In this document: in pieces, positions 1-58,832 of the stretch
How positions within the stretch are numbered: position 1 is the first letter of the stretch
Layout of the letters: the number at the start of each line of letters is the position of its first letter
Source: a bacterium
GTDB lineage: Bacteria; Patescibacteriota; UBA1384; JBDRDK01
DNA: 58,832 nt
Direction of reading: 5' to 3'
NCBI GenBank assembly: GCA_043820855.1
Contig: JBDRDK010000001.1
Span: forward strand, 1-58,832
Program-made: the position numbers and the translations under genes
Notes under the pieces: model-generated
Told to the model about the DNA's origin: nothing
What the model saw: the letters and a program-made list of their open reading frames with translations, nothing else
The model's database searches: none

Positions 1-2
1 TA

Positions 3-254
3 CCAACAAAAGATGACGTTTTTCCAGGGTTGGTAATGGAAGTGCGTGTTGTATGGGATGAAGATATACAGTTAGCTGATATGGGCGCAAGAATAGTAGC
101 TGGAGATGATACAAATAATTATTTAGCAAATACTTATAATGAGATTTTGCAAAACATAGAAGATGCGGTAACTTCATCAGTAGAGGATTATTTGCCTAAA
201 TTACAAATTGATCAACTAGACGCTCTAATTGAATCACTAGAATACATAAGTTAA
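3..254 (+). CDS. hypothetical protein, C-terminal fragment (open to left window edge)
   Basis: Frame stays open from nt 3 (PTKDDVFPGLVMEV...) to the stop at 252-254; no recognisable motif. Confidence 0.4.
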   Translation, partial: PTKDDVFPGLVMEVRVVWDEDIQLADMGARIVAGDDTNNYLANTYNEILQNIEDAVTSSVEDYLPKLQIDQLDALIESLEYIS

Positions 255-400
255 TTAAAAAAATAGAAAACCTATTAATTATTAACGGGTTTTATATTTT
301 TTACATAGTATACGTTAAATACTTTGCAAAAATTCGAAAATATATTAAAATATAATCAGGTCGAAGATATTATTAAGATCTTTATATTAAGGAGGAACAA

Positions 401-736
401 ATGGTTAATATAGGTAGATGGACATTTATTATCGGAGTTTTGCTGGCGATTTTAGCTGGTTTTTTCAATATTCCTAACTTAGCGATAGTTATGGCAGTTT
501 TAGGTTTGATAGTTGGATTCTTAAATATTGAAAAAACCGAAGCCCAGTTTTTCTTGATCTCAGTAATTGCATTGTTAATTATTGGTATTTCTAGTTTGTC
601 TGCACTGGATATATTTGGTTTTGAAATCTCTGGTTGGTTAACCACTGTAATCGGTAATTTTATTACTTTCGTTGGTTCAGCTGGTCTGATTGTGGCTTTG
701 CAATCTGTGTATCAGATGGTTAAGCCCGGCAGATAA
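401..736 (+). CDS. small integral membrane protein (about 4 hydrophobic helices)
   Basis: SD AAGGAGG at 388-394, 6 nt before the ATG; 111 aa almost entirely hydrophobic segments. Confidence 0.65.
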   Translation: MVNIGRWTFIIGVLLAILAGFFNIPNLAIVMAVLGLIVGFLNIEKTEAQFFLISVIALLIIGISSLSALDIFGFEISGWLTTVIGNFITFVGSAGLIVALQSVYQMVKPGR

Positions 737-818
737 ACAAAAAACCATAAAATGACTCCTTGTGAGTCGTTTTATCTGGGTAATTGGTCTTAAAGATCAA
801 AAAGATTTTTAAGAAACT

Positions 819-843
819 AAAACCCCGCAAAAAGCGGGGTTTT
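819..843. terminator. bidirectional intrinsic terminator hairpin between convergent genes
   Basis: AAAACCCCGC-aaaaa-GCGGGGTTTT, a 10-bp stem flanked by A/T runs, between the stops of 401-736(+) and 860-2440(-). Confidence 0.7.
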
Positions 844-859
844 AATGTGCCTCTTTTTC

Positions 860-2440
860 TTATGTTTTCTTCTTGTAATAGTAAGTTCCAAAAATTCCTG
901 CAAAAATTACAGCAAGGATTATCCATATCCACCAAAACCAAGTTTTACCTTGAGCTAAGGTTTCAGCTTGGACTTCATTGGATGGCTGACTCAGATTTCC
1001 AGATTTATCGTAAGTTTTAACAACAAAGTAATATTTAGAAGTTGGTTTTAGTTGATATATTGTTTTTTCATTAGCAGTACCGGTGTCGATATAATGATGA
1101 TAATTTTTTGATGCATCTCCACGATAAAGAATATATCCGCCAAGTTCATCATCTTCTACCTTTGTCCATCCCAAGTCTGCATATGATTCAGTTATGCCTG
1201 TTAGGCGAAGTTTTAATAGGTCGAGTTTTGCTGGTTTGTCTGGTGCGTCTTGATCCAAGGGAATTTGGAAAAATTCTGAGACATCAATACCAGATTTTGT
1301 AGTTGCGGGCTCAATAGCTTGTTGAGCTTCTTCACCGGGTTGTTGGTCTTCTTCTGTTGGTTCTTCTTCCTCTTCTCCACCTATTTCAACAGACATTGCT
1401 CGGGTAAGAAAACTAAAATCCTTTTCTAATTCAGCATAACCTTCAAAATAAGCTTCTCCTCCGATATATCCTCCTGGATCCGTGTAATACATTAAGGTAT
1501 TTTCTCCGGCAGCGCTATTTAAAAATAGGCGATAAATCTGTCCGGGAATGACATCGATTGGTTCAGAGAAAGTAAAAGAAATTTGAGTTTGGTCTGACTT
1601 TAAGTAGGTATAAGTTGTGCCTATAATTTGATCAGCTTGATTTTTTACTCGTAACCAAACTGTAGTATTGTTATCATCCGGGTGAATCCTTACAGGAAAT
1701 CGAACTTGACAAAGCGTACTTTTGGTTGGTGTATAGGATTGACCCATTTTATTCTGAACATTAGTGAAATTTTTGGTGCCGGTAGTACTTCCAGGCCAAT
1801 AAACCGCATCCGTAACACTACAAGCGGGCGTGGCATAAGCTTTTTCTATTCCTAAATTTTTCGCAGTTTGCTTAGTAATAGAAAATTTAAAAGTATTTAA
1901 TATTCCATCTAAAATTTCGGACAAAGTAGTTTTTTGGCTATTTTCTGCAAGTACAGCGTTAAAAGCGTAGATTTTTTTAGCTTTTACTGCCATTACAATT
2001 GTCCAATTACCGTTCTCAGTATCATCTTTAGTAAGTTTAATAGCTTTTTGACTGTCTAGAGTGATATTTTTAGATATATAACCATCACTGATGTAATTTT
2101 TTACACTATCTAATTCTGAGAGGTCAGAAATTATACCTTCAGTTTGGGAAACTGATATTTGGACAAAAGTAAATTTATCAGGGATTTTACTTAATTTTTC
2201 AAAGTTGGCAAAGCGGATTGCATCTGGTGGTGCTGGCTGAAATCCCTGCGCATGTAAATACCAGTTACTTGGAAAACGAGCCGTATAATTATGTATAGTG
2301 TTTTCATAAGTTTGCCAATTTGAATATTGATCTTTTTCTTGGGCTGGACGATTTAGAAAATAGAAAACAAGGTAAACAATTAGTCCGATAATTAAAATTA
2401 TCCCCAACACTATTGCCCATAATTTTTGATTTTTACTCAC
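860..2440 (-). CDS. membrane-anchored surface protein with acidic linker and C-terminal fibronectin-III-like module plus C-terminal TM helix
   Basis: N-terminal TM (LWAIVLGIILIIGLIVYLVFYF), GGEEEEEPTEEDQQPGEE linker, FN3-like LGWTKVEDDELGGYILYRG...YYFVVKTYDKSGNLS, terminal TM WFWWIWIILAVIFAGIFG. Confidence 0.7.
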   Translation of the reverse strand: MSKNQKLWAIVLGIILIIGLIVYLVFYFLNRPAQEKDQYSNWQTYENTIHNYTARFPSNWYLHAQGFQPAPPDAIRFANFEKLSKIPDKFTFVQISVSQTEGIISDLSELDSVKNYISDGYISKNITLDSQKAIKLTKDDTENGNWTIVMAVKAKKIYAFNAVLAENSQKTTLSEILDGILNTFKFSITKQTAKNLGIEKAYATPACSVTDAVYWPGSTTGTKNFTNVQNKMGQSYTPTKSTLCQVRFPVRIHPDDNNTTVWLRVKNQADQIIGTTYTYLKSDQTQISFTFSEPIDVIPGQIYRLFLNSAAGENTLMYYTDPGGYIGGEAYFEGYAELEKDFSFLTRAMSVEIGGEEEEEPTEEDQQPGEEAQQAIEPATTKSGIDVSEFFQIPLDQDAPDKPAKLDLLKLRLTGITESYADLGWTKVEDDELGGYILYRGDASKNYHHYIDTGTANEKTIYQLKPTSKYYFVVKTYDKSGNLSQPSNEVQAETLAQGKTWFWWIWIILAVIFAGIFGTYYYKKKT

Positions 2441-2548
2441 CTTGTACCTCCTTATTTTAAAGTTTTTATTGACTTATGTTTTTATTATAACATAAATTTT
2501 TTCAAAGATTTGTTATAATAAAGCTGTATTAAATAGAAAGGAGAGAAT

Positions 2549-2857
2549 ATGTATTGGTTAATATTGTTTACTGGTTTTGGCGGGGGATTAATTCGCGGTT
2601 TAGTCGGATTTATCAAATACCAATATTCCTACAAGGATGTAAGGTTTAAATTAACTTATTTTCTGTTTATGGTTTTTCTTTCTGGGGCAGTAGGAGTAGT
2701 TTCAGCGGCACTGCTATACAATATAATGTATCTTGATTCTGTTTCCGGACCTATATTTGGATTTATAGCTGGATATGCTGGCGGTGATTTTATAGAAAAT
2801 ATTTTTAAGATCACAATGAAAAAACCTTCTTTGTATAACTTGCCAGATTTAAAGTAA
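2549..2857 (+). CDS. small membrane protein
   Basis: SD AAAGGAGAG upstream; 102 aa with 3 hydrophobic helices. Confidence 0.6.
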   Translation: MYWLILFTGFGGGLIRGLVGFIKYQYSYKDVRFKLTYFLFMVFLSGAVGVVSAALLYNIMYLDSVSGPIFGFIAGYAGGDFIENIFKITMKKPSLYNLPDLK

Positions 2858-3049
2858 GTTTTGCCAATTAACAAAACTAGTTTAACGTATTATATTTGGA
2901 GTAGTATTTTATATTATAGGGAGGAGAAAAAATGAATTTCCTTACAGCTTAGATTTCGCAAATTTATTTTATACTATAATGTATAATATTTACGTATATA
3001 AATGTTTTTAAATGCACTACAATTATAAAAAATAATTTAGGAGGTAATT

Positions 3050-3622
3050 ATGGGAGAAACATTAGGTTCAAGTCCAGAAGAAATGGGTATTGAACCAGAA
3101 AAAACACAAATCGAAGACAGCTCTGAAGTTCGCGAAGCCGGAGCTATAGAAAAACAAAGAGAATTTCAAGAAAGGTGTGATGTTTTAGAAGAGACATACT
3201 TTCACCGTAAAAAACTTTCCAAAGAAGGAAGAAATTTTATGTTGAGTGAAGTAGTAGAAACAGCGGACCTAGAAGCCAGAAGAGCGGGTGTTCAAAAACC
3301 CAGAATTGAAATATACGAAGACGTACTTCATCGTCTTTTTACTACTGATAAACGTTATGGGATTACTGGAGGCTCACCGGAAGCAATACGAGCTATAGAT
3401 ACAACTGGGAAATTTGAAACTCCTACCCGGGGACCTAGATTGGGAATGACAAAAGAAGAAGCCGATAAATTATCACAAAACGCTATAACTGGTAGCCAAA
3501 AAAGCGAAATAGCAACAGTTCAACGTTGTACGGAAAAAATGAGGGATGTTATAAGGGAAATGCGTGAGGAATTACCAGTTTCAGATGACAAAAAGAAAGA
3601 AATAGCAAGTTTTGGAATTTAA
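3050..3622 (+). CDS. hypothetical protein
   Basis: SD TTAGGAGG 6 nt upstream of the ATG; 190-aa charged soluble protein with no recognised motif. Confidence 0.6.
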   Translation: MGETLGSSPEEMGIEPEKTQIEDSSEVREAGAIEKQREFQERCDVLEETYFHRKKLSKEGRNFMLSEVVETADLEARRAGVQKPRIEIYEDVLHRLFTTDKRYGITGGSPEAIRAIDTTGKFETPTRGPRLGMTKEEADKLSQNAITGSQKSEIATVQRCTEKMRDVIREMREELPVSDDKKKEIASFGI

Positions 3623-3636
3623 TACAATTTGTTGCT

Positions 3637-5253
3637 TTACTTGAGATCTTTAAGTAAACATTTGCCAGTCATTTCCTTGGGGATTTTAATATTATAAAGT
3701 TCAAGGATAGTAGGCGCTATATCAGCTAGCGTAAATTCAGATTGGATTATTTCAGGTAAAAGGCTACCTCGACGAATTGATTCTGGAAGAGGGGATTTGG
3801 GTAATTTATTATTTGGCGTTATATAAATCAAGGGAACTGGATTTAGAGTGTGGGTGGTTTCCGGATCCTGTTGTATCTCACCAAGCATCCTCTCCACTTT
3901 ACCGTGATCCGCAGTAATCATAACACTTGCTTCGGAGACTAAAGCGGCTTGAGTAATATTTTGAAGCGCTTTGTCTATTGTTGATACAGCACTAGCTACG
4001 GCTTCAATATTTCCTGAGTGACCAACCATATCTACATTACCAAAATTAGCTACAATAAAATCGTATTTTTTTGAACGCACAGCTTCAATAATTTTTTTTG
4101 CAATTTGTGGGGTTTGTCCTTCCGGAGTAGATTCGTAGACTTCAGGCCGCGGGGATTTAAAAAATGTTCGATCCTCGCCTTTAAATGGTTTTTCATGATA
4201 ACCGTTAAGAAAATAAGTGACATGGGCGTATTTTTCAGTTTCAGCTAAGTGAAGCTGTCTAAGATTTTTATCAGACAAAAGTTTAGTCAGAGAATTATCA
4301 AACGGTTTTTTGGGGTAAATTATTTCAACGGGCAGATCTTTGTGATAATTGGTTAGCGTGCAGAACTGTATGTTGGGTATAGGGGACAGACGCCACAAAG
4401 GTCTAAATTTTGGATCTGTAAAAACTGTGGTTAACTGCCTAGCTCTATCAGCTCTGAAATTAAAGAATATTATTGAATCGTATGGTAATACTCTAGAGAT
4501 AGATTGATTGTTCTCGTCCACTATAACAGTAGGTGGAATATTGATGTCAGTAAAATTGTTTTTATATGCATTTGCGCATACTTCTAAAGCGTTTTGGGAT
4601 TTATGTGAAGCTTTACCTTGAGTGATTGCGGTATAAGCCTGTTTTATTAGCCCCCAGTTTTGATCTCGATCCATAGCATATTGTCTACCCATAACACTGG
4701 CAACCTGACCTGTCTTTTTTTTCTGCATATGCTTTTGAATTCTATCAAGAAAAAGTATACCTTCATTTGCTGGGGAGTCAACTCCATCAGTTATTGCGTG
4801 TAAAACCACTTTTTTAATCTTATTTTTTGCTGCAAAATCAATTAATGCTTTTAAATGATCAATATGACTATGAATCTCACCGTCACTTACTAAACCTATT
4901 AAATGTAAGGTGGAGTTATGTTTGGTACAATTTTTGGCAACTTTTTTTAAAACTGGATTTTCAAAGAATTTTTTGTTCTGAATTTCAGATGAGATTCGTG
5001 ACAGATCTTGTAGTGGTAAAGTACCTGATCCAATTGCTGAATGACCGATTTCTGAATTGCCTACTTTATTATATTTTCCAACCATTTTTGAAAAAGCTTG
5101 TAACACTAGGTGCGGGTAATTTCGCCATAAATAGTTATAGACCTTGGGGTTTGCCATAGTAATAGCGTTACCTCCCCAGGCAGGACTTATACCCCAGCCG
5201 TCGAGTATAAGTAAAATTAATGGTTTAAAAAGCTGGGTTGATTTGGTTTTCAT
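3637..5253 (-). CDS. 2,3-bisphosphoglycerate-independent phosphoglycerate mutase family protein, divergent paralog
   Basis: LILDGWG, GNSEIGH, SDGEIHSH, FFNFRADRARQL, AETEKYAHVTYF, NFGNVDMVGHSGN, ITADHG, HTLNPVP. It has TDGVD instead of TDGRD and ADHGKVE instead of ADHGNAE. Confidence 0.85.
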   Translation of the reverse strand: MKTKSTQLFKPLILLILDGWGISPAWGGNAITMANPKVYNYLWRNYPHLVLQAFSKMVGKYNKVGNSEIGHSAIGSGTLPLQDLSRISSEIQNKKFFENPVLKKVAKNCTKHNSTLHLIGLVSDGEIHSHIDHLKALIDFAAKNKIKKVVLHAITDGVDSPANEGILFLDRIQKHMQKKKTGQVASVMGRQYAMDRDQNWGLIKQAYTAITQGKASHKSQNALEVCANAYKNNFTDINIPPTVIVDENNQSISRVLPYDSIIFFNFRADRARQLTTVFTDPKFRPLWRLSPIPNIQFCTLTNYHKDLPVEIIYPKKPFDNSLTKLLSDKNLRQLHLAETEKYAHVTYFLNGYHEKPFKGEDRTFFKSPRPEVYESTPEGQTPQIAKKIIEAVRSKKYDFIVANFGNVDMVGHSGNIEAVASAVSTIDKALQNITQAALVSEASVMITADHGKVERMLGEIQQDPETTHTLNPVPLIYITPNNKLPKSPLPESIRRGSLLPEIIQSEFTLADIAPTILELYNIKIPKEMTGKCLLKDLK

Positions 5254-6838
5254 TATTTTCTACCTTATTATTTTGAATATTATTATCTAATAAGCTTTTT
5301 GAGGTCATTTCAGTTGGAATCTCGAGTTTCAATAACTCTAGAATTGTTGGTGCGATATTTGATAATGTAAATCTGCCTGTTTTACGTAAATGATATTTAG
5401 TTGACTTATCGGATATAAGAATAAACGGTACTGGGTTATTTGTATGTTCAGTTTTCATATTTCCTGTAACCGGGTCTATTAATTCTTCGGCGTTTCCGTG
5501 ATCCGCAGTTAAAATTAAAACACCATTTGATTTTAGTATAGCATTAGTTATTTGTTCAATGCATTTATCTACAAATTCCAAAGCTTGTAAAGTAGCTTCT
5601 TGATTGCCTGTATGGCCTACCATATCCGGATTAGCAAAGTTTATCACTATAAAATCATATTTATTTATACTTTCAAGAGTTTTTTTTGTAATTTCACCAG
5701 CACTCATTTCTGGTGCAAGATCATAAGTTGCGACTTTTGGTGATGGAATTAATATTCTCTTTTCTCTTGGGAAAGGTTTTTCTCGGGCACCGTTGATAAA
5801 ATATGTAACATGAGCGTATTTTTCAGTTTCAGCTATATGAAGCTGTGATAAGTCCGCGTTTGATATTATTTCCGCTAAACAATTTGGAACTTCCTCATCT
5901 TGAAAAACCGGTTGAACCTTACCTTTGTATTCGCTTTCATAGGGCAACATTGATACAAAAAATAAATCCGGAATTTGTCTGCCTTTGTGAAAAGAGATAA
6001 AATTTTCCTGAGTAAAAGCTTTGGTTAATTGTCTGGCGCGGTCAGCCCGAAAATTGAAAAATATTATTGAATCATTACTAGAAATAAAACTAGTTGGTTT
6101 ATTATTTTTTTGAATTATTGTTGGTTTGATAAATTCATCACTGGTACCTTGTGAATACGACTTGCTGACCGCATTCATTGCGCTATCGGCTTTTTCTCCA
6201 ATACTCTGGGTAAGTGCAAAGTATGCTCGACTGGTTCTGTCCCAGCGATTATCTCTGTCCATAGCATAATATCTGCCACATACAGTAGCTATCTGTCCAA
6301 ATCCTAGTTTGTGCATAAAGTTTTCTAGATTTTGAATATATTTAAGTGCACTCATTGGATCACTATCTCTGCCGTCAGTAAAAACATGAATAAATACATT
6401 TGTACAATTTTGTTCTTTGCATATCTCAAGAATATGAAAAAGATGGTTGATGTGACTATGTATACCACCGTCACTAACTAGTCCCATCAGGTGTAGCTGA
6501 GAATTGTTTTTTTTAACATGCTGTATTGCTGTTAAGATTGTTTTGTTTTTTTTTAGACTGCCATCAGTAATTGCATTATTGATTTGAGATAGATCTTGAG
6601 GAATTAATCTGCCTGCCCCAATATGTATGTGCCCAACCTCAGAATTACCCACATCATGTTTTGGTAGTCCCACAGCTTCTCCCGCGGCTTCTAGTATCGT
6701 GTGGGGGTTTTCCCGCCACAGCTTATTGTAATTACGAACATTAGCAACTGAAAGTATATTTCCACCCCAAGCCGGGCTGATACCCCAACCATCAAGTATT
6801 ACTAGTACAATTGGTTTTGGTCTGATAGGATTTGTCAT
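5225..6838 (-). CDS. gpmI: 2,3-bisphosphoglycerate-independent phosphoglycerate mutase
   Basis: Full iPGM motif set: VILDGWG, GNSEVGH, SDGGIHSH, FTDGRDS, GRYYAMDRD, FFNFRADRARQL, AETEKYAHVTYF, NFANPDMVGHTGN, LTADHGNAE, HTNNPVP. Confidence 0.9.
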   Translation of the reverse strand: MTNPIRPKPIVLVILDGWGISPAWGGNILSVANVRNYNKLWRENPHTILEAAGEAVGLPKHDVGNSEVGHIHIGAGRLIPQDLSQINNAITDGSLKKNKTILTAIQHVKKNNSQLHLMGLVSDGGIHSHINHLFHILEICKEQNCTNVFIHVFTDGRDSDPMSALKYIQNLENFMHKLGFGQIATVCGRYYAMDRDNRWDRTSRAYFALTQSIGEKADSAMNAVSKSYSQGTSDEFIKPTIIQKNNKPTSFISSNDSIIFFNFRADRARQLTKAFTQENFISFHKGRQIPDLFFVSMLPYESEYKGKVQPVFQDEEVPNCLAEIISNADLSQLHIAETEKYAHVTYFINGAREKPFPREKRILIPSPKVATYDLAPEMSAGEITKKTLESINKYDFIVINFANPDMVGHTGNQEATLQALEFVDKCIEQITNAILKSNGVLILTADHGNAEELIDPVTGNMKTEHTNNPVPFILISDKSTKYHLRKTGRFTLSNIAPTILELLKLEIPTEMTSKSLLDNNIQNNKVENNENQINPAF

Positions 6839-8439
6839 ATAGTTAATATATTAGTTAGTGAATAACCGGTCATTTCAGCAGGTTTTTTTATGTGAAGTAA
6901 GTCGAGTATAGTAGGTGCTAAGTCGGCTAGTACTCCGATTGGTTGACTATTCAGAAATTGATTAATTTGATTTTGGTCTGAAGGAATATTTTTTTTGTTT
7001 TGTGGGGTAATAAGTATTACTGGTACAGGATTAGTTGTGTGATCTTTGCTGATTTGACCGGTTTCAGCAGTATACATCTCTTCAGCATTTCCGTGGTCAG
7101 CTGTGATCAACATACAATACGAATTTTTAGTAGCATTATTAACTAATATCTTTAAAGCGGAGTCAGTAGCTTCAACAGCTTTTACAGCAGCATCAAAATT
7201 TCCAGTATGACCTACCATATCCGGATTAGCAAAGTTTATTATAATAAACTGATGTTTGTGAGTATCTAAAGCTTTCCCAGCTTTTTTGACAATTTTAAAT
7301 ACACTCATTTCAGGTTTCAAGTCATATGTTGCAACTTTGGGCGATGGCACCAATATACGATCTTCGTTTTGAACCGGATCTTCTTTGCCCCCATTTAAAA
7401 AATATGTAATATGAGCATATTTTTCAGTTTCTGCAATATGTAACTGTTTCATTCCAGCTTGGGAGATAAGTTCTGGTAAGGTATTGATAATAGGTTGAGG
7501 TGGGAATATAATGGGGAAATCAAAGTGTTGATGGTATTTGATAAAAGAAATTAGGTTTAATTTTTTGTATGGGTTAGTATTAAATTGTTTTATTTGTTTG
7601 TCATAAAATGACTTTACTAATTGAACCATTCGATCTTCGCGAAAATTAAAAAATATAATACAATCCTCGTCATCTATCTTACCAAGCGGTTGGTTGTTTT
7701 CGTCGACAATTACTGTAGGACTAATAAATTCATCATTTAGATCTTTTTGATAGGCTTTTTGAATAGCTTCGTAGGCAGTTGTTGCATATTCTCCCATACC
7801 ATCAGCAATAGCTCGGTAAGCTGCTTCAGTCCTTTTCCAGCGACTATCCCGATCCATCGCATAATATCGCCCAATTACACTGCAAATTTTTCCAACACGG
7901 GATACGCGAGCTTTATCTTCGATTTTTTTTATATCTGTCAAAGCGATTTTGGGAGGAGAGTCTCTGCCGTCAGTAATAAAGTGAATACAGGTTTCGGGTG
8001 AACCGTTGTGACTTATCAAGCTTAACAAGGCTATAAGATGATCTATATGACTGTGTACGCCACCCTGACTAACTAGACCTATGAGGTGAATCTTTTTTTT
8101 GGTTTTTTTAGCTTTGTGGCAAGCATCAACCAAAATAGAGTTTCGAAAAAGACTGTTATCAAATATTGCATTATTTACACGAGCCAAACTTTGCCAAATT
8201 ACACGGCCAGCCCCAATATTGTAATGACCAACTTCAGAATTTCCTACTTCTCCCCAGGTCAGACCGACTTCTTCACCAGCCGCAGAAATACTACAGTGCG
8301 GATAATTAGTTAGATAATGGTCATAATTTGGTTTATGAGCTTTATTGATAGCATTACCAACTTTATTAGGGCTTATACCCCAACCATCCAAAATTAACAA
8401 AACCACCCCTCTGTATTTAGTAGAATCAAATTCAGTCAT
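6835..8439 (-). CDS. gpmI: 2,3-bisphosphoglycerate-independent phosphoglycerate mutase
   Basis: LILDGWG, GNSEVGH, SQGGVHSH, ITDGRDS, GRYYAMDRD, FFNFREDR, AETEKYAHITYF, NFANPDMVGHTGN, ITADHGNAE, HTTNPVP; 4-nt ATGA overlap with the next gene. Confidence 0.9.
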   Translation of the reverse strand: MTEFDSTKYRGVVLLILDGWGISPNKVGNAINKAHKPNYDHYLTNYPHCSISAAGEEVGLTWGEVGNSEVGHYNIGAGRVIWQSLARVNNAIFDNSLFRNSILVDACHKAKKTKKKIHLIGLVSQGGVHSHIDHLIALLSLISHNGSPETCIHFITDGRDSPPKIALTDIKKIEDKARVSRVGKICSVIGRYYAMDRDSRWKRTEAAYRAIADGMGEYATTAYEAIQKAYQKDLNDEFISPTVIVDENNQPLGKIDDEDCIIFFNFREDRMVQLVKSFYDKQIKQFNTNPYKKLNLISFIKYHQHFDFPIIFPPQPIINTLPELISQAGMKQLHIAETEKYAHITYFLNGGKEDPVQNEDRILVPSPKVATYDLKPEMSVFKIVKKAGKALDTHKHQFIIINFANPDMVGHTGNFDAAVKAVEATDSALKILVNNATKNSYCMLITADHGNAEEMYTAETGQISKDHTTNPVPVILITPQNKKNIPSDQNQINQFLNSQPIGVLADLAPTILDLLHIKKPAEMTGYSLTNILTI

Positions 8440-8441
8440 GA

Positions 8442-9743
8442 TTATTTTTTATAATTTGGCAACGTTGAAATACCTGCAAAAGCTGATTTTTCTGTTAGTT
8501 CAATCTCTATCTGGAGAAGTCTATTATATTTCGCAATTCTTTCGCTTCGTGTAAGAGAACCAGTTTTGATCTGTCCACATCCTATACCAACTGCTAAATC
8601 TGCAATATAAGTATCTTCAGTTTCACCCGACCTATGAGAAATTATTTGAGAATAACGGTTTTCTGTGGCGATCTCTACTGTTTTTAATGTTTCAGTTAAA
8701 GTACCTATCTGATTAGTTTTAATTAATATTGAATTTGCTATATTTTGTGTAATTCCAAAATTAAGTTTTGCTGGATTTGTAGCAAATATATCATCTCCTA
8801 CTATTTGCACCTTGTTTTTTAATTCATTTGTTATGTCTTCCCAGCCATTTTTGTCATCTTCGGATAGGGGATCTTCAAGTGAAATAATTGGAAATGCTTT
8901 TAATAATTCACGGTACATATTTATCATCCCGTCAGTATTTAGTGTTTGGGTACCCCTCTCAAATAAATAATTGCCATCTTTATAAAAAGTATTTGCTGCT
9001 ACATCCAAAGCTAAATAAATATCCTTTCCAGGTATTAATTTGGTATCTTCTATTGCTTGCATGATTAAAACAAAAGCTTCTTTATTGGAGGCTAGATTTG
9101 GTGAGAATCCGCCCTCATCACCGACCCCAGTAGGTAGATTCTGATTTTTTAGTAATTCATGTAGCGCGTTAAATACTCTTGATCCCCACTCCAAAGCTTG
9201 GTTGAAACTGCTAGCCCCACCAGGAATTATCATGTATTCCTGAATATCTAAATTATTGTCTGCATGAACCCCGCCGTTAATAATATTCATCATTGGTGTT
9301 GGAATAAGGAAGTCTGATACTTTTTTACCAAGTTTTAAGGAAAGATATTTGTATAGTGGTATATCTAAACTGTTTGCCGCAGCTCTACTAACAGCCAGAG
9401 ATACAGACAATATTGCATTTGCACCGAGACGTGATTTATTTTTAGTATTATCAAGCTCTATCATTATCTGATCAATTTTACTTTGCTCTTCGATATCTAC
9501 GCCCTGTAATATTCGAGCTATTTTTTGGTTTACATTGTTTACAGCTTTTTTTACTCCTTTACCGGAATATCGACTGTTGTCTCCATCTCTAAGCTCTAAA
9601 GCTTCTTCTTTACCTTTTGATGCACCAGAAGGTACCATGGCTATACCCGATATATCATCATCACACATTACTGTGGTTTCTAATGTTGGTACACCACGAG
9701 AATCTAAAACCTCTCGGGATTTAATAGTTTTTATTTTACTCAC
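8442..9743 (-). CDS. eno: enolase (phosphopyruvate hydratase)
   Basis: MSKIKTIKSREVLDSRGVPTLE..., SGETEDT, IKTGSLTRSERIAKYNRLLQIE; typical 433 aa. Confidence 0.95.
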   Translation of the reverse strand: MSKIKTIKSREVLDSRGVPTLETTVMCDDDISGIAMVPSGASKGKEEALELRDGDNSRYSGKGVKKAVNNVNQKIARILQGVDIEEQSKIDQIMIELDNTKNKSRLGANAILSVSLAVSRAAANSLDIPLYKYLSLKLGKKVSDFLIPTPMMNIINGGVHADNNLDIQEYMIIPGGASSFNQALEWGSRVFNALHELLKNQNLPTGVGDEGGFSPNLASNKEAFVLIMQAIEDTKLIPGKDIYLALDVAANTFYKDGNYLFERGTQTLNTDGMINMYRELLKAFPIISLEDPLSEDDKNGWEDITNELKNKVQIVGDDIFATNPAKLNFGITQNIANSILIKTNQIGTLTETLKTVEIATENRYSQIISHRSGETEDTYIADLAVGIGCGQIKTGSLTRSERIAKYNRLLQIEIELTEKSAFAGISTLPNYKK

Positions 9744-10809
9744 TACTCTTCTCCTTTATTGTGGTTTTTAGTTTATTGATTATATCAACGGGATATGGAT
9801 CGCACGCGTTTAAGATTGCTAAATAATAACTGACTAGGTCGCCTAAGTAAATCAGGGCTGTAGCTTCAACTAGCGGCGAATCGGACACAAAGTCAGCAGA
9901 AATTACCTCTATAGATATTTGTTTGGATTTGAGGGTTTTTTGAAAAAATTCCTGACGCAGCTTAGATTTGGGATGATTTAATTTGGATTGCAGTATAATA
10001 AAAGCCAACTTATCTTTTAATTCTGTTGGAAAATCTAAGCCGACAAGACTATTATGGCTTGATTCTGGTATTATTTCAGCGTATGCAGCAGATTTAGCAT
10101 TTTCATTTACCTGGGTTTTCCATCTTACAGCAACGCTTTCCAAAAATTCAGTGCCGTAAATTATCGGAATTTTGCCATATAGTTTTTGAGCTAGCTTTTT
10201 TGCACGATTTTTTGGGGCTGGAACGTCTCGGTTAAGTTTAATGTGTTGATTTTTCAACATAGAGAGTGTGGTATTTAGATCTTGTTCAGCGATATCAATA
10301 ATATTTAATTTTTTTAAAATTCCAATTACTGATATTAATAAATAACCTAGAGCAGCTCTAGGTGGAGATTTATAAGCAAAACGATAATAAGGTACCCGAT
10401 ATTTTAATGCTAATTTTTCCAACTCCCCGCCCGTAGTAACAGCCACTAACTTTGCGCCTCGTTTGTAAGCTTCAACAAAACCATCAGTAACTTCTTCGGT
10501 GTTGCCGGAATAGCTTATAGCAATAACTAATGTTCTGTCATCTACAAATTCTGGAATTCCATAATTATGGTGAGTGTGTATGGGTATTTCACTGGTTTTT
10601 AGTGTAAGACCTCGGGCTAGCTCGCCGCCAATACCTGATCCACCCATACCAAGTATTATTACTTTATTGGCTTTTAAGTAATATGAAGGCAATACTAATC
10701 TATTGATTTCTGTCCATGTATTTTCAAATTGGTCGGGTAGTTCACTAATATTTTTGTATAGATCCGAGGGATCTAATTGTTTGTATATACTTAAATCATC
10801 AAGATTCAT
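9736..10809 (-). CDS. bifunctional phosphoglucose/phosphomannose isomerase (SIS-domain PGI/PMI family)
   Basis: SIS motif ILGMGGSGIGGE, ISYSGNTEE; about 350 aa, typical of the short archaeal/bacterial PGI/PMI family; SD CAGGAG before the ATG; 8-nt overlap with eno. Confidence 0.8.
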   Translation of the reverse strand: MNLDDLSIYKQLDPSDLYKNISELPDQFENTWTEINRLVLPSYYLKANKVIILGMGGSGIGGELARGLTLKTSEIPIHTHHNYGIPEFVDDRTLVIAISYSGNTEEVTDGFVEAYKRGAKLVAVTTGGELEKLALKYRVPYYRFAYKSPPRAALGYLLISVIGILKKLNIIDIAEQDLNTTLSMLKNQHIKLNRDVPAPKNRAKKLAQKLYGKIPIIYGTEFLESVAVRWKTQVNENAKSAAYAEIIPESSHNSLVGLDFPTELKDKLAFIILQSKLNHPKSKLRQEFFQKTLKSKQISIEVISADFVSDSPLVEATALIYLGDLVSYYLAILNACDPYPVDIINKLKTTIKEKSSE

Positions 10810-10844
10810 ACTGCTCCTGATCGTTATGTTGTCACCTTAAATCA

Positions 10845-10853
10845 ATATTATCA
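10845..10853 (-). promoter_or_regulatory. possible extended -10 promoter (TGaTAATAT) for the pgi-eno-gpmI operon
   Basis: The minus strand reads TGATAATAT about 35 nt upstream of the pgi/pmi ATG. Confidence 0.35.
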
Positions 10854-10892
10854 CTTTTTACCAGAAAATAAAAAATAATTAATTCTATTATT

Positions 10893-11095
10893 TGGTGGAC
10901 TGTACCGGATTCGGACCGGTGACCTCTACAATGCGAATGTAGCGCCCCGATTGCCAAAGTATGGTGGAGACAGTGGGATTTGAACCCACGACCTTCGCAA
11001 TGCGAGTGCGACGCTCTACCACTGAGCTATGTCCCCATACGGCGGGAAGGTCTACCAACTGAGGCCCAAAGGGTGGTCGTTGACCCTAACAGCCC
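10893..11095 (-). other. split tRNA-Ala(CGC)-like cloverleaf whose two halves flank the intact tRNA-Ala gene
   Basis: 5' piece (11095-11070): GGGCTGT TA GGGT CAACGACC ACCC T. 3' piece (10942-10893): CTACA TTCGCAT TGTAG AGGTC ACCGG TCCGAAT CCGGT ACAGTCC A CCA. Joined, they give a 76-nt cloverleaf with G3:U70. T-loop position 55 is C and the D-loop lacks GG. Confidence 0.45.
10962..11036 (-). tRNA. tRNA-Ala (anticodon CGC), CCA encoded
   Basis: GGGGACA TA GCTC AGTGGTA GAGC G TCGCA CTCGCAT TGCGA AGGTC GTGGG TTCAAAT CCCAC TGTCTCC A CCA; G3:U70 alanine identity pair. Confidence 0.9.
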
Positions 11096-11105
11096 ATCAA
11101 AGATA

Positions 11106-11114
11106 ATTTTAGCA
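11106..11114 (-). promoter_or_regulatory. possible extended -10 promoter (TGcTAAAAT) for the tRNA-Ala transcript
   Basis: The minus strand reads TGCTAAAAT, ending 10 nt upstream of the GGGCTGT 5' piece. Confidence 0.4.
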
Positions 11115-11122
11115 TATTTATC

Positions 11123-11151
11123 TTGAAACAAGCTCCAAAAAGCAGTATAAT
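11123..11151 (+). promoter_or_regulatory. sigma70-type promoter for tRNA-Leu(CAA)
   Basis: TTGAAA (11123-11128), 17-nt spacer, TATAAT (11146-11151); the tRNA starts 13 nt downstream. Confidence 0.6.
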
Positions 11152-11163
11152 CTATGTGTATTT

Positions 11164-11249
11164 GGGCAAGTGGCGGAACGGTAGACGCGTAGGTCTCAAA
11201 AACCTATGAGATTAATCTCATGAGAGTTCGATTCTCTCCTTGCCCACCA
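11164..11249 (+). tRNA. tRNA-Leu (anticodon CAA), class II with long variable arm, CCA encoded
   Basis: GGGCAAG...TAGGT CTCAAAA ACCTA, variable arm GAGAT/ATCTC, GAGAG TTCGATT CTCTC, CTTGCCC A CCA. Confidence 0.9.
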
Positions 11250-11294
11250 TTCGACTCACATTGTTTGCTCATGGCTTTCAGCCGAGATTATACA

Positions 11295-11322
11295 TTGACG
11301 AGTAGAATGTCCTAAGTATAAT
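11295..11322 (+). promoter_or_regulatory. sigma70-type promoter abutting the sortase start
   Basis: TTGACG (11295-11300), 16-nt spacer, TATAAT (11317-11322). Confidence 0.5.
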
Positions 11323-11325
11323 CGA

Positions 11326-12018
11326 ATGACAATTATCATGCTAAAAAAACTTTGGGAATTTATTAGGTTTATTGTGATTTTTCTACTCTTTTTCGGGTTG
11401 ATTTATGGGGTTTTGAATTACCCAGCACTTTCTAATTATATGTCACATTATCAAGAAAGAGGTGAACATGTTGTTAATTTGCACAATAAAAATATTTTTA
11501 CTGAAGAAGAAGCTAAAACAATTCCCAGTTCTCCAGAAAATCACTTAGTTATACCGGTGTTACATATTGATGTGCCCATAATCTGGGAAAGTAAAGAAAG
11601 TGAGATACTTAAAAATCTAAAAGACGGTGTAGTTCGATTTCCAAATACTGCATTTCCGGGTGAGATAGGTAATGTGTTTATAGTTGGTCACTCGTCAAAT
11701 TGGTGGTGGGATAAAGCTAAATATAATAGTATTTTTGCAGCACTCGGTAGGCTTAAAAAAAATGACGAGATACTAATTAACTACAAAGACCAGCAGTTTA
11801 TATATCAGGTAATCGGTAGTTCGGTTGTGATGCCTGATCAAACTGAAGTTTTGGAAAGTAGTGATAACAGTATTATTAGTTTAATGACGTGTACCCCAGT
11901 CGGTACAAACTGGAAGCGATTAGTAGCAACAGCAAAGCAGGTTTGGCCAGAACCTAATACAAATCAAATAAAAGACGATTTAAGTCCTAACGTAAATAGT
12001 TTGCCAAAGATCCGTTAA
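11326..12018 (+). CDS. sortase family transpeptidase (start may be the ATG at 11338)
   Basis: N-terminal TM; catalytic triad context VGHSS (His), LMTCTP (TLxTC Cys) and KRLVAT (Arg). Confidence 0.85.
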   Translation: MTIIMLKKLWEFIRFIVIFLLFFGLIYGVLNYPALSNYMSHYQERGEHVVNLHNKNIFTEEEAKTIPSSPENHLVIPVLHIDVPIIWESKESEILKNLKDGVVRFPNTAFPGEIGNVFIVGHSSNWWWDKAKYNSIFAALGRLKKNDEILINYKDQQFIYQVIGSSVVMPDQTEVLESSDNSIISLMTCTPVGTNWKRLVATAKQVWPEPNTNQIKDDLSPNVNSLPKIR

Positions 12019-13382
12019 CGGATAGAACCAAATCTTAGCACCCCATTTTTTAGTAATAACAACTCGGAATAATCTTTAGAGAACTCATATTTTGTATCTA
12101 TATCAATATTTGTTATTTTTGTGGCATGTCCCGATAAATCTGATAAAGTTAATTCATTATTGGAGAAAAAGTATATATTATATTGATTAAAGAAGAAGTT
12201 TGATTCATTTATTGGATGACTTAATCTCCTAAGGATATAATTTTCCTCTGGTTGATTAAAAATATCTTTGTTATTTTTTTGATATATCCATAGTTCGTTG
12301 TTTGTATAATATGTGAGTGCCAGTTTTTCACCAAATTCAAGCCAGTTACGGTCATTTGTCCAATTAAAGTTTTGTACTTGTTTATCTAAAAGCACTAAAT
12401 TTCTATCATCATAAATATATAGATCATTGTTTTTATTTAGTATGGAGAACTGTTTATCTTTTGAAACCTTTAATTTACTAGGTGAAGCTATATCTAACTT
12501 ATCTTCTATAGTTTTTATATAATAATTATTAAAGTTGATTTGAAGTATTTGATTTTTATCGTAAACGTTTTGAATAGCATATATATAGGAATTTAAGTAA
12601 AAAGCAACAATATTTTCTGCAATTTTTGCGGATTGTTGATTTGTAATATTGTAAGAGAGCAAATTGTCTCCCGACCGTATTATTATTGTATTTTTATTGA
12701 TTCCCAAATCATCGATTTTTTCAATAGATAACTGCTGGTTCAAGTCATAATAATTTCCGGTCTTCCAATTTAGCACATAGTATTTCTGTTCGGACTTAAT
12801 AATTAAATGATCGCTGTTTATGGGTTCGATGATTCGTGATTTTAAATTAAGATCGTTGATTTGATGAATACTTTTGAGCTTGTTGTCTTTCATGTCTAAA
12901 GTACCGATATTTAATCCTTGATTATCGTATAGTACAAAACAGTTGTTTTTATCTTTTATTTTAAAATCTATGATTTTTTTGGGACCAATTTCATCAAAAT
13001 TCTGACTTTCTAAGAGTAGTAAAACATCTTTTATTTTAGTACCCAAACCTTCATAAATTGTTATAGTTTTGCTGATGGTTTTGTAGCCGTCTTTTTTGAT
13101 TTCTAAATCGTACTTTCCTGGTAATAAATATGAAACCCTTAACGGTGTACGACTGCCTTTATATTCTTTTTCTAAAAATACGTCAACAGATCTTGGGTTG
13201 GTTTGTACATATAACAAACCAGTTTTTTGTATTTTTCCAGTTTTAAAATTATAAGCATAACCCGATGCCCTGAAAATTAAAAAACTGGCAACTATGACAA
13301 ATCCGATAATCACGATCAGCCAAACAGAAATATTTAGTAGTAATCTTTTACTTTTTTGTATTTTTTGAAAAAATTTTTTCAT
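12015..13382 (-). CDS. membrane-anchored PEGA-domain protein
   Basis: N-terminal TM, then a PEGA-like module (VDVFLEKEYKGSRTPLRVSYLLPGKYDLEIKKDGYKT) and a long repetitive beta-rich region. Confidence 0.65.
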   Translation of the reverse strand: MKKFFQKIQKSKRLLLNISVWLIVIIGFVIVASFLIFRASGYAYNFKTGKIQKTGLLYVQTNPRSVDVFLEKEYKGSRTPLRVSYLLPGKYDLEIKKDGYKTISKTITIYEGLGTKIKDVLLLLESQNFDEIGPKKIIDFKIKDKNNCFVLYDNQGLNIGTLDMKDNKLKSIHQINDLNLKSRIIEPINSDHLIIKSEQKYYVLNWKTGNYYDLNQQLSIEKIDDLGINKNTIIIRSGDNLLSYNITNQQSAKIAENIVAFYLNSYIYAIQNVYDKNQILQINFNNYYIKTIEDKLDIASPSKLKVSKDKQFSILNKNNDLYIYDDRNLVLLDKQVQNFNWTNDRNWLEFGEKLALTYYTNNELWIYQKNNKDIFNQPEENYILRRLSHPINESNFFFNQYNIYFFSNNELTLSDLSGHATKITNIDIDTKYEFSKDYSELLLLKNGVLRFGSIR

Positions 13383-13504
13383 TATTAGCTTTTATCATCT
13401 TATCAAAATATTTCTTTTTTTAATAGATAAGCTAGGTTTTATATATAATTGAACATTGGTGTATAATCAGGTATGATGATATTCTATAATAGAAAACAAA
13501 CAAT

Positions 13505-14518
13505 ATGTTAGTAAAAAGCTTAGGAATAGATTTAGGAACAACAAACACTTTGGTATATGTACCAAAGAAAGGTATTATTATAAATGAACCCACTGTTGTT
13601 GCGTTGTCAACTGCAGATAATAAGATTTTGGCAGTAGGACAAACTGCAAAAGATATGTTGGGTCGAACTCCAGAAAGTATTATCGCCAACCATCCGCTTC
13701 GTGATGGCGCAATAGCAGATTATTTTGTAACCGAAGCACTGTTAAGATATTTTGTTAATAAAGTGATTGGTGTAGTGCGGCTTTTTAAACCAGAAATTCT
13801 CGTGTCTATTCCAGCAGGATTAACCTCGACAGAAAAACGAGCAGTAATAGATGCAACCACTCATGCAGGAGCTAAAAACGCGTATGTAATCAAGGAGCCT
13901 ATAGCTGCTGCTTTGGGAGCTGACATACCTATTGCAGCACCATCAGGTCATATGATAATTGATATTGGAGGAGGTACGACTGAAGTTGCTGTACTGGCTT
14001 TGGGTGATATAGTAGCTTCTTCATCAGTCCGGGTGGGAGGTATACGGTTTGATCGAGATATCGCATCATATATTCGAAAAAAATATAATTTGATTATAGG
14101 TGAGAGAACTGCTGAAGAATTAAAAATCAAAATCGGTAGTACCTTGCCTTTAAAAAAAGAATTAAAAATGGAAATATCTGGTTCGAATGTAATTTCCGGA
14201 TTGCCTGAAAGTATCATGGTGTCATCTACTGATGTGGCTGAAGCTTGCAGAGATGGAATGAACGAAATTATTGGGGCAGTAAAAGAAGTATTACAGCACA
14301 CACCTCCCGAGCTTTCAGCTGATGTTATTGATAAAGGAATTGTGATTACAGGTGGGGGAGCATTACTTCGTAAAATTCACGAGTTATTTAGCAAAGTTAT
14401 TGGTGTAAATTGTGAAGTTGCTGAAAACCCATTATTATGCGTTGCAAAAGGTACAGGTATTGCTGTAGAAAATCTGGCAGCATATAAAAAATCAATTTTG
14501 TGGGCAAAAAATAAATAA
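13505..14518 (+). CDS. mreB: rod shape-determining actin homolog MreB
   Basis: LGIDLGTTNTLVY, IIDIGGGTTEVAV, ITGGGALL; 337 aa. Confidence 0.95.
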   Translation: MLVKSLGIDLGTTNTLVYVPKKGIIINEPTVVALSTADNKILAVGQTAKDMLGRTPESIIANHPLRDGAIADYFVTEALLRYFVNKVIGVVRLFKPEILVSIPAGLTSTEKRAVIDATTHAGAKNAYVIKEPIAAALGADIPIAAPSGHMIIDIGGGTTEVAVLALGDIVASSSVRVGGIRFDRDIASYIRKKYNLIIGERTAEELKIKIGSTLPLKKELKMEISGSNVISGLPESIMVSSTDVAEACRDGMNEIIGAVKEVLQHTPPELSADVIDKGIVITGGGALLRKIHELFSKVIGVNCEVAENPLLCVAKGTGIAVENLAAYKKSILWAKNK

Positions 14519-14530
14519 TAAATCTTAAAT

Positions 14531-16003
14531 ATGGAGGGGTTGTTGTTTTACAGTCTGGTAGTATTTTTTGGATTTTTAATCTGGTACTTTATATTTAAAA
14601 AACCTCTATGGGTTGTTTTATTTTTAGTGCTACTTCTACCGTTTCATGCGTTTTTAGTAACCTCATTTGATTATTTTCTAAATTTAAATTCTACACAAGT
14701 ATCTATTTTAGCTTTCTGGAAAGAATTTATTATACTTAGCTTTTTCATAAAGATAATATATAAAAGCGTTTCTTTATCTAAACTACCTTTTAAGTTTAAG
14801 TGGTTTGATTACTGTATTTTTGGACTTTTTGTATTATCTCTAGCAGTGAATTATATTCAAGATATACCGTCTTTGATGACTGCTTATGGACTTAGATATG
14901 ATTTTCTAATGTTTGGAGTTTATTTTGTATTTAGAAGTTTGAATTTTACCGATGAAGAATTAATGAAAATCATCAAAGGTTTTATGTGGTCTGGTATTAT
15001 TGTGGTCGGATTTGGCTTGCTACAAAAACTGTTGCCACCAGATTTCTTGACTAATTTTGGTTATGCAGCAGTTACTGATTGGCATCCAAAAAATCTACTT
15101 AGTTTGCCTGCTTATTCATATATTCACGAAACAAATACTCAGAGGTTGCAATCATTTTTTTCCGGACCAAATGCTTTAGCGTCATATTTAGTTATTTTAT
15201 GGGGATTGTGTTTATTTAATATCGCTAGAGCCAAGATAGGTAAAGGTCTTATATTTTATATTATTTATATACTTGCAATTGGAGTTTTATTGTATTTAAC
15301 TTATTCAAGATCAGCTTGGATAGCAGTAATTATACTCACAATACTATTTGTGTTAAGTTTATTTAAAGAATGGCGAACCCGAATACTAATAATAATCATT
15401 TTATTTTGTAGTAGTGTTGTAGGAATTTTGAGTTTTAGCGGAAATCTATCAGAAAATATACTAAGAACTAACTCGTCTTTAAGCGGACACTTAGTACGAA
15501 GTGCTGCTGCAGTATATTTGATCAAAAATAATCCTGAAGGGTTAGGTGTTGGTACTGCTGGACCCTCGAGTTTAAGATTTGAACAAAATTATACTGAAAT
15601 CCCTACTGAAGCTTATCCCGAAATCAAAAAATATCTGCAAATTATTGGTATTGATTCAAATCCTTCAAGCTATCACTTTGTCTTAAGGGATTCACTGGTA
15701 CCTGAAAATTGGTTTTTACAAATCGGTGTTGAAATGGGTATTCTCGGATTAAGTATGTTTACTGCAATAATTTTCGGAATTTTTTGGAGTATGTATTATG
15801 TTTACACTAAAGTAGCCAACTATTTCCATAAAGAGTTTATTTTGATATGCTTGTTTATTGGAATTAGTTTGGTAACACACGGTTTATTTCTGCATACTTG
15901 GTCCGATGCGCCAACCACAATACTTTATTGGATATTGGTGGGATTGGTATTTTCAACAAATAGGGAAGTTTTTAATGGAAAAAATCAAAATACTGGGAAC
16001 TGA
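14531..16003 (+). CDS. O-antigen ligase/polymerase (Wzy_C)-like polytopic membrane protein
   Basis: More than 10 TM helices; LTYSRSAWIAVII loop motif typical of the O-antigen ligase family. Confidence 0.7.
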   Translation: MEGLLFYSLVVFFGFLIWYFIFKKPLWVVLFLVLLLPFHAFLVTSFDYFLNLNSTQVSILAFWKEFIILSFFIKIIYKSVSLSKLPFKFKWFDYCIFGLFVLSLAVNYIQDIPSLMTAYGLRYDFLMFGVYFVFRSLNFTDEELMKIIKGFMWSGIIVVGFGLLQKLLPPDFLTNFGYAAVTDWHPKNLLSLPAYSYIHETNTQRLQSFFSGPNALASYLVILWGLCLFNIARAKIGKGLIFYIIYILAIGVLLYLTYSRSAWIAVIILTILFVLSLFKEWRTRILIIIILFCSSVVGILSFSGNLSENILRTNSSLSGHLVRSAAAVYLIKNNPEGLGVGTAGPSSLRFEQNYTEIPTEAYPEIKKYLQIIGIDSNPSSYHFVLRDSLVPENWFLQIGVEMGILGLSMFTAIIFGIFWSMYYVYTKVANYFHKEFILICLFIGISLVTHGLFLHTWSDAPTTILYWILVGLVFSTNREVFNGKNQNTGN

Positions 16004-16724
16004 TGTAAGTAACTTGTCTTTTAATCAAACAGTTTCTAAAATAAAATATTTTATAGATAGTAAAAGAAAAGGATTTGTAGTTACAGCAAATCCTGAAATT
16101 TTATATAGAGCTTACAAAGACAAAAATTATCAAAAAATTTTGAGTCAAGCTTTTTTAATTACTCCAGATGGTGTAGGAGTACTTTGGGCAGCGAGAAGAA
16201 AGGGAATGAATATAAAAGAAAGAGTCACGGGTATTGATTTAATATGGGCTTTGGCAAAATTAGCAGAATCTGAAAAATATAGAATTTATCTTCTTGGCGG
16301 TGAGCCAGCAAAAGATGGAAAAGAAGAAATCGCAAAAATTGCAGCGCAGAGATTAAAACTAATACACCCTAATATTAACATTGTCGGTGCAACCTATGGT
16401 TTCTTAAAGGATCAAGGATCAAAGGAAAAAGTAATTGAGAACATTCAACAAACTAAACCACATTTGCTTTTTGTGGCTTTTGGTGGATCTTCTAGACAAG
16501 AAAAATGGATCGCTAAAAACTTAGATAAATTTAAAAGCCCCTGTGTAGCTATTGGTATTGGTGGAGCGTTTGATATGATAGCTGGTAAATTTAAACGCGC
16601 ACCGGTCTGGATGCAAAAAACTGGATTAGAGTGGTTGTATAGAGTGATCCAAGAACCGAGTCGTATTTCACGCCTTAGGAATGTACTAAAATTTTTATTT
16701 ATTAGTTTTTTTACCAGAGATTAG
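15975..16724 (+). CDS. WecG/TagA/CpsF-family glycosyltransferase
   Basis: MEKIKILGTDVSNLSF, ITPDGVGVLWA, GIGGAFDMIAGKFKRAP, GLEWLYRVIQEPSR. I chose the internal ATG at 15975 rather than the track start at 15906, because the N-terminus then matches the family; it overlaps the previous gene by 29 nt. Confidence 0.85.
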   Translation: MEKIKILGTDVSNLSFNQTVSKIKYFIDSKRKGFVVTANPEILYRAYKDKNYQKILSQAFLITPDGVGVLWAARRKGMNIKERVTGIDLIWALAKLAESEKYRIYLLGGEPAKDGKEEIAKIAAQRLKLIHPNINIVGATYGFLKDQGSKEKVIENIQQTKPHLLFVAFGGSSRQEKWIAKNLDKFKSPCVAIGIGGAFDMIAGKFKRAPVWMQKTGLEWLYRVIQEPSRISRLRNVLKFLFISFFTRD

Positions 16725-16890
16725 CTTAGTCCGCCCGTCCTCCATAGCTTTATGCGAAGGAGGAAACCCGACCTGCGGAGCCACGCACCATTCGGTGCAT
16801 GGCAAGCCACACAGTATTCAGGTATATGGGCAAGCCATGTATCGAATAAGTAGTGCCCTCTGTACCGTATGGTACTGGGGCATAATAAAA
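16725..16890. other. GC-rich, hairpin-dense intergenic block (possible structured RNA or repeat cluster)
   Basis: Hairpins TCCTCC-15nt-GGAGGA (16738-16764), GCCACGCACC-attc-GGTGCATGGC (16780-16803) and GTACC-gtat-GGTAC with an outer TGCCC/GGGCA stem (16854-16882); direct repeat GGCAAGCCA at 16801 and 16829. Confidence 0.4.
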
Positions 16891-16892
16891 TA

Positions 16893-16916
16893 AAGACCTT
16901 TTTGAGGTCTTTTTTG
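16893..16916 (+). terminator. intrinsic terminator
   Basis: AGACC-tttttga-GGTCT followed by TTTTTT. Confidence 0.6.
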
Positions 16917-16940
16917 ATTTATGGTGAGTTTATCGAACCA

Positions 16941-16969
16941 TTGACAAAATAAGATTTTCATGCTATTAT
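16941..16969 (+). promoter_or_regulatory. sigma70-type promoter of the DEAD-box helicase gene
   Basis: TTGACA (16941-16946), 17-nt spacer, TATTAT (16964-16969). Confidence 0.65.
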
Positions 16970-16998
16970 CGTACGATGTGATTGAAGATGGTTATGCG

Positions 16999-17028
16999 GA
17001 CCTCTTTAAGAGGTTCTTTTGTTTTTTT
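16999..17028 (+). promoter_or_regulatory. terminator-like hairpin plus U-run inside the helicase 5' UTR (possible attenuator)
   Basis: GACCTC-tttaa-GAGGTT followed by CTTTTGTTTTTTT, lying between the promoter and the ATG at 17052. Confidence 0.45.
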
Positions 17029-17051
17029 AAGTCCTCGATTACAAATACATT

Positions 17052-18317
17052 ATGAATAGATACGCAACTAAATCGTCCAGTAGACCAAAGTGGTCAAAAG
17101 GACAGAGTACTTTTCATGGATCGCGTAAAAACGGGTCTTATTCGCGCTTTTCAAGAAACAACTCCTCTAGTAATAAATATGGTAGGAGGAATTTTGGTAC
17201 CAAACCAAAAAATAAACAAATAGACATATCAAACTTAATTAATAAAATGTCTATAACAACAAAAGAAGTTGAGGTCTTTACACCCAAACATACTCTCTCT
17301 GATTTTATTGAAAGTCAACCATTTTTAAATCAAGTTATAAAGCGTGGGTACAAAAGTTTGAAACCTATACAGGATGAAATTATTCCGTATATCAGTGATG
17401 GGAATGACGTAGTAGGACTAGCAAATACCGGAACCGGAAAGACAGCAGCTTTCTTGATACCTTTGGTAAATAAAATTTTGGCTAATAGAAGTCAGCAAGT
17501 TTTAATCTTGGTTCCTACAAGAGAACTTGCTTTACAGATCAATGAAGAGCTAAAAAGTATTACACATTCTTTGGGGATTCATTCGGTTGTTTGCGTAGGT
17601 GGGATGAGTATAGGGTTACAGATAAGAGACTTAAGAAGATTCAATAATTTTATTATTGGTACTCCAGGAAGAACCTTAGATCTAATGAAACGAAAGGTGC
17701 TTAAATTAGAAACTGTAAAAAATGTAGTACTTGATGAAGCTGACAGAATGCTGGATATGGGCTTTATTAATGATATTCGGTTAGTTATGAAGAGCGTAAA
17801 CCCACAACGTCAAACCCTATGCTTTTCAGCTACTATGTCTGCAGAAATTAATAAAATTATCAATGAATTTTTGAATGATCCAATAACTATTTCTGTGAAA
17901 ACTAGAGATATAGCTTGCAATATCGAACAGGATATAATTAGATTACAGGGTCGTATTAAGATCGACGTTTTACATGATTTACTTAAGAATTCTGAATTTA
18001 GAAAAGTATTAGTATTTGGTAGAACTAAACATGGTGTTGAAGATCTATTTCAAAAACTTGAAAAACGTGGAATTAAAGCCGGATCTATACATGGAAATAA
18101 AAGTCATAACGGCCGACAAAGATCATTGAAGAATTTCAAATACGGTTTTATTAACGTACTTGTTGCAACTGATGTTGCCGCTAGAGGGCTTGATATAGAT
18201 AATATAAGTCATGTTATAAATTATGAACTTCCTGAAAATTATGATGATTATATTCACAGGATAGGACGAACAGGAAGGGGAGATAAAAAAGGTAAGGCGT
18301 TAACATTTGTTAATTAA
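17052..18317 (+). CDS. DEAD-box ATP-dependent RNA helicase with R/S/K-rich N-terminal extension
   Basis: ANTGTGKTAAF (motif I), PTRELA, VLDEADRMLDMGF (DEAD), SAT, ARGLDI, HRIGRTGR. Confidence 0.9.
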   Translation: MNRYATKSSSRPKWSKGQSTFHGSRKNGSYSRFSRNNSSSNKYGRRNFGTKPKNKQIDISNLINKMSITTKEVEVFTPKHTLSDFIESQPFLNQVIKRGYKSLKPIQDEIIPYISDGNDVVGLANTGTGKTAAFLIPLVNKILANRSQQVLILVPTRELALQINEELKSITHSLGIHSVVCVGGMSIGLQIRDLRRFNNFIIGTPGRTLDLMKRKVLKLETVKNVVLDEADRMLDMGFINDIRLVMKSVNPQRQTLCFSATMSAEINKIINEFLNDPITISVKTRDIACNIEQDIIRLQGRIKIDVLHDLLKNSEFRKVLVFGRTKHGVEDLFQKLEKRGIKAGSIHGNKSHNGRQRSLKNFKYGFINVLVATDVAARGLDIDNISHVINYELPENYDDYIHRIGRTGRGDKKGKALTFVN

Positions 18318-18322
18318 AACTT

Positions 18323-20074
18323 ATGGAAATACGTAATATCGCAATAATAGCTCACGTAGATCACGGTAAGACCTGCCTTACTGATTTTTTGATGCGTCAG
18401 ACAGGGGCAGCCAAAATAGGTGTAGGTATGGATTCAAATGTATTGGAGCAAGAAAGAGGTATAACAATATACTCAAAAAATGCCTCTATTGATTATAAAG
18501 GTACTAAGATAAATATCGTTGATACTCCGGGTCATGCTGATTTTGGTTCAGAAGTGGAACGAGTATTGCGTTTTATTGATTCAGTAATATTAGTTGTTGA
18601 TGCTCAAGAAGGTCCTATGCCTCAAACCAGGTTTGTTTTGAAAAAGTCTCTAGAATTAGGTTTGAAACCTATAGTAGTAATAAATAAAATTGACAAAACT
18701 GCTTCTAGACCAGAATGGGTTCACGAAAAGGTTTTGGAACTTTTTTGGGATCTTGGTGCTAATGATGAACAATTAGATTTTACGGTTATTTATGCAATAG
18801 CCAAAAACGGTACTGCTAAATTAAATCTAAATGATGAGATGAAAGACCTAACCCCACTTTTGAATGTAATCCTAAAAGATGTTCCGGTTGCTTCTACAGA
18901 AATTCAGCTGAAAAAAGAATTTAAGTTTCAATCATTTAATTTAGCTTATGATAACTTTCTTGGACGTTTGGCAATAGGTAGGATATATGAGGGCGTTGTT
19001 AACGTAGGTGATGGAGTATTTATCAAAAAAGCTAAGGATGAAATTAGAAAAGGTAAAATAACAAAAATATATACTTTTCAAGGTTTAAATAAAAGGGAAG
19101 TAAATGAAGCTGGAGCAGGAGATATTGTAATGATTGCAGGAATAGATGATATAGATATAGGTGAAACAGTTTGTCACAGCCCATCTCAAGATGCTTTACC
19201 AGCTATAAATATTGACGAACCAACAATATCATTGAATTTTTTAGTAAATGATTCTCCGTTTTCTGGCAAAGATGGTAAGTTTGTTACTGGTAGACAGATT
19301 AAAGAAAGATTAGAAAAAGAACTAGAAGTAAATGTAGGTTTAAAGATTGATATGTCAAACCACGATCATTTCAAAGTTTATGGCCGAGGCGAATTACATA
19401 TAGCAATACTTTTAGAAAATATGCGACGTGAAGGTTTTGAATTACAAGTTTCACAGCCAAAAGTTATTTTTAAAGAAAAAGATGGTATTAAGACCGAACC
19501 ATTTGAAGAAGTAACTATTGACATCCCTAATGATATGATGGGAGCTATTATTGAAAAATTAGCCAAAAGAAAAGGAGTTATGATAGATTTATCACCGGAA
19601 CAAGAACACACACGAATTATTTTTGAAGTACCAACTAGAGGTTTACTTGGATATCGTGGTGATTTTATGATTGACACACGCGGTGAAGGTATCTTGTGTC
19701 GTCGTTTGATAGACTTTCGAGCTTTTGTAGGAAAGATTGAAAAACAAACAACCGGTTCTATGATTTCTATGATAGGTGGCAAAGCGCTAGGTTTTGCCCT
19801 AAACAACTTACAAAACAGAGGTGTGTTATATATTAAAGCTGGTACAGAAGTATATGAAGGTATGGTTATTGGTAATACTTCAAAAGGTGAGGATATGAAA
19901 GTGAACCCAATAAAAGGTAAGCAACTTACAAATATGCGTTCAAAAGGTTCTGATGATGCAATCATGCTTACCCCTCCGTATAAATTAAGTTTAGAAAGAG
20001 GGCTTGAGATTATGTGTGACAACGAATATCTTGAGGTTACACCAGAAAATATTCGTTTAAGAAAGATTAATTAG
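18323..20074 (+). CDS. typA: translational GTPase TypA/BipA
   Basis: IRNIAIIAHVDHGKTCL, DTPGHADF, NKID; overall EF-G-like layout without domain IV. Confidence 0.93.
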   Translation: MEIRNIAIIAHVDHGKTCLTDFLMRQTGAAKIGVGMDSNVLEQERGITIYSKNASIDYKGTKINIVDTPGHADFGSEVERVLRFIDSVILVVDAQEGPMPQTRFVLKKSLELGLKPIVVINKIDKTASRPEWVHEKVLELFWDLGANDEQLDFTVIYAIAKNGTAKLNLNDEMKDLTPLLNVILKDVPVASTEIQLKKEFKFQSFNLAYDNFLGRLAIGRIYEGVVNVGDGVFIKKAKDEIRKGKITKIYTFQGLNKREVNEAGAGDIVMIAGIDDIDIGETVCHSPSQDALPAINIDEPTISLNFLVNDSPFSGKDGKFVTGRQIKERLEKELEVNVGLKIDMSNHDHFKVYGRGELHIAILLENMRREGFELQVSQPKVIFKEKDGIKTEPFEEVTIDIPNDMMGAIIEKLAKRKGVMIDLSPEQEHTRIIFEVPTRGLLGYRGDFMIDTRGEGILCRRLIDFRAFVGKIEKQTTGSMISMIGGKALGFALNNLQNRGVLYIKAGTEVYEGMVIGNTSKGEDMKVNPIKGKQLTNMRSKGSDDAIMLTPPYKLSLERGLEIMCDNEYLEVTPENIRLRKIN

Positions 20075-20090
20075 ATATTGATTTAGAAAC

Positions 20091-20119
20091 TTGACAAAAA
20101 TATAAATTTATTATATATT
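20091..20119 (+). promoter_or_regulatory. sigma70-type promoter upstream of nusA
   Basis: TTGACA (20091-20096), 17-nt spacer, TATATT (20114-20119). Confidence 0.55.
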
Positions 20120-20125
20120 TTAATT

Positions 20126-20156
20126 GAAGAGTGAGTCAGTAGACGCGCTCTTTTTT
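20126..20156 (+). terminator. intrinsic-terminator-like hairpin in the nusA leader (candidate attenuator)
   Basis: AGAGTG.GTC-agta-GAC.CGCTCT followed by TTTTTT, about 10 nt after the predicted transcription start. Confidence 0.5.
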
Positions 20157-20212
20157 AACAAATACCAGCTAATGTTTAGCTTGTATTCCAGCTATTACAG
20201 GCAAACTTAAAT

Positions 20213-20272
20213 AGCGTCCCACTACGCATAAAGCTACGCGGGACTTACCCCGCAATACGGGGTAGCAAAGGA
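20213..20272 (+). repeat. GC-rich two-hairpin element, copy A, abutting the nusA start codon
   Basis: AGCGTCCC-ACTACGCATAAAGCTACGC-GGGAC-TTA-CCCCG-CAATA-CGGGG-TAGCAAAGGAACT-ATG; aligns without gaps to copy B at 35211. Confidence 0.6.
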
Positions 20273-20275
20273 ACT

Positions 20276-21484
20276 ATGGATAAAGAATTTGAACTAGCTA
20301 TTCAGCAAATTTGTGATGAAAAAGGCGTATCAAGAGAAATAGTTATGGAAACTATGAATGCGGCAATAGCTTCGGCGTATCGAAAAGATTACGGCACTCC
20401 AAGCCAAAGAATAAAAGCTGAATTTAATCCCGAAACTAAAGATGTAAAAGTATATCGGGTTTTTGAAGTTGTAGAAGAAGAGGATTTAGAAAATGAAGAA
20501 GCTCAAATAATCTTAAAAGAAGCAAAGAAAAAGAAAAAAAGTATTAAAATAGGGGATGAGATTACAGAAAGAATTGGTAACCCCCCTACTGACTTTGGAC
20601 GAATTGCGGCTCAGACAGCTAAGCAGGTAATTATTCAAAGAATTCGAGAAGCTGAGAGAGATGTACTATTTTCAGAGTTTCAAAGCAAAGAAAAATCAGT
20701 TGTAAACGGTACTGTTCAGCAGATTGAATTAAAAAGCGTAATTATTGATCTTAGGAAAATTAATGGGATTTTGCCAGTATCTGAACAAATTCCAGGAGAG
20801 AAATATTATATCGGTCAAAAAATGAAGGTGTATGTTAAAAGCGTAGAAGAAACTACCCGTGGACCACAAGTTATTCTCTCACGAGCCGATAAAGAACTAA
20901 TTCGAAAACTATTTGAAATTGAAGTTCCAGAAATTACATCTGGAAGCGTTGAAATAAAAGATTTAGCACGAGAACCAGGTCGTAGAACAAAGGTTTCTGT
21001 TATTGCTACGCAAGAAGGTGTAGATCCGGTTGGTTCATGCATAGGTCAAAGAGGCACCAGGGTACAGACAATATTAGCTGAGATTTGTGAAGAAAAGATC
21101 GATATAGTACTTTGGGACGAAAAGGACGAAACTTACATAATCAATGCATTATCCCCTGCAAAAGTTAAATCCGTTAAATTGATGAAGAATAAAGAAACTA
21201 AAGAAGGTGGGTATAAGGGTAAGGCTGAAGTGATTGTTGAGTCTGATCAATTATCTTTAGCAATAGGCAAAGACGGTCAAAATGTTCGACTTGCCAGTAA
21301 GTTATGTAATTGGGATATAGATGTATCAAAAATCGAGGTAGAAGCTGAAAAAGAGGATAATAAGAAAAAGGAAACAATAAAAGGAAAAAGAGCGAATAAC
21401 CTTAAAGATAAACAAGAAAAAAACAAAAAAGAAAAGTCAAATAAAACTGAAGAAAAAAAAGATCCCAAAAAAGATAAAAAATAA
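20276..21484 (+). CDS. nusA: transcription termination/antitermination factor NusA with K-rich C-terminal tail
   Basis: NusA N-terminal domain (ELAIQQICDEKGVSREIVMETM), S1 (VNGTVQQIE), KH repeats (GSCIGQRGTRVQ, AIGKDGQNVRLASKL). Confidence 0.95.
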   Translation: MDKEFELAIQQICDEKGVSREIVMETMNAAIASAYRKDYGTPSQRIKAEFNPETKDVKVYRVFEVVEEEDLENEEAQIILKEAKKKKKSIKIGDEITERIGNPPTDFGRIAAQTAKQVIIQRIREAERDVLFSEFQSKEKSVVNGTVQQIELKSVIIDLRKINGILPVSEQIPGEKYYIGQKMKVYVKSVEETTRGPQVILSRADKELIRKLFEIEVPEITSGSVEIKDLAREPGRRTKVSVIATQEGVDPVGSCIGQRGTRVQTILAEICEEKIDIVLWDEKDETYIINALSPAKVKSVKLMKNKETKEGGYKGKAEVIVESDQLSLAIGKDGQNVRLASKLCNWDIDVSKIEVEAEKEDNKKKETIKGKRANNLKDKQEKNKKEKSNKTEEKKDPKKDKK

Positions 21485-21494
21485 TCTCAATAAC

Positions 21495-23948
21495 GTGCCA
21501 AAAGATAGTTTTTATCGGTTTACTAAAATATCAAAACAAATATTATTAAAAAGTCAGGATATTGCCCATAATATGCATAATAATATTAATTCAGGGCATA
21601 TATTGCTGGCTATTTTTGAGATTAAAGGTAACGGTGACCTAAAAAATATATTAAGAAGTTACGGAATGACCTTTGATAAAATTCAGATTGCATTAAATTT
21701 TTCTGAACTAACCAAAACTTGTATTGGATCAGGTATTACTCTGGAAGCAAAAGAACTAATAAAAAGCTCTATGTTTTCAGCAAAACATTTGCAATCTAGT
21801 AGGGTATTGCCTGAACATTTATTAATAACAATACTGGAAGACAAAAATTTTGAAGGATATAAAATATTAGAAGGACTGGATGTAGATATTAAAAGTTTGT
21901 TAAATAAATTACAAAGTCGAATTTCTGGACAAACAGATTATAGTGATTTAAAAAACTTTCAAGATACAGCCACTCAAGACGATTTGTTTTCCGAATCACG
22001 TCATACAGGAGGACAATTTCAGTCAATGCCAATGGGTATCCAGACCATCAAAGCTCCGGTAAAATCTTTAAAAAACTATGCGGTTAATCTTACCGAAAAA
22101 GCCAAAAAAAATGAACTGTTACCAGTGGTAGGTAGAGACATTGAACTCCGAAGGGTTATGCGTATTTTAGCTCGAAAAACCAAAAATAATCCGATTTTGG
22201 TAGGTGAATCGGGAGTGGGAAAAACTGCAATTGTTGAAGGTCTGGCTAATGCAATTTCCCAAGAAAAGATACCAGGTGAATTGCAAAATAAACAAATATG
22301 GGCGCTGGATCTAGCTTTGTTGGTAGCGGGAACAAAATACAGGGGTGAATTTGAAGACAGGGTAAAACTAGTGTTAAAAGAGATCCAAAACAATCCCAAT
22401 CTTATTTTATTTATCGACGAAGTTCATACAATTGTTGGAACAGGCTCAGCAGAAGGTTCAATGGATGCCGCAAATATTTTAAAACCAGCGCTTGCACGAG
22501 GTGAAGTTAAGGTAATTGGTGCAACTACATACGATGATTACCGTAAATATATTGAAAAAGACTCTGCATTAGAACGTAGGATGCAAATAGTTAAGGTCAA
22601 TGAACCCACGACCGCTCAAACAAATAAAATATTGCAGGCGTTGAAACCAAATTTTGAAAAGCACCATAACGTAAGGATCAGTTTGGAAGCTATTCGTGCT
22701 GCTACTGAGCTGTCGGAACGATATATAACAGATAGGTTTTTACCTGATAAAGCTATCGATGTTTTGGATGAAGCTTGTGCTGAGTTTTCACTGGAAGGCT
22801 CTATTTTTAATAATCATTCTTATGAATTTGAAGTAGATAAAATTAAAGATGAATTAATAAAAAACAAAAAATATAACCAAGCAATAAAACTTAAACCAAA
22901 ATCAAAGAAAGATTCTAAAATTAAAAGGCCTTTTGTAAAAAATGAAGACATTGCCAAGGTAGTCTCAGAATGGACCTCAGTGCCGCTTTCAATAATATTA
23001 AAGGATTCAAAAAAAAGATTCGCCGATATTGAGAAAAAACTTCAACAGAAAATTATTGGTCAGGGTGAGGCGATAAATGTACTGGCAAACACATTAAGAC
23101 GATCGGAAACCGGTGTAAGTCTAGAGGATAGACCTTTTGGATCGTTTATATTTTTGGGACCAACTGGTGTAGGAAAAACCGAACTTGCCAAAGTGCTGGC
23201 TGAAGAAGTTTTTGGCAACAAAGACACCCTATTTAAGATAGATATGAGTGAATTTATGGAAAAACACAACGTGTCACGATTAGTAGGAGCCCCTCCTGGT
23301 TATGTAGGTTTTGATGAATCTGGTAAACTTACTGAGGCAATTCGTCAAAAACCATACTCAGTTGTGCTTTTTGATGAGATTGAAAAAGCTCATCCTGATG
23401 TTTTTAACTTATTACTTCAAATTTTAGAAGATGGATATTTAACAGATGCTAAGGGCCGAAAAGTAGATTTTTCAAAAACTATTGTAATTATGACATCAAA
23501 TCTAGGTACAAAGGATATAAGCTCAGGTTCAGAAATCGGATTTTTTAGAAATGAAGGTTTGGATGAAAGGGAATATTACTCAAAAATTCAAAAAAAAGTT
23601 TACCATGAGCTTAAAGATTTTTTCTCCCCAGAATTTTTAAATAGAGTTGATAGAGTTCTAATTTTTAGACCTCTTACAAAATCCGATTTGAAAAAAATTA
23701 CTAAAATTCAATTAAATTTACTTGTTAAACGACTAAACAAAATCGGTGTTAAGATAAAATATGATAATAAAATAATAGAATATATTGTTGAAAAAATTAC
23801 AGATACTGAAAATGGAGCACGACCCATACGTAGAAATATATCTAAACTACTCGAAGACCCAATTGCTGAAATACTAGTAAATAAAAAAATTAAAACTAAC
23901 AAAAACATCAGTATTAAGATAGATAACGATAAGATAATTATAAAATAG
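21495..23948 (+). CDS. clpC: ClpC/ClpA-type AAA+ chaperone-unfoldase (two AAA modules, Clp_N domain, IGF ClpP loop); GTG start
   Basis: Clp_N repeats; [13 protein letters not shown] and [12 protein letters not shown] Walker A motifs; LFIDEVH and [10 protein letters not shown] Walker B motifs; SEIGFF loop. Confidence 0.9.
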
Positions 23949-24019
23949 CTTGCATTACTTGATAGTGATTGTGTTATACTACAATAGTATTTTATCTAAA
24001 ACGAAAGGAGGTGATATAC

Positions 24020-24235
24020 ATGGACGACCAACAAGCAACTCCACCGGTAGGTGATGATCAACCAAAGCCTGAGGGAGAAGAAGCTACTCCTGAAACTCCA
24101 GAAGCTCCGGCTGTACCTGAAGAGGGAGAAAAAAAAACCCGAAGAAACTCCAGCAGGTGGGGATCAACCAGCGGCATAAATAATGTGAATATTTTAGTTA
24201 AATATTTGATTTTACAAAAGACTAGAGTGAATTAA
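24020..24235 (+). CDS. small acidic Pro/Glu-rich protein; reading frame probably disturbed at an A9 run (24129-24137)
   Basis: SD AAAGGAGGTG sits 6 nt before the ATG at 24020. After the A-run the frame switches from PE-rich to RRNSSRWGS. The frame with one A fewer reads KKPEETPAGGDQPAA and stops at 24177-24179, before the terminator. Confidence 0.4.
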   Translation: MDDQQATPPVGDDQPKPEGEEATPETPEAPAVPEEGEKKTRRNSSRWGSTSGINNVNILVKYLILQKTRVN

Positions 24236-24255
24236 TTTCTAGTCTTTTGTATTTT
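24216..24255 (+). terminator. intrinsic terminator
   Basis: AAAAGACTAGA-11nt-TCTAGTCTTTT (11-bp stem) followed by a T-rich tract. Confidence 0.7.
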
Positions 24256-24260
24256 ATACA

Positions 24261-24836
24261 ATGAAAATATTAGCTTTTACAGATATACACGCTTCAAAAA
24301 TAGCGTTTAAAAAACTACGAGCTTTTATCAGTCACAATAAGATCGATTTGGCAATTTTTTGTGGTGATTTTACGAATTCTTGGGTTGAGGATATTGATTT
24401 TGTAAAAGAGGTTATCACTTACTTCAAAAACAAAAAAACTCGTTTTTATGCAGTTCCTGGAGATAACGACAGACAACAAGTCTTGGATTTACTGTCTGAC
24501 CAAAATGTTAGTTTACATTATCAACCTAAAAAAATAGGTAATTATATGTTTTATGGGATTGGAGGATTGGGAGCACCCGACGAGTACATATTAGTTGAAC
24601 AAAGATTTCATAAAATCGATCCAAATACAATATTTGTAAGTCATGTACCACCAAAATTTAAGTTAGTAAAAAAAGCTAAGATCTTACCATCAGTACATAT
24701 TTATGGACATATTCATTTTCGGGCCTATAGTAAAACAGTAAGAGGTTGTTTATTTATTCAAATGTCCTCGATTTTAAGATCTCAAGTTGCTATATTAGAA
24801 TTACCAAGCAAAAAAGTAGAATTTATTAATATATAA
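24261..24836 (+). CDS. calcineurin-like metallophosphoesterase
   Basis: FTDIHAS, CGDFT, VPGDNDR, GHIHF motifs in canonical order. Confidence 0.8.
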   Translation: MKILAFTDIHASKIAFKKLRAFISHNKIDLAIFCGDFTNSWVEDIDFVKEVITYFKNKKTRFYAVPGDNDRQQVLDLLSDQNVSLHYQPKKIGNYMFYGIGGLGAPDEYILVEQRFHKIDPNTIFVSHVPPKFKLVKKAKILPSVHIYGHIHFRAYSKTVRGCLFIQMSSILRSQVAILELPSKKVEFINI

Positions 24837-24855
24837 AAAATTAAGTGGAGATCTT

Positions 24856-25137
24856 ATGTCAGAAAGAATTACGCGAACTGGATCACCGGGAGGTATACCT
24901 TTTAGGGTTGAGTCCGATGAGAAAAAAAGAAGGGTTGAAGAAACTGAAAAAACTTCACCCCATATAGGAATTAAAAAAGAACCCAGAACTGATGTTTTTG
25001 AATCTACTCAGGAAGAGCAAAAAGAAGGTTCGTCAATCACACCAGATGTGGCGCAAATTGAGGAAGAAGAACCATCTGAAATAGCAAAAGATAAAAAGGA
25101 AGAAGATTCACAAGAGAGCATTGATATCTACGCCTAA
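24856..25137 (+). CDS. small acidic hypothetical protein
   Basis: SD AAGTGGAG upstream; 93 aa, E/K-rich. Confidence 0.5.
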   Translation: MSERITRTGSPGGIPFRVESDEKKRRVEETEKTSPHIGIKKEPRTDVFESTQEEQKEGSSITPDVAQIEEEEPSEIAKDKKEEDSQESIDIYA

Positions 25138-25180
25138 ATTGCAAGTTTCGAGTTGTTAAATTATTGAGTACAGACTGAGT

Positions 25181-25201
25181 TTATTCCGAGTCGAGGAATA
25201 A
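25181..25201. terminator. hairpin between convergent genes
   Basis: TTATTCC-gagtcga-GGAATAA. Confidence 0.35.
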
Positions 25202-25239
25202 TATAAATACTTTTTAGTTTTAAACTGTAATTTTGAACC

Positions 25240-26700
25240 TTAGTAATGTATATAAATTGGAGTACCTATAGACGCCCAACTATATAAATAAGCGGCTGGA
25301 CCCACCCCTAATCGTACACAGCCGTGCGAAACCCTTAATCCCAAATGATTTAAACCTTCCTTATATCCACCAGGCCATTCCGGAAGTTCGTGGATACCGT
25401 GGCCAGCACTGGTAAAAGCCATCCAATAAGGCATATAAAGACCGTATTTACTTGACCAAGCTCGAATATTCTTGCTCATAACATGGTATGTACCAGTTGG
25501 TGTGTAATAACCGGGTTTACCGCTAGATATTGTATATGTAGCAATTAATTTCTTTCCTTCCCATAGATACATTTTTTGTTTTGCTGATATATTTAACTCT
25601 ATATATCTGCCCGGGTACAACCCACCTATAGGAGGTGAATCTGGGTATACTATTTTTTCTGCGGGTTTGATAGTATTTGTTTCAAGTGTTATTCCTCTAT
25701 CGGAATTTTCAAAAAATATTTCGTTGATTGTTTGAATTACTAAAGTACGATTTAGCTGTCTACCTTCCCGACCTTCACGCTTTGTGGTTTTTTTTGTACC
25801 TGTTAGTTCAATGATCGTATCAATCACGGGTATGTCTATCTTTTCTGCTATGATATCCAGATATTTGTTTAAAGCCAATTCATCTATCTCTATTTGAGTT
25901 TCTCTGTTTACTTCAATAAAATCTAACCATTTAGCTATATCTGAAGGTTCTGCAGTAAATTTTAGATTTCCGTAGTTAAACACAAAAGATTTAGATATAA
26001 GTCGGTTTGCTTCTTCTTTGATACTAGATAGGTCATCGCAGATAATCGTTGGTTTATTTGATGTGGCTTGTAATTCTATTGTGCTTAACTCTTGGTTTGT
26101 GATATCTGTTTTGTGTTGTATCTGATCGTTGATTTTATCTGAAGCTGAATCAATGTCGATTATTTTTCCCACCTCTTCTTGTACTATTTCAAAATAACTA
26201 TTTGAATTTTTATCACTATATATAAGTGTGGCGTTTTGTGCACGTTGGATATTATCCTTTCCAATATGTTCTAGGTATGAATGCAGTTTTGCGAGATCAA
26301 CCTCAGATGTAATTTTGATATTTCTACCAAAAAATAATATTTTAGAGGTTTGCCAAAATCTGGATATGAAATTCCCGCCTCTGTTAAAATTTATTGCTTG
26401 TTTGGCTAGATCAGATGTATTCAATGTTACACCTATTTGATCTAACGCTGGATGAAATCTCTCATCTTGAAAAGTTAGGTTTACTCCGGTTTGCGATACC
26501 TGCCAAAACTTTTGTTCTAGGGTTTGTTTTGTTTCTAGCTCTGTTTTACCTGTTAGATTAATACCCGATACTTGAACACCCAAACCTACTTTATGGGCAA
26601 ATACTAAATCAACCCCCCACATTAAAAAACTAATAAATATCGTTATTGCAATTACTAAAATCGCTGAAATTTTTATATGATGATGAACGTGATGGTACAT
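25240..26700 (-). CDS. L,D-transpeptidase (YkuD domain) with N-terminal membrane anchor
   Basis: C-terminal HGIHELP...SHGCVRL catalytic motif; N-terminal TM ISAILVIAITIFISFLMWGV. Confidence 0.85.
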   Translation of the reverse strand: MYHHVHHHIKISAILVIAITIFISFLMWGVDLVFAHKVGLGVQVSGINLTGKTELETKQTLEQKFWQVSQTGVNLTFQDERFHPALDQIGVTLNTSDLAKQAINFNRGGNFISRFWQTSKILFFGRNIKITSEVDLAKLHSYLEHIGKDNIQRAQNATLIYSDKNSNSYFEIVQEEVGKIIDIDSASDKINDQIQHKTDITNQELSTIELQATSNKPTIICDDLSSIKEEANRLISKSFVFNYGNLKFTAEPSDIAKWLDFIEVNRETQIEIDELALNKYLDIIAEKIDIPVIDTIIELTGTKKTTKREGREGRQLNRTLVIQTINEIFFENSDRGITLETNTIKPAEKIVYPDSPPIGGLYPGRYIELNISAKQKMYLWEGKKLIATYTISSGKPGYYTPTGTYHVMSKNIRAWSSKYGLYMPYWMAFTSAGHGIHELPEWPGGYKEGLNHLGLRVSHGCVRLGVGPAAYLYSWASIGTPIYIHY

Positions 26701-26761
26701 ATGTTTATTACACCAACTAAAATCGCTTGTGTCAATCTTTTATAGGTGGTAAGATATATTT

Positions 26762-26902
26762 ATGAAAAATGAAAAAAATGAGAATTTATCAGTAAATATT
26801 AGGAAGTCAAGTGATTACAAGTTTGAAGATTTTGAAATTTCTGAAAATGAAGAAAGATATCGTTATTTCAAAAACGGCACTGTACAAAAAATCGAAGATT
26901 AA
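26762..26902 (+). CDS. possible 46-aa small protein (below the ORF-track cutoff)
   Basis: ATG...TAA ORF MKNEKNENLSVNIRKSSDYKFEDFEISENEERYRYFKNGTVQKIED in an otherwise empty gap; no clear SD. Confidence 0.3.
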   Translation: MKNEKNENLSVNIRKSSDYKFEDFEISENEERYRYFKNGTVQKIED

Positions 26903-26922
26903 TCTATGGAAACGGAGTTAAT

Positions 26923-27501
26923 ATGGAAATAAAATGGCATGGCGGAAGCTTAGTAAGCGTAAAGACCGGTTTCGCAATTGTATATTTCGACTATTCGATC
27001 GATAAATTACCCGAGCCAGATAAATATAAGCAGATTATTGTCTGTACGATACCTAATGATATAAACCCCTCTTTAAATAAACACAAAGATAGATTTATCA
27101 TTAATCAACCAGGAGAATATGAGATTTCTGGTGTTGAAATAAGAATTATCCCTGTAAATAATCGGCAAATTGCTATTCTGAAATACGAAAACAATACACT
27201 GGCTAGCTTTAATCTTGACACTACCCCAAGCGACAAAGTATTAAAATTAGTAAATGGGATAAATATTTTACTATTGAGTGTTGGGAAAAATAACTTAGAT
27301 ATAAAATCTTCCTCCAGTATATGTAATCAAGTTGAACCACAAGTTTTGATACCTATCGATTATCAAGAATTAAAAGAAATAGATTTGTTTTTAAAAAACG
27401 AGAACTTTAATCGTGAAGATATTTTGGATAAATACCAATTTTCAAAAAGTGACCTGAACACAGAAGAACGTCAAAATGTACTTCTTAAACCACAAAAATA
27501 A
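26923..27501 (+). CDS. hypothetical protein (N-terminus faintly MBL-fold-like but lacks HxHxDH)
   Basis: SD GGAAACGGAG upstream; MEIKWHGGSLVSVKT resembles the first strand of UPF0173/MBL proteins; TAATG stop-start junction with the next gene. Confidence 0.5.
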   Translation: MEIKWHGGSLVSVKTGFAIVYFDYSIDKLPEPDKYKQIIVCTIPNDINPSLNKHKDRFIINQPGEYEISGVEIRIIPVNNRQIAILKYENNTLASFNLDTTPSDKVLKLVNGINILLLSVGKNNLDIKSSSSICNQVEPQVLIPIDYQELKEIDLFLKNENFNREDILDKYQFSKSDLNTEERQNVLLKPQK

Positions 27502-28469
27502 TGATTGCCGGCATAGAACTCAAAGAAATTCCCGAAGCTATAGATTTATTGTACTCTAAGCAGAATATTTTAATTTGTAATCCCAAAAAACCAGACGGTG
27601 ATAGTATGGGTTCTGCGATAGCATTATATTTAAGTCTAAAAAAACTAAATAAGTGTGTCGAGCTGTATTGCCCTGATAAAATACCTAAAAAATTCAGTTA
27701 TTTATCCGGTATTAAACAGTTTCAACAAGAGCTTGACTCAAATAAATTCGATTTAATTATTACGCTAGATTTTGGTGACATCCGAGGCTTTGCATTGCCA
27801 AGTAACATTAAAAGTGACAATAGCTTGGTAATGTTAAATATCGATCACCATATAACTAATACACATTTTGGTGACTTAAATGTTGTTGATCCTTCTTCCG
27901 CAGCTTGTTGCGAAGTAGTATATTTTATTATTAAAGGTTTGGGAGTTAACTTTGACCGAGACATATCTACAGCATTATTAACTGGTCTGTCTACAGACAC
28001 TGGAAGTTTTCAGCATTCAAATACAAGTTCACGAGTTTTGAACATCGCTTCAATATTATTATCATATGGCGCGAAGCTCAAAAAGATTACATCTGAAGTT
28101 TACAACAACAAATCAGTCCCAGCACTAAAATTATGGGGTCTTGCATTAGAAAGATTACAATTTGATAAAAAACGAAAAATTTCATATTCAATTATTACCC
28201 AGGATGATTTTGATGCACTGCAGGCAAATCTATCAGATTTGGAGGGGGCTATAACACTATTATCAAATGTACCGGGTAGTAAGGCCACTATCCTTTTTTC
28301 TGAATACGATAATAAAATAAAAGGTAGTTTGCGAACTGAAGACGATAAGGTTGATGTTTCTAAGCTCGCTGGTTATCTGGGAGGCGGGGGACACAAAAAA
28401 GCTTCCGGTTTTACTTTAAGTGGGCAGATATTCTCAGCCCCAAAGGGCTGGAAAATTGTCTTAGTATAA
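27501..28469 (+). CDS. DHH/DHHA1 phosphoesterase (NrnA-like oligoribonuclease/pAp phosphatase)
   Basis: PDGDSMGS, LDFGD, NIDHHITN (DHH), STDTGSF, GGGGHKKASG (DHHA1). Confidence 0.85.
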   Translation: MIAGIELKEIPEAIDLLYSKQNILICNPKKPDGDSMGSAIALYLSLKKLNKCVELYCPDKIPKKFSYLSGIKQFQQELDSNKFDLIITLDFGDIRGFALPSNIKSDNSLVMLNIDHHITNTHFGDLNVVDPSSAACCEVVYFIIKGLGVNFDRDISTALLTGLSTDTGSFQHSNTSSRVLNIASILLSYGAKLKKITSEVYNNKSVPALKLWGLALERLQFDKKRKISYSIITQDDFDALQANLSDLEGAITLLSNVPGSKATILFSEYDNKIKGSLRTEDDKVDVSKLAGYLGGGGHKKASGFTLSGQIFSAPKGWKIVLV

Positions 28470-28563
28470 GGTATAATTATTTCGTGACTAGCGGCTAGTT
28501 ACTGGTTATTAGCAACTACATAAATTACTAACCACTAATAACTAATCACTGATAACTAAATAG

Positions 28564-28651
28564 GGGCGAGTGGCGGAACGGTAGACGCGTTGGACTTAAA
28601 ATCCAATGGGAATAATATCCCGTGAGAGTTCGATTCTCTCCTCGCCCACCA
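28564..28651 (+). tRNA. tRNA-Leu (anticodon UAA), class II, CCA encoded
   Basis: GGGCGAG...TTGGA CTTAAAA TCCAA, long variable arm, GAGAG TTCGATT CTCTC, CTCGCCC A CCA; D and T arms identical to tRNA-Leu(CAA). Confidence 0.9.
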
Positions 28652-28830
28652 CCCTACGCTTCCACCTACGCCACCCACTACGCCAAGGCTTCGAGGGGGT
28701 CAAGAAGGCTACGGCGGACGAGCCGGCGGACAAGAAAGCTTCGGGTGGCAGACCATCTTAGTGAACCAAACGAACCGTAAGAAGTATATAACCCGTAGCC
28801 TTACGCAGGGGTTACACACAATATTACGTA
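28652..28830 (+). repeat. GC-rich repeat block directly 3' of tRNA-Leu(UAA)
   Basis: CTACGC recurs at 28654, 28666 and 28678 (12-nt period); CGGCGGAC occurs twice (28712, 28723); there is a degenerate copy of the hairpin-1 motif, CCC-ACTACGCCAAGGCTTCGA-GGG. Confidence 0.5.
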
Positions 28831-28838
28831 TTTTGTTG

Positions 28839-28847
28839 TGTTATAAT
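28839..28847 (+). promoter_or_regulatory. extended -10 promoter (TGtTATAAT) 7 nt from the LysM gene ATG (leaderless candidate)
   Basis: TGTTATAAT at 28839-28847; ATG at 28855; no SD. Confidence 0.45.
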
Positions 28848-28854
28848 AAGAGAT

Positions 28855-29463
28855 ATGGCTCAAGATATAGAGTTAAAATTTGATGATGATAAAGATGAAT
28901 CTTCTCAAAAATTAAGCGTTGAAAGTGATACAAATCAAGACATTGCGAAATCAGTAAATCCTGATATCAAAAATGATCAACAAATTAAAGTCGGTATCTC
29001 AGAAACAGAGGTAAAAAAAGATACTCCAACACAAAAAAACTCGATATCTCCAGAAATAAATTCACAAAACAGTACGGTTGAGATTTCCGACGATACTGCT
29101 TACAAAACAGGTGTACTCGCTATAGGCGTTCCAGTATTATTATTTATGATAATTATGGGAGTAAGTACCCACAAACCTAGAGAAAAAAAAGAATCTAATA
29201 AATCAGAGATAAAAAATGAAGAGGTAATAGTTGAAACTGATGAAGCTGATTACACCCCAAACAATAAACAACTAGACAGTAGCATTACTAATGAACAAGG
29301 TTCTGGATTTGCTGATGGGGAGCTATACACGGTTAAACCGGGTGAAACATTATACGAAATAGGACTGGAGCTTGATTTGGATTGGAAAGTTATTGCGGAA
29401 ATTAATGGGATCGAACCCCCGTATGATTTAAGATCAGGACAAGAATTAGAGCTTCCTAAATAA
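28855..29463 (+). CDS. LysM-domain membrane protein
   Basis: Central TM (VLAIGVPVLLFMIIMGV); C-terminal LysM YTVKPGETLYEIGLELDLDWKVIAEINGI...LRSGQELELP. Confidence 0.8.
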   Translation: MAQDIELKFDDDKDESSQKLSVESDTNQDIAKSVNPDIKNDQQIKVGISETEVKKDTPTQKNSISPEINSQNSTVEISDDTAYKTGVLAIGVPVLLFMIIMGVSTHKPREKKESNKSEIKNEEVIVETDEADYTPNNKQLDSSITNEQGSGFADGELYTVKPGETLYEIGLELDLDWKVIAEINGIEPPYDLRSGQELELPK

Positions 29464-29498
29464 AAGAATATAATATATAGATATCTAATAAATTGGGC

Positions 29499-29527
29499 TT
29501 GACAAAAGCTCTTTTTTGTTATACACT
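29499..29527 (+). promoter_or_regulatory. sigma70-type promoter
   Basis: TTGACA (29499-29504), 17-nt spacer, TACACT (29522-29527). Confidence 0.5.
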
Positions 29528-29718
29528 GTAATGTTTAAAAAAATACTATCTCAAAAAAAGCAGGGATTTAGCTGGGAGTTAGGAGATATTCGGTGGTGGA
29601 CGAGAGTCGGGTTATATTAAGAACTTCAGTCTATCGACTGCATCATCTAACTACCTTTTTCCTGGCTAAATCTTTGCCTTTTTTGAAAAATCTGAAAAAA
29701 ACCCGAAGGAGGAAAATC

Positions 29719-30897
29719 ATGAGGCAGAGCATCTTTGTATTTTTAACAATTGTGTGTCTTCTTGTGCCAAGTCAGGTAATGGCGTTAGGCGAGGAAGATA
29801 TTCTCAACATTTTGAACGGTGCCAGCACATTGTCCGGCACTGGTCGGGATTGGACTGGCACTGGAGCAGTATTTGCTCCACCGGTACTCGTCGATCACTC
29901 AGGAATTCCGACTATAGGCTCATTTCATGAGCTGAATACCGGAGAGTCGGCAGAAATCCATTTATTCATTGGAGACCCTGAAAACCGGGCACGGTGGGTA
30001 GAATGGGAGGCAACGAATTTGGAGGGTACCATAGTGGATTCTGGCGAGATCGACTGTTTGGATATGACTTTGGCTCGAATCCCAATTCGTTTTGAACAGC
30101 CCGGACTTTATTACATGGCGTTTTATTTAACGTCAAAAGTCCGAGGACAGCAACGCTTTATATTCTCCTGGAACGAAGCGATTCAAAGAAACACTGACGT
30201 TAGCCAGATGTTGATAACTGTATCAGAGAACTCGAGTGTCCGAAATAGTGATTTAAATAATTCGGAAAATACGGCTAACGATGGTGCGGGATTGTATTTG
30301 GTTAATTCGGGAGTAAACTTTGGAAGCTTACCGAGATATTTCGTTGGTGGAATATCAAACTTTCAGATTTGGTCAGAAATGCCAACCAACTGGACGGTTT
30401 ACGGTCCAAACGGAATCCAGAGTTTTACAAATGAAGTATTTTTAAATTTGACCATTGATCAACCCGGTTACTATCGATTTCAGACAGATCGCGACAGCAT
30501 GGAGATCTATGTTTCGTCAGGAGCTTCTCGGTCTCATGCAATATCGGATTCGCGTATATGTGCCGATACGTCTGAAGGTTTAATAAGTATTTCGCTTTCA
30601 GCTCATGCTGAAGCATATGCTGAATCCAACCCTATGTTTATTATAGGAATTGGAGAAACTGTCAGAGAGGAGATTGATAATTCGAGAGCGAATTGGAGTA
30701 ATTATTATCCAATCAACGCTCGGATGTTCAGGGTTGGTATTCCCCAAAATCAACTGATACGCTGGTATTGGGACGAGGGTACTTGTCCACAGGTAGACCC
30801 GACATGTGGTCTGCCCCCAAGCGATTGGGGATGGGAACCACCGGTTCCGCCCCCCCCTTCGGATTCGTGGTCGCCGGAAGTACCTCCGATACCGTAA
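29719..30897 (+). CDS. secreted hypothetical protein, compositionally atypical (GC-richer), Pro-rich C-terminus
   Basis: SD GGAGGA is 6 nt before the ATG at 29719. Signal peptide MRQSIFVFLTIVCLLVPSQVMA. Internal repeat ...EQPGLYYMAF / ...DQPGYYRFQT. I consider the track start at 29593 (GTG) less likely. Confidence 0.7.
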   Translation: MRQSIFVFLTIVCLLVPSQVMALGEEDILNILNGASTLSGTGRDWTGTGAVFAPPVLVDHSGIPTIGSFHELNTGESAEIHLFIGDPENRARWVEWEATNLEGTIVDSGEIDCLDMTLARIPIRFEQPGLYYMAFYLTSKVRGQQRFIFSWNEAIQRNTDVSQMLITVSENSSVRNSDLNNSENTANDGAGLYLVNSGVNFGSLPRYFVGGISNFQIWSEMPTNWTVYGPNGIQSFTNEVFLNLTIDQPGYYRFQTDRDSMEIYVSSGASRSHAISDSRICADTSEGLISISLSAHAEAYAESNPMFIIGIGETVREEIDNSRANWSNYYPINARMFRVGIPQNQLIRWYWDEGTCPQVDPTCGLPPSDWGWEPPVPPPPSDSWSPEVPPIP

Positions 30898-30911
30898 AAT
30901 ATTTCAACTTC

Positions 30912-30950
30912 ATAAACCCGTATGATTCAGTTCATGCGGGTTTATTTTTA
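30912..30950 (+). terminator. intrinsic terminator
   Basis: ATAAACCCG...CGGGTTTAT with inner TATGA/TCATG pairing, followed by TTTTT. Confidence 0.8.
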
Positions 30951-31023
30951 TCAAAAAACTTGACAAATTATCATATCTCTGATAGTTTATAAAGTTAAAT
31001 TAATTATAAAATTGAGGAGTGAA

Positions 31024-32934
31024 ATGTTAGATTTACTTAGAAATATTAGTTGGGACTGGTCTCAAGGGATAAAAGATTATTCTAATCATCTTAAGAGTCA
31101 AGTCCAATCCAAAGCTTTTCGCAATCTGTCAGTGCTTGCAATAGCTTTTTTTGTGTTTGTACAAGCTTTGGTTCCTGGTAGTGCTAGTGCTTTAAATCCA
31201 AAGTTCAATTTTATGACCGGAGATTATGAACTTTTACGAGGTGCTAACTCTACTGCCGGGGAACAAAATTGGCATGATCCAATATCTGGCAAAATCGGTG
31301 ATGTTATTTCCTGGAATGTGTATTATCATAACGGCGTTGAACAAACAGTAGCTCACAATACTACAATACAAGTCCAACTTCCCGTTGAATCTAGTACTCA
31401 ATTACAACTACAAGGAAAATTATGGGCTGATAACGCTGACCTGGTAACTGATACGGGTATTGTTAATTTAACTGCAGCCGGTAAAATTCGCTATATTCCC
31501 AACTCAACACTTTGGTATCCGAATCGATCTACAACTCCTCAGAGTTTATCTGATGGAATTACTGAAGCGGGAGTAAACCTAGGTGATATTATAGGTTGTT
31601 GGCCATATGCCGGATTCGTAGTATTTCAAACCGAAATAGTATCTTCTGTAGTTTCTATTGATATTGATAAAAAAGTCGGAAATTCCAGCGAAGATCCACA
31701 TACGCAAAACTGGTATAAGGAAAATACTGCGAAACCTAATCAAACATTGGCTTATCGATTACATATAAAGAATACTGGTAACGATACTATCCAAAATTTA
31801 AAAGTTCGAGACATCTTACCAGAAAATGTAAGCTATCTAACTGGTACTACCAAAGCTTATACCAGTGAAACTGGTGCTATTGGTCAAACATTACCTGATG
31901 GTATAGTATCTAGCTCCGGAATTAATCTAGGTACATACGAACCAGGTGATGTAAATTCTGGCTTTATTGTATTTCAAGTTAAAGTTGCAAATCTTACAAA
32001 TCCCGGAACTTATACACTTACAAATACTGCCGAATCTTGGGCAGATAATGTTGCTAAAAAACAAAGTACAGCAACTACTATAGTAAATGTAGGAGCTGCA
32101 GAAATCCAAAAATCTAAAACTGCTTTTAATCAAAATCAAAACCAAGACGCAACTAAAGTAGTTGCCAAAGCAGGGGATATAATTAATTACAATTTATGGA
32201 CTAAAAATAACGGTAAAGCAGTTGCAAAAAATTTTGTAGTAAATGATGATATTACTGATATTTTAGAATATGCAGATATAACTAATATGTATGGTGGAGT
32301 GATGAATGGTAAAACCATCACATATCCAGCAGAAGATATATTAGCTGGTAAAACTATTAATAAAACATTCACAACAAAAGTAAAAAGCCCTATCCCTTCC
32401 AATCCTCAAACAGGTAAATCCTTTGATTTCAAAATGGAAAACATCTATGGTAACTCTATAATTGTCAACATCTTTAAATCTCAAATAGGTTATCATTTCG
32501 ATAAAAAAGTTCGAAATGTTAGCCGAGGTCAAGCTAATTTTGTTGAAAAAGTTGAAGCTACATATGGTGAAGAATTGGAATACAAAATTGATGTAGCTAA
32601 TACAGGAAATACTGCCTTAACCAATGTATTGCTTTGGGACAAACTACCTCAATATCAAAAATTGATTTCAGGTAGTGTTAAATTTTACGGACCAAATGGT
32701 GGATCCTTACAACTAGATGACAGTATTGTTGGTACTGGCGTACAATTACAAAACTTTAATGCTGGATTAAGTGGTTATATTGTATTCAAAATTCGAATAG
32801 CTTCATGTCCTCCAGCTGGTTCATACGATTTAATCAATACTGCATATGCAAATACTCATGAAATTGGTCAAATTACTGATACTGCTCAAATTCACTTAAC
32901 AGTATATCCACCAATAGAACCACCAATTAAATAA
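31024..32934 (+). CDS. secreted repeat-domain (DUF11-like) surface protein
   Basis: SD GAGGAG sits before the ATG at 31024. Signal-anchor ends in ...PGSASA. Repeats of the type HIKNTGNDTIQNLKVRDILPENVSY and DVANTGNTALTNVLLWDKLPQ. The N-terminal module is paralogous to the next gene. Confidence 0.75.
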   Translation: MLDLLRNISWDWSQGIKDYSNHLKSQVQSKAFRNLSVLAIAFFVFVQALVPGSASALNPKFNFMTGDYELLRGANSTAGEQNWHDPISGKIGDVISWNVYYHNGVEQTVAHNTTIQVQLPVESSTQLQLQGKLWADNADLVTDTGIVNLTAAGKIRYIPNSTLWYPNRSTTPQSLSDGITEAGVNLGDIIGCWPYAGFVVFQTEIVSSVVSIDIDKKVGNSSEDPHTQNWYKENTAKPNQTLAYRLHIKNTGNDTIQNLKVRDILPENVSYLTGTTKAYTSETGAIGQTLPDGIVSSSGINLGTYEPGDVNSGFIVFQVKVANLTNPGTYTLTNTAESWADNVAKKQSTATTIVNVGAAEIQKSKTAFNQNQNQDATKVVAKAGDIINYNLWTKNNGKAVAKNFVVNDDITDILEYADITNMYGGVMNGKTITYPAEDILAGKTINKTFTTKVKSPIPSNPQTGKSFDFKMENIYGNSIIVNIFKSQIGYHFDKKVRNVSRGQANFVEKVEATYGEELEYKIDVANTGNTALTNVLLWDKLPQYQKLISGSVKFYGPNGGSLQLDDSIVGTGVQLQNFNAGLSGYIVFKIRIASCPPAGSYDLINTAYANTHEIGQITDTAQIHLTVYPPIEPPIK

Positions 32935-32953
32935 TTGAATAAAGAATACTAAT

Positions 32954-34087
32954 ATGAAAAATATTTATAAATATTTACTAACTTTTTTAAGTATATTTGT
33001 TGTTAGTTTTAGCATAAGCTCAGCTTTTGCTACTGGAGATATGCCGATTTTCAATTATTTAAACGGTGATTATAAAACTCTTCGTGGAGCTAATTTAACT
33101 CAAGGTGAAAAAAACTGGCACGATCCAGTAAATGCTAATCTTGGAGATATAATTAATTGGAATGTGTATTTACATAACGGCGTGGAAGGTACAACTGCTC
33201 ATAATGTAAAGGTTCAGGTAGAATTACCTCAAACTGAAACTGCCAGTCATAAACTACAAGCCAATATTCAATCTGACAATACAAAGATTTTTACTGACTC
33301 TGCTACACTTATTACATCTGGAGATTCTAAATTGAATTACATCTCTGGTAGTACAGAGCTTTGGGACAGAAATGGCCACAAAGTTAAAGATTTACCAGAT
33401 GGAATAGTAGAAAATACCGGAATTAATATTGGTGATATTCAGGGATGTTGGCCATACGCAGTATTTATCGTGTTTAAAACTAACACTTCGATTACGCCAA
33501 AGGGTTATGTAGATATATATAAATCAGTACGAAATATTCAAAAAAACGAACAATTTTCTAGCTCGACTGTGGCTAAAACTACGGACAAACTTGAGTATCA
33601 GATTATTATTGAAAACAATACGAATCATCGAGTTGATTTTAAAATAATTGATCATTTACCAGAATTTGTTAATTATATTCAAGATTCATTAATTGCTGAA
33701 TTTAACAATAATCACGTAAATATATACGAAACTCAAAGCGAATTATTTGACACTTACAAACAACTTCACTTAGAAGTCGGAAAGGTTTTAAGATTAACCT
33801 TCAGTGTAGATATAAAAACCTCTACTCCAGTTGGTACAATTTTTACCAATACAGTAGACTTGATAACTCCAGATGATTTTATGAACGCCAAAGCTAGCAC
33901 AACTGTTGTATCTATTCCAGTACTTGGTAAGATTGGTGAGGTTTTAGGTGCAAGTACATTACCGGTTACTGGTAATCCTATTACGGTATCTTTAGCATTA
34001 GCTTTTGCAGCTACTTGCGTTTACTATACTATCAAGGAAAGAAATTTATTCGAACTAGACCTTAGAAAAGTTCGAGTTTTGCACTGA
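32954..34087 (+). CDS. LPXTG-type (LPVTG) sortase-anchored surface protein, paralog of the preceding gene
   Basis: Signal peptide ...SISSAFATG. N-terminal module matches the upstream gene (NGDYKTLRGANLTQGEKNWHDPVN...). Sorting signal is LPVTG (33959-33973) followed by a hydrophobic stretch and a KERN...RKVR tail. Confidence 0.8.
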   Translation: MKNIYKYLLTFLSIFVVSFSISSAFATGDMPIFNYLNGDYKTLRGANLTQGEKNWHDPVNANLGDIINWNVYLHNGVEGTTAHNVKVQVELPQTETASHKLQANIQSDNTKIFTDSATLITSGDSKLNYISGSTELWDRNGHKVKDLPDGIVENTGINIGDIQGCWPYAVFIVFKTNTSITPKGYVDIYKSVRNIQKNEQFSSSTVAKTTDKLEYQIIIENNTNHRVDFKIIDHLPEFVNYIQDSLIAEFNNNHVNIYETQSELFDTYKQLHLEVGKVLRLTFSVDIKTSTPVGTIFTNTVDLITPDDFMNAKASTTVVSIPVLGKIGEVLGASTLPVTGNPITVSLALAFAATCVYYTIKERNLFELDLRKVRVLH

Positions 34088-34113
34088 AATAAAAATTAGA
34101 AACTTGCTATAAT
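34085..34113 (+). promoter_or_regulatory. extended -10 promoter for prfB
   Basis: TGcTATAAT (34105-34113) with a weak -35 TGAAAT 17 nt upstream. Confidence 0.5.
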
Positions 34114-34146
34114 ATAATTGATTATATAAATCAAATAATTTTATAT

Positions 34147-35263
34147 ATGAAAAACATCAAAGAGATAATACAAGATACTAGACAAAGGTTTGTTGAGATA
34201 GAGAGGTTACTTTGACCCCGGTGGTCTAAATACGCAGATCTCTAAACTAGAAAAACAAACTCAAAAAGTTGATTTTTGGAAAGATCAAAAAAACGCAAAT
34301 AACGTTTTTGAAAAATTAAAAACCCTAAAAAGTCAGTTAAAAGATTTGACCTATATCTCCTCAGCATTAAAAGATATTGGATCTTTATCACAGTCAGATC
34401 AAGATTTAGCAGAATCAGAGCTTCTGACTGTAAGACAAAAAATAGAAAAATTAGAAAATACAGCATATTTTTCACAGGAATATGACGATGCAGGAGCTAT
34501 TTTAAGCCTTTCTTCGGGTACTGGGGGTGTAGATGCTCAAGACTGGACAGACATTTTACTAAGAATGTATTTAAAATATTGTCAAAAACAAAAGTATCAC
34601 CCAAAAATTATAAACAAAGTGACAGCCAGTGAAGCTGGTATAAAAAACGCCCTAGTAAATATACCCGATTTATACGCATATGGAAATTTAAAAAGTGAAA
34701 ACGGTGTGCACAGATTAGTTCGAATTAGTCCTTTTTCTAGTGGAAAATCCCGTGAAACTTCTTTTGCCTTAGTAGAGATAATCCCGATCCTACCCGAATC
34801 TCAGCAGATCAATGTTCGTGATGAAGATATTAAAATTGATACTTATCGAGCTTCTGGTCACGGTGGACAGAGTGTAAATACAACTGATTCTGCGGTTAGG
34901 ATTACTCATATACCCACTGGAATTGTAGTAAGTTGTCAAAACGAAAGATCTCAACTTCAAAATAAACTTACAGCGTTAAGCATCCTAAGATCCAAAATAA
35001 CTCAACTTGAACAAGCGAATAAACGATCTCAAATAAATGAAATTAAAGGTAATGTCCAGGCTGCATGGGGAAATCAGATCAGATCTTATGTTATGCAACC
35101 ATATACCATGGTAAAAGATCATAGAACCGGTTATACTACATCTGATATTAAAAAAGTTTTAGACGGTAATATAGAAGATTTTATAAAATCCTATTTAAAA
35201 TACATAAATAAGCGCCCCACTACGCGCAAAGCTACGCGGGGCTTACCGGGCTCAGCTCGGTAG
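34147..35263 (+). CDS. prfB: peptide chain release factor 2, requires programmed +1 frameshift at 34210-34216
   Basis: Frame 0 reads MKNIKEIIQDTRQRFVEIERLL then TGA. The +1 frame continues DPGGLNTQISKLEKQ... and joins the track ORF at 34346. SPF (RISPFSS) and GGQ (SGHGGQSVN) motifs are present. Confidence 0.92.
34201..34216 (+). promoter_or_regulatory. RF2 autoregulatory +1 frameshift site
   Basis: GAGAGG (SD-like), TTA, then CTT TGA C; same spacing as the E. coli AGGGGG-TAT-CTT-TGA-C site. Confidence 0.85.
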
Positions 35264-35270
35264 CGGAGGT
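35211..35270 (+). repeat. GC-rich two-hairpin element, copy B, spanning the prfB 3' end and the ybaB SD
   Basis: AGCGCCCC-ACTACGCGCAAAGCTACGC-GGGGC-TTA-CCGGG-CTCAG-CTCGG-TAGCGGAGGTTAT-ATG; same 63-nt register to the ATG as copy A. Confidence 0.6.
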
Positions 35271-35273
35271 TAT

Positions 35274-35576
35274 ATGTTTGATAAGATGAAGGAATTATAT
35301 CAATTACAGAAAAAAGCAAGAGCGATTCAAAAAGAACTGAAGAACATCGAGGTTGAGGCAACTGCTTTGGACGACAGAATAAGAATTATTTTTAACGGTG
35401 AACAAAAAATTCAAAATTTAGAAATCGATTCTTCTTTATTTGAAGAAAGTAACAAAAAAACGGTTGAACAGGGATTGTTAAATGCAATACGAGAAGGTAT
35501 TGCTCGCTCCCAACAAATAGCAGCTGAAAAAATGAAAGACGTTGCGGGAGACTTAAATATTCCGGGCTTAAGTTAA
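35274..35576 (+). CDS. ybaB: YbaB/EbfC family nucleoid-associated protein
   Basis: MFDKMKELYQLQKKARAIQKELKNIEVEA...; about 100 aa, typical family size and N-terminal pattern. Confidence 0.8.
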   Translation: MFDKMKELYQLQKKARAIQKELKNIEVEATALDDRIRIIFNGEQKIQNLEIDSSLFEESNKKTVEQGLLNAIREGIARSQQIAAEKMKDVAGDLNIPGLS

Positions 35577-35578
35577 AT

Positions 35579-36184
35579 ATGAAAATAATAGTAGGTCTAG
35601 GAAATCCAGACAAAAAGTATCAAAACACACGCCATAATATCGGATTTAGATTTATTGAAAAACTGGCTGAGATGCCAGATATCTGTCCAGTTGATAAAAA
35701 GCTAAACTTCAAGGACAATAAGAAATTTCAATCCGAAATAGCAGAAACAAAAACCAATGGTGAAAAAATTGTATTAGTAAAGCCTCAGACGTATATGAAT
35801 GTATCAGGTACGGCAGTTCAAAAGATATTAGGTTATTATAAAGCAGAAAATACTGATTTAATTGTAATCAGCGACGACATAGATATTCCTATAGGTAGCT
35901 CGCGGATACGTTTAAATGGATCTAGCGGGGGACACAAGGGTATTCAAGATATTATACAATCCCTTGGTACTAATAATTTTATCCGGATTAAAATCGGTAT
36001 AAACACAATAGATACTGATATAGACCCTAAAAATAAGATCGACACCACGGGTTTTGTATTACAGCAGTTTCAAAAACGAGAGCTCGCAATAATAAAAAAA
36101 GTTGTAGATTCTACTATCGCGTTTTTAATTCCTTTTTTCGGATCAAAAAAGACAATAAAAGCTAAAACACTCCACTCGTTATAA
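35579..36184 (+). CDS. pth: peptidyl-tRNA hydrolase
   Basis: MKIIVGLGNPDKKYQNTRHNIGF, YMNVSG, HKGIQDI. Confidence 0.92.
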   Translation: MKIIVGLGNPDKKYQNTRHNIGFRFIEKLAEMPDICPVDKKLNFKDNKKFQSEIAETKTNGEKIVLVKPQTYMNVSGTAVQKILGYYKAENTDLIVISDDIDIPIGSSRIRLNGSSGGHKGIQDIIQSLGTNNFIRIKIGINTIDTDIDPKNKIDTTGFVLQQFQKRELAIIKKVVDSTIAFLIPFFGSKKTIKAKTLHSL

Positions 36185-36285
36185 GCTCGACTCTTGATTT
36201 TAATATAGAAATACGGTATTATAAATATTATTTAATAAAAAGTGGGAGCCAATAATATTGGCATATTGACCACAAGGGGATCAAA

Positions 36286-37209
36286 ATGGGTAAGAAAAAA
36301 ATTCAAACTATTGGAGAAACAATTGAGGATGTACAAAAACCTCAAAAGCCGGATAAAAGAAATTTCAAAATTGATAAAGAAAAGGCGGACAGTAATATAC
36401 AAGCTGAAAAAACTAAAAATTCAGATGTTAAGATCAATACAAAACAAGAAAAACAAGCAACAACTGACTCAAAGAGCAAAGATCTAAGATCACAATTAAA
36501 ACGCGGTAAAAACAAGATTCGAAGTAAAAACTATCAAAAAGTAAAAAAATTAGTCGATAGTGATAAACTATACGATCTAGTTGAAGCAATAATACTAATC
36601 AAAAAAGTTGCATACTCAAAGTTCAAATCAAATATCGAAGTTCATATTCGTCTAAATATCAATCTATCCAAATCAGATGAACAGGTTCGTACAATAGTTA
36701 AATTTCCCAAATGTCTAGGTAAAAAACCGAAAATCCTAGCAATTACTCGTGATAAAGATTCAGCTTTAAAGGCCGGCGCAACTTACGCTGGTAATGAAGA
36801 AGTTATCGAAAAAATATCCAAAGGATGGATAGATTTTAATATGGTAATTGCTGAACCAGAATATATGTCCAACTTAGGAAAAGTTGCCAAAACCCTTGGC
36901 ACAAAAGGCTTAATGCCAAATCCGAAAACTGGTACTATATCTGAAGATGTTAAATCAAAGATAGCTGAAATATTGGCTGGTTCAACTGAAATAAAAAATG
37001 ATACATCTGGAATAATTCATCAAGTAATCGGAGCAGTTGATGATTCTGATAAAGATTTAATTAATAACTTTCAAATACTATATAACGCTATCAGTAAAAA
37101 CAGATTCAACAAAAAAGACCTCATCAAAACTATTCACTTGAGTCCAAGCATGGGTCCATCAATTAAAATAGATGTATCTACCATAAATACCGATAAAGTT
37201 CAGAAATAG
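36286..37209 (+). CDS. rplA: 50S ribosomal protein L1 with about 70-aa K-rich N-terminal extension
   Basis: SD AAGGGGA upstream. The core begins near KRGKNKIRSKNYQKV...; GTKGLMPNPKTGT is the L1 signature. Confidence 0.9.
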   Translation: MGKKKIQTIGETIEDVQKPQKPDKRNFKIDKEKADSNIQAEKTKNSDVKINTKQEKQATTDSKSKDLRSQLKRGKNKIRSKNYQKVKKLVDSDKLYDLVEAIILIKKVAYSKFKSNIEVHIRLNINLSKSDEQVRTIVKFPKCLGKKPKILAITRDKDSALKAGATYAGNEEVIEKISKGWIDFNMVIAEPEYMSNLGKVAKTLGTKGLMPNPKTGTISEDVKSKIAEILAGSTEIKNDTSGIIHQVIGAVDDSDKDLINNFQILYNAISKNRFNKKDLIKTIHLSPSMGPSIKIDVSTINTDKVQK

Positions 37210-37215
37210 CAACAC

Positions 37216-37244
37216 TTGACACTTGGTTTTATATTTGATATGCT
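37216..37244 (+). promoter_or_regulatory. sigma70-type promoter (extended -10) for rplJ-rplL
   Basis: TTGACA (37216-37221), 17-nt spacer ending TGa, TATGCT (37239-37244). Confidence 0.6.
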
Positions 37245-37249
37245 GATAT

Positions 37250-37427
37250 CACTGTCAAAGACAGCAGGCGCGTAGCGTCCCGAGTACAATCGAGGGATAC
37301 GCGACCATAAGACCTGCCGAGACAAAAATCAGTAATTAGTTATTTCAGCCAGAGGCTGATCGTCATTGGGACGAAGTTATAGGTGACTAGTTATTAGTTA
37401 ACTCGGCATTAAAGCGGAGATTTTTTT
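37250..37427 (+). promoter_or_regulatory. structured rplJ 5' leader (candidate L10/L12 autoregulatory leader)
   Basis: CTGTC-aaa-GACAG. A long irregular hairpin GCAGG-CGCGTA-..TCCC..GGGA..-TACGCG-..-CCTGC. TGCCGAG (37315) pairs with CTCGGCA (37401), enclosing two small hairpins. Confidence 0.5.
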
Positions 37428-37949
37428 ATGGCAATTGATAAAGCTAAGAAAAAAGAAATAGTAGGAGAAATACAAAATGCTTTTTCCCAAAATATATCAA
37501 TAGTTTTGGTTGATCCTACTGGTTTAAATATGAGTGAAATTGAAGAAATTCGTAATAAGCTTAGTGAAAAAAGCATCAAATTTAAAGTAGCTAAAAAAAA
37601 TCTGATAAAAATCGCTGAAAAAGCTAAAGGATTGAATTTTGAACCTGAAGTTTATGCTGGAAGTTTAGGATTAATAATTGGTTATGAGAACGAGATCGAA
37701 CCAATTAAAGCTACATACAACTTATCAAAACAATTTGAAAAATTACAAATTCGTGGCGGTATTTTTGAAAAAAAATATGTAAGCAATAACTTTATTATAA
37801 AAATTGCAAATATACCCTCACAAGAAGAGTTATACACAAGAATAGTTGGGTCGATTGCCGCACCAATTTCTGGACTAGTAAATGTCTTGTCTGGAAATAC
37901 CCGTAATTTAGTTAATGTATTAAAAAATTGTCAGGAAAAATTAAGTTAA
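37428..37949 (+). CDS. rplJ: 50S ribosomal protein L10
   Basis: Position between rplA and rplL; 173 aa; L10-like N-terminus (KKEIVGEIQNAF...SIVLVDPTGLNMSEIEEIRNKL). Confidence 0.88.
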   Translation: MAIDKAKKKEIVGEIQNAFSQNISIVLVDPTGLNMSEIEEIRNKLSEKSIKFKVAKKNLIKIAEKAKGLNFEPEVYAGSLGLIIGYENEIEPIKATYNLSKQFEKLQIRGGIFEKKYVSNNFIIKIANIPSQEELYTRIVGSIAAPISGLVNVLSGNTRNLVNVLKNCQEKLS

Positions 37950-38041
37950 TTTAATAAATAATTAAATGTCTTCCTACGTTCAATCTTTTGCAAATTTCAG
38001 AATATTTGGAATTTGCAAGCCAAAGGCTTCCCACCGAAGGC

Positions 38042-38120
38042 GTCCCTTAGGGACTTTGGGAATTAGATATCACTACGGCGGACTTACTGAACCGGCTTAG
38101 CCGAGTTCAGTAGCGAAAGG
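38042..38120 (+). repeat. GC-rich element, rearranged copy C, abutting the rplL start codon
   Basis: GTCCC-tta-GGGAC ... CACTACGGCGGAC-TTA-CTGAACCGG-CTTAG-CCGaGTTCAG-TAGCGAAAGGATATT-ATG. Confidence 0.5.
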
Positions 38121-38125
38121 ATATT

Positions 38126-39954
<1,829 letters not shown>

Positions 39955-40018
39955 TTTGTGCTATCATATAAAGGACAGGGGATAGATATTATCCTTAATT
40001 TAAGATATCAGGAGGGGT

Positions 40019-40927
40019 TTGGACGATCAAACAAACCAAACTAGCTCAAGCGCTGAGATACAACCCCCATCTCGAAAATGGGATATTTTAGATTCTACTA
40101 CCAGCGATATTACACCAAAACCTAGTGCAACAAGTGCAACAAGATCACCAGAATTAATAAATCAGGATTTATTATCAGAATCAGAAATAAATGTTCGTTC
40201 TCCTAAATACGCTGAATTACTAAAAGAATTAAGCTCGGCGATACAACCAAATTCAACTCAAACAACTCGAACTACTGAAACGCTTCAACCTCAAGTTTCG
40301 CAACCAGAAATTCAAACCATTACTCCCGAAACAGCCCCAAATCCATTTCAAATACTTAAAAACAACTTAGGTCAAATTGATCCCGCATATTCTGCTGATT
40401 TGGATCAATTACAGATCCGCGCTCGAGAACAAGGCTTGAATACGCAAGTAATTAAACCTATCATTCCCAGTATTTTAGATCTAAGTAATCACACTATCAC
40501 CGAAATTAAACAAGCTCAATCAGAACAACAATCCCAAAACCCAACTGGATTAAGTTCAATTGCCGAAACAGTAATCCCAAGATTATTGACTGGTTCGCTT
40601 AGTCCACAAATTCAAACAGCTTGTGATGAAATTACTAGAATTTATCACATTGAACCGGCTACACAAACTACTAACCCAAAACTGGAAATACAAAAAACAC
40701 CACCAACAAGCCAAACTCCTGAAGAAGAAATTCAAATCCTAGGTGGTGAGATTATTCGTTTACAGGGTGATAAAGAATCACTTGAAAAACAATTATCAGA
40801 TACTCAGATTAGCAATACTGATTTGGAAAATCAATTTAAAGATTCTAAAGAAAAAGCCAAAACAGCACAAGCTCAATATACTGAAAATTTTGAAAAATTA
40901 CCCTCAAATAAAAGATTAGCTGCCTAA
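40019..40927 (+). CDS. Q/T/S/P-rich low-complexity protein with C-terminal coiled coil; TTG start
   Basis: SD CAGGAGGGG immediately upstream; 302 aa; no TM or signal peptide; first gene of a tightly packed six-gene block. Confidence 0.55.
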   Translation: MDDQTNQTSSSAEIQPPSRKWDILDSTTSDITPKPSATSATRSPELINQDLLSESEINVRSPKYAELLKELSSAIQPNSTQTTRTTETLQPQVSQPEIQTITPETAPNPFQILKNNLGQIDPAYSADLDQLQIRAREQGLNTQVIKPIIPSILDLSNHTITEIKQAQSEQQSQNPTGLSSIAETVIPRLLTGSLSPQIQTACDEITRIYHIEPATQTTNPKLEIQKTPPTSQTPEEEIQILGGEIIRLQGDKESLEKQLSDTQISNTDLENQFKDSKEKAKTAQAQYTENFEKLPSNKRLAA

Positions 40928-40929
40928 AT

Positions 40930-41388
40930 ATGAGTCAAAATCAAGTTATTAATTTAGAAAATTTAATCTCTCAATTACAAAAAAATTTAAAGGATATTTA
41001 TATAGTTGAAAAAGAGATTATTCGAATTGACCAATTACTTATTGCTGGTAAAAATACGGAACAGGTGATTCAAAAAAAACTAGAGGAAGTGAACCAAAAA
41101 TTACAAAATTACCATACCCAACAAACCAACCTACAAAAGATCCACGGTGAATCATTAAGTCAAGGTTTCAAAGATTTGGCTATAAATCAATTTAATAACT
41201 TACAAACTTCATGGCAATCTCAAAATCCTCAAGCTCTAAGTATAATACTTAAACAAATTAGCAAATATACTCACTTGTCTAAACATTTTTATATGCTAAA
41301 AAATCGTACACTTAGGTTAATAGGTATGGATAGATATTTCAACTATCATTATATAGATATTAATATTCCAGAATTATTAAAAATATAA
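40930..41388 (+). CDS. coiled-coil hypothetical protein
   Basis: 2-nt gap from the previous stop; heptad-like Q/K/L-rich sequence; 152 aa. Confidence 0.55.
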   Translation: MSQNQVINLENLISQLQKNLKDIYIVEKEIIRIDQLLIAGKNTEQVIQKKLEEVNQKLQNYHTQQTNLQKIHGESLSQGFKDLAINQFNNLQTSWQSQNPQALSIILKQISKYTHLSKHFYMLKNRTLRLIGMDRYFNYHYIDINIPELLKI

Positions 41389-41389
41389 C

Positions 41390-41734
41390 ATGGAACAAAA
41401 AGAAACATTTATCGGAAAAAAAGACGAATTAATCTCATTAATTAGAAAGTCAAAATTACCTGATTCTGAAAAGGAAGCTTGGCTAAATCTCCTAGAAGAA
41501 ATGTTAGAGCATGAAATTCAAGAATTTATTGACATACTAAAAGACGAAGAGGGTAATTTACAAAGACTGGAACTAAAATATCAACAAAAGATAAAAAAGA
41601 TTAAAGTTGATTTCAATGAAAAATGGCAAAATTTTATGAGTCAAGCTGAAAACGAGATAGACAAGAGTCAAAAAAACAAAATCCAACAAAACGAAGCTCA
41701 GGAATTAGAAATGCTACGTCAGCAATTAAAATAA
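41390..41734 (+). CDS. coiled-coil hypothetical protein
   Basis: 1-nt gap from the previous stop; E/K/Q-rich helical sequence; 114 aa. Confidence 0.55.
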   Translation: MEQKETFIGKKDELISLIRKSKLPDSEKEAWLNLLEEMLEHEIQEFIDILKDEEGNLQRLELKYQQKIKKIKVDFNEKWQNFMSQAENEIDKSQKNKIQQNEAQELEMLRQQLK

Positions 41735-41737
41735 ATT

Positions 41738-44260
41738 ATGGATGTAGGAAATATTATAAATTTGGTAGGCATAGGATTATTACTAATTGCGGGAGTGATA
41801 ATTATCTTCACTATGAGTAAATTTCTTAAATCATACCTTTTACAAAAAAAAGAAACTAAGAAATTTCAAGACCGAACTCTGTTTTTAGTTCAAGTCCCTA
41901 AATATTCTGGTACAAAAGAAGAACAAAACACAAGTAGTCGCGACCTGTCAATATTATGGACTGGCGTTATGGAACAGTTTTTATCAAGTGTTACTGGAAT
42001 ATATGAAGGAGATTGGCAACATGCTATATGGGGACAAGAATATGTCAGCCTGGAGATAGTATCTAAAGGAGGTCAAATAAGTTTTTATGTATCTTGTCCA
42101 GGGCATTTATCGTCTTTAATTGAAAAACAAATTCACAGCTTTTTTCATGGAGCACAAGTAGAAAAAGCACCCAACTACAATTTATTTGACAAAATTAATC
42201 CAGCAAATTATCTAAACCATACTACTTCTGCACAACTCGGGCTTGCCCGATCATTTATTTATCCGATTCGTACCTACAAAGACCTTGATCACGATTCATT
42301 AAATAATATTACAACCGCCTTAAGTAAATTGGGTAAAGACTCGAGCGCTGCTATCCAAATGATGATCCGTCCCAGTGTATCAAAGTGGCAGAAACAATGT
42401 GAAGAGAAAATTAAAAGTATATATGAAGACAAAAAAACTACCGGGATACAAAATATCGTTAAAGAAGTGGGACAAGCTGCTTTTAACCCACAAAAAAGCG
42501 ATAGCAAGTCTGATATCAAGGCCCCGCCCACAATAACTGCCAACAAAGAACAAGAGATTAATCTAATTCAAAAAAAAGCTTCAAAGGTTGGTTTTGATAC
42601 CAAGATACGTTTACTTGTTGTATCTAATGATTTGAACTTAGCCAAGTCCAACTTACAAAATCTATTAAGTTCATACGCCCAATTCACTGACCAAGGGGGG
42701 AACCGATTACAAAAATTAAAGTATCCTTTCCGCAACGTTCAAACTGAGGTATTTGACTTTGTACTTAGAAGGTTTGGTAATCCTAACTTTGCCACAATAT
42801 TAAACACTGAGGAATTGGCAACCCTTTATCATTTCCCAAACAAAAATATTGCAACTCCTAACATAAAATGGTTGGCTGCAAAAACTGCAGCTGCTCCAGT
42901 AAACACACCAACAGAGGGTAGATTGCTTGGTGAAAATATTTATCGTGGGGAAAAACAAAAGGTTTACATAAAGGATGCGGATCGGTTACGACATTTATAC
43001 TGCATAGGTAAAACCGGTGTAGGTAAAACTACTTTATTTACAAATATGATTATTGACGACATTGTTGAAGGAAAGGGTGTATGTTATATCGATCCACACG
43101 GTGATGCAGCAGAAACCATCTTGCAAAACATCCCTAAAGAACGGGCTGAGGATGTTATTTATTTTGATCCTGGTGACACTTCTAGACCTATGGGATTAAA
43201 TTTACTCGAGTATCAAAAACCCGAACAAAAAGATTTTTTAGTACAAGAAGCTACTTCAATTTTCTATAAATTATTTGATCCAAATAAAACTGGTATTGTG
43301 GGACCACAGTTTGAACACTGGTTAAGAAATGCAGCATTAACACTCATGTCCTATCCAGAAGGCGGAACATTAATAGAAATTCCTAGATTGTTTACTGATA
43401 AAAAATTTGAACAAGAACGGTTAAAACACGTTCGAGATCCAATGGTACGTGCTTTTTGGGAAAAACAGCTAAAACAAACTTCTGATTTCCATAAATCAGA
43501 AATGCTTAATTATTTTGTTTCGAAATTCGGTCGATTCATGACAAATAATATGATGCGTAATATTATCGGACAGACCAAATCAGCGTTTGATTTCCGTGAA
43601 GTTATGGATTCCGGAAAAATATTAATCCTTAATTTATCCAAAGGTAAGTTAGGCGAAGTTAATGCTGAACTCCTCGGTCTAATCACTGTAGCAAAATTAG
43701 CTATGGCTGCTTATTCACGAGCAGATATTCCCGAAGATCAAAGAAAACCGTTTTATCTGTATGTAGATGAATTCCAAAACTTTACTACATCTGACTTTTC
43801 TTCAATTTTATCCGAAGCAAGAAAATACCAACTATCTTTAAATATCACCAATCAGTACATAGAACAGTTAGATGAAAAAATTAGAAATGCAGTCTTTGGC
43901 AATGTGGGCAGTATTATCTCTTTCCGTATAGGCGTAAGAGATGCTGAATTCCTCGAAAAAGAATTTACCCCTGTCTTTAGTCAAGAGGATCTAGTTGACA
44001 TAGACAAATATAATGCATATATTAAGTTATTAATTGACGGTGCTGCATCTAGTCCTTTTAGTATCAAAACTATCGCACCCAAACCCCCACAGTCACAACA
44101 AATTTACGAGGCCATTCAAAAAATTTCTAAATTAAAGTATGGGAAAAATCAACAAACAGTAGATGAAGAAATTAGAAAGAGATCAGCAATAGAACAGGTT
44201 GTCAAAGAGTTTGGATCAAGTAGTTTATCCAAGGAACCAACACCTAACCAACAACAATAA
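41738..44260 (+). CDS. membrane-anchored VirD4/TraD/TrwB-like (type IV coupling protein-like) P-loop NTPase, paralog 1
   Basis: N-terminal TM (aa 5-25), then a module of about 380 aa of unknown function. Walker A GKTGVGKTT (43008-43031) followed by IDPHGD. Walker B FYLYVDEFQNF. EARKYQLSLNITNQY...GNVGSIISFR, TraG-D_C-like. Confidence 0.8.
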   Translation: MDVGNIINLVGIGLLLIAGVIIIFTMSKFLKSYLLQKKETKKFQDRTLFLVQVPKYSGTKEEQNTSSRDLSILWTGVMEQFLSSVTGIYEGDWQHAIWGQEYVSLEIVSKGGQISFYVSCPGHLSSLIEKQIHSFFHGAQVEKAPNYNLFDKINPANYLNHTTSAQLGLARSFIYPIRTYKDLDHDSLNNITTALSKLGKDSSAAIQMMIRPSVSKWQKQCEEKIKSIYEDKKTTGIQNIVKEVGQAAFNPQKSDSKSDIKAPPTITANKEQEINLIQKKASKVGFDTKIRLLVVSNDLNLAKSNLQNLLSSYAQFTDQGGNRLQKLKYPFRNVQTEVFDFVLRRFGNPNFATILNTEELATLYHFPNKNIATPNIKWLAAKTAAAPVNTPTEGRLLGENIYRGEKQKVYIKDADRLRHLYCIGKTGVGKTTLFTNMIIDDIVEGKGVCYIDPHGDAAETILQNIPKERAEDVIYFDPGDTSRPMGLNLLEYQKPEQKDFLVQEATSIFYKLFDPNKTGIVGPQFEHWLRNAALTLMSYPEGGTLIEIPRLFTDKKFEQERLKHVRDPMVRAFWEKQLKQTSDFHKSEMLNYFVSKFGRFMTNNMMRNIIGQTKSAFDFREVMDSGKILILNLSKGKLGEVNAELLGLITVAKLAMAAYSRADIPEDQRKPFYLYVDEFQNFTTSDFSSILSEARKYQLSLNITNQYIEQLDEKIRNAVFGNVGSIISFRIGVRDAEFLEKEFTPVFSQEDLVDIDKYNAYIKLLIDGAASSPFSIKTIAPKPPQSQQIYEAIQKISKLKYGKNQQTVDEEIRKRSAIEQVVKEFGSSSLSKEPTPNQQQ

Positions 44261-44265
44261 ATAAC

Positions 44266-46926
44266 ATGACAAATTATTTAGGATTATTACCAACAATTAT
44301 AATTACCCTGGCTCTTGTAGTCGGATCTTTATCTTTGAGTTATTTTCTGCAAGTTAAAAAAAGCAGACAAGCCCTGAAAACAAAGAAATATAGCTTACTG
44401 ATGATTTCGGTTCCAAGAGAAAACGAAAAATCAGCACTCGCTGCTGAACAAGTATTTGCTAGTTTACATGGAATATTTCGCGACCCAGAACAATTAAAGA
44501 AAAGCGGGGATATTCAAGAGTGGTTAAGTTTTGAGGTGGTCTCATATCAACAACACATAGAATTTTATGTATATACTCCTGAAGAATACAAGGAATTTGT
44601 AGAAGGACAGATATTTGCACAATACCCAAATATCGATATCAGAGAAGTAAAAGATGATTATACTCATCGAATAAAACAAGATAAAGTATTTGGTACAGCA
44701 GAACTTGTATTAAATAAAAATGAGATTTTTCCAATCAAAACTTTTACTGATTTTGAAGTCGATCCACTGGCGGGTATTACAGCAGCGATGAGTAAAATTC
44801 AAAGCGGTGAACAAGCCTGGATGCAAATATTGTTAAAACCAGTTGAAGATGATTGGCAGAATAAAGGTATAAAATATGTTGAAGCTGTTAAGGCTGGGAA
44901 AAATCCCAAACCACCTATGTTTTTTGAAGGATTACTTAGTTCGTTTACAGATTTTGGGAAAGATTTAGTCCAAGCTGCGATAAATCCAGAAAAAGCCGCT
45001 GAACCAGCCAAAGAAAAAGAAACTCCGAAATTATCAGGACCAGTTGATTCGGGATTGGCAGGAATTGAAGAAAAGATAACCAAACTAGGTTATAAAACAA
45101 TAGTTAGGCTGTTTATTATTTCAGATAGTGAATTCAAAATTCAAAATCGGGTCTTAGCTATAGCTGGATCTTTTAAACAATTTAACCTAAGTAACTCTAA
45201 CGGATTTAAGGTAGAAAATTTCAGTATTAATAATATAAATGAATTTCAAAATTATCAATTACGATTATTTAATAAAGACGGTTATGTATTGAATATTACT
45301 GAGCTTGCTAGCTTATATCACTTTCCGCATGTTTCTGTAGAAACCCCACATATAAGTTGGACTGGTTCGAAAAAGGGAGAGCCACCAGGCAACTTACCCA
45401 CACAGGAAAATACTCGGGCAGATGAACTAACGATTTTTGCCAAAACCGATTTTCGTGGTACTGGTACAGAATTTGGAATAAAAGCTGATGATCGCAGAAG
45501 ACATATATATACTATAGGTAAAACTGGAACAGGAAAATCTACAATGCTAGTAAATATGATTATGTCAGATATTTACGCAGGAAAAGGCGTAGGCGTGGTA
45601 GATCCGCACGGAGACCTAATTGATGATTTATTGGACTACATACCAAAAGAGCGTCACAAAGATGTACTATTATTTGATCCTGCTGATCGTAAATATCCAG
45701 TAGGTTTTAATTTGTTAGAAAGCGTTGATCCGGATATGAAAAGCATTGTAGCTTCGGGACTGATCGGAATTTTCAAAAAGATTTGGGTAGATTCTTGGGG
45801 TCCAAGATTAGAATACATACTACGAAATACTATACTTGCATTGCTAGATTATCCTGGGTCCACAATGCTTGGAATACTAAAGATGCTTTCAGATCCTAAT
45901 TTTCGGGCCCGGGTAGTTGAAAAAATCAAAGATCCAGTAATTAAAGATTTTTGGGAAAAGGAATTTGAAGGATATACGGATAGTTTTAGAGCAGAAGCCA
46001 TCAACCCAATACAAAATAAAGTTGGTCAGTTTCTGTCTTCGGCCACTATTAGAAACATACTAGGACAAGAACAGAGCAGTTTTACTATGTCTGATGTTTT
46101 AGATAATCAGAAAATATTCTTAATAAATTTATCTAAAGGCAAAATGGGTGAGGACAACAGTGCTCTACTTGGCGCTATGATAATTACCAAGATACAACTT
46201 ACTGCAATGCAAAGAGTATATACCCCCGAAAAAGAACGTAAAGACTTTTATTTGTATGTGGATGAGTTTCAGAACTTTGCAACAGAAGCTTTTTCTGGGA
46301 TACTATCCGAAGCTCGCAAATATCGCCTTAACATTATACTAGCAAACCAATATATAGCCCAAATCCCAGAAGCAGTACGTGAAGCGATTTTCGGAAATAT
46401 AGGTACACTGATCGCTTTCAGGGTTGGTCCTTCTGATGTGGATATGCTCACCAAGGAGTTCAGCCCAGTTTTTGATGAAAACGATCTAGTTAATCTAGAT
46501 AAATATAATACATATGTAAAAATGGCTATCGACGGAGTAACAAGCCCCGCGTTTTCTGCTATAACATTACCCCCCTTTGCTAGTAGAACTGCTTCAAAGG
46601 ATATCGTAATAAAACAGTCAAGAGATAAATTTTCAAAAGAAAAAGAGACAGTTGAAAAACAGATCGTTGATTGGAGTCAAAAAGAAAGTTTACCTCCAGC
46701 TTCACTAATAGCTAAAATTCAAAAAAAAGACCAGGAAAAAGAAAATAAAACCGAGATAAAACAATTCGAAAAAATCGGTAAAAACGAATACCGCAGATTC
46801 AAAGATTCTACTGAAAAAGGTTGGTACATCCAGGTAGAACCACACGAAAGTCGTATAAAACAAGAACAAGTAAATATATCTACCAATACTGACTCATCTA
46901 TATTAGAAAAAATATTAAAAAACTAA
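44266..46926 (+). CDS. membrane-anchored VirD4/TraD/TrwB-like P-loop NTPase, paralog 2
   Basis: Same architecture as paralog 1: TM, N-module, GKTGTGKST (45517-45540), VDPHGD, FYLYVDEFQNF, EARKYRLNIILANQY...GNIGTLIAFR, plus a K/E-rich tail. Confidence 0.8.
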   Translation: MTNYLGLLPTIIITLALVVGSLSLSYFLQVKKSRQALKTKKYSLLMISVPRENEKSALAAEQVFASLHGIFRDPEQLKKSGDIQEWLSFEVVSYQQHIEFYVYTPEEYKEFVEGQIFAQYPNIDIREVKDDYTHRIKQDKVFGTAELVLNKNEIFPIKTFTDFEVDPLAGITAAMSKIQSGEQAWMQILLKPVEDDWQNKGIKYVEAVKAGKNPKPPMFFEGLLSSFTDFGKDLVQAAINPEKAAEPAKEKETPKLSGPVDSGLAGIEEKITKLGYKTIVRLFIISDSEFKIQNRVLAIAGSFKQFNLSNSNGFKVENFSINNINEFQNYQLRLFNKDGYVLNITELASLYHFPHVSVETPHISWTGSKKGEPPGNLPTQENTRADELTIFAKTDFRGTGTEFGIKADDRRRHIYTIGKTGTGKSTMLVNMIMSDIYAGKGVGVVDPHGDLIDDLLDYIPKERHKDVLLFDPADRKYPVGFNLLESVDPDMKSIVASGLIGIFKKIWVDSWGPRLEYILRNTILALLDYPGSTMLGILKMLSDPNFRARVVEKIKDPVIKDFWEKEFEGYTDSFRAEAINPIQNKVGQFLSSATIRNILGQEQSSFTMSDVLDNQKIFLINLSKGKMGEDNSALLGAMIITKIQLTAMQRVYTPEKERKDFYLYVDEFQNFATEAFSGILSEARKYRLNIILANQYIAQIPEAVREAIFGNIGTLIAFRVGPSDVDMLTKEFSPVFDENDLVNLDKYNTYVKMAIDGVTSPAFSAITLPPFASRTASKDIVIKQSRDKFSKEKETVEKQIVDWSQKESLPPASLIAKIQKKDQEKENKTEIKQFEKIGKNEYRRFKDSTEKGWYIQVEPHESRIKQEQVNISTNTDSSILEKILKN

Positions 46927-46935
46927 TTAATTATT

Positions 46936-47169
46936 GTGAGAGAAAACTATAGTTTGTGGGAAAAATTAATTATTTTAGCAGCCGCAGTACTGATTATTTG
47001 GGGTGTGGTTTACTTGATTTTAAAACATCAGGGAGATGAGCCACAAAATACCCGGTCCAATACTGCAGAAGAGGCCCAAGATTCAACTGAAAATACAGAT
47101 ACAGATAATACCCCAGAAGAAGGCGAGATATCAACCCAAGACACAGATCAAGAAAGTATACCTTTTTAA
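46936..47169 (+). CDS. small single-TM protein with acidic tail; GTG start
   Basis: TM LIILAAAVLIIWGVVYLIL followed by a D/E/T-rich tail; no obvious SD. Confidence 0.4.
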   Translation: MRENYSLWEKLIILAAAVLIIWGVVYLILKHQGDEPQNTRSNTAEEAQDSTENTDTDNTPEEGEISTQDTDQESIPF

Positions 47170-47171
47170 TT

Positions 47172-47200
47172 TTGCTATTTAAGGAACTACTTGGTATAAT
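47172..47200 (+). promoter_or_regulatory. sigma70-type promoter (extended -10) for rbfA
   Basis: TTGCTA (47172-47177), 17-nt spacer ending TGg, TATAAT (47195-47200). Confidence 0.65.
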
Positions 47201-47240
47201 ATATCTGTAAAAGCTATTTATTAGCTAATATTTAAATTAA

Positions 47241-47564
47241 ATGAATCGCAGATCTGCTAAAACAGCTCAAATAATTCAATCAAGTCTTGCCCAAACCCTA
47301 AGTAAATTCCGAAAAGGTAACAAATTATACACAGTTACTAATATTCAGATGTCACCAGATTTAAAAGTAGCCAATATCTGGATAAGTAACCTTGGTAATG
47401 AAAATTGGAATGTAGATAATATCAAACAGTTTATTCCTGAATTAGTAGAAGGATTAAAAAAAACTCAATTAAAGTATATCCCCAAACTGCGTTTCCAAAA
47501 AGATAAATCTGGACCATATAACGAAAAAATCGATAAGATTTTTAAACAGATTGATGAATCTTAG
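47241..47564 (+). CDS. rbfA: ribosome-binding factor A
   Basis: RSAKTAQIIQSSLAQTL...TVTNIQMSPDLKVANIWIS, the typical RbfA pattern; 107 aa. Confidence 0.85.
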   Translation: MNRRSAKTAQIIQSSLAQTLSKFRKGNKLYTVTNIQMSPDLKVANIWISNLGNENWNVDNIKQFIPELVEGLKKTQLKYIPKLRFQKDKSGPYNEKIDKIFKQIDES

Positions 47565-47922
47565 TTTATATATTACATTTTTGAATTTCATAGGCGTATT
47601 AGGTTGGATATGTGTTTTATTTCTAGTTTTCTTTCTATCTCCCTACAGCAACATTCAACAGAATTTAACGTTATTTCTATTTAGTTTTTTTATCGCTGTA
47701 TGGGGATCCTATAGTTCTTTAGAGTATAATTTACGAAAAAAAATGTTCAGTTTAACAAACCCAATGTCCCAATTAAAGGATGCATCTAGGCATGGCTTGT
47801 TTATTGCCTTGGTACTCACTGTCATACTTTTTTTGCAGTATTTGAGAGTTTTAACATGGTGGGACGCAGGTCTTTTAGTGTTAATAGCTGTCAGCGCTGA
47901 ACTTTATTTTAAAGGAAGATAA
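47554..47922 (+). CDS. membrane protein (4 TM)
   Basis: Hydrophobic 122 aa; overlaps the rbfA end; ATG at 47554 (the track uses TTG at 47551). Confidence 0.55.
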   Translation: MNLSLYITFLNFIGVLGWICVLFLVFFLSPYSNIQQNLTLFLFSFFIAVWGSYSSLEYNLRKKMFSLTNPMSQLKDASRHGLFIALVLTVILFLQYLRVLTWWDAGLLVLIAVSAELYFKGR

Positions 47923-48635
47923 TGGCAAACTTACACCCAATCACACAATTTATGAGAAAGTCACTAGATTTTTTTCAAAAAAAAGGATTTGAAATAGTAG
48001 ATACACCGGAAATAGAAACCGAATATTACAATTTTGATTCTTTGAATATACCAGCTACTCATCCATCACGAGATACTCAAGATACTTTTTGGCTTAAGGA
48101 TGGTAGAGTTTTAAGAACCCATACTACAAGTGCTCAAGTAAGAGAAATGGAAAAACGCAAACCACCAGTAAGAATTGTGGCGCCTGGAAGATGTTTTCGA
48201 AATGAACGAACTGATGCTGGTCATGAAGCAACTTTTTTCCAGTTAGATGGATTTGTAATTGATCGTGATATTCGAGTCAATCATTTACTAACTATAACTG
48301 ACGATTTTGCAAAACATATTTTTGGTAAAGATATAAAAACTCGCATCCGTCCCCATTTTTATCCATTTGTTGAACCAGGATTTGATATTGATATAAATTG
48401 TTTGATATGTGCTGGTAAGGGTTGCCCTGTGTGCAAAAAATCCGGGTGGTTAGAAGTAATGCCCTGTGGCATGATTCATCCAACAGTTCTAAAAAATATG
48501 AAAATCGATTCAGAAAAATGGAGTGGTTTTGCTTTTGGTTTTGGGATAGACAGGTTGATGATGCTTTATCACGGAATAGATGATATCCGATTTTCTTATA
48601 AAAACGATTTTAGATTTTTAAAACAATTCAAATGA
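47922..48635 (+). CDS. pheS: phenylalanine-tRNA ligase alpha subunit, catalytic core only
   Basis: HPITQF, PATHPSRDTQDTFW, LRTHTSAQ, PGRCFRNE, FFQLDG, GWLEVMPCGMIHP, FGFGIDRL. It is 237 aa versus the usual length of about 330-350 aa. Confidence 0.92.
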   Translation: MANLHPITQFMRKSLDFFQKKGFEIVDTPEIETEYYNFDSLNIPATHPSRDTQDTFWLKDGRVLRTHTTSAQVREMEKRKPPVRIVAPGRCFRNERTDAGHEATFFQLDGFVIDRDIRVNHLLTITDDFAKHIFGKDIKTRIRPHFYPFVEPGFDIDINCLICAGKGCPVCKKSGWLEVMPCGMIHPTVLKNMKIDSEKWSGFAFGFGIDRLMMLYHGIDDIRFSYKNDFRFLKQFK

Positions 48636-50515
48636 ACCTACCCGTTAAATGGTTAAAACAATTTATCAATACAAATGATTCTGTTCAAAAAATAGCTGAG
48701 ATTTTTACTAGTATAGGTCATGAAGTGGAGTCGTACAACAGTACTGTACTTAATTTGGATATTACACCCAATCGCAGTGATTGTTTCAGCATACTTGGAT
48801 TAGCTAGGGAATATGCGGCAGCTACAAACAAAAAGCTAACCTCTCAACAAAAACCACAAATCCCAGAAACTCAAACTTCAACTTTAAAACTAAAATTCCT
48901 TAAAAAATCAATATGTCCCAGATATACATACAGAATTATTGAACATATAAAGATACAACCTTCACCCAAATGGCTACAAAATCATTTGATCAAATACGGT
49001 TTTAGACCGATAAATAATATCGTAGATATTACTAACTTTGTAATGATTGAACTTGGCCAACCTCTACACGCGTTTGATTATTCTAAAGTTTCGGGTTCGA
49101 GTATGGAAATATGTCTATCCAAAAAGGGTCAGAGTTTAACAACACTAGACGGAAAAAACTGTGATCTTCCGGACAGTGCAATTATTATTAAAGATGCTAA
49201 TAAAATCATTGATTTAGCTGGAATAATGGGTGGTTATAATTCTGAAGTGGACAACAACACCCAATCTATAGTCCTGCAAGCAGCAGTTTTTAATCCAACG
49301 TTAATCAGAAAAGCTAGTAAAGCTCTAAAACACATTACCGACGCTTCGTATCGTTATGAAAGAGGTGTAGACCCGCAAAATACAACCTTTGCCCTAGATC
49401 GCGCTGTTGAATTATTACTAGAAAGTTGTCCCAATATATCCGTAGGTCCTATACAGGATATAAAGAACGAACCCATAAAAACTATAAGCATCCCGTTTAA
49501 TACTCAGAAAATTAATAAATTTTTATCAACGAATCTATCAAATAATCAGATCGATAAAATTTTAACATCTTTAGGTTTTAAGATAACTAAAAACTCCATA
49601 CTAGTGCCTTCTTGGAGAATCTATGATGTTAAAAATATACAAGACATAGTTGAAGAGGTGGGTAGAATTCACGGCTACAATAAACTAAAGAGAATCGAAC
49701 TATCTAAGTTCAAGAATACAAAGATAAATAAACAATATTTATCACTCGAATTACTCAAAGACAAACTTGTAGCACGGGGGTATACTGAAATCATTGGATA
49801 TCCGATGACAGCTGATAAAAACCCGATTCGTATAATAAACCCTGTTTCTATGGAAAATCAGTACTTAAGAAGCACTCTAACTGAATCGCTATTAAGGGTT
49901 GTTAGTAACAATCCATGGTATGCAGATATTAAAAGTTTTGAGTTGGGAAAGGTTTATCTAAAAAAGTCAGAGTTATATAATCTCGCGATACTTGAAACTA
50001 GTAAATCAACAAAAAATATCATTCAAAATTTACAGACAATAGAAAAAGAATTGGGCAGTAAATTAGATTACCAAGAAATAAAAGTTTCTCAAAATGATTT
50101 AGATAAACACAAAATAAAAAAATCAGTTAGTTTAATCAACGTTCAATTACCTAAATTTAATAATTCGATTAAATGGGAATCAATAAATATCCCCAAAAAA
50201 CGAGTGAAATACCAAAGTATTTCTAAATTTCCACCCTCAACTAGAGATCTAGCATTTATAGTAAACACGAAAATAAACGCCTTGGACATCTCCTTTGATA
50301 TACAGAAGATAAGCACAAGTGATGCTTGGGTAGTTATTGTAGAAAAGTTTGATGAATTTGAACATAAAAAATTCGGTCAAGGCAAGAAAAACTTGGCTTT
50401 TCATGTAGTTGTTGACCGTAAGAAAAAAATCACTGAAAATCAAATTAATTCCATATTCAGTAAAATTATTGATACAATAGAAAAGAAATATAAAGCTAAA
50501 TTACGGGAATTTTAA
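48632..50515 (+). CDS. pheT: phenylalanine-tRNA ligase beta subunit lacking the OB-fold (B2) tRNA-binding domain
   Basis: The N-terminal B1 domain (MNLPVKWLKQFI) runs straight into the DITPNRSDCFSILGLAREYA (B3/4) block; B5 and the C-terminal FDX-ACB-like end are present. Confidence 0.9.
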   Translation: MNLPVKWLKQFINTNDSVQKIAEIFTSIGHEVESYNSTVLNLDITPNRSDCFSILGLAREYAAATNKKLTSQQKPQIPETQTSTLKLKFLKKSICPRYTYRIIEHIKIQPSPKWLQNHLIKYGFRPINNIVDITNFVMIELGQPLHAFDYSKVSGSSMEICLSKKGQSLTTLDGKNCDLPDSAIIIKDANKIIDLAGIMGGYNSEVDNNTQSIVLQAAVFNPTLIRKASKALKHITDASYRYERGVDPQNTTFALDRAVELLLESCPNISVGPIQDIKNEPIKTISIPFNTQKINKFLSTNLSNNQIDKILTSLGFKITKNSILVPSWRIYDVKNIQDIVEEVGRIHGYNKLKRIELSKFKNTKINKQYLSLELLKDKLVARGYTEIIGYPMTADKNPIRIINPVSMENQYLRSTLTESLLRVVSNNPWYADIKSFELGKVYLKKSELYNLAILETSKSTKNIIQNLQTIEKELGSKLDYQEIKVSQNDLDKHKIKKSVSLINVQLPKFNNSIKWESINIPKKRVKYQSISKFPPSTRDLAFIVNTKINALDISFDIQKISTSDAWVVIVEKFDEFEHKKFGQGKKNLAFHVVVDRKKKITENQINSIFSKIIDTIEKKYKAKLREF

Positions 50516-50516
50516 T

Positions 50517-51911
50517 ATGCAAAGATATTATGCAAAAGATTTAAATAAGTCAGTAGGAAAAGAAGTGCTGTTATTTGGTTGGGTTCACAGTAGGAGAGAT
50601 CATGGGAATTTGATTTTTGTAGACCTGAGAGATATGAGCGGACTTACACAAATAGTTATTGATCCAAAAACTTACAAAAACCTCAAGGAAGTAAAAAAAA
50701 TACGACCTGAATATGTAGTTCAAATCAGAGGTTTAGTAAAATCACGTCCGGAAAAATACTTCAATCAAAAAATTATATCTGGAGAAATTGAAATTGAATG
50801 TACTGAAATAAAAATTATAAATACTTCAAAAACACCGCCCTTTGAGATAAATCAAGATACTCTAAAAATCGATGAAGAAAAAAGACTTGAATACAGATAT
50901 TTGGATTTACGCACAACAAGACTATCTACTAACATTAAAAACAGACACGGTATTGTTAATTTCATCAGAAATCAACTCAATAAAAAAGGATTTGTCGAAA
51001 TTGAAACTCCAATTCTTACTAAAGGTACACCTGAGGGGGCACGAGAATATATTGTGCCTAGTAGATTACAAAAAGGCAAAGTTTATGTTCTGCCTCAGTC
51101 TCCTCAACAATTCAAGCAATTACTAATGATCGCTGGTTTTGAAAGATATTATCAAATTGCAAAATGTCTGCGTGATGAGGACACCAGGGGAGATCGTCAA
51201 CCCGAACATACTCAACTAGACTTAGAAATGAGTTTTATTGAGCAAAATAACATTTTAGAATTAATAGAAGAATTAATAATTAATTTAATATCGTCTTTAT
51301 ATCCTGACAAAAAAATTACCCAAAAACCGTTTCCAAGATTGACCTACGAACAAGCTATAAAACAATATAAATCAGATAAACCTGACTTGAGAAAAAACAA
51401 AAAAGATCAAAACGAGTTAGCATTTAGCTGGATTATTGACTTCCCGCTATTTAAAAAAGACAAAAATGGGAAATTGACATATTCCCACAATCCATTTACT
51501 TCACCTAAGAAACAATTTGAAGACGACCTACTAAAAAACAAAGATGTCTCTTGTATTATTTCTGAACAATACGATTTAGCGTGTAACGGTCTGGAAATAG
51601 GCGGTGGGGGAATAAGGATACACAAATCAGAAATACTATTTAAAGTTTTTCAAATACTAGGTCATGACAAAAAAACTATCGAAGATAGATTTGGTCATAT
51701 GTTGAAAGCGTTTGAATACGGAACTCCACCTCACGGAGGTATAGCTCTGGGTTTGGACCGATTAATTATGCTTTTGCAAAACGAACCAAATATTCGAGAA
51801 GTTATCTCTTTTCCAAAAACAGGCGATGCTCGAGACCCATTAATGAATGCACCAACTATTCCTGATCCATTAGATTTGAAAGAGTTGGGAATTAGGTTTT
51901 CTAAAAAATAA
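50517..51911 (+). CDS. aspS: aspartate-tRNA ligase, bacterial-type sequence but without the GAD insertion domain
   Basis: LRDMSGLTQIV, YVLPQSPQQFKQLLMIAGFERYYQIAKCLRDEDTRGDRQPEHTQLDLEMSF, GGGGIRIH, GTPPHGGIALGLDRL. DKPDLRK is followed almost directly by WIIDFPLF. Confidence 0.92.
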   Translation: MQRYYAKDLNKSVGKEVLLFGWVHSRRDHGNLIFVDLRDMSGLTQIVIDPKTYKNLKEVKKIRPEYVVQIRGLVKSRPEKYFNQKIISGEIEIECTEIKIINTSKTPPFEINQDTLKIDEEKRLEYRYLDLRTTRLSTNIKNRHGIVNFIRNQLNKKGFVEIETPILTKGTPEGAREYIVPSRLQKGKVYVLPQSPQQFKQLLMIAGFERYYQIAKCLRDEDTRGDRQPEHTQLDLEMSFIEQNNILELIEELIINLISSLYPDKKITQKPFPRLTYEQAIKQYKSDKPDLRKNKKDQNELAFSWIIDFPLFKKDKNGKLTYSHNPFTSPKKQFEDDLLKNKDVSCIISEQYDLACNGLEIGGGGIRIHKSEILFKVFQILGHDKKTIEDRFGHMLKAFEYGTPPHGGIALGLDRLIMLLQNEPNIREVISFPKTGDARDPLMNAPTIPDPLDLKELGIRFSKK

Positions 51912-51929
51912 TATTATTTTAGGAGGGGA

Positions 51930-53546
51930 GTGAAAAAAAGATTATTTATTTTAACCTGCTGCTTAATCAGTATAAGTTTTATTTTCGGTTTCCAAGCTCA
52001 GGCGTCAATATTTGCGCCAGGTGATGATAAACACATTTGGCAAGCAGTAGAAAGAGCTGTAATTGTTCACGAAAACAATGATCAAACTATGATAATGTCA
52101 CCTTTGTATGAAGGGGATAAAACTGATTTTGCATGGATCATACCCACACCCAGTAAATTACAGATTAACACAATTGACTACGATCTGTTTTCAAATCTAG
52201 ATACAATTTCAAATAATGATTTCTCGATTTATAAAGATATCATTAAAGACAATATAGAACTCAGCGAGCTAGAGGTTGATTCAGAAAATTTATACACAAT
52301 AAACACATTTAAATTTTCAGAAACTTCAGATATGCTTGATTGGCTAGACTCAAAAAATTACAATCTGCCAGAAAACTCAAATTATTTAATCCAGAGATAT
52401 ATTCAAAAAGATTGGTACTTTAATATTATAGAAGTCAATTCAGAAAATATAAAAGAAGATATGGGATTTTTACCCCCGCTATTAATCAGCTTTATATCCG
52501 AAGATCTAATATATCCAATTAAACTTAAATCACTCAGACTATTATGGCAAGACGCGATGCCAGGTGAATCTGGAGAAGGAGTCAAACAAGTCGAAGATGA
52601 GCTAAAAGAGGGACAAACTGATTTTGGTGCAGATTCAACATATCCAGTTGATTCACTGCCTGAAACTACCAAAATTGATATGTATATACTTTCAGAAAAT
52701 CGAAAAACACACGCTGATTTTGAAACTACTTTTGGGAAGTGGCTTAATAAAGATCAAATTAACTCTCTTTCCCAGGATTGGTATTCTTGTCAAAGCTCAA
52801 AACTGTTTTTTACTAAAATGTATTCAACAATTAACTACATCGACTATACAAACGATTTAGTATTTGATGATGCTTTAGATAATCAAGAATTACTCAATAG
52901 TGGAACAAGCCCAGGGAGTTCAAAGATTAATATCTGGTTATACTTTTTGGTTGGTTTTATATTTCTCGCATTGTTATTTATCAGTCCAATAGGCTTATCT
53001 TTTGCAATGGGTTTATATTTAACAAAACAAGAAAGAGCTGGTATCCGAAAAACAACCGGTTTACTACTTCAGGGAATATCATTATTATCTTTGATCAGCT
53101 TGGTGGTGTTTAGTTATTTATTAATTTGGCAAGGTTACTTGAAAGATTTCGGTTGGGACAGTGTCAAGTTTACGTTGAATAACAATTATGAATTTGATGA
53201 AAACAATATCAAGTATTTTGTTGTAAGTACCTTAATATCTCAATTGTTGTTTTTAATATGGATAATTATAATATGGGTATTACAAAACAAGAAAAAAACC
53301 AAGCTAGTATCACATGATGGTACAACCAGCAAAGAACTGAATAATCATGACGAGATAGGGGATCATATTTTTGAAAAAAATATAAACAACAAAGACTACC
53401 AAGATCCAGAATTTGAAGTAGAGTTAGAAAAAAAATCACAAACACCAAAAAAAAGCGATGAGGATTTACCAACATTTAAAGAAGAAAAAGCCAAATCCAA
53501 AATAATAAAACCAAAAACAAAAAAGATAAAAGTAAATAAAGGTTAG
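51930..53546 (+). CDS. DUF2330-like secreted/membrane protein with C-terminal TM cluster and K-rich tail; GTG start
   Basis: SD GGAGGGGA upstream; signal peptide; QAVERAVIVHENNDQTMIMSPLYEGDKTDFAWIIPTPS resembles the DUF2330 N-terminal signature. Confidence 0.6.
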   Translation: MKKRLFILTCCLISISFIFGFQAQASIFAPGDDKHIWQAVERAVIVHENNDQTMIMSPLYEGDKTDFAWIIPTPSKLQINTIDYDLFSNLDTISNNDFSIYKDIIKDNIELSELEVDSENLYTINTFKFSETSDMLDWLDSKNYNLPENSNYLIQRYIQKDWYFNIIEVNSENIKEDMGFLPPLLISFISEDLIYPIKLKSLRLLWQDAMPGESGEGVKQVEDELKEGQTDFGADSTYPVDSLPETTKIDMYILSENRKTHADFETTFGKWLNKDQINSLSQDWYSCQSSKLFFTKMYSTINYIDYTNDLVFDDALDNQELLNSGTSPGSSKINIWLYFLVGFIFLALLFISPIGLSFAMGLYLTKQERAGIRKTTGLLLQGISLLSLISLVVFSYLLIWQGYLKDFGWDSVKFTLNNNYEFDENNIKYFVVSTLISQLLFLIWIIIIWVLQNKKKTKLVSHDGTTSKELNNHDEIGDHIFEKNINNKDYQDPEFEVELEKKSQTPKKSDEDLPTFKEEKAKSKIIKPKTKKIKVNKG

Positions 53547-54458
53547 ATGATAAGTAAGGTTTCTATTATACTAATACTACTTGCAGATTTTTGGGGTACA
53601 TCTCATAACTACCTGATAACAAATTATGAATCTCAAAATAAAATTGACAGTCCAGAGATATCCGAAATATCTCAAAATAATATATTTTCCAATTCTCAAC
53701 TACAAAATCCAGAAAATCTAGACGCAAAAAAACTTACAGCTTCCGGAATAGCTTTGTTGGATCTCAACAGCAATACTTATTTGTATCACAAAAATTTAGA
53801 CAAAGAATTCACTATCGCCAGTATAACTAAAATTGCAACTTCTCTAGCTATATTAGAAAATTATAACTTAAATGAAGTAGTAACAGTTAGTTATAGGGCT
53901 GCGTCTGTATACGGCTCAAGGGTGCATCTAAACCCATTGGAACAGATTACCGTAGACCAGCTTGTAATAGGTATGCTAGTGGCCTCAGGAAACGATGCTG
54001 CGTTAGCTCTGGCTGACCATTTTGGCGAAGATGAACTTCTGTTAAACATGAATCAAACTGCAAAAAATCTAAACTTAAATGACACTCAATTTTTTGATGC
54101 AGCTGGTTTATCTATGGAAAACAGATCTACTCCGAGAGATTTGGCAATACTTGCAAAAGCCGCCTTGTCACATCCTTTTATTTCCCGGGTTGTAAAATAT
54201 AAAACTTACACAATGCGTTCAGTAGATGGCAGGACCGAACATTTGATACACACAACAAACAGACTCCTAAAGAACTATACGGATATCACCGGTATAAAGA
54301 CCGGTTACACAGAAGAAGCTGGATTTTGCATGATTTCATCAGCAAGAAACAACGAATACAGTTTTCTGTTGGTACTTTTAGGTGCTGTGTCAGACAATTC
54401 ACGCTTTAACGAAAGCAGAACTATACTTAGTTATGCCCAAAATAATACCCTGTGGTAA
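53547..54458 (+). CDS. serine-type D-Ala-D-Ala carboxypeptidase (peptidase S11, PBP5/6-like)
   Basis: SxxK (ASITK), SxN (SGND) and KTG (IKTGYT) motifs in order. Confidence 0.85.
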   Translation: MISKVSIILILLADFWGTSHNYLITNYESQNKIDSPEISEISQNNIFSNSQLQNPENLDAKKLTASGIALLDLNSNTYLYHKNLDKEFTIASITKIATSLAILENYNLNEVVTVSYRAASVYGSRVHLNPLEQITVDQLVIGMLVASGNDAALALADHFGEDELLLNMNQTAKNLNLNDTQFFDAAGLSMENRSTPRDLAILAKAALSHPFISRVVKYKTYTMRSVDGRTEHLIHTTNRLLKNYTDITGIKTGYTEEAGFCMISSARNNEYSFLLVLLGAVSDNSRFNESRTILSYAQNNTLW

Positions 54459-54944
54459 TTAAACAAAAAATTGGATTATTACTCCAATCATAGATATCAC
54501 AATAATAATACCCAAAACTTGAGATATAAATATACCAAGTACTACACCAAATCCGCTTTTAGCAGCGTCTTTTAAATTTTTTTTAGCAAAGATCATCTCT
54601 CCTAAGATCGCAAAAACTGCACCTAGAATCACCATACCCAAGATACCACCTGAAACAAATCCTAGAATCGCTCCTATTGGGGCTAGGTGACTTCCATATT
54701 TAGTAGCACCCATTTTTTTTGCACCCCAAGATGTCGCAAGAATATCAATAATTTGAGATAAAACCCATAATAAACCTAAAATAACTATTGGAAACCAACT
54801 AAATGTCCCGGAGGTGAGAGCTAATATTATCGCGCCGATAAATACCAATAATGCTCCAGGTAATAAAGGCAAAAAAACTCCTAAAACTCCTAGTAAAATT
54901 AAAACCCATGAGAATATTTTTAGCGCTATAATCAATAACCACAT
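54459..54944 (-). CDS. DUF456-like membrane protein
   Basis: 161 aa, 4 TM, with an LPGALLVFIGA-type motif. Confidence 0.6.
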   Translation of the reverse strand: MWLLIIALKIFSWVLILLGVLGVFLPLLPGALLVFIGAIILALTSGTFSWFPIVILGLLWVLSQIIDILATSWGAKKMGATKYGSHLAPIGAILGFVSGGILGMVILGAVFAILGEMIFAKKNLKDAAKSGFGVVLGIFISQVLGIIIVISMIGVIIQFFV

Positions 54945-54945
54945 T

Positions 54946-55644
54946 TTAACTTATTATTTTGAGAGCCTGCCTAGCCGCTTGTATTTGAGCTTGCTGTTTG
55001 CTTACGCCAGATCCTTGAGTTAGTTTTTGTTTACCCAGATAGACCCCGATAATAAATTTCTTTGCATGATCAGGACCACTTTCGCTCAACACTTTATAAG
55101 TTGGTGTAATATTTTTTTGAGCTTGGCAAATTTCCTGTAATTGACTTTTTGCATCCAAATATAATTCATTTTTTAGAATAGTGCCAAGACTATCTAATAC
55201 CTGCGCTTTAATAAATTGTGCTGTTTTGTCAAATCCGAGATCTAAATAAATAGCGCCTATTAAGGCTTCAAAGGTGTTAGCTAGTAGCAAGTCATTATCT
55301 CTACCTTGATTTTTCTCTTCACCTTTTGACAGTAACAGATATTTGTCTAAATCTAGTTTTCTTGCTACTTTTGCAAGATTTTTACCTTTTACCAAAGCAC
55401 TTCGCAAACTAGTAAGCTCACCTTCGTTTTTATTATAAGCTCGATATAAATTTTCCGTAACAATTAATTCCAGCACAGCATCACCTAAAAACTCTAGTCT
55501 TTCATTGCTGGATAACTTAAAGTTTGAATGCTCATTTAAATAAGATCTGTGTACAAATACCTGTTCTAATAATTCCAGGTTATTGAAAGAGTCTCCGATA
55601 ATTTTTTGTAAATCTACAAAATTAGGTTTTTGGATTTTCATCAT
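54946..55644 (-). CDS. rnc: ribonuclease III
   Basis: NERLEFLGDAVLEL signature and a C-terminal dsRBD (GPDHAKKF...GSGVSKQQAQIQAA). Confidence 0.93.
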   Translation of the reverse strand: MMKIQKPNFVDLQKIIGDSFNNLELLEQVFVHRSYLNEHSNFKLSSNERLEFLGDAVLELIVTENLYRAYNKNEGELTSLRSALVKGKNLAKVARKLDLDKYLLLSKGEEKNQGRDNDLLLANTFEALIGAIYLDLGFDKTAQFIKAQVLDSLGTILKNELYLDAKSQLQEICQAQKNITPTYKVLSESGPDHAKKFIIGVYLGKQKLTQGSGVSKQQAQIQAARQALKIIS

Positions 55645-56131
55645 TAATTTCTTTTATTTTAGGTATTTGCTTAATTCCGTTTTTCACTTTTTTGGTTTTG
55701 ATTTCTTCTTCGCTTGCATCATATTTATCACTTTTTCTAAATACGGCACCTAGAACACCGTTTATAAATTTTGAGGAATTATCACCACCAAAACTTTTTG
55801 CCAGCTCTACTGCTTCATCGATCGCTACTTTTGGGGGAACTTCGTCGCTATATAGAAGTTCATGAATTGCTAAGCGTAATATGGTTTTATCAATAATCGC
55901 GATCTGTTCAAGTGGCCATTCTGGAGCTGAATCAGTAATAACTTTATCTATTTCAGAAATTTTCACAGTAACACCTTTTAAGATGTCTTGCACGAAATCC
56001 ATATCTACATCTCTAGCCTCAGATTCTATAATATTTCTTCGTAAGATTTCTTTTGGATTTTGATTTTTACGAAAATCCCATTCATATAACGCTTGTATTG
56101 CTTGTATTCTAGAAAAGTGTCGATTTGCCAT
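55622..56131 (-). CDS. nusB: transcription antitermination factor NusB
   Basis: RIQAIQALYEWDF, ILRLAIHELLY, PPKVAIDEAVELAKSFG. Confidence 0.88.
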   Translation of the reverse strand: MANRHFSRIQAIQALYEWDFRKNQNPKEILRRNIIESEARDVDMDFVQDILKGVTVKISEIDKVITDSAPEWPLEQIAIIDKTILRLAIHELLYSDEVPPKVAIDEAVELAKSFGGDNSSKFINGVLGAVFRKSDKYDASEEEIKTKKVKNGIKQIPKIKEINDENPKT

Positions 56132-56136
56132 AATAA

Positions 56137-56313
56137 TTATTTTACCGATACTACATCTTTGTCTTTATAATAACCGCATTCAGGACAGACTCGGTGAGGT
56201 AAAATCTTTTCATTGCAATGCTTACACTTTATTAATATCTGGCTTTTAGATTTCTTTCTACCTCTTCGGGTTTTTGATGTACTACGAGCTATTTTTTGTT
56301 TTGGTTCAGCCAT
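56137..56313 (-). CDS. rpmF: 50S ribosomal protein L32 (58 aa, below the ORF-track cutoff)
   Basis: The minus strand encodes MAEPKQKIARSTSKTRRGRKKSKSQILIKCKHCNEKILPHRVCPECGYYKDKDVVSVK, with CxxC...CxxC and the HRVC..CGYY signature; it lies downstream of yceD as usual. Confidence 0.9.
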   Translation of the reverse strand: MAEPKQKIARSTSKTRRGRKKSKSQILIKCKHCNEKILPHRVCPECGYYKDKDVVSVK

Positions 56314-56371
56314 ATTTATTTATCCTTTCTTCTTTAGTATTCTTAATATGCCATTTGCTATGCGCTATAAG

Positions 56372-56845
56372 CTATCTTGGGCATTTACATTTTTTTATAT
56401 TATTGTTATTTCCGCATATCTTGCATAGCCCCTTACAATTTGACTTACACTTAAAATCTTGGGGTAGGTGAGTAATTATTTCTTGTTCTAAAAAATCTTG
56501 AATGTTAATTTCACCGTATTTGGATATTTTCAATTCCTCGTCATCTGCATTGTCATAAATTGAAAAAATTACCTCAGTGTCAAAACTGATATTTTTTGAA
56601 ACATCTGTCAAACAACCAAAGCACCTGCCCTTAATCCGATATTTGACTTGAAATATCCCTAAAATCTCTCCTCGTTCGATCCTTTGGAAACTACCGTCTA
56701 CTTGAACAAAAGAATTTATTTTAAAATCAGTCATTTCAGAAATATCCCACACTGGAATTTTCTGGCTTATATTAATAATCTCAGGATTTGGATCAGTTAA
56801 TATATCACTGACTTTAAATATAAAATAGGGAATGTGCTTTTTCAT
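56372..56845 (-). CDS. yceD: YceD/DUF177 family protein
   Basis: C-terminal CKSNCKGLCKICGNNNNIKKCKC motif and conserved position upstream of rpmF. Confidence 0.85.
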   Translation of the reverse strand: MKKHIPYFIFKVSDILTDPNPEIINISQKIPVWDISEMTDFKINSFVQVDGSFQRIERGEILGIFQVKYRIKGRCFGCLTDVSKNISFDTEVIFSIYDNADDEELKISKYGEINIQDFLEQEIITHLPQDFKCKSNCKGLCKICGNNNNIKKCKCPR

Positions 56846-56858
56846 TTATTCGAAATGA

Positions 56859-58832
56859 TTATATCACGATATTTAAAATCTTGGAAGGGATATATATGTG
56901 CTTTTTGATCTTTTTGTTTTTTAAATATTTTGTTACGTTTTTTTCTTTTTGTGCAAGCTCAAGTACTTCTTTTTCTGTATAGGTAGTTGGCACAATAATT
57001 TTTCCTCTTATTTTACCATTCACCTGAATTACTACTAGACCCTCTTTTTCTTTTTGAATTTTACCGATTTCGGGCCATTTTTGTTCATATACATGACCAC
57101 CAAAATCTAATTCATCCCAAAGTTCGGAAGATAAATGCGGAGCAAAAGGGAAAAGAATTATAAGAAAATCTTTTAAACTATCTCGATCAATCCCAATTTT
57201 ATATATTTGGTTCACATATTCCATCATTGAACTTATTGCTGTATTGAATCGCAAATTTTCTATGTCATTTGTTACTTTTTGAATTGTTTTATCCAAATCA
57301 ACTCGAGACTTAAGTTTGTTGGTGATTTTTTGATCAATTTGCCAAACTCGATCCAAAAATCTTTTTATTCCAATAATACCCTTAGTATCCCAAGGTGCAG
57401 CATCTTCCAGTGGACCTATAAACATTTCGTACATTCGAAGAGTATCAGCTCCATACTTTACAATAATTTTATCTGGATTTATTACATTACCAAGAGATTT
57501 CGACATCTTACGTCCATCTTGAGCTAAAACCAAACCCTGATTACGCAATTTCAAAAATGGTTCATCAAACTCTATGTATCCCATATCTTTCAAAGCTTTA
57601 ATCATAAACCTAGAATAAAGTAAATGCATTACTGCGTGCTCAGCACCACCAATATAAAGGTCTACAGGCAGCCATTTCTTTATCTTGTCTTTGCTAAACG
57701 GTTGTTTGGTATTTTGTGGATCAGTATATCTTAAAAAATACCAGGAAGAATCAACAAAAGTATCCATAGTATCGTTTTCTCGCTTTGCATTACCGCCACA
57801 TTTTGGACATTTCACACTGTAAAAACTTTTAGATTTTGCAAGAGGGGACTCACCAGTAGGTAGAAAGTCTACATCATCAGGTAATTCAACTGGCAGATCT
57901 TTTTCCGGCACTGGAATAGTCGTATATTCTTTCCCATCAATAACAACTTCATTAATTTTGATTTTTGATTTTTGATTTTTGATTTCCCAACATTTACGAC
58001 AGTAAATGATGGGTATTGGCGCACCCCAATATCTTTGCCTTGAGATTAACCAATCCCGCAATTTATACTGAGTTTGTAGTTTGGAATTTGGAATTTGGCT
58101 AATAATTTTTTTGGCATCACGAGGCCACTCTAAACCATTTAATTTTCCCGAATTAATAATAATCCCATTTCCAACATAATAATCATATCCGCTATTAATC
58201 CAAAATAACCAAAGATCAAGTTCAGAACAATTAAAATTATTTGGATTTATATTTTCGAGATCTAACCAAGTAACTTTATGTTTCTCTTTTTCTTCTTTAG
58301 AAATATTATCTTGTTCTTCATTTATTAATTCAAATAAAATCGCAGTTGCATAAGCTTTTCTATTTTCATTTTTATGGGCGGCATAATATTCGGCTTGAAC
58401 TTCAATTCCGAGTTTTCGGATAAGCTTCAAGTTTTTATAACCAGTTTCTTCGAGTACTTCTCTTTTTGCCGCTGTAATAATATTTTCATTTTTATTAACC
58501 CCGCCGACTATGAAAGTAGTCCAGGGCTGCTTTTTCCAATTTAAACAAAGAAATTTTCCAGTTTTTGGATTACGTACTATGGCTTGGATAGTTTTTCTTT
58601 CTATAGTTTTTTTGTTTTTAATTGGTGGATTTTTTACGTCAATCCTACAAGGCATAATTACTGGTTTGATAGACAATCCGTACTTTTTTGCAAACAAGTA
58701 ATCCCGTTCATCGTGCGCAGGTACGCACATAATTGCGCCAGTGCCATAAGAAGATAACACGTAATCTGAAACCCAAATTGGCATCTCTCCAGCTGTTAGG
58801 GGATTGATCGCTTTTATTCCTTTTAATTCAAC
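56859..58832 (-). CDS. leuS: leucine-tRNA ligase, C-terminal about two-thirds (continues past the right window edge)
   Basis: The frame is open to nt 58832 (VELKGIKAINPLTAGEMPIW...). YGTGAIMCVPAHDERDYLFAKKYGL, RDWLISRQRYWGAPIP, CPKCGG..RENDTMDTFVDSSWYFLRY, GGAEHAVMHLLYSRF, KMSKS. Confidence 0.93.
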   Translation of the reverse strand, partial: VELKGIKAINPLTAGEMPIWVSDYVLSSYGTGAIMCVPAHDERDYLFAKKYGLSIKPVIMPCRIDVKNPPIKNKKTIERKTIQAIVRNPKTGKFLCLNWKKQPWTTFIVGGVNKNENIITAAKREVLEETGYKNLKLIRKLGIEVQAEYYAAHKNENRKAYATAILFELINEEQDNISKEEKEKHKVTWLDLENINPNNFNCSELDLWLFWINSGYDYYVGNGIIINSGKLNGLEWPRDAKKIISQIPNSKLQTQYKLRDWLISRQRYWGAPIPIIYCRKCWEIKNQKSKIKINEVVIDGKEYTTIPVPEKDLPVELPDDVDFLPTGESPLAKSKSFYSVKCPKCGGNAKRENDTMDTFVDSSWYFLRYTDPQNTKQPFSKDKIKKWLPVDLYIGGAEHAVMHLLYSRFMIKALKDMGYIEFDEPFLKLRNQGLVLAQDGRKMSKSLGNVINPDKIIVKYGADTLRMYEMFIGPLEDAAPWDTKGIIGIKRFLDRVWQIDQKITNKLKSRVDLDKTIQKVTNDIENLRFNTAISSMMEYVNQIYKIGIDRDSLKDFLIILFPFAPHLSSELWDELDFGGHVYEQKWPEIGKIQKEKEGLVVIQVNGKIRGKIIVPTTYTEKEVLELAQKEKNVTKYLKNKKIKKHIYIPSKILNIVI
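58176..58655 (-). other. NUDIX hydrolase domain inserted within LeuRS
   Basis: A perfect Nudix box GGVNKNENIITAAKREVLEETGY (GX5EX7REUXEEXGU) lies at 58437-58505, inside an insert of about 160 aa between KPVI and NSGKLNGL. Confidence 0.75.

Follow-up and report, generated by a model that had tools for sequence, protein, structure and literature searches.

GC-rich double hairpins before nusA, ybaB and rplL in a Patescibacteria genome: probable insertions of a short palindromic element

A GC-rich double hairpin stands directly before the ribosome-binding sites of nusA, ybaB and rplL in the 58,832-nt stretch of bacterial DNA that we have analysed (the window), and it raises the question of whether such an element is a conserved signal in the control of these genes or a sequence that has arrived in front of them from elsewhere. 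The window has a GC content of about 27-42% per kilobase, in a genome of about 34% GC, and carries housekeeping genes; the closest protein relatives belong to the Patescibacteria (the candidate phyla radiation), with the NusA of Berkelbacteria at about 60% identity, and a NusA-based locus search of the genome contig collection returned distant relatives only, at no more than 56% identity. The genes around the three sites were assigned by Pfam: BipA/TypA (18323-20074) and NusA (20276-21484) at the first, the main frame of release factor 2 (RF2, 34346-35263), YbaB (35274-35576) and peptidyl-tRNA hydrolase (35579-36184) at the second, and the ribosomal proteins L10 (37428-37949) and L7/L12 (38126-38803) at the third.

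Other features of the gene content are recorded here in their own right. Three tandem paralogues of cofactor-independent phosphoglycerate mutase (538, 537 and 534 aa) occupy 3637-8439 of the minus strand, and a leucyl-tRNA synthetase open reading frame (ORF) (56859-58784, minus strand), from which the N-terminal part is absent, has a NUDIX match at residues 65-181, between the editing and the catalytic parts. Directly 3' of a tRNA-Ala(CGC) gene, at 10893-10961 of the minus strand, lies what is apparently the 3' two-thirds of a second tRNA-Ala(CGC), comprising the anticodon arm, the T arm, the 3' strand of the acceptor and CCA; it may be the scar of an integration or of a duplication.

All three copies of the double hairpin lie on the forward strand. 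Copy A (20212-20265), in the 5' UTR of nusA, has a 48-nt core between two TAGs that are 51 nt apart: the 5' TAG (20212-20214) is followed by hairpin 1 (20216-20244), the trinucleotide TTA (20245-20247), hairpin 2 (20248-20262) and the second TAG (20263-20265), after which come AAGGA (20268-20272) and, after 10 nt, the nusA ATG (20276). Copy B (35213-35263) consists of a 48-nt core and a TAG, with hairpin 1 at 35214-35242, TTA at 35243-35245, hairpin 2 at 35246-35260 and the TAG at 35261-35263; GGAGG (35265-35269) and the ybaB ATG (35274), again 10 nt further, follow. The core length shared by A and B is a multiple of three. Copy C, which the first-pass annotation had described as a rearranged form before rplL, is confirmed as such (38042-38113): its first part, GTCCC-TTA-GGGAC (38042-38054), is the stem of hairpin 1 with the loop shrunk to TTA, and the remainder comprises a collapsed loop remnant, CACTACGGCGGAC (38071-38083), TTA (38084-38086), a long hairpin 2 (38087-38110) and TAG (38111-38113), so that the copy ends 12 nt 5' of the rplL ATG (38126).

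The element is genuine, recurrent and structured, and its stems differ between copies by compensatory changes. Copies A and B, said earlier to align without gaps up to the ATG, do so over 66 nt with 74% identity (repeat family D11); the pattern of the 19-nt loop, described as nearly invariant, occurs twice in the window against 0.03 expected, and two matches were found in none of 100 shuffles. Stem 1 has T-A in one copy and C-G in the other, and stem 2 differs by a C-G to G-C swap and a G.U pair, exactly as first described. Both hairpins are recovered in the minimum free energy (MFE) folds of the copies, at -22.2 kcal/mol for copy A (z -2.55), at -33.5 kcal/mol for copy C (z -3.06) and at -24.7 kcal/mol for copy B, whose z of only -0.84 is no better than that of shuffles. 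The 50 nt upstream of nusA, ybaB and rplL are the most structured among the 50 gene starts of the window, and these 50 starts show no overall trend that would make hairpins before Shine-Dalgarno (SD) sequences a general habit of the genome. Together with one copy each in L003 and L007, two loci of a related strain, there are five composite copies, at four independent sites in two genomes; a regular expression for TTA, hairpin and TAG matched only A, B, L003 and L007 over 1.8 Mb, and a scan of the genome contig collection for the hairpin-2 pattern of B and L003 gave no match.

The history of the three sites was read from relatives, whose NusA is 91% (L003), 90% (L001), 84% (L002) and 80% (L123) identical to that of the window, and whose RF2 is 74-87% identical. 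Before nusA, the element is absent from all four relatives compared: in L001, L002, L003 and L123, the promoter and the leader hairpin with its T-run are kept and run straight into the SD and the ATG. At the RF2-ybaB junction, it is likewise absent from four of four (L006, L007, L008 and L124), the spacer of L006 being 9 nt. At the rplJ-rplL junction, one of three relatives is filled: L007 has a B-like copy, GGGACTTA-CCGAGCTGAGCTCGG-TAG, in the same place as copy C, while L006 has a spacer of 24 nt and L008 an unrelated AT-rich hairpin. L003 (an assembly of SRR24954098, the same strain as L007) has a B-like copy, which reads ...GGGGTTTA-CCGAGCTCAGCTCGG-TAGCGGAGG, before a gene of 92 aa, and at this site the window has a 19-nt spacer only and no element. 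From this comparison of filled and empty sites it follows that the family sits at different sites in genomes about 10% apart at the protein level, and copies A, B and C are evidently recent insertions. Orthologous presence, looked for as the mark of a conserved cis-regulatory leader or riboswitch of nusA, ybaB or rplL, fails in the relatives; because the orthologous sites of close relatives are empty, a conserved regulatory motif is unlikely, and with it the conserved translation-control or processing site that had been among the candidates of the first-pass annotation.

The promoter before nusA (20091-20119) matches at 11 of 12 positions. Just 3' of it, at 20126-20156, lies the conserved hairpin with its T-run, GAAGAGTGAGTCAGYAGACGCRCTCTTTTTT, also found in L001, L002, L003 and L123, which has the appearance of a terminator or attenuator in the leader of the nusA operon.

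Copy B bears on the gene that precedes it. In L006, L007 and L008, RF2 ends in ...INK, followed by a stop codon; in the window, the stop after the corresponding AAG codon is gone, and RF2 reads 16 codons (RPTTRKATRGLPGSAR) through copy B and terminates at the copy's own TAG (ORF 34346-35263). Insertion B has, by this comparison, removed the stop codon of RF2 and added 16 residues to the predicted protein. Read along the gene strand, the core leaves two reading frames open in A and three in B; that at least two frames of this orientation contain no stop codon would explain, as we propose, why the tail of 16 residues on RF2 is tolerated. As regards the other end of the same gene, prfB (34147-35263) begins with a short frame that runs from the ATG at 34147 to CTT TGA C (34210-34216), with GAGG upstream, and appears to use the classical programmed +1 frameshift, the Pfam-matching frame carrying on from CTT TGA C.

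GC-rich stretches of other kinds lie in coding sequences of the window as well. L7/L12 has about 35 extra N-terminal residues in comparison with three relatives (rplL codons 2-36, 38129-38233), in which a GC-rich stretch (38150-38218) contains a perfect 9-bp hairpin, CCAGAGGCT...AGCCTCTGG; the segment has the look of a GC-rich insertion, in frame and from another sequence family. At 39353-39394, a GC-rich patch (SLDSARD) occupies a variable loop of tRNA-guanine transglycosylase, where the relatives are AT-rich and have unrelated residues.

The junctions of the insert are alike in A, B and L003, with AG before it and TAG at its end. Viewed as a possible target-site duplication, in three junction pairs only, AG is present at both junctions of A, B and L003, and TAG at both junctions of A and L003, the latter having TAGCGGA at both ends of the insert; the left junction is TAG in A and L003 and AAG in B, so a simple duplication of TAG at B needs an extra loss of 3 nt, or else a target of AG only. 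The junctions, the length and the open frames are compatible with insertion at AG or TAG with duplication of the target, and with tolerance in reading frames.

Downstream, the element ends in TAG(C/T), 1-3 nt 5' of the SD, and its orientation relative to the downstream gene is constant (five of five copies); the register to the start codon, earlier called fixed, is nearly so, with 10, 10, 10, 12 and 13 nt from TAG to ATG in the five copies. It had been assumed that this 3' end, TAGC and a purine run, supplies the SD, and a small mobile element donating an SD was one of the candidates put forward. At rplL, the SD and the spacer of L007 (filled) align with those of L008 (empty), and at the 92-aa gene the filled site of L003 and the empty one of the window have AGYGGAGRTYTT-ATG in common; for nusA and ybaB, a native SD fits the comparison, though less clearly than at the other two genes. 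Since the SD and the spacer at rplL and at the 92-aa gene match those of element-free relatives, donation of the SD is unlikely; the SD is most likely native to the downstream genes, and the purine run is probably their own. The mobile part of the earlier candidate is the one that we retain.

The reading that we favour is that copies A, B and C are probably recent insertions of a short, GC-rich, non-autonomous palindromic mobile element into an AT-rich Patescibacteria genome, and that the element is probably selfish. Such DNA would spread via a trans-acting activity, possibly exerted on the single-stranded hairpin, and would insert at AG or TAG, with the short target probably duplicated. It would survive only where it is harmless, which in a compact genome leaves the short interval from a stop codon or 5' UTR to the SD, and we propose that the nearly fixed register results from this; the constant position and orientation we infer to come mainly from what the compact genome tolerates, and tolerance between the stop codon and the ribosome-binding site is the best reading of the element's place. 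Transcription would carry it along with the host genes, and any influence on the stability or translation of the mRNA would be secondary. Against the mobile-element reading we count that there are five composite copies only, at four independent sites, that the left junction of B is AAG and not TAG, that hairpins 1 and 2 disagree over the strand, and that a mobilising enzyme or autonomous partner was not found among the window's ORFs or the neighbours of the phage copies described below; the Pfam scan of the window's ORFs detected no transposase, RAYT or endonuclease domain.

The abutment to the SD in five of five copies, one of them in a nusA 5' UTR that offers ample room, counts against this reading too, as it could point to selection for a function and not to tolerance alone. 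According to this alternative, the element is an exapted cis-acting RNA, retained since it helps expression, whose hairpins act in the mRNA, just 5' of the SD, as a stabiliser or insulator, for instance by shielding a processed 5' end, by setting neighbouring cistrons apart or by keeping the SD unpaired. All five copies end 1-3 nt 5' of the SD in gene orientation, element-free relatives often have an unrelated AT-rich hairpin there (rplL in L008, ybaB in L007), the upstream regions of nusA, ybaB and rplL are the most structured in the window, and RNase III is encoded in the window (54946-55644); but the same genes manage without the element in the closest relatives, with spacers of 9 and 24 nt in L006, the G.U that hairpin 1 has on the opposite strand becomes an A.C mismatch in the mRNA, and the fold of copy B is no better than shuffles (z -0.84). 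A beneficial role as an SD-adjacent hairpin is possible, and we regard the exapted RNA as a rather unlikely explanation of the element.

The preferred mobile element is of modular and nested build. Its first module is hairpin 1, which belongs to a widespread family, and its second, which is lineage-specific, consists of TTA, a variable GC hairpin and TAG. Hairpin 1 has 29 nt and 7+2 pairs, its 7-bp stem being followed by a G-W-A/G-W-A internal loop and then by a short inner helix that carries a small loop, and it reads best on the strand opposite the genes: copy A, on the strand opposite nusA, has GTCCCGC-GTA-GC-TTTAT-GC-GTA-GTGGGAC, and the consensus on the strand opposite nusA and ybaB is (CTTG)YC-CRCC-G-W-A-GC-[YTYR or TTTAT]-GC-G-W-A-G-GYGG-R. 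The two hairpins are in conflict over the strand, as the G.U of hairpin 1 in A and B lies on the minus strand (A.C on the mRNA strand), whereas hairpin 2 of B has its G.U on the mRNA strand and pairs better on the plus strand. In five independent copies of hairpin 1, 93% of cells are paired and four pairs have changed on both sides, and the observed covariation score was reached by one of 500 shuffles; in 16 distinct sequences, whose alignment was fitted to the covariance model and hence leans towards structure, 91.6% of cells are paired, with seven both-sided pair changes and one pair that occurs in all four Watson-Crick types.

Over 1.54 Mb, the covariance model gave matches at E<1 only in Patescibacteria loci (0.49 Mb), and none at E<1 in the 1.04 Mb of other phyla; L031, L021, L015, L054, L013, L003 and L089 are new members of the family. 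The model also recovered the two further copies that had been noted in the window, one inverted and one degenerate. The inverted copy, GTCCTCC-ATAGCTTTATGCGAA-GGAGGA (16737-16765, forward strand, 44.7 bits), runs counter to A and B and makes up the 5' hairpin of a distinct structured element, GC-rich and about 190 nt long (16725-16915). A WecG-family glycosyltransferase gene precedes this larger element, whose end is formed by a shared intrinsic terminator, AAAGACCTTTTTGAGGTCTTTTTT; homologues are located in L001 (2458-2652 and 7172-7352) and a largely decayed remnant in L123 (2440-2645), and Rfam gave no match to it. The degenerate copy (28660-28719, minus strand), in which one hairpin lies within another's loop, is part of a GC-rich tract of nested or tandem degenerate hairpin-1 units (28652-28754, minus strand) directly after tRNA-Leu; the tract is absent from L002, where the tRNA is followed directly by a terminator. 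Nesting of a hairpin within a hairpin is seen in L089, in L013, at 28660-28719 of the window and in the element of L003. A different copy of tRNA-Leu in L003 (10775-10893) is followed by GC-rich hairpins and by TTCCCACCTCGCCCACCA, which is similar to the 3' end of the tRNA-Leu found in L002 and in the window and is apparently the remnant of an attachment site.

A metagenome scan with AAGCTACGCGGGRCTTACC returned 31 matches inside one conserved gene of an organism of 56-59% GC, three chance matches (L096, L097 and L105) and three true ones, from a single organism of 43% GC (L089, L092 and L122). A nested hairpin of L089 agrees with the minus strand of copy A at 22 of 22 nt and next at 12 of 13 nt; its place is the 5' portion of a 23S rRNA group I intron with a LAGLIDADG-type ORF: the Rfam LSU match spans 3705 nt against a model of 2925 nt, and Intron_gpI matches with 31.6 bits (E 4e-6), below the gathering score, its core match lying elsewhere in the intron than the hairpin. 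The intron (L089 3685-4395, minus strand) is inserted near E. coli position ~1926 of 23S rRNA. Further copies of the 43% GC organism are located in the rRNA spacer and at the beginning of a transcript-like unit; in the rRNA intron and spacer, the settings with a known transcribed strand, it is the GWAG strand that is present in the RNA. The rRNA spacer of L089 also has GC-rich hairpin tracts after the tRNA.

A viral scan for the loop of A and B gave two chance matches only; the consensus CGCCGWAGCYTYRGCGWAGGCG, by contrast, matched IMG/VR exactly at 79 places, spread over 72 stretches on contigs of 42-71% GC, against a chance expectation from base composition of fewer than about two. Covariation is seen at positions that the scan pattern did not constrain: the pair outside the pattern is T-A in 35 and C-G in 30 of 78 cases, and the loop-closing Y..R pair, left free in the pattern, is C-G in 52, T-A in 24, T-G in one and C-A in none; at the flanking pair, G.T stands in 30 cases against A.C or C.A in five. 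Since the internal loop of these copies is always G-W-A opposite G-W-A, which makes no duplex palindrome, the conserved object is a single-stranded fold (RNA or ssDNA). CTTGYC is conserved 5' of the stem, and tandem and inverted doublets occur (L144, L142, L168 and L172), the inverted ones (L142, L168 and L172) 20-170 nt apart. The adjoining ORFs are ordinary phage genes (portal, capsid, terminase); the 139 that were searched include no recurrent transposase or reverse transcriptase and no RAYT/TnpA domain. By third-position GC periodicity, where both flanks are clear, the GWAG strand is antisense to the local genes in 14 cases versus 4, a modest bias that agrees with A, B, L003 and the remaining gene-adjacent Patescibacteria copies; an ORF-coverage test of the high-GC phage contigs found open frames on both strands almost everywhere.

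To judge from the Rfam and literature searches given below, the hairpin-1 family is an undescribed one, which occurs also in other candidate-phyla bacteria, in an rRNA intron and in many phage contigs. We tentatively raise a wider possibility, which we ourselves find somewhat doubtful, that hairpin 1 is an undescribed cross-phylum structured module, recognised by widespread machinery and propagating as a minimal 'hairpin parasite', with the element of nusA, ybaB and rplL as its lineage-specific derivative. The module would consist of an outer GC stem, a symmetric G-W-A/G-W-A purine internal loop, an inner helix of 2-3 bp and a loop of the YUYR or UUUAU type; if the idea is right, the places open to it would include the leaders of mRNAs, coding sequence, the introns and spacers of rRNA, post-tRNA sites, its own loop and phage genomes.

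The evidence for a single-stranded structure also invites comparison with REP/RAYT-like or IS200/IS605-like ssDNA elements, in which case a G-T-A-G hairpin would be moved by an HUH tyrosine transposase encoded elsewhere. GTAG or GAAG is present on both arms of the loop, the conserved internal loop of purines against purines, in which GWA faces GWA and not TWC, speaks for single-stranded structure over a duplex binding site, the inverted doublets (L142, L168 and L172) are REPIN-like, and G.T at the flanking pair favours one strand (30 versus 5). The definition of REP, however, needs a terminal unpaired tag, and here the motif lies within the outer stem, on both arms (PMC3733652); no RAYT/TnpA domain is present in the window or among the 139 ORFs next to the phage copies, and REP families are usually confined to few species (PMC3733652), whereas the hairpin-1 loop is conserved across contigs of 42-71% GC, all of which makes this explanation improbable to us. 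Lastly, an operator at which a trans-acting RNA- or DNA-binding factor coordinates nusA, ybaB and rplL as a small regulon would suit a conserved loop with variable stems, typical of protein-recognised hairpins, and genes that belong to the transcription and translation apparatus, but it is highly improbable, given that the element is absent at the same genes in relatives and present before the unrelated 92-aa gene in L003, and that the hairpin is also found in an rRNA intron, in an rRNA spacer, after tRNA genes and near phage structural genes.

With the copies read as insertions of a mobile element, a small, tightly packed candidate-phyla genome would be seen to tolerate GC-rich hairpin insertions that rewrite gene ends and junctions. 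Such elements likely produce spurious or extended ORFs in metagenome annotation, and the strand opposite the GWAG strand translates to peptide strings such as SAFAKASADK. The same loop across very different hosts and phages, the covarying stems and the purine-purine loop point to an undescribed shared recognition system, the identification of which could yield a new mobilisation mechanism for minimal palindromes, or a new RNA or ssDNA motif.

The first-pass annotation had also considered that the element might prove to be a known Rfam family or to belong to a known REP or MITE class. Rfam 15 gave no match on the elements at the gathering score, nor at E<=1 in a search of the whole window; there was also no match at E<=10 on 16600-17100 and 20150-20300, and none at E<=1 on 12 phage-contig loci. 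In the literature we found no description of such elements in Patescibacteria, nor of their sequence strings. The strict definitions of REP and MITE fail, as detailed below, the general behaviour being alike.

Several other known structures were compared with the element and rejected. There is no U-run after either hairpin, as an intrinsic terminator or attenuator would have, and a terminator scan has no site at the hairpins of copy A (near B, its sole match is weak and on the minus strand); a promoter is rejected in that there is no -10 element, and an rRNA boxA in that a proper boxA lies elsewhere in the L089 spacer. As a fragment of a group I intron, the element has no recognisable catalytic core (P3-P9), and nothing similar is found in the window; for a DGR, an integron attC site or a TIGR array, neither partner genes nor an array are present. 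Asymmetry is defining for the K-turn and the sarcin-ricin motif, and the internal loop of hairpin 1 is symmetric (3x3).

Rickettsia palindromic elements (RPEs) can lie in frame within genes of a reduced AT-rich genome, where they add peptide segments, and are roughly 100-150 nt long; the present element is likewise a palindromic repeat in a reduced AT-rich genome, from which RF2 gains 16 residues, but it has 48 nt and an unrelated sequence, and lies mostly at gene junctions. MITEs of the Correia, ERIC and BOX type are small, non-autonomous and co-transcribed, and their hairpins can be substrates of RNase III and alter expression; the element differs from them in being far smaller and without terminal inverted repeats or promoter elements. 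A MITE with terminal inverted repeats is rejected, as the ends, CGTCCC... and ...ACGGGG, are not inverted repeats and complementarity exists only within each hairpin. We know of no insertion sequence related to the element. Its two-hairpin layout is shared by the double-hairpin elements of fungal mitochondria, those of Allomyces.

REPs are palindromes of 20-40 bp with an unpaired GTAG or CGTC tag at one end, and their families are usually found in one or few species, some spanning several (PMC3733652). Our element resembles them as a palindrome of 20-40 nt that contains GTAG and is intergenic and co-transcribed, sometimes intragenic or in inverted pairs (PMC3733652), and hairpin 1, with 29 nt and 93% of cells paired, is a hairpin-forming palindrome of the REP size range. 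It is not a REP in the strict sense, its G-W-A-G being present on both arms and enclosed by the outer 7-bp stem (a 3x3 internal loop), and not a terminal tag; it also differs in that no RAYT is seen (window ORFs and 139 neighbours of phage copies) and in being placed 5' of starts, not 3' of stops.

In yeast mitochondrial GC clusters, an AG target is duplicated, the hairpin is constrained, and units merge and are shuffled (PMC4478555). They differ from the element in that the latter lies in a bacterial chromosome, has an unrelated sequence and a 3' end that always abuts the SD, and has a hairpin-1 loop that is conserved across phyla and also present in phage contigs. The element shares with clusters such as GC42 the scattering of GC-rich hairpins in an AT-rich genome with presence/absence polymorphism among strains (PMC4478555), and, further, AG at both junctions, a structure that is kept while the sequence drifts, units that merge or nest, and no encoded enzyme. 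It behaves as an element of the GC-cluster type, a likeness of behaviour only, and on these shared traits the yeast mitochondrial GC clusters appear to be its closest behavioural analogue.

Follow-up and report, generated by a model that had tools for sequence, protein, structure and literature searches.

What might a pair of conjugation-type coupling ATPases be doing amid the housekeeping genes of an ultra-small CPR/Patescibacteria bacterium? The pair is encoded within six co-directional + strand ORFs (40019-47169) of contig JBDRDK010000001.1, of which a 58,832-nt stretch, referred to here as the window, was analyzed. Intergenic gaps are 2, 1, 3, 5, and 9 nt, in agreement with a preliminary description of six packed ORFs separated by 1-9 nt, and every coordinate given there was recovered. 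Comparison with orthologues in two related genomes (L084 and L085) gave dN/dS values of 0.03-0.40, and on this basis all six ORFs are real genes under purifying selection. The upstream neighbor is tgt and the downstream neighbor rbfA. An intrinsic-terminator-like hairpin after rplL (38812-38827, + strand; six G-C pairs and then a T-run) is where the transcription context of tgt plus the block begins. Between the last gene and rbfA, a promoter-like site (47172-47200, + strand; TTGCTA-17-TATAAT with a TG extension, i.e. an extended -10) matches the consensus only. The tgt boundary proposed earlier stands, but the independent rbfA promoter, a likely downstream boundary, is only suggestive, because such sites were not enriched overall (32 found versus 36.7 expected).

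ATPase A (840 aa, 41738-44260, + strand) comprises an N-terminal TM anchor, a DUF8128 N-domain, and a TrwB/VirD4-type P-loop motor, with Walker A (GKTGVGKTT) at nt 43007-43033 and Walker B (FYLYVDEFQNF) at nt 43751-43783. ATPase B (886 aa, 44266-46926, + strand) has a TM helix at about aa 7-39 (nt 44284-44382), the DUF8128 domain at aa 42-350 (nt 44389-45315), a P-loop motor at aa 388-770 (nt 45427-46575) that holds an all-alpha insertion (aa 489-600), and a C-terminal helical/small beta region; its Walker A and B motifs lie at nt 45517-45543 and 46246-46278, respectively. The bulk of both proteins is predicted to be cytoplasmic, since positive residues follow the single N-terminal TM helix. 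The two are paralogous, as had been proposed, with 35% identity over about 820 aa (E 2e-170). Four motifs of the coupling-protein order noted earlier are common to both (GKTGxGK[TS], DPHGD, FYLYVDEFQNF, and GN.G..I.FR); a further one, given as ARKY..L...NQY, was off by one residue and is correctly ARKY-x7-NQY. The motifs are intact across the A and B clades, FYLYVDEFQNF being near-invariant, and the catalytic Walker A/B residues are kept in both paralogues.

Profile searches confirmed the VirD4/TrwB likeness. Pfam TrwB_AAD_bind matched ATPase B at aa 407-724 (E 1.6e-10), TraG-D_C was also matched, and NCBIfam TraD/VirD4-like models gave partial matches to the ATPases. TrwB and DotL were the sole matches in a PDB sequence search, with TrwB the best. 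Precomputed annotation of a protein identical to ATPase B lists PF26449 (DUF8128), PF10412, and PF12696, and PF26449 is also assigned to its homologues and to the A orthologues in L084/L085. Foldseek searches with an AF2 model of ATPase B (pLDDT 73.7) matched VirB4/TrwK over the full length, and the C-terminal half matched coupling proteins (DotL, TrwB, and Cag-beta) and HerA.

Like the VirD4/TrwB/TraD coupling proteins (T4CPs; PF10412, PF12696), A and B combine a membrane-anchored FtsK/HerA-superfamily P-loop motor with an all-alpha insertion and have both Walker motifs intact. Among solved structures, TrwB and DotL come nearest in sequence and also, as far as the C-terminal half is concerned, in fold. 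A and B differ from these coupling proteins in having one TM helix rather than the usual two, in carrying about 300 extra DUF8128 residues between TM and motor, in forming an ancient paralogue pair, and in lying amid housekeeping genes, away from any relaxase or T4SS; they also score far under the equivalog cut-offs of named TraD/VirD4 families. FtsK/SpoIIIE and TcpA are membrane-anchored DNA pumps in segregation and some Gram-positive conjugation systems, and belong to the same ATPase superfamily. However, the FtsK_SpoIIIE match was sub-threshold and confined to the P-loop (E 0.002; 17.9 bits versus a cut-off of 24), the four-TM N-domain is missing from A and B, and a gamma-like DNA-recognition domain was not detected in them.

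The DUF8128 domain was also modeled separately (pLDDT 77.8, pTM 0.77). Structural matches were to TrwK/VirB4 chains only (n = 14, E 1.7e-6 to 6e-4, TMq 0.37-0.44), with noise beyond, which suggests that the closest fold is the VirB4 N-domain; the likeness is moderate (TM about 0.4) and rests on AF2 models built from shallow alignments. Like VirB4/TrwK, the ATPases are two-domain proteins of about 800-900 aa with an N-terminal alpha/beta and a C-terminal RecA-like ATPase domain, and the full-length ATPase B model aligns end to end. There is a further parallel in that some lineages of the Patescibacteria family carry N-domain and motor as two genes, as in TrsD, which a 2025 survey describes as a remote homologue of the VirB4 N-terminal part. 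In contrast, the motor motifs and all-alpha insertion are VirD4-like, and no sequence signal links the N-domain to VirB4: CagE_TrbE_VirB did not match, and AAA_10 was absent in A and B and sub-threshold in relatives.

The operon had been called orphan, which proved incorrect for the ATPase core. At least 6,753 homologues combining DUF8128 with TrwB_AAD_bind/TraG-D_C were found Patescibacteria-wide (DUF8128 representatives at 50% clustering number 4,664), with loci in Saccharimonadia, Berkelbacteria, Dojkabacteria, Peregrinibacteria, Gracilibacteria, Nomurabacteria, and Levyibacteriota. Members carry NCBI product names as T4SS DNA-binding proteins. The family is already catalogued, by its Pfam N-domain, by NCBI names, and in a published census, with a putative function. 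In a simple NJ tree, A and B form separate clades (bootstrap 97/100 for A), and the sub-trees inside A and inside B are congruent. The tandem is confined to relatives that share at least 49% identity in B; the genes lie 5 nt apart here, whereas in three others (L006, L009, and L072) they touch or overlap. The six-gene block with its flanks recurs in L084 and L085, relatives at 83-87% identity in B preserve the order rplA-rplJ-rplL-tgt ... rbfA-pheST, and the tgt-A-B order is retained in more distant lineages. Gene order and phylogeny together clearly point to vertical inheritance of the pair, A and B together.

Full-length homologues were also found on plasmids of Bacillus and of haloarchaea, as well as in Bacillus phages (phrog_5156: SPO1 gp27.4, phage G gp156, and TP-84), which would be expected if the block were an integrated conjugative or mobilizable element or a prophage remnant. 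ATPase A matched phrog_5156 in full length (E 3e-91), and matches to this profile cover positions 21-816 of 824. In ATPase B, alignments with the plasmid and phage proteins begin at about residue 60-90 and end at about residue 770-880, at an identity of only 20-25%. That origin is nevertheless largely refuted and hardly tenable. None of the window ORFs scanned was identified as VirB4, VirB6, a relaxase, a pilin, or an integrase, as described before, and no phage genes were found in the window. The GC content of the block is in line with that of its flanks, its position between tgt and rbfA is unchanged in the relatives at 83-87% identity in B, and the dN/dS of A and B is at housekeeping level (0.03-0.06, a constraint like that on pheS; 0.03-0.04 for A). 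The CPR sequences form a clade apart from the mobile-element homologues, with a support for CPR monophyly of only 59/100. The earlier view that this is no conjugative element, but a duplicated, membrane-anchored ATPase pair embedded in housekeeping genes, is upheld.

The plasmid copies do bear on the ancestral function. On Bacillus Tcp-like plasmids (for example NZ_CP035190 and NZ_OX419568), a DUF87/DUF8128 ATPase of the same full-length architecture is followed by a replication-relaxation protein, conjugal transfer proteins including one of the TcpE family, and an ATPase of VirB4 size; such homologues head Tcp-like conjugation modules. Phage G gp156 adjoins gp155, a P-loop_TraG/AAA_10 ATPase with a VirB-like annotation. 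Each plasmid copy is a single gene with transfer neighbors, whereas the CPR copies are chromosomal, paired, and without those neighbors. The block encodes a vertically inherited paralogous ATPase pair of the DUF8128-type T4CP family. On a slight balance of probability, this pair is best read as a domesticated conjugation-type coupling motor, a relative of the monoderm (Tcp/MPF-FATA-like) conjugation coupling protein. A and B would form a membrane ring, probably mixed, that acts as an NTP-driven translocase and feeds its cargo, in all likelihood DNA or a nucleoprotein, into an envelope channel, docking by way of the VirB4-like N-domain. Here we infer the oligomeric state, substrate, channel, and direction of transport. 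An A/B hetero-oligomer is probable, solely on gene order and co-inheritance; B may also work alone, since in many lineages, Saccharimonadia among them, only one gene of the family, of B type, is seen within 10 kb.

As to the channel, our tentative choice is the chromosomal T4SS of Patescibacteria, acting in trans from another part of the genome. T4SS, relaxase, and channel genes are absent from the window, which counts against the domesticated-motor explanation. VirB4 occurs in 2,417 of 3,035 Patescibacteria genomes (80%). The 2025 survey reports VirD4-like T4CPs in 2,918 of the 3,035, a figure (96%) that pools two profiles (t4cp1 and t4cp2), includes incomplete MAGs, and is not wholly assignable to the DUF8128-type family; only 148 of 5,713 lay near virB4, and exaptation was left open. 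Paired 't4cp2' hits at neighboring gene indices are listed in the published Table S3. In Southlakia, T4SS genes are essential and the t4cp homologue non-essential, according to Wang 2023 as relayed by that survey, a pattern that would argue against an obligatory T4SS-T4CP partnership. In favor of the domesticated-motor explanation, the Southlakia T4SS cluster is without a recognizable coupling protein.

These counts bear on a role independent of any T4SS, which is essentially the idea of the preliminary description. Ranked second to a T4SS in trans and on the unlikely side, it holds that a chromosomal DNA translocase exapted from conjugation transports DNA of the cell, or DNA entering it, across the membrane or along it. 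Such a motor might serve DNA uptake together with ComEC/type IV pili, the segregation of chromosomes when the cell divides, or the delivery of DNA to the host. T4CP homologues occur in more genomes than VirB4 and almost never near virB4, but the counts take in the t4cp1 profile and incomplete MAGs. Southlakia comEC is non-essential, like t4cp, and the selection on A and B is of the kind seen in housekeeping genes. In 48 of 83 loci, the gene immediately 5' of B encodes a two-HTH protein (sigma70_r4 plus RNAP-delta-like HARE-HTH), and the Saccharimonadia order is dprA-topA-(two-HTH protein)-B, beside the division genes ftsQ-murG-ftsW-mraY. This adjacency may, however, be mere synteny inherited within one class, the source lineage lacks the dprA, topA, and division-gene neighbors, and the FtsK_SpoIIIE resemblance is weak and sub-threshold. 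Gene neighborhood is kept close by and, as tgt-A-B, further out, but other lineages have other partners: the conserved ones are the sigma70_r4/HARE-HTH protein and an approximately 175-aa protein, both absent across the whole window by tblastn.

An anti-phage defense ATPase of HerA/MADS-like type is very improbable. PADLOC mad8 matched the ATPase domains (E 4e-15 and 4e-18), HerA defense hits were weak, and the sigma70_r4 partner weakly resembles MzaA, but these matches extend no further than a generic P-loop core or the HTH of sigma region 4. Other defense components were not seen nearby, and the family, near-universal, vertical, strongly conserved, and in housekeeping context, is unlike defense islands.

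The remaining four genes, all on the + strand, are restricted to the narrow clade of the source bacterium, so that the "dedicated coiled-coil partners" proposed earlier (g2 and g3) do not hold at the level of the system. g2 (152 aa, 40930-41388) has a coiled-coil-like N-terminal half and about 50 highly conserved C-terminal residues; it is 72-77% identical to its orthologues (dN/dS about 0.08), and Pfam, NCBIfam, and PHROG searches returned no family. g3 (114 aa, 41390-41734) is helical and charged, lies 3 nt 5' of ATPase A, and is 82-85% identical to its orthologues. Both are taken as clade-specific add-ons, since each had only three other proteins among 5.8 billion clusters. HHalign ruled out g3 as DUF5663-like or as the 'mid175' neighbor of other lineages (probability <1%). 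g6 (77 aa, GTG start, 46936-47169) is a small single-pass membrane protein, as described (TM at about aa 10-31; 14 D/E versus 1 K/R in a 45-residue acidic tail). It is 45-52% identical to the L084/L085 orthologues, with the TM and a C-terminal ES/NIPF/I motif conserved, gave only sub-threshold matches in family searches, and is clade-specific.

The effector-translocating T4CPs DotL (6sz9) and Cag-beta (8dol) are among the best structural and sequence matches, and Patescibacteria have almost no relaxases (109 across 3,035 genomes in the 2025 survey). Both observations would fit a motor that recognizes proteins (effectors) and drives their export, whether by the Patescibacteria T4SS or by a different path. 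g1-g3 and g6 would then be its adaptors, its chaperones, or the cargo itself, on the model of the Dot/Icm DotL coupling complex; small fast-evolving co-operonic proteins differ by lineage, as adaptors and effectors often do. We regard this as improbable: the small proteins lack similarity to adaptors such as IcmS/W and LvgA, the motor is extremely conserved whereas the supposed adaptors are not common to lineages, and the conserved HTH partner elsewhere points to nucleic acid. The four small proteins are best read as accessory or regulatory factors particular to this clade rather than as conserved components of the machine. g1 (302 aa, TTG start, 40019-40927), preceded by AGGAGG at 40010-40015, gave nothing above threshold in a family search, and its membership of the sigma70_r4/HARE-HTH partner family was ruled out (HHalign probability 0.4%). 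It is fast evolving and clade-specific, with 38-39% identity to the L084/L085 orthologues (dN/dS 0.26-0.28). Its composition is Q/T/S/P-rich (40%), as noted before, and it is predicted to be largely disordered, with a C-terminal coiled-coil-like stretch and a conserved C-terminus, LPSNK(x)[RK]LAA.

The block was found as outlined in the preliminary description: six plus-strand ORFs (g1, g2, g3, ATPase A, ATPase B, and g6) occupy 40019–47169 between tgt and rbfA, separated by gaps of 2, 1, 3, 5, and 9 nt. g1 starts with TTG, four bases 3′ of AGGAGG, and Q, T, S, and P make up 40% of its residues; g6 has a single TM segment and a tail of 14 acidic versus 1 basic residues. ATPase A (840 amino acids, 41738–44260) and ATPase B (886 amino acids, 44266–46926) are 35% identical over ∼820 residues (E = 2e-170). 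Both carry GKTGxGK[TS], DPHGD, FYLYVDEFQNF, and GN.G..I.FR as had been reported; the spacing given for a further motif (ARKY..L...NQY) was inaccurate, the correct form being ARKY-x7-NQY. A clean terminator lies 3′ of rplL (38812–38827), and an extended −10 promoter-like site 5′ of rbfA (47172–47200). Because promoter-like sites are not enriched over shuffled sequences (32 versus 36.7), these block boundaries are only suggestive.

A gene-neighborhood comparison across related genomes, which had been proposed as a check, returned the same six genes with the tgt and rbfA flanks in both L084 (GCA_042569105.1) and L085 (GCA_004196315.1). Amino acid identity to these orthologues was highest for ATPase A (0.86–0.88), ATPase B (0.82–0.87), and g3 (0.82–0.85), followed by g2 (0.72–0.77), g6 (0.45–0.52), and g1 (0.38–0.39). 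The corresponding dN/dS values ranged from 0.03 to 0.40, with the constraint on A and B equal to that on pheS and stronger than that on rplJ, tgt, and rbfA. The six ORFs are all genuine genes. The 58.8-kb window yielded no relaxase, VirB4, or VirB6, so that A and B are not linked here to a relaxase or a VirB4-type T4SS, and integrase and mating-pair-formation genes, which would mark an integrative or conjugative element, are likewise absent from it. The GC content of the block is like that of its flanks, and its chromosomal position is kept in relatives. The two-fold claim of a duplicated motor resembling a type IV coupling protein (T4CP) and of no surrounding conjugative island was thus borne out, and it is extremely improbable that the block is a mobile element, a reading contradicted by conserved synteny, composition, and selection.

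For family assignment of the ATPases, Pfam, NCBIfam, PHROG, and PDB sequences were searched. B matched TrwB_AAD_bind over amino acids 407–724 (E = 1.6e-10, 40.9 bits, cut-off 20.5), whereas A, at 35% identity to B, reached only 16.4 bits against the same cut-off; TraG-D_C was matched by both. Matches to DUF87 and FtsK were sub-threshold. Those in NCBIfam (TraD/VirD4-like/CedD) were partial and far under the equivalog cut-offs, and TrwB and DotL were the sole matches among PDB sequences. P0001, a protein identical to B in a large protein collection, carries precomputed PF26449, PF10412, and PF12696 matches, which places B in the DUF8128-T4CP family (DUF8128 and then TrwB_AAD_bind/TraG-D_C in one polypeptide); orthologues of A also carry PF26449. 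Our local Pfam scan gave no PF26449 match for A or B, and because this model is apparently absent from that copy, assignment of the N-domain rests on the precomputed matches and on homology. Both ATPases also matched phrog_5156 (function unknown) along its entire length (E = 3e-91 and 7e-87). As expected of a T4CP nucleotide-binding domain, A, B, and the members of both clades keep intact Walker A and B motifs (GKTG[VT]GK[TS]T and YVDEF), and the sampled Patescibacteria sequences show almost no variation in F[YF]LYVDEFQNF. PADLOC matches to mad8/HerA cover the generic P-loop core only; a defense role was rejected on context and has next to no probability.

The AF2 model of B (pLDDT 73.7) comprises a TM helix (amino acids 7–39), a lysine-rich stretch, an α/β domain (amino acids 42–350), a disordered linker, and a P-loop domain (amino acids 388–770). 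As the lysine-rich stretch comes after the TM helix, the bulk of B should be cytoplasmic. Like VirD4/TrwB T4CPs, A and B have an FtsK/HerA-superfamily nucleotide-binding domain with intact Walker motifs and an all-α insertion, modeled with moderate confidence at amino acids 489–600 of B; VirD4/TrwB proteins typically have two TM helices, whereas hydropathy and AF2 predict a single N-terminal helix, and thus an anchor without a two-helix hairpin, in each of A and B. FtsK/SpoIIIE proteins differ further in having a multi-TM N-domain and a γ (KOPS-binding) domain, whereas A and B have a single TM and no detected winged-helix γ domain; a sub-threshold FtsK_SpoIIIE match (17.9 bits, cut-off 24) came from B alone and was confined to the P-loop region. 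In Foldseek searches of the PDB with full-length B, VirB4/TrwK chains ranked top over 835–1,033 aligned columns, with low TM scores indicating a different domain arrangement; DotL, TrwB, and Cag-β, all T4CPs, and HerA matched the C-terminal half only (TMt ∼0.5). The N-domain folded alone (pLDDT 77.8, pTM 0.77) gave 14 significant matches, all of them TrwK/VirB4 chains (E = 1.7e-6 to 6e-4), at TMq values of only 0.37–0.44 and with the target region unreported, after which the matches fell abruptly to ferredoxin-like noise. At the sequence level, an N-domain profile found no solved structure, VirB4 included, among PDB sequences; neither CagE_TrbE_VirB nor AAA_10 matched A or B, and in their relatives AAA_10 matches were sub-threshold only. 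The models point, with moderate support for the VirB4-like half, to a VirB4-like N-domain fused to a VirD4-like motor. Judged from sequence and structural models, A and B are established as two putatively catalytically competent, membrane-anchored T4CP-type motors with an extra, predicted VirB4-like domain.

The block had been described as an orphan operon, which is wrong for its ATPases: they belong to a catalogued family with at least 6,753 homologues in the large protein collection. Among the homologues listed, essentially all carry precomputed N-terminal PF26449 together with PF10412 and come from Patescibacteria or Berkelbacteria MAGs; where named, they are annotated as [quoted passage not shown] In GTDB species genomes, a scan located 80 loci, distributed over Saccharimonadia, Berkelbacteria, Dojkabacteria, Peregrinibacteria, Peribacteria, Gracilibacteria, Nomurabacteria, and Levyibacteriota. 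An exhaustive N-domain profile search recovered 4,664 representatives (50% clustering), many of them DUF8128-only proteins of ∼410–550 amino acids. Several loci have the B-type gene divided, each time at the same point, into a TM+DUF8128 ORF (∼420–440 amino acids) and an adjoining motor ORF (∼500–580 amino acids), as seen in L062 (9863–12817), L069 (2547–5339), L076 (3969–6911), L078 (2434–5508), and similarly L067. The arrangement resembles a natural separation of domains, with a parallel in TrsD and VirB4.

Only 11 distant loci have A and B less than 10 kb apart, and in each of these B shares at least 49% identity with that of the window. Two layouts were seen: tgt, a low-complexity small ORF, A, an optional conserved ∼175-amino acid protein, and B; or an ORF of ∼540–600 amino acids, A, the ∼175-amino acid protein, a ∼340-amino acid sigma70_r4/HARE-HTH protein, and B. 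In most of these loci secDF follows downstream on the opposite strand. Lineages beyond them show, within 10 kb, a lone B-type gene, which in Saccharimonadia stands in the order dprA-topA-(sigma70_r4/HARE-HTH protein)-B, adjoining ftsQ-murG-ftsW-mraY. In an NJ tree, A types form a clade (97/100) and all single copies fall with B; sub-trees within A and within B are congruent, and CPR sequences stand apart from plasmid and phage homologues with moderate support (59/100). A and B have been inherited vertically, in a housekeeping context and under strong constraint.

The preliminary description had also cast the two coiled-coil proteins as dedicated partners of the machine. In general this does not hold, since g2 and g3 are clade-specific, each with three relatives in 5.8 billion protein clusters, from related genomes or short contigs. 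Neither BLAST nor HHalign related g1, g2, g3, or g6 to any neighbor of A and B in distant loci, and profile searches assigned none of the four to a family. On sequence grounds these four are conserved, expressed-looking, clade-specific additions. Kinship of g2 or g3 with DUF5663-like or ∼175-amino acid partners was rejected (HHalign probabilities <1%), as was g1 as a degenerate copy of the sigma70_r4/HARE-HTH protein (a 25-residue BLAST hint at E = 0.015; HHalign probability 0.4%). LPSNK(x)[RK]LAA ends g1 in all three orthologues (window 40883–40927; orthologues at 5791–6657 in L084 and 5708–6580 in L085) despite 38–39% identity. This ...LAA end resembles the ssrA degradation tag recognized by ClpXP and may mark g1 for regulated proteolysis.

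Two partner families occur in other lineages; by tblastn, neither is present anywhere in the window. One, of ∼170–187 amino acids and 45–84% identity between loci, lies between A and B in other Patescibacteria (L001 6365–6871, L003 7432–7992, L070 9467–9979, and five more loci); its core, NYASKSKL...GD..KL...DG...KQIGP, is invariant, and it has no relative in Pfam, NCBIfam, PHROG, PADLOC, or PDB. The other, of ∼340–380 amino acids, combines a sigma-70 region-4 HTH at its N-terminus with an RNAP-delta-like HARE-HTH in its center (41.2 bits for the RNAP-delta model, cut-off 42); its gene immediately precedes that of the B-type ATPase in 48 of 83 loci from several lineages (L001 6873–7907, L011 8788–9858, and 46 more). 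In L024, another such locus, it is in frame with the ATPase ORF, either as a fusion or as an over-extended ORF call.

Full-length homologues including the N-domain were found by tblastn, at 20–25% identity, in phages (Bacillus phage G gp156, SPO1 gp27.4 and its relatives, Geobacillus phage TP-84, and phage 0305phi8-36) and in plasmids (many small Bacillus plasmids and haloarchaeal plasmids such as pHV1). Full-length members of phrog_5156 are encoded by lytic Bacillus and Geobacillus phages (SPO1 gp27.4, L087 5770–8490; phage G gp156, L091 3908–6385; TP-84, L088 5848–8112). On the Bacillus plasmids, the genes immediately 3′ of the homologue encode a replication-relaxation family protein, a TcpE-family protein, further “conjugal transfer” proteins, and an ATPase of VirB4 size; in gene order, the homologue stands where a Tcp-like Gram-positive conjugation module has its coupling protein. 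Phage G gp156 adjoins gp155, a P-loop_TraG/AAA_10 ATPase annotated as VirB-like, and the pHV1 homologue comes after a “transfer complex protein.” Because the plasmid and phage G homologues adjoin conjugation-type genes, the ancestral role of the DUF8128-T4CP architecture was very likely conjugative coupling, and these data show that A and B descend from, or share ancestry with, coupling proteins of monoderm conjugation modules. The closest match outside Patescibacteria, at ∼31% identity, is a fragmented copy on the Priestia megaterium “plasmid” pFDU301A (L090 8932–12591; NZ_CP045273.1, 1,081,311 bp), for which the PLSDB gene table has one annotated feature and local GC is 34%. That this ∼1.08-Mb replicon is a mislabeled CPR genome was rejected, as the homologue is fragmented and its neighbors are not CPR-like.

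In 3,035 Patescibacteria genomes, VirB4 was reported in 2,417, VirD4-like T4CP homologues in 2,918 (5,713 in all, 148 of them near virB4), and only 109 relaxases (Quinonero-Coronel et al. 2025, PMC12102498). In the part of its Table S3 considered here, two profiles appear: t4cp2, with matches of 62–64% coverage in close pairs or as singletons (pair gene indices 83/85, 604/605, 273/276, and, twice, 324/330), and t4cp1, with single matches elsewhere. Since Table S3, to that extent, mixes t4cp1 with t4cp2 and only t4cp2 occurs in close pairs, the 5,713 T4CPs in 96% of genomes cannot be equated with the DUF8128-T4CP family, for which 96% is an upper bound. All CPR members tested pass the TrwB_AAD_bind threshold, so the t4cp2 pairs in that part of the table would be expected to represent this family, and probably do. 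The same study reports the T4SS genes of Southlakia as essential and its t4cp homologue as non-essential, and its authors state that exaptation “cannot be ruled out” (PMC12102498); a Southlakia T4SS cluster without a recognizable coupling protein or relaxase had been described before (Wang et al. 2023, PMC10633639). That such genes exist, and that their placement is odd, is thus already on record. In the literature searched, no paper names DUF8128, and we found no description of the A/B paralogy, the VirB4-like N-domain, the conserved two-HTH and 175-amino acid partners, or the link to Bacillus plasmid and phage proteins. The family is a catalogued but uncharacterized T4CP lineage of distinctive architecture, to which the window contributes one member and its clade-specific small genes.

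By analogy with TrwB and from established family knowledge, A and B proteins would form a ring, probably a mixed one where both are present, given that 5 nt separate the two genes here, that they abut or overlap in the A+B loci L006, L009, and L072, and that the trees are congruent. Such a ring would deliver DNA or nucleoprotein to an envelope channel, by pumping or by presentation, and the N-domain would serve as the docking module of the translocase. It is quite possible, if short of probable, that A and B work in trans with the chromosomal Patescibacteria T4SS. Pilus biogenesis in Agrobacterium does not require VirD4, and a non-essential T4CP beside an essential T4SS is therefore not contradictory. 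A T4SS-independent DNA translocase for uptake, segregation, or export is a more doubtful possibility, and a receptor for protein effectors an improbable one.

Patescibacteria, which live on other cells and do not synthesize nucleotides, account for a large share of bacterial diversity, and macromolecule exchange with their hosts is a central question. An A/B-type motor is an obvious candidate for this traffic because it occurs in many lineages, is under aminoacyl-tRNA-synthetase-level constraint in this clade, and is encoded away from the T4SS. More speculatively, and rather unlikely in its full form, A and B may be a T4SS-independent core machine ancestral to the sampled Patescibacteria, namely a hetero-hexameric translocase of DNA or nucleoprotein, with a VirB4-like docking domain and a VirD4-like motor, domesticated from monoderm conjugation at or near the base of the sampled radiation for DNA traffic with hosts (import or export) or chromosome handling. 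If so, they would add to the VirB4/VirD4 ATPase family a third branch, previously unrecognized and housekeeping in role. The combination of a VirB4-like N-domain with a VirD4-like motor is relevant to the divergence of the two signature T4SS ATPases, and the Bacillus plasmid and phage homologues offer genetically tractable test systems for the architecture.

Elsewhere in the window, three tandem paralogous genes for 2,3-bisphosphoglycerate-independent phosphoglycerate mutase (538, 537, and 534 amino acids, all iPGM_N + Metalloenzyme) lie on the minus strand at 3637–8439, next to genes for enolase (8442–9743) and a bacterial-type phosphoglucose isomerase (9736–10809); a triplicated glycolytic enzyme is unusual for an apparently reduced genome. 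Surface-type proteins encoded in the window comprise a 640-amino acid DUF11/DUF7507-repeat protein (31012–32934), a 526-amino acid fn3-containing protein (860–2440), and a 455-amino acid PEGA-domain protein (12015–13382); a sortase is also present (11326–12018), and the set fits a cell-surface-rich epibiont lifestyle.

Follow-up and report, generated by a model that had tools for sequence, protein, structure and literature searches.

A Nudix hydrolase domain nested within the editing domain of a bacterial-type leucyl-tRNA synthetase

Aminoacyl-tRNA synthetases (aaRSs) are, to our knowledge, among the most conserved enzymes, and new catalytic domains in their cores are rare. Two precedents are useful for judging the architecture considered here. 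One is NadM-Nudix, in which the Nudix part is attached terminally and its substrate logic (NAD/ADPR) is understood. It joins a HIGH-motif NMN adenylyltransferase to an ADP-ribose pyrophosphatase (PMC7824862) and is a precedent for the pairing of a HIGH-superfamily nucleotidyltransferase with a Nudix domain. The other is an IleRS that bears a GNAT domain (NCBIfam NF040702), i.e., a class Ia synthetase with an extra catalytic domain. The protein described below, a leucyl-tRNA synthetase (LeuRS), differs from NadM-Nudix in that its Nudix domain sits inside the editing domain of the synthetase; the model NF003786, which belongs to the NadM-Nudix precedent, matches this domain weakly.

At the place where the LeuRS of our window has a Nudix domain of 158 residues, the solved LeuRSs have a loop of 13. 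The bacterial structures in question are those from T. thermophilus (Tt; 1H3N/2BTE), E. coli (4AQ7/4ARC), and N. gonorrhoeae (7NU8), against which the predicted structure of a full-length homologue of the window protein gives target-normalised TM values of 0.78-0.83 at 32-36% identity, and with which the window protein shares KMSKS, the editing Asp of the AHD motif, and the anticodon-binding and C-terminal domains. The PDB searches returned no LeuRS structure with a Nudix domain, and the LeuRS-Nudix architecture is covered by neither an NCBIfam nor a Pfam model. The original prediction, made from the letters of the sequence, knew of no description of it, and we found none in the full-text literature, whose coverage stops short of most subscription journals, so that this counts as absence of evidence only.

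The window, i.e., the whole stretch of DNA analysed (58,832 nucleotides), holds at its end the 3′ part of leuS, the gene of this bacterial-type LeuRS, on the minus strand (56859..58832). The frame is open from the window edge at 58832 to the stop at 56859-56861 and has 657 codons plus the stop; the 5′ end of the gene, with about 290 N-terminal residues of the protein, lies beyond the window. Pfam finds tRNA-synt_1_2, tRNA-synt_1, and Anticodon_1 in the fragment, and phmmer aligns it to T. thermophilus LeuRS with an E-value of 4e-117. Its score against the NCBIfam model TIGR00396 (leuS_bact), 529.5 bits, is under the cut-off of 548.4 because the fragment is truncated, and the full-length homologue P0002, which is 67% identical, reaches 994.8 bits.

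Several functional elements of the synthetase fall within the window. The segment of the CP1 editing domain directly upstream of the insert (58656..58832, minus; PF13603, fragment residues 4-73, profile positions 85-153 of 185) carries the editing-site motif VPAHDERD, with AHDERD at 58701-58718 (minus) and the editing Asp present. The KMSKS catalytic loop of the class I synthetic site, aligned to LeuRS structures, is at 57495..57509 (minus), and the anticodon-binding domain spans 56973..57296 (minus; PF08264, E 3e-18, fragment residues 513-620). The HIGH and TTRPDT motifs belong to the part outside the window; HIGH reads HVGH in the full-length homologues P0002 and P0004, and the full-length homologues inspected have HIGH, KMSKS, the editing motif TTRPDT, and the Asp of AHD, with the Asp, the Thr-Thr, and the Lys-Met invariant in the homologue alignment (A3). 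Nothing in the window protein corresponds to residues 582-635 of T. thermophilus LeuRS, the region of the leucine-specific domain. By every hallmark, leuS appears to encode a functional LeuRS of the bacterial type, its host being a member of the Patescibacteria (CPR).

The inserted domain is 160 residues long (MPCRID...YDYYV), comprises fragment residues 60-219, and is encoded by exactly 58655-58176 (58176..58655, minus), in keeping with the approximately 160 extra residues originally predicted at this position. In the alignment to T. thermophilus LeuRS (1h3n), fragment residues 5-60 correspond to Tt 308-363 and residues 219-439 to Tt 377-581; the insert takes the place of Tt 364-376, i.e., about 158 residues stand in place of a loop of 13 in the CP1 editing domain. 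Its entry point, at PF13603 profile position ~146-153 of 185, is likewise inside CP1. The original prediction had set a complete Nudix domain into a LeuRS of the bacterial type, with the AHD..KPVI block on one side and the NSG..NGL block on the other, where E. coli-type LeuRS was said to have a short linker. Sequence, profile, fold, and comparative evidence all uphold this placement; the segment is not a neutral inter-domain linker but part of the editing domain itself. The spacing between the AHD and NGL blocks is 53 residues in P0061, a close relative without the insert, versus 196 in the window LeuRS; in place of the insert, P0061 has a loop of roughly 19 residues. The junctions read KPVI/MPCR and YDYYV/GNG, and past the second one the editing domain resumes with IIINSGKLNGL (58131..58163, minus), which aligns to Tt LeuRS from residue 377. 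With a Nudix domain in a CP1 loop, the layout becomes that of a domain within a domain within a Rossmann fold.

The identity of the insert as a Nudix domain is supported at several levels. The Pfam NUDIX family PF00293 matches 58242..58592 (minus; fragment residues 81-197) with an E-value of 1.2e-11 and a score of 45.1 bits, for which the cut-off is 21.1, and the insert alone also matches significantly (E 1.8e-12, 47.8 bits), in agreement with its first assignment. The Nudix box, GGVNKNENIITAAKREVLEETGY, which would form the metal-binding and catalytic helix, lies at 58437..58505 (minus) and had been said to fit the consensus GX5EX7REUXEEXGU, as it does at all specified positions. When the six frames of the 58.8-kb window were searched with a relaxed form of the box, GX4-6[EQ]X8EX2EEXG, this was the sole match. 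Downstream of the box lies a family-specific motif, HKNENR (HKxxNR; 58359..58376, minus), which is conserved across the copies at site 2, one of several LeuRS positions discussed below, and which may serve in phosphate or base binding. It is preceded by an aromatic residue 17 positions past the box, a Tyr in the window.

The AlphaFold model of the insert, which is confident (pLDDT 95.6, pTM 0.89), predicts a Nudix fold, i.e., an alpha/beta/alpha sandwich whose helix 59-71 holds the Nudix box, and the flanks that the original prediction took for strand-like are strands in this model. A Foldseek search of the PDB with the model gave 489 matches at E<=0.001, of which the best 50 are all Nudix-family proteins, the top TM being 0.72. 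In the model of the full-length homologue (pLDDT 90.6, pTM 0.80), each 10-residue block over both junctions averages at least 89, and low-confidence linkers are absent.

In a metagenome assembly, a chimera or a frameshift fusion of two genes is possible a priori. Here the frame is continuous over both junctions, the insert (29.8% GC) is close in composition to the remaining gene (33.1%), and the same junctions are found in more than 100 independently assembled homologues (NCBI, JGI, ENA, Logan). In the survey of orthologs suggested with the original prediction, the 119 homologues nearest to this LeuRS, from many assemblies and at 41-67% identity, include 118 with PF00293; in 116 of them it lies at the site described here, and an insert of 140-175 residues occupies exactly this site in 117 of 120 sequences. 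Moreover, all 80 loci fetched from species genomes have the Nudix domain in LeuRS-sized ORFs, save where a contig ends. Because 116 of 119 homologues and 80 of 80 loci hold the domain at this position or in ORFs of this size, a mis-join is untenable, and we put its probability close to nil. Relatives of the family are present in at least 214 species-representative genomes, a lower bound because the scan used only two peptide patterns, derived from an alignment of seven close sequences. Judged by this distribution, the insert is old and mostly vertically inherited.

Two other origins of the insert were examined and set aside. Base composition gives no signal of foreign origin at the GC values quoted above, and an intein or another self-splicing or mobile insertion was rejected, there being no Hint or intein Pfam match and no splice-junction residues, for which an N-terminal Cys/Ser and a C-terminal His-Asn with Cys/Ser/Thr next to it would be expected.

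The complete Nudix domain nested in this LeuRS is, on comparative sequence grounds, very probably real, conserved, and catalytically intact. The strict Nudix box is found in 100 of 120 sequences. Among 195 site-2 copies, the Glu of the RE pair is kept in 193 and the two glutamates of the EE pair in 189 and 193; the Lys of HKxxNR is present in all 195, its Asn in 187, and its Arg in 175, while Phe, Tyr, or Trp stands at +17 past the box in 191. Since the metal-binding glutamates are so strongly conserved, the insert is predicted to be very likely active, apparently as a pyrophosphohydrolase. The opposite reading, in which the Nudix fold is a noncatalytic CP1 module for nucleotide sensing, regulation, structure, or tRNA binding, draws on a subclade with a degenerate box (16-17 of the 195 site-2 copies, in which Gx5E is changed to Q and the Arg is lost), on the tandem pairs at site 1, each made of one canonical and one degenerate copy, and on the rigid packing without flexible linkers predicted by the full-length homologue model. 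We consider this reading improbable, given that the three core glutamates are intact in 97-99% of the site-2 copies, the degenerate subclade included, and that free-standing members of the family keep the same motifs.

Which compound the domain would act on is suggested less clearly by its relatives. The nearest solved ones are RppH, the Ap4A/Ap6A hydrolases, NudB, and decapping enzymes, all at 15-21% identity, and the similarity to every characterised Nudix protein is essentially confined to the box. The PDB profile search and Foldseek return a mixture of RppH, ApnA hydrolases, NudB, MTH1, ADPRase, Dcp2, and DIPP, with NudI also among the Foldseek matches. E. coli RppH (4S2X/7SP3), human NUDT2 (4IJX), Ndx1 of T. 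thermophilus (1VC8), and E. coli NudB (2O1C) have the same alpha/beta/alpha fold and a canonical box; matches of RppH/NudH, the Ap4A/Ap6A-hydrolase group, and NudB have Foldseek E-values of about 1e-7 to 1e-6 and TM values of 0.55-0.72. Several features set the insert apart from this group: a separate HKxxNR motif, its place within another enzyme, and extensions at both termini, by which its two ends meet at the point of insertion. None of the NCBIfam Nudix equivalogs comes near its cut-off, the sub-threshold matches being to NudB, RppH, NadM-Nudix, NudE, and NudI; models for the RppH/ApnA-hydrolase group and NudB give 20-23 bits where 103-118 would be required, and the RppH models NF001938 and NF001936 give 23.1 bits versus 116 and 19.9 versus 118, respectively. 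An aromatic residue about 16-18 positions past the box is a criterion for RppH and the ApnA hydrolases, a lead rather than a proof, and the one at +17 in the insert is presumably comparable to Tyr77 of RppH and to its counterpart in NUDT2.

These relatives bear directly on the possibility that the domain is an RNA 5′-end pyrophosphohydrolase or decapping enzyme of the RppH/Dcp2 kind, which the synthetase would bring to tRNA or other RNA for removal of a 5′ triphosphate, an NAD cap, or an Np4N cap. The top sequence-profile match among solved structures is AvrM14 (PDB 8DP8/8DP9; E 1e-7), over the 109 residues 45-153, a stretch that includes Lys and Arg of HKxxNR; Dcp2 follows at about 1e-5, and E. 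coli RppH accounts for many of the best Foldseek matches. The residue that we take to correspond to Tyr77 of RppH points the same way, and tRNA is the sole ligand common to all the synthetases involved. The tRNA 5′ end also adjoins the 3′ end that is handled by CP1. AvrM14, a Nudix effector of flax rust, decaps mRNA in vitro (bioRxiv 10.1101/2023.11.14.566975), but it is a secreted, free-standing protein of a eukaryote that lacks any synthetase context, and the similarity to AvrM14 and Dcp2 is too low for substrate specificity to be transferred. On the other side, the profile-profile alignment to RppH (hhalign, with a provisional RppH sequence) covers just the 36 columns of the box; the RppH models score low, as given above; mature tRNA normally has a 5′ monophosphate after RNase P; and the varied LeuRS positions, the tandem copies, and a class II ProRS are hard to square with exact positioning at an RNA end. 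On balance, an RNA target seems unlikely to us, although it is the chief competitor of an Ap4A-type substrate.

The wider distribution of the family is informative in this respect. The insert belongs, by its motifs, to a distinct Nudix family of CPR genomes, characterised by HKxxNR and the aromatic residue at +17, and the same family is probably present in DPANN genomes too. Within LeuRS, its members occupy site 1 (before CP1), site 2, a position after CP1, and tandem arrangements, with one to three extra copies at these other positions, and one member lies within a ProRS, between the anticodon and C-terminal domains. Free-standing members are proteins of 160-200 residues with the same motifs as the inserts. 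Of ten examined, four directly adjoin an aaRS gene, i.e., those of ArgRS, ThrRS, an insert-bearing LeuRS, and an insert-less LeuRS; the sample is small, two of the four cases share synteny, and chance would account for such adjacency at about 5% by a rough estimate. A neighbor-joining tree of 111 domain copies, in which site-1, site-2, free, and ProRS copies are interleaved, was used just for the statement that copies are not cleanly separated by location, since it has no support values.

CPR synthetases also host domains unrelated to Nudix. Two LeuRS sites carry an alpha/beta serine hydrolase (Ser_hydrolase), an IleRS carries a histidine phosphatase (His_Phos_1), and an inserted nucleotidyltransferase is a possible further case.

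Another way of reading the family is as an active house-cleaning or salvage enzyme whose substrates would be (d)NTPs in excess or damaged, NDP-sugars, or compounds like them, with no link to aminoacylation, its fusion to an essential gene ensuring co-expression in a streamlined genome. The presence of the unrelated domains just listed is in its favour, as synthetases of these bacteria may simply tolerate passenger domains. So are the surroundings of the free copies, several of which lie near genes for dUTPase, Tmk/dNK, a PRK/uridine-kinase-type protein, YfbR (5′-nucleotidase), TatD, and HAD, and one of which follows Fpg/MutM in a context like that of the 8-oxoguanine (GO) repair system; MTH1, NudB, and NudI among the Foldseek matches fit as well. 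Against it stands the recurrence of the family with synthetases in several independent ways, i.e., at three or more LeuRS sites, in ProRS, and beside the four aaRS genes. The same loci also hold other, clearly different Nudix paralogues, which score 14-33 bits against the family profile where a true member scores 165, and such far lower scores indicate that the embedded family is not the generic Nudix enzyme of the cell. This explanation is, in our judgement, somewhat unlikely.

The reading that we tentatively put forward, as the likeliest of those considered though short of probable, is that of a tethered pyrophosphohydrolase for Ap4A-type nucleotides, coupled to the synthetase. The insert would hydrolyse a small nucleoside-polyphosphate compound, the likeliest substrates being dinucleoside polyphosphates of the Ap4A/Ap3A type, which arise as side products of aaRSs from the aminoacyl-adenylate and ATP. 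Cleavage beside the producing enzyme would return adenine nucleotides to the pool, in cells that, as CPR bacteria, are generally reported to be without de novo nucleotide synthesis, and leucylation and CP1 editing would be expected to proceed normally alongside. The LeuRS sites, the ProRS, and the aaRS adjacency link the family to aaRSs generally and not to the geometry of LeuRS, and with so many insertion geometries a diffusible substrate fits better than a fixed RNA end. The location of several further free copies near nucleotide-metabolism genes leans toward a small molecule, and the Ap4A/Ap6A hydrolases and RppH/NudH among the nearest solved relatives would be in accord with it. Conversely, the matches to AvrM14, Dcp2, and RppH favour an RNA 5′-end substrate about equally, no sequence motif points to one substrate, and ArgRS, one of the adjoining synthetases, is not known to make Ap4A, which counts against this reading. 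The unrelated domains inserted in CPR synthetases and the small adjacency sample also weigh against it. The original prediction had also named Ap4A-type compounds, an idea compatible with these findings.

That prediction had further mentioned proofreading, including the hydrolysis of Leu-AMP. Pre-transfer proofreading of a misactivated aminoacyl-adenylate by the Nudix domain finds its sole support in the location of the insert in the editing domain, and we regard it as very improbable. Nudix chemistry is directed at the pyrophosphate linkage of nucleoside diphosphate-X compounds, and an aminoacyl-AMP has none, so Leu-AMP hydrolysis is chemically unlikely; the CP1 editing residues are retained, which would leave the normal editing site intact; and the family is also found free-standing and in ProRS.

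Taken more broadly, the family may be a dedicated aaRS accessory enzyme of ultra-small CPR bacteria and DPANN-like archaea and thereby an aaRS catalytic module of a new class. It would have been recruited repeatedly and independently (at three or more LeuRS sites with one to three copies, in ProRS, and beside LeuRS, ThrRS, and ArgRS genes) and would act on a product or ligand common to all synthetases, either Ap4A-type by-products or a structure at the tRNA 5′ end. We consider this possible rather than probable; if true, translation would be tied directly to nucleotide economy or alarmone control in cells that reportedly do not make their own nucleotides. Should the clearance of Ap4A be its role, this would be a natural in-cis version of an aaRS/Ap4A/Nudix axis that we otherwise know only as separate proteins, and would illustrate how symbionts auxotrophic for nucleotides save on adenine nucleotides, while an RNA-end target would imply an unrecognised step of tRNA processing. 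Whatever the substrate, an essential synthetase has, in much of the CPR, a second and apparently active hydrolase within its proofreading domain, and the same Nudix family is joined to synthetases in several independent ways.

The insert may also be of practical use as a lineage marker for CPR LeuRS. Annotation pipelines call for caution, as such proteins are labelled only "class I tRNA ligase family protein". In public databases, LeuRS-Nudix proteins are abundant and appear just under this name or as "leucine--tRNA ligase". Many TPA assemblies carry an organism name ("Gammaproteobacteria", "Saccharibacteria", "Woesearchaeota") that seems at odds with the CPR-type relatives of their sequences, and these names were not relied on.

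The window ends inside a leucyl-tRNA synthetase (LeuRS) gene, leuS, whose frame is open on the minus strand from the window edge at 58832 to a stop codon at 56859-56861, giving 657 codons. Along this fragment, Pfam recognizes the LeuRS editing domain in its C-terminal half (residues 4-73; PF13603, from profile position 85 to 153 of 185), NUDIX at residues 81-197 (PF00293, E 1.2e-11; 45.1 bits, with the gathering score at 21.1) and, in addition, the latter half of the class I catalytic core and the anticodon-binding domain. Against the NCBIfam bacterial LeuRS equivalog the fragment scores 529.5 bits, slightly short of the cut-off of 548.4, as expected for a protein whose first 290 or so residues are off the window; the full-length homologue P0002, 67% identical, reaches 994.8 bits. 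The original prediction had placed a complete Nudix domain at 58176-58655, which corresponds exactly to fragment residues 60-219, and the significant profile match agrees with it. As it had also stated, the Nudix box GGVNKNENIITAAKREVLEETGY (58437-58505) matches GX5EX7REUXEEXGU at each specified position, and this box is the sole match to a relaxed form of the motif in the six-frame translation of the whole window.

Regarding the position of the domain, alignment to Thermus thermophilus LeuRS (1h3n) pairs fragment residues 5-60 with Tt 308-363 and residues 219-439 with Tt 377-581; therefore, about 158 residues stand in place of a 13-residue loop. The roughly 160 extra residues are where they had been predicted, but the site is not the linker then proposed: by this alignment it falls within the CP1 editing domain, so that the nesting is Nudix within CP1 within the Rossmann fold. 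In P0061, a homologue that has no insert (68% identical in the best local alignment, 66% of the query), the AHD-to-NGL spacing is 53 residues, versus 196 in the window LeuRS. Two further differences from the T. thermophilus enzyme are found in the fragment (56862-58832, minus strand; residues ~270-300 and 439-441), namely the absence of a segment equivalent to Tt 582-635, where the leucine-specific domain lies, and about 22 additional residues (CWEIKNQKSKIKINEVVIDGKEYTT) near the second zinc-binding Cys pair.

The architecture is widely conserved. A survey of the best LeuRS homologues among 5.8 billion proteins from NCBI, JGI, ENA and Logan assemblies found PF00293 in 118 of 119 (41-67% identity), and an insert of 140-175 residues occupies the site used by the window LeuRS in 117 of 120 sequences. 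Those that are named bear the labels Patescibacteria, or Wildermuth-, Pacei-, Gribaldo-, Yanofsky-, Moran- or Buchananbacteria. At all 80 fetched loci the domain lies inside a LeuRS-sized ORF, of at least 940 residues unless a contig end cuts it, and when each GTDB species was represented by one genome and scanned with just two peptide patterns specific to the family, at least 214 genomes proved to encode a relative. In the window itself, the reading frame is unbroken across both insert junctions, and the GC content is 29.8% in the insert and 33.1% in the remainder of the gene. The chimera or mis-join that the original prediction had named as its possible undoing is ruled out for practical purposes by the conservation across homologues and loci, the continuous frame and the similar GC, and the chance of an assembly artefact is negligible.

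Some records carrying a CPR-type LeuRS with the Nudix domain are titled Gammaproteobacteria, Pseudomonadota, Thermodesulfobacteriota, Fimivivens, Woesearchaeota or "archaeon" (loci L002, L007, L013, L016, L022, L024, L030, L035 and L050). These are probably mislabelled or mis-binned contigs, the alternative being real transfer outside CPR.

The strict Nudix box is kept in 100 of 120 sequences, and the other 20 either lack one residue or carry a degenerate form, with Gln for the Glu of Gx5E and no Arg. Among 195 copies at the CP1 site, the three core glutamates are kept in 193, 189 and 193, the HKxxNR motif retains its Lys in 195, Asn in 187 and Arg in 175, and Phe, Tyr or Trp lies 17 residues past the box in 191. 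An AlphaFold2 model built from an alignment of 32 inserts (pLDDT 95.6, pTM 0.89) has the expected strand-helix-strand sandwich, and Foldseek returned 489 PDB matches at E<=0.001, the best 50 of which are all Nudix-family proteins, in line with the fold first proposed. In the full-length model of P0002 (pLDDT 90.6, pTM 0.80), no 10-residue block over the insert and both junctions averages below 89; the prediction is thus of a packed domain, not one that hangs on flexible linkers. This model can be overlaid on bacterial LeuRS structures at TM 0.78-0.83, and none of the solved LeuRS structures returned by the search contains a Nudix-type domain. The full-length homologues inspected retain HIGH and KMSKS as well as the AHD Asp and the TTRPDT motif for editing, and the key residues are invariant in an alignment of 89 sequences; therefore, nothing in the sequences points to a loss of leucylation or editing. 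Judged by its residues and models, the insert looks catalytically competent and structurally integrated, and a non-catalytic domain is quite improbable.

The component parts of this protein are known and such proteins are deposited under generic names, and precomputed Pfam annotations already show the architecture. No Pfam or NCBIfam model describes it, unlike IleRS with a GNAT domain, which has an NCBIfam model, and full-text literature searches found no description. LeuRS-Nudix can be counted among synthetases that carry an additional catalytic domain; the more interesting lead is that a single Nudix family has been recruited to synthetases repeatedly in CPR, and probably in DPANN too.

Searched against 1.84 billion representative proteins, the insert profile matches 470 clusters at E<=1e-10, of which 167 reach E<=1e-30; most are LeuRS. 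Some LeuRSs have two or three copies, with one or a tandem two in the stretch that leads from the catalytic core into CP1 and sometimes one after CP1; the maximum of three occurs in a 1430-residue LeuRS and a 1559-residue ORF, and P0050 has two copies before CP1 and none within it. Pairs or triplets occur in the proteins P0050, P0051, P0121-P0124 and P0286 and at loci L027, L042 and L067. The tandem pairs appear to combine one canonical and one degenerate subtype; in a neighbor-joining tree, pair members divide into those with the canonical box and those with the GQ/no-Arg variant, an arrangement that can be likened to a built-in pseudo-heterodimer. In addition, the family includes real free-standing members (160-200 residues, on contigs of up to 540 kb) and a domain between the anticodon-binding and C-terminal domains of ProRS (five clusters, P0225 and P0289-P0292; locus L089, 5593-7524), whose nearest insert-free relatives are labelled Nanoarchaeota or Woesearchaeota. 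Copies from both LeuRS sites, free members and ProRS copies are interleaved in the same tree, which is without support values. Other Nudix genes at the same loci score 14-33 bits against the family profile, versus 165 for a true member; by these scores, therefore, the embedded family is a specialised paralogue and not the only Nudix of the cell.

Among the ten free-standing members whose neighbourhoods were inspected, four directly adjoin a synthetase gene: one lies 12 nt after ArgRS, one just before ThrRS, one 2 nt before a LeuRS that itself has the insert, and one 2 nt before a LeuRS with an uninterrupted editing domain. A fifth sits in a gene string between MetRS and LeuRS. Direct adjacency would be expected for roughly 5% of genes (about 20 synthetase genes among 700-900), and the observed 4/10, or 3/9 with the two syntenic LeuRS cases counted once, is suggestive in a small sample. 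Nucleotide-metabolism genes (dUTPase, Tmk/dNK, a PRK/uridine-kinase-type gene, YfbR, TatD, HAD and Fpg) occur around several of the other free members, and a free copy lies within ~1 kb downstream of leuS at 4 of 80 leuS loci.

Synthetases form Ap4A/Ap3A-type dinucleotides from aminoacyl-adenylate and ATP. The Nudix domain would be an active pyrophosphohydrolase acting on a small nucleoside-polyphosphate compound, most likely dinucleotides of this type, and would be held beside their source. We favour such a coupled hydrolase tentatively, at somewhat short of an even chance. The association with synthetases is general, spanning class I and class II and fused and adjacent genes, the varied insertion geometries and copy numbers are easier to reconcile with a substrate that diffuses than with a macromolecule in a fixed position, and the free copies have nucleotide-metabolism neighbours. 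Proofreading of Leu-AMP is very improbable. Against coupling, ArgRS is not known to produce Ap4A, and passengers unrelated to the Nudix are also found in CPR synthetases (a histidine phosphatase in an IleRS, and an alpha/beta serine hydrolase at either of two sites in LeuRS); a house-cleaning Nudix uncoupled from its host enzyme is possible, though doubtful. RNA-decapping enzymes are also among the best similarity matches: the nearest solved proteins by profile are the effector AvrM14 (E 1e-7), stated to have decapping activity (bioRxiv 10.1101/2023.11.14.566975), Ap4A hydrolases, NudB and Dcp2. By fold they are an Enterococcus faecalis MutT/Nudix protein, Escherichia coli RppH, NudB, MTH1 and Ap4A/Ap6A hydrolases, at 15-21% identity. 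The alignment with RppH spans just the box, and every curated NCBIfam Nudix model is far under its cut-off for the insert; therefore, by these comparisons, the insert is akin to the RppH/ApnA-hydrolase/NudB neighbourhood and outside every characterised subfamily. An enzyme acting on RNA 5' ends is unlikely.

Regarding other inserted domains, some CPR LeuRSs of ~1120-1150 residues (P0018, P0044, P0049, P0086, P0089) combine Nudix with the serine hydrolase (PF06821/PF12695/PF00561), which lies before CP1 in P0018 (residues 255-417) and after it in P0049 (residues 591-778), and P0035 has a weak nucleotidyltransferase-like match (PF10706) at the first of these sites. An IleRS-like protein of 1167 residues (L081 7386-10889, L082 7387-10890) has PF00300 His_Phos_1 listed between two tRNA-synt_1 matches; at these loci another Nudix gene follows it, and a free LeuRS-type Nudix member adjoins ArgRS. 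Insertion of hydrolase domains into class Ia synthetases may be a more general feature of CPR.

Elsewhere in the window, a plus-strand cluster of synthetase genes near leuS (47922-51911) has no member with an extra domain: it encodes PheRS beta (627 residues), a class II synthetase of the Asp/Asn type, and a PheRS alpha that is short, at 237 residues, and consists of the core domain alone. Two adjacent large paralogues on the plus strand (41738-44260 and 44266-46926; 840 and 886 residues) have weak TraG/VirD4/TrwB coupling-protein matches and may belong to machinery for type IV secretion or DNA uptake. Finally, three tandem paralogues of cofactor-independent phosphoglycerate mutase (3637-8439, minus strand; 538, 537 and 534 residues, iPGM_N plus Metalloenzyme) directly adjoin enolase and a bacterial-type phosphoglucose isomerase (8442-10809), a triplication that is unusual in a small genome.
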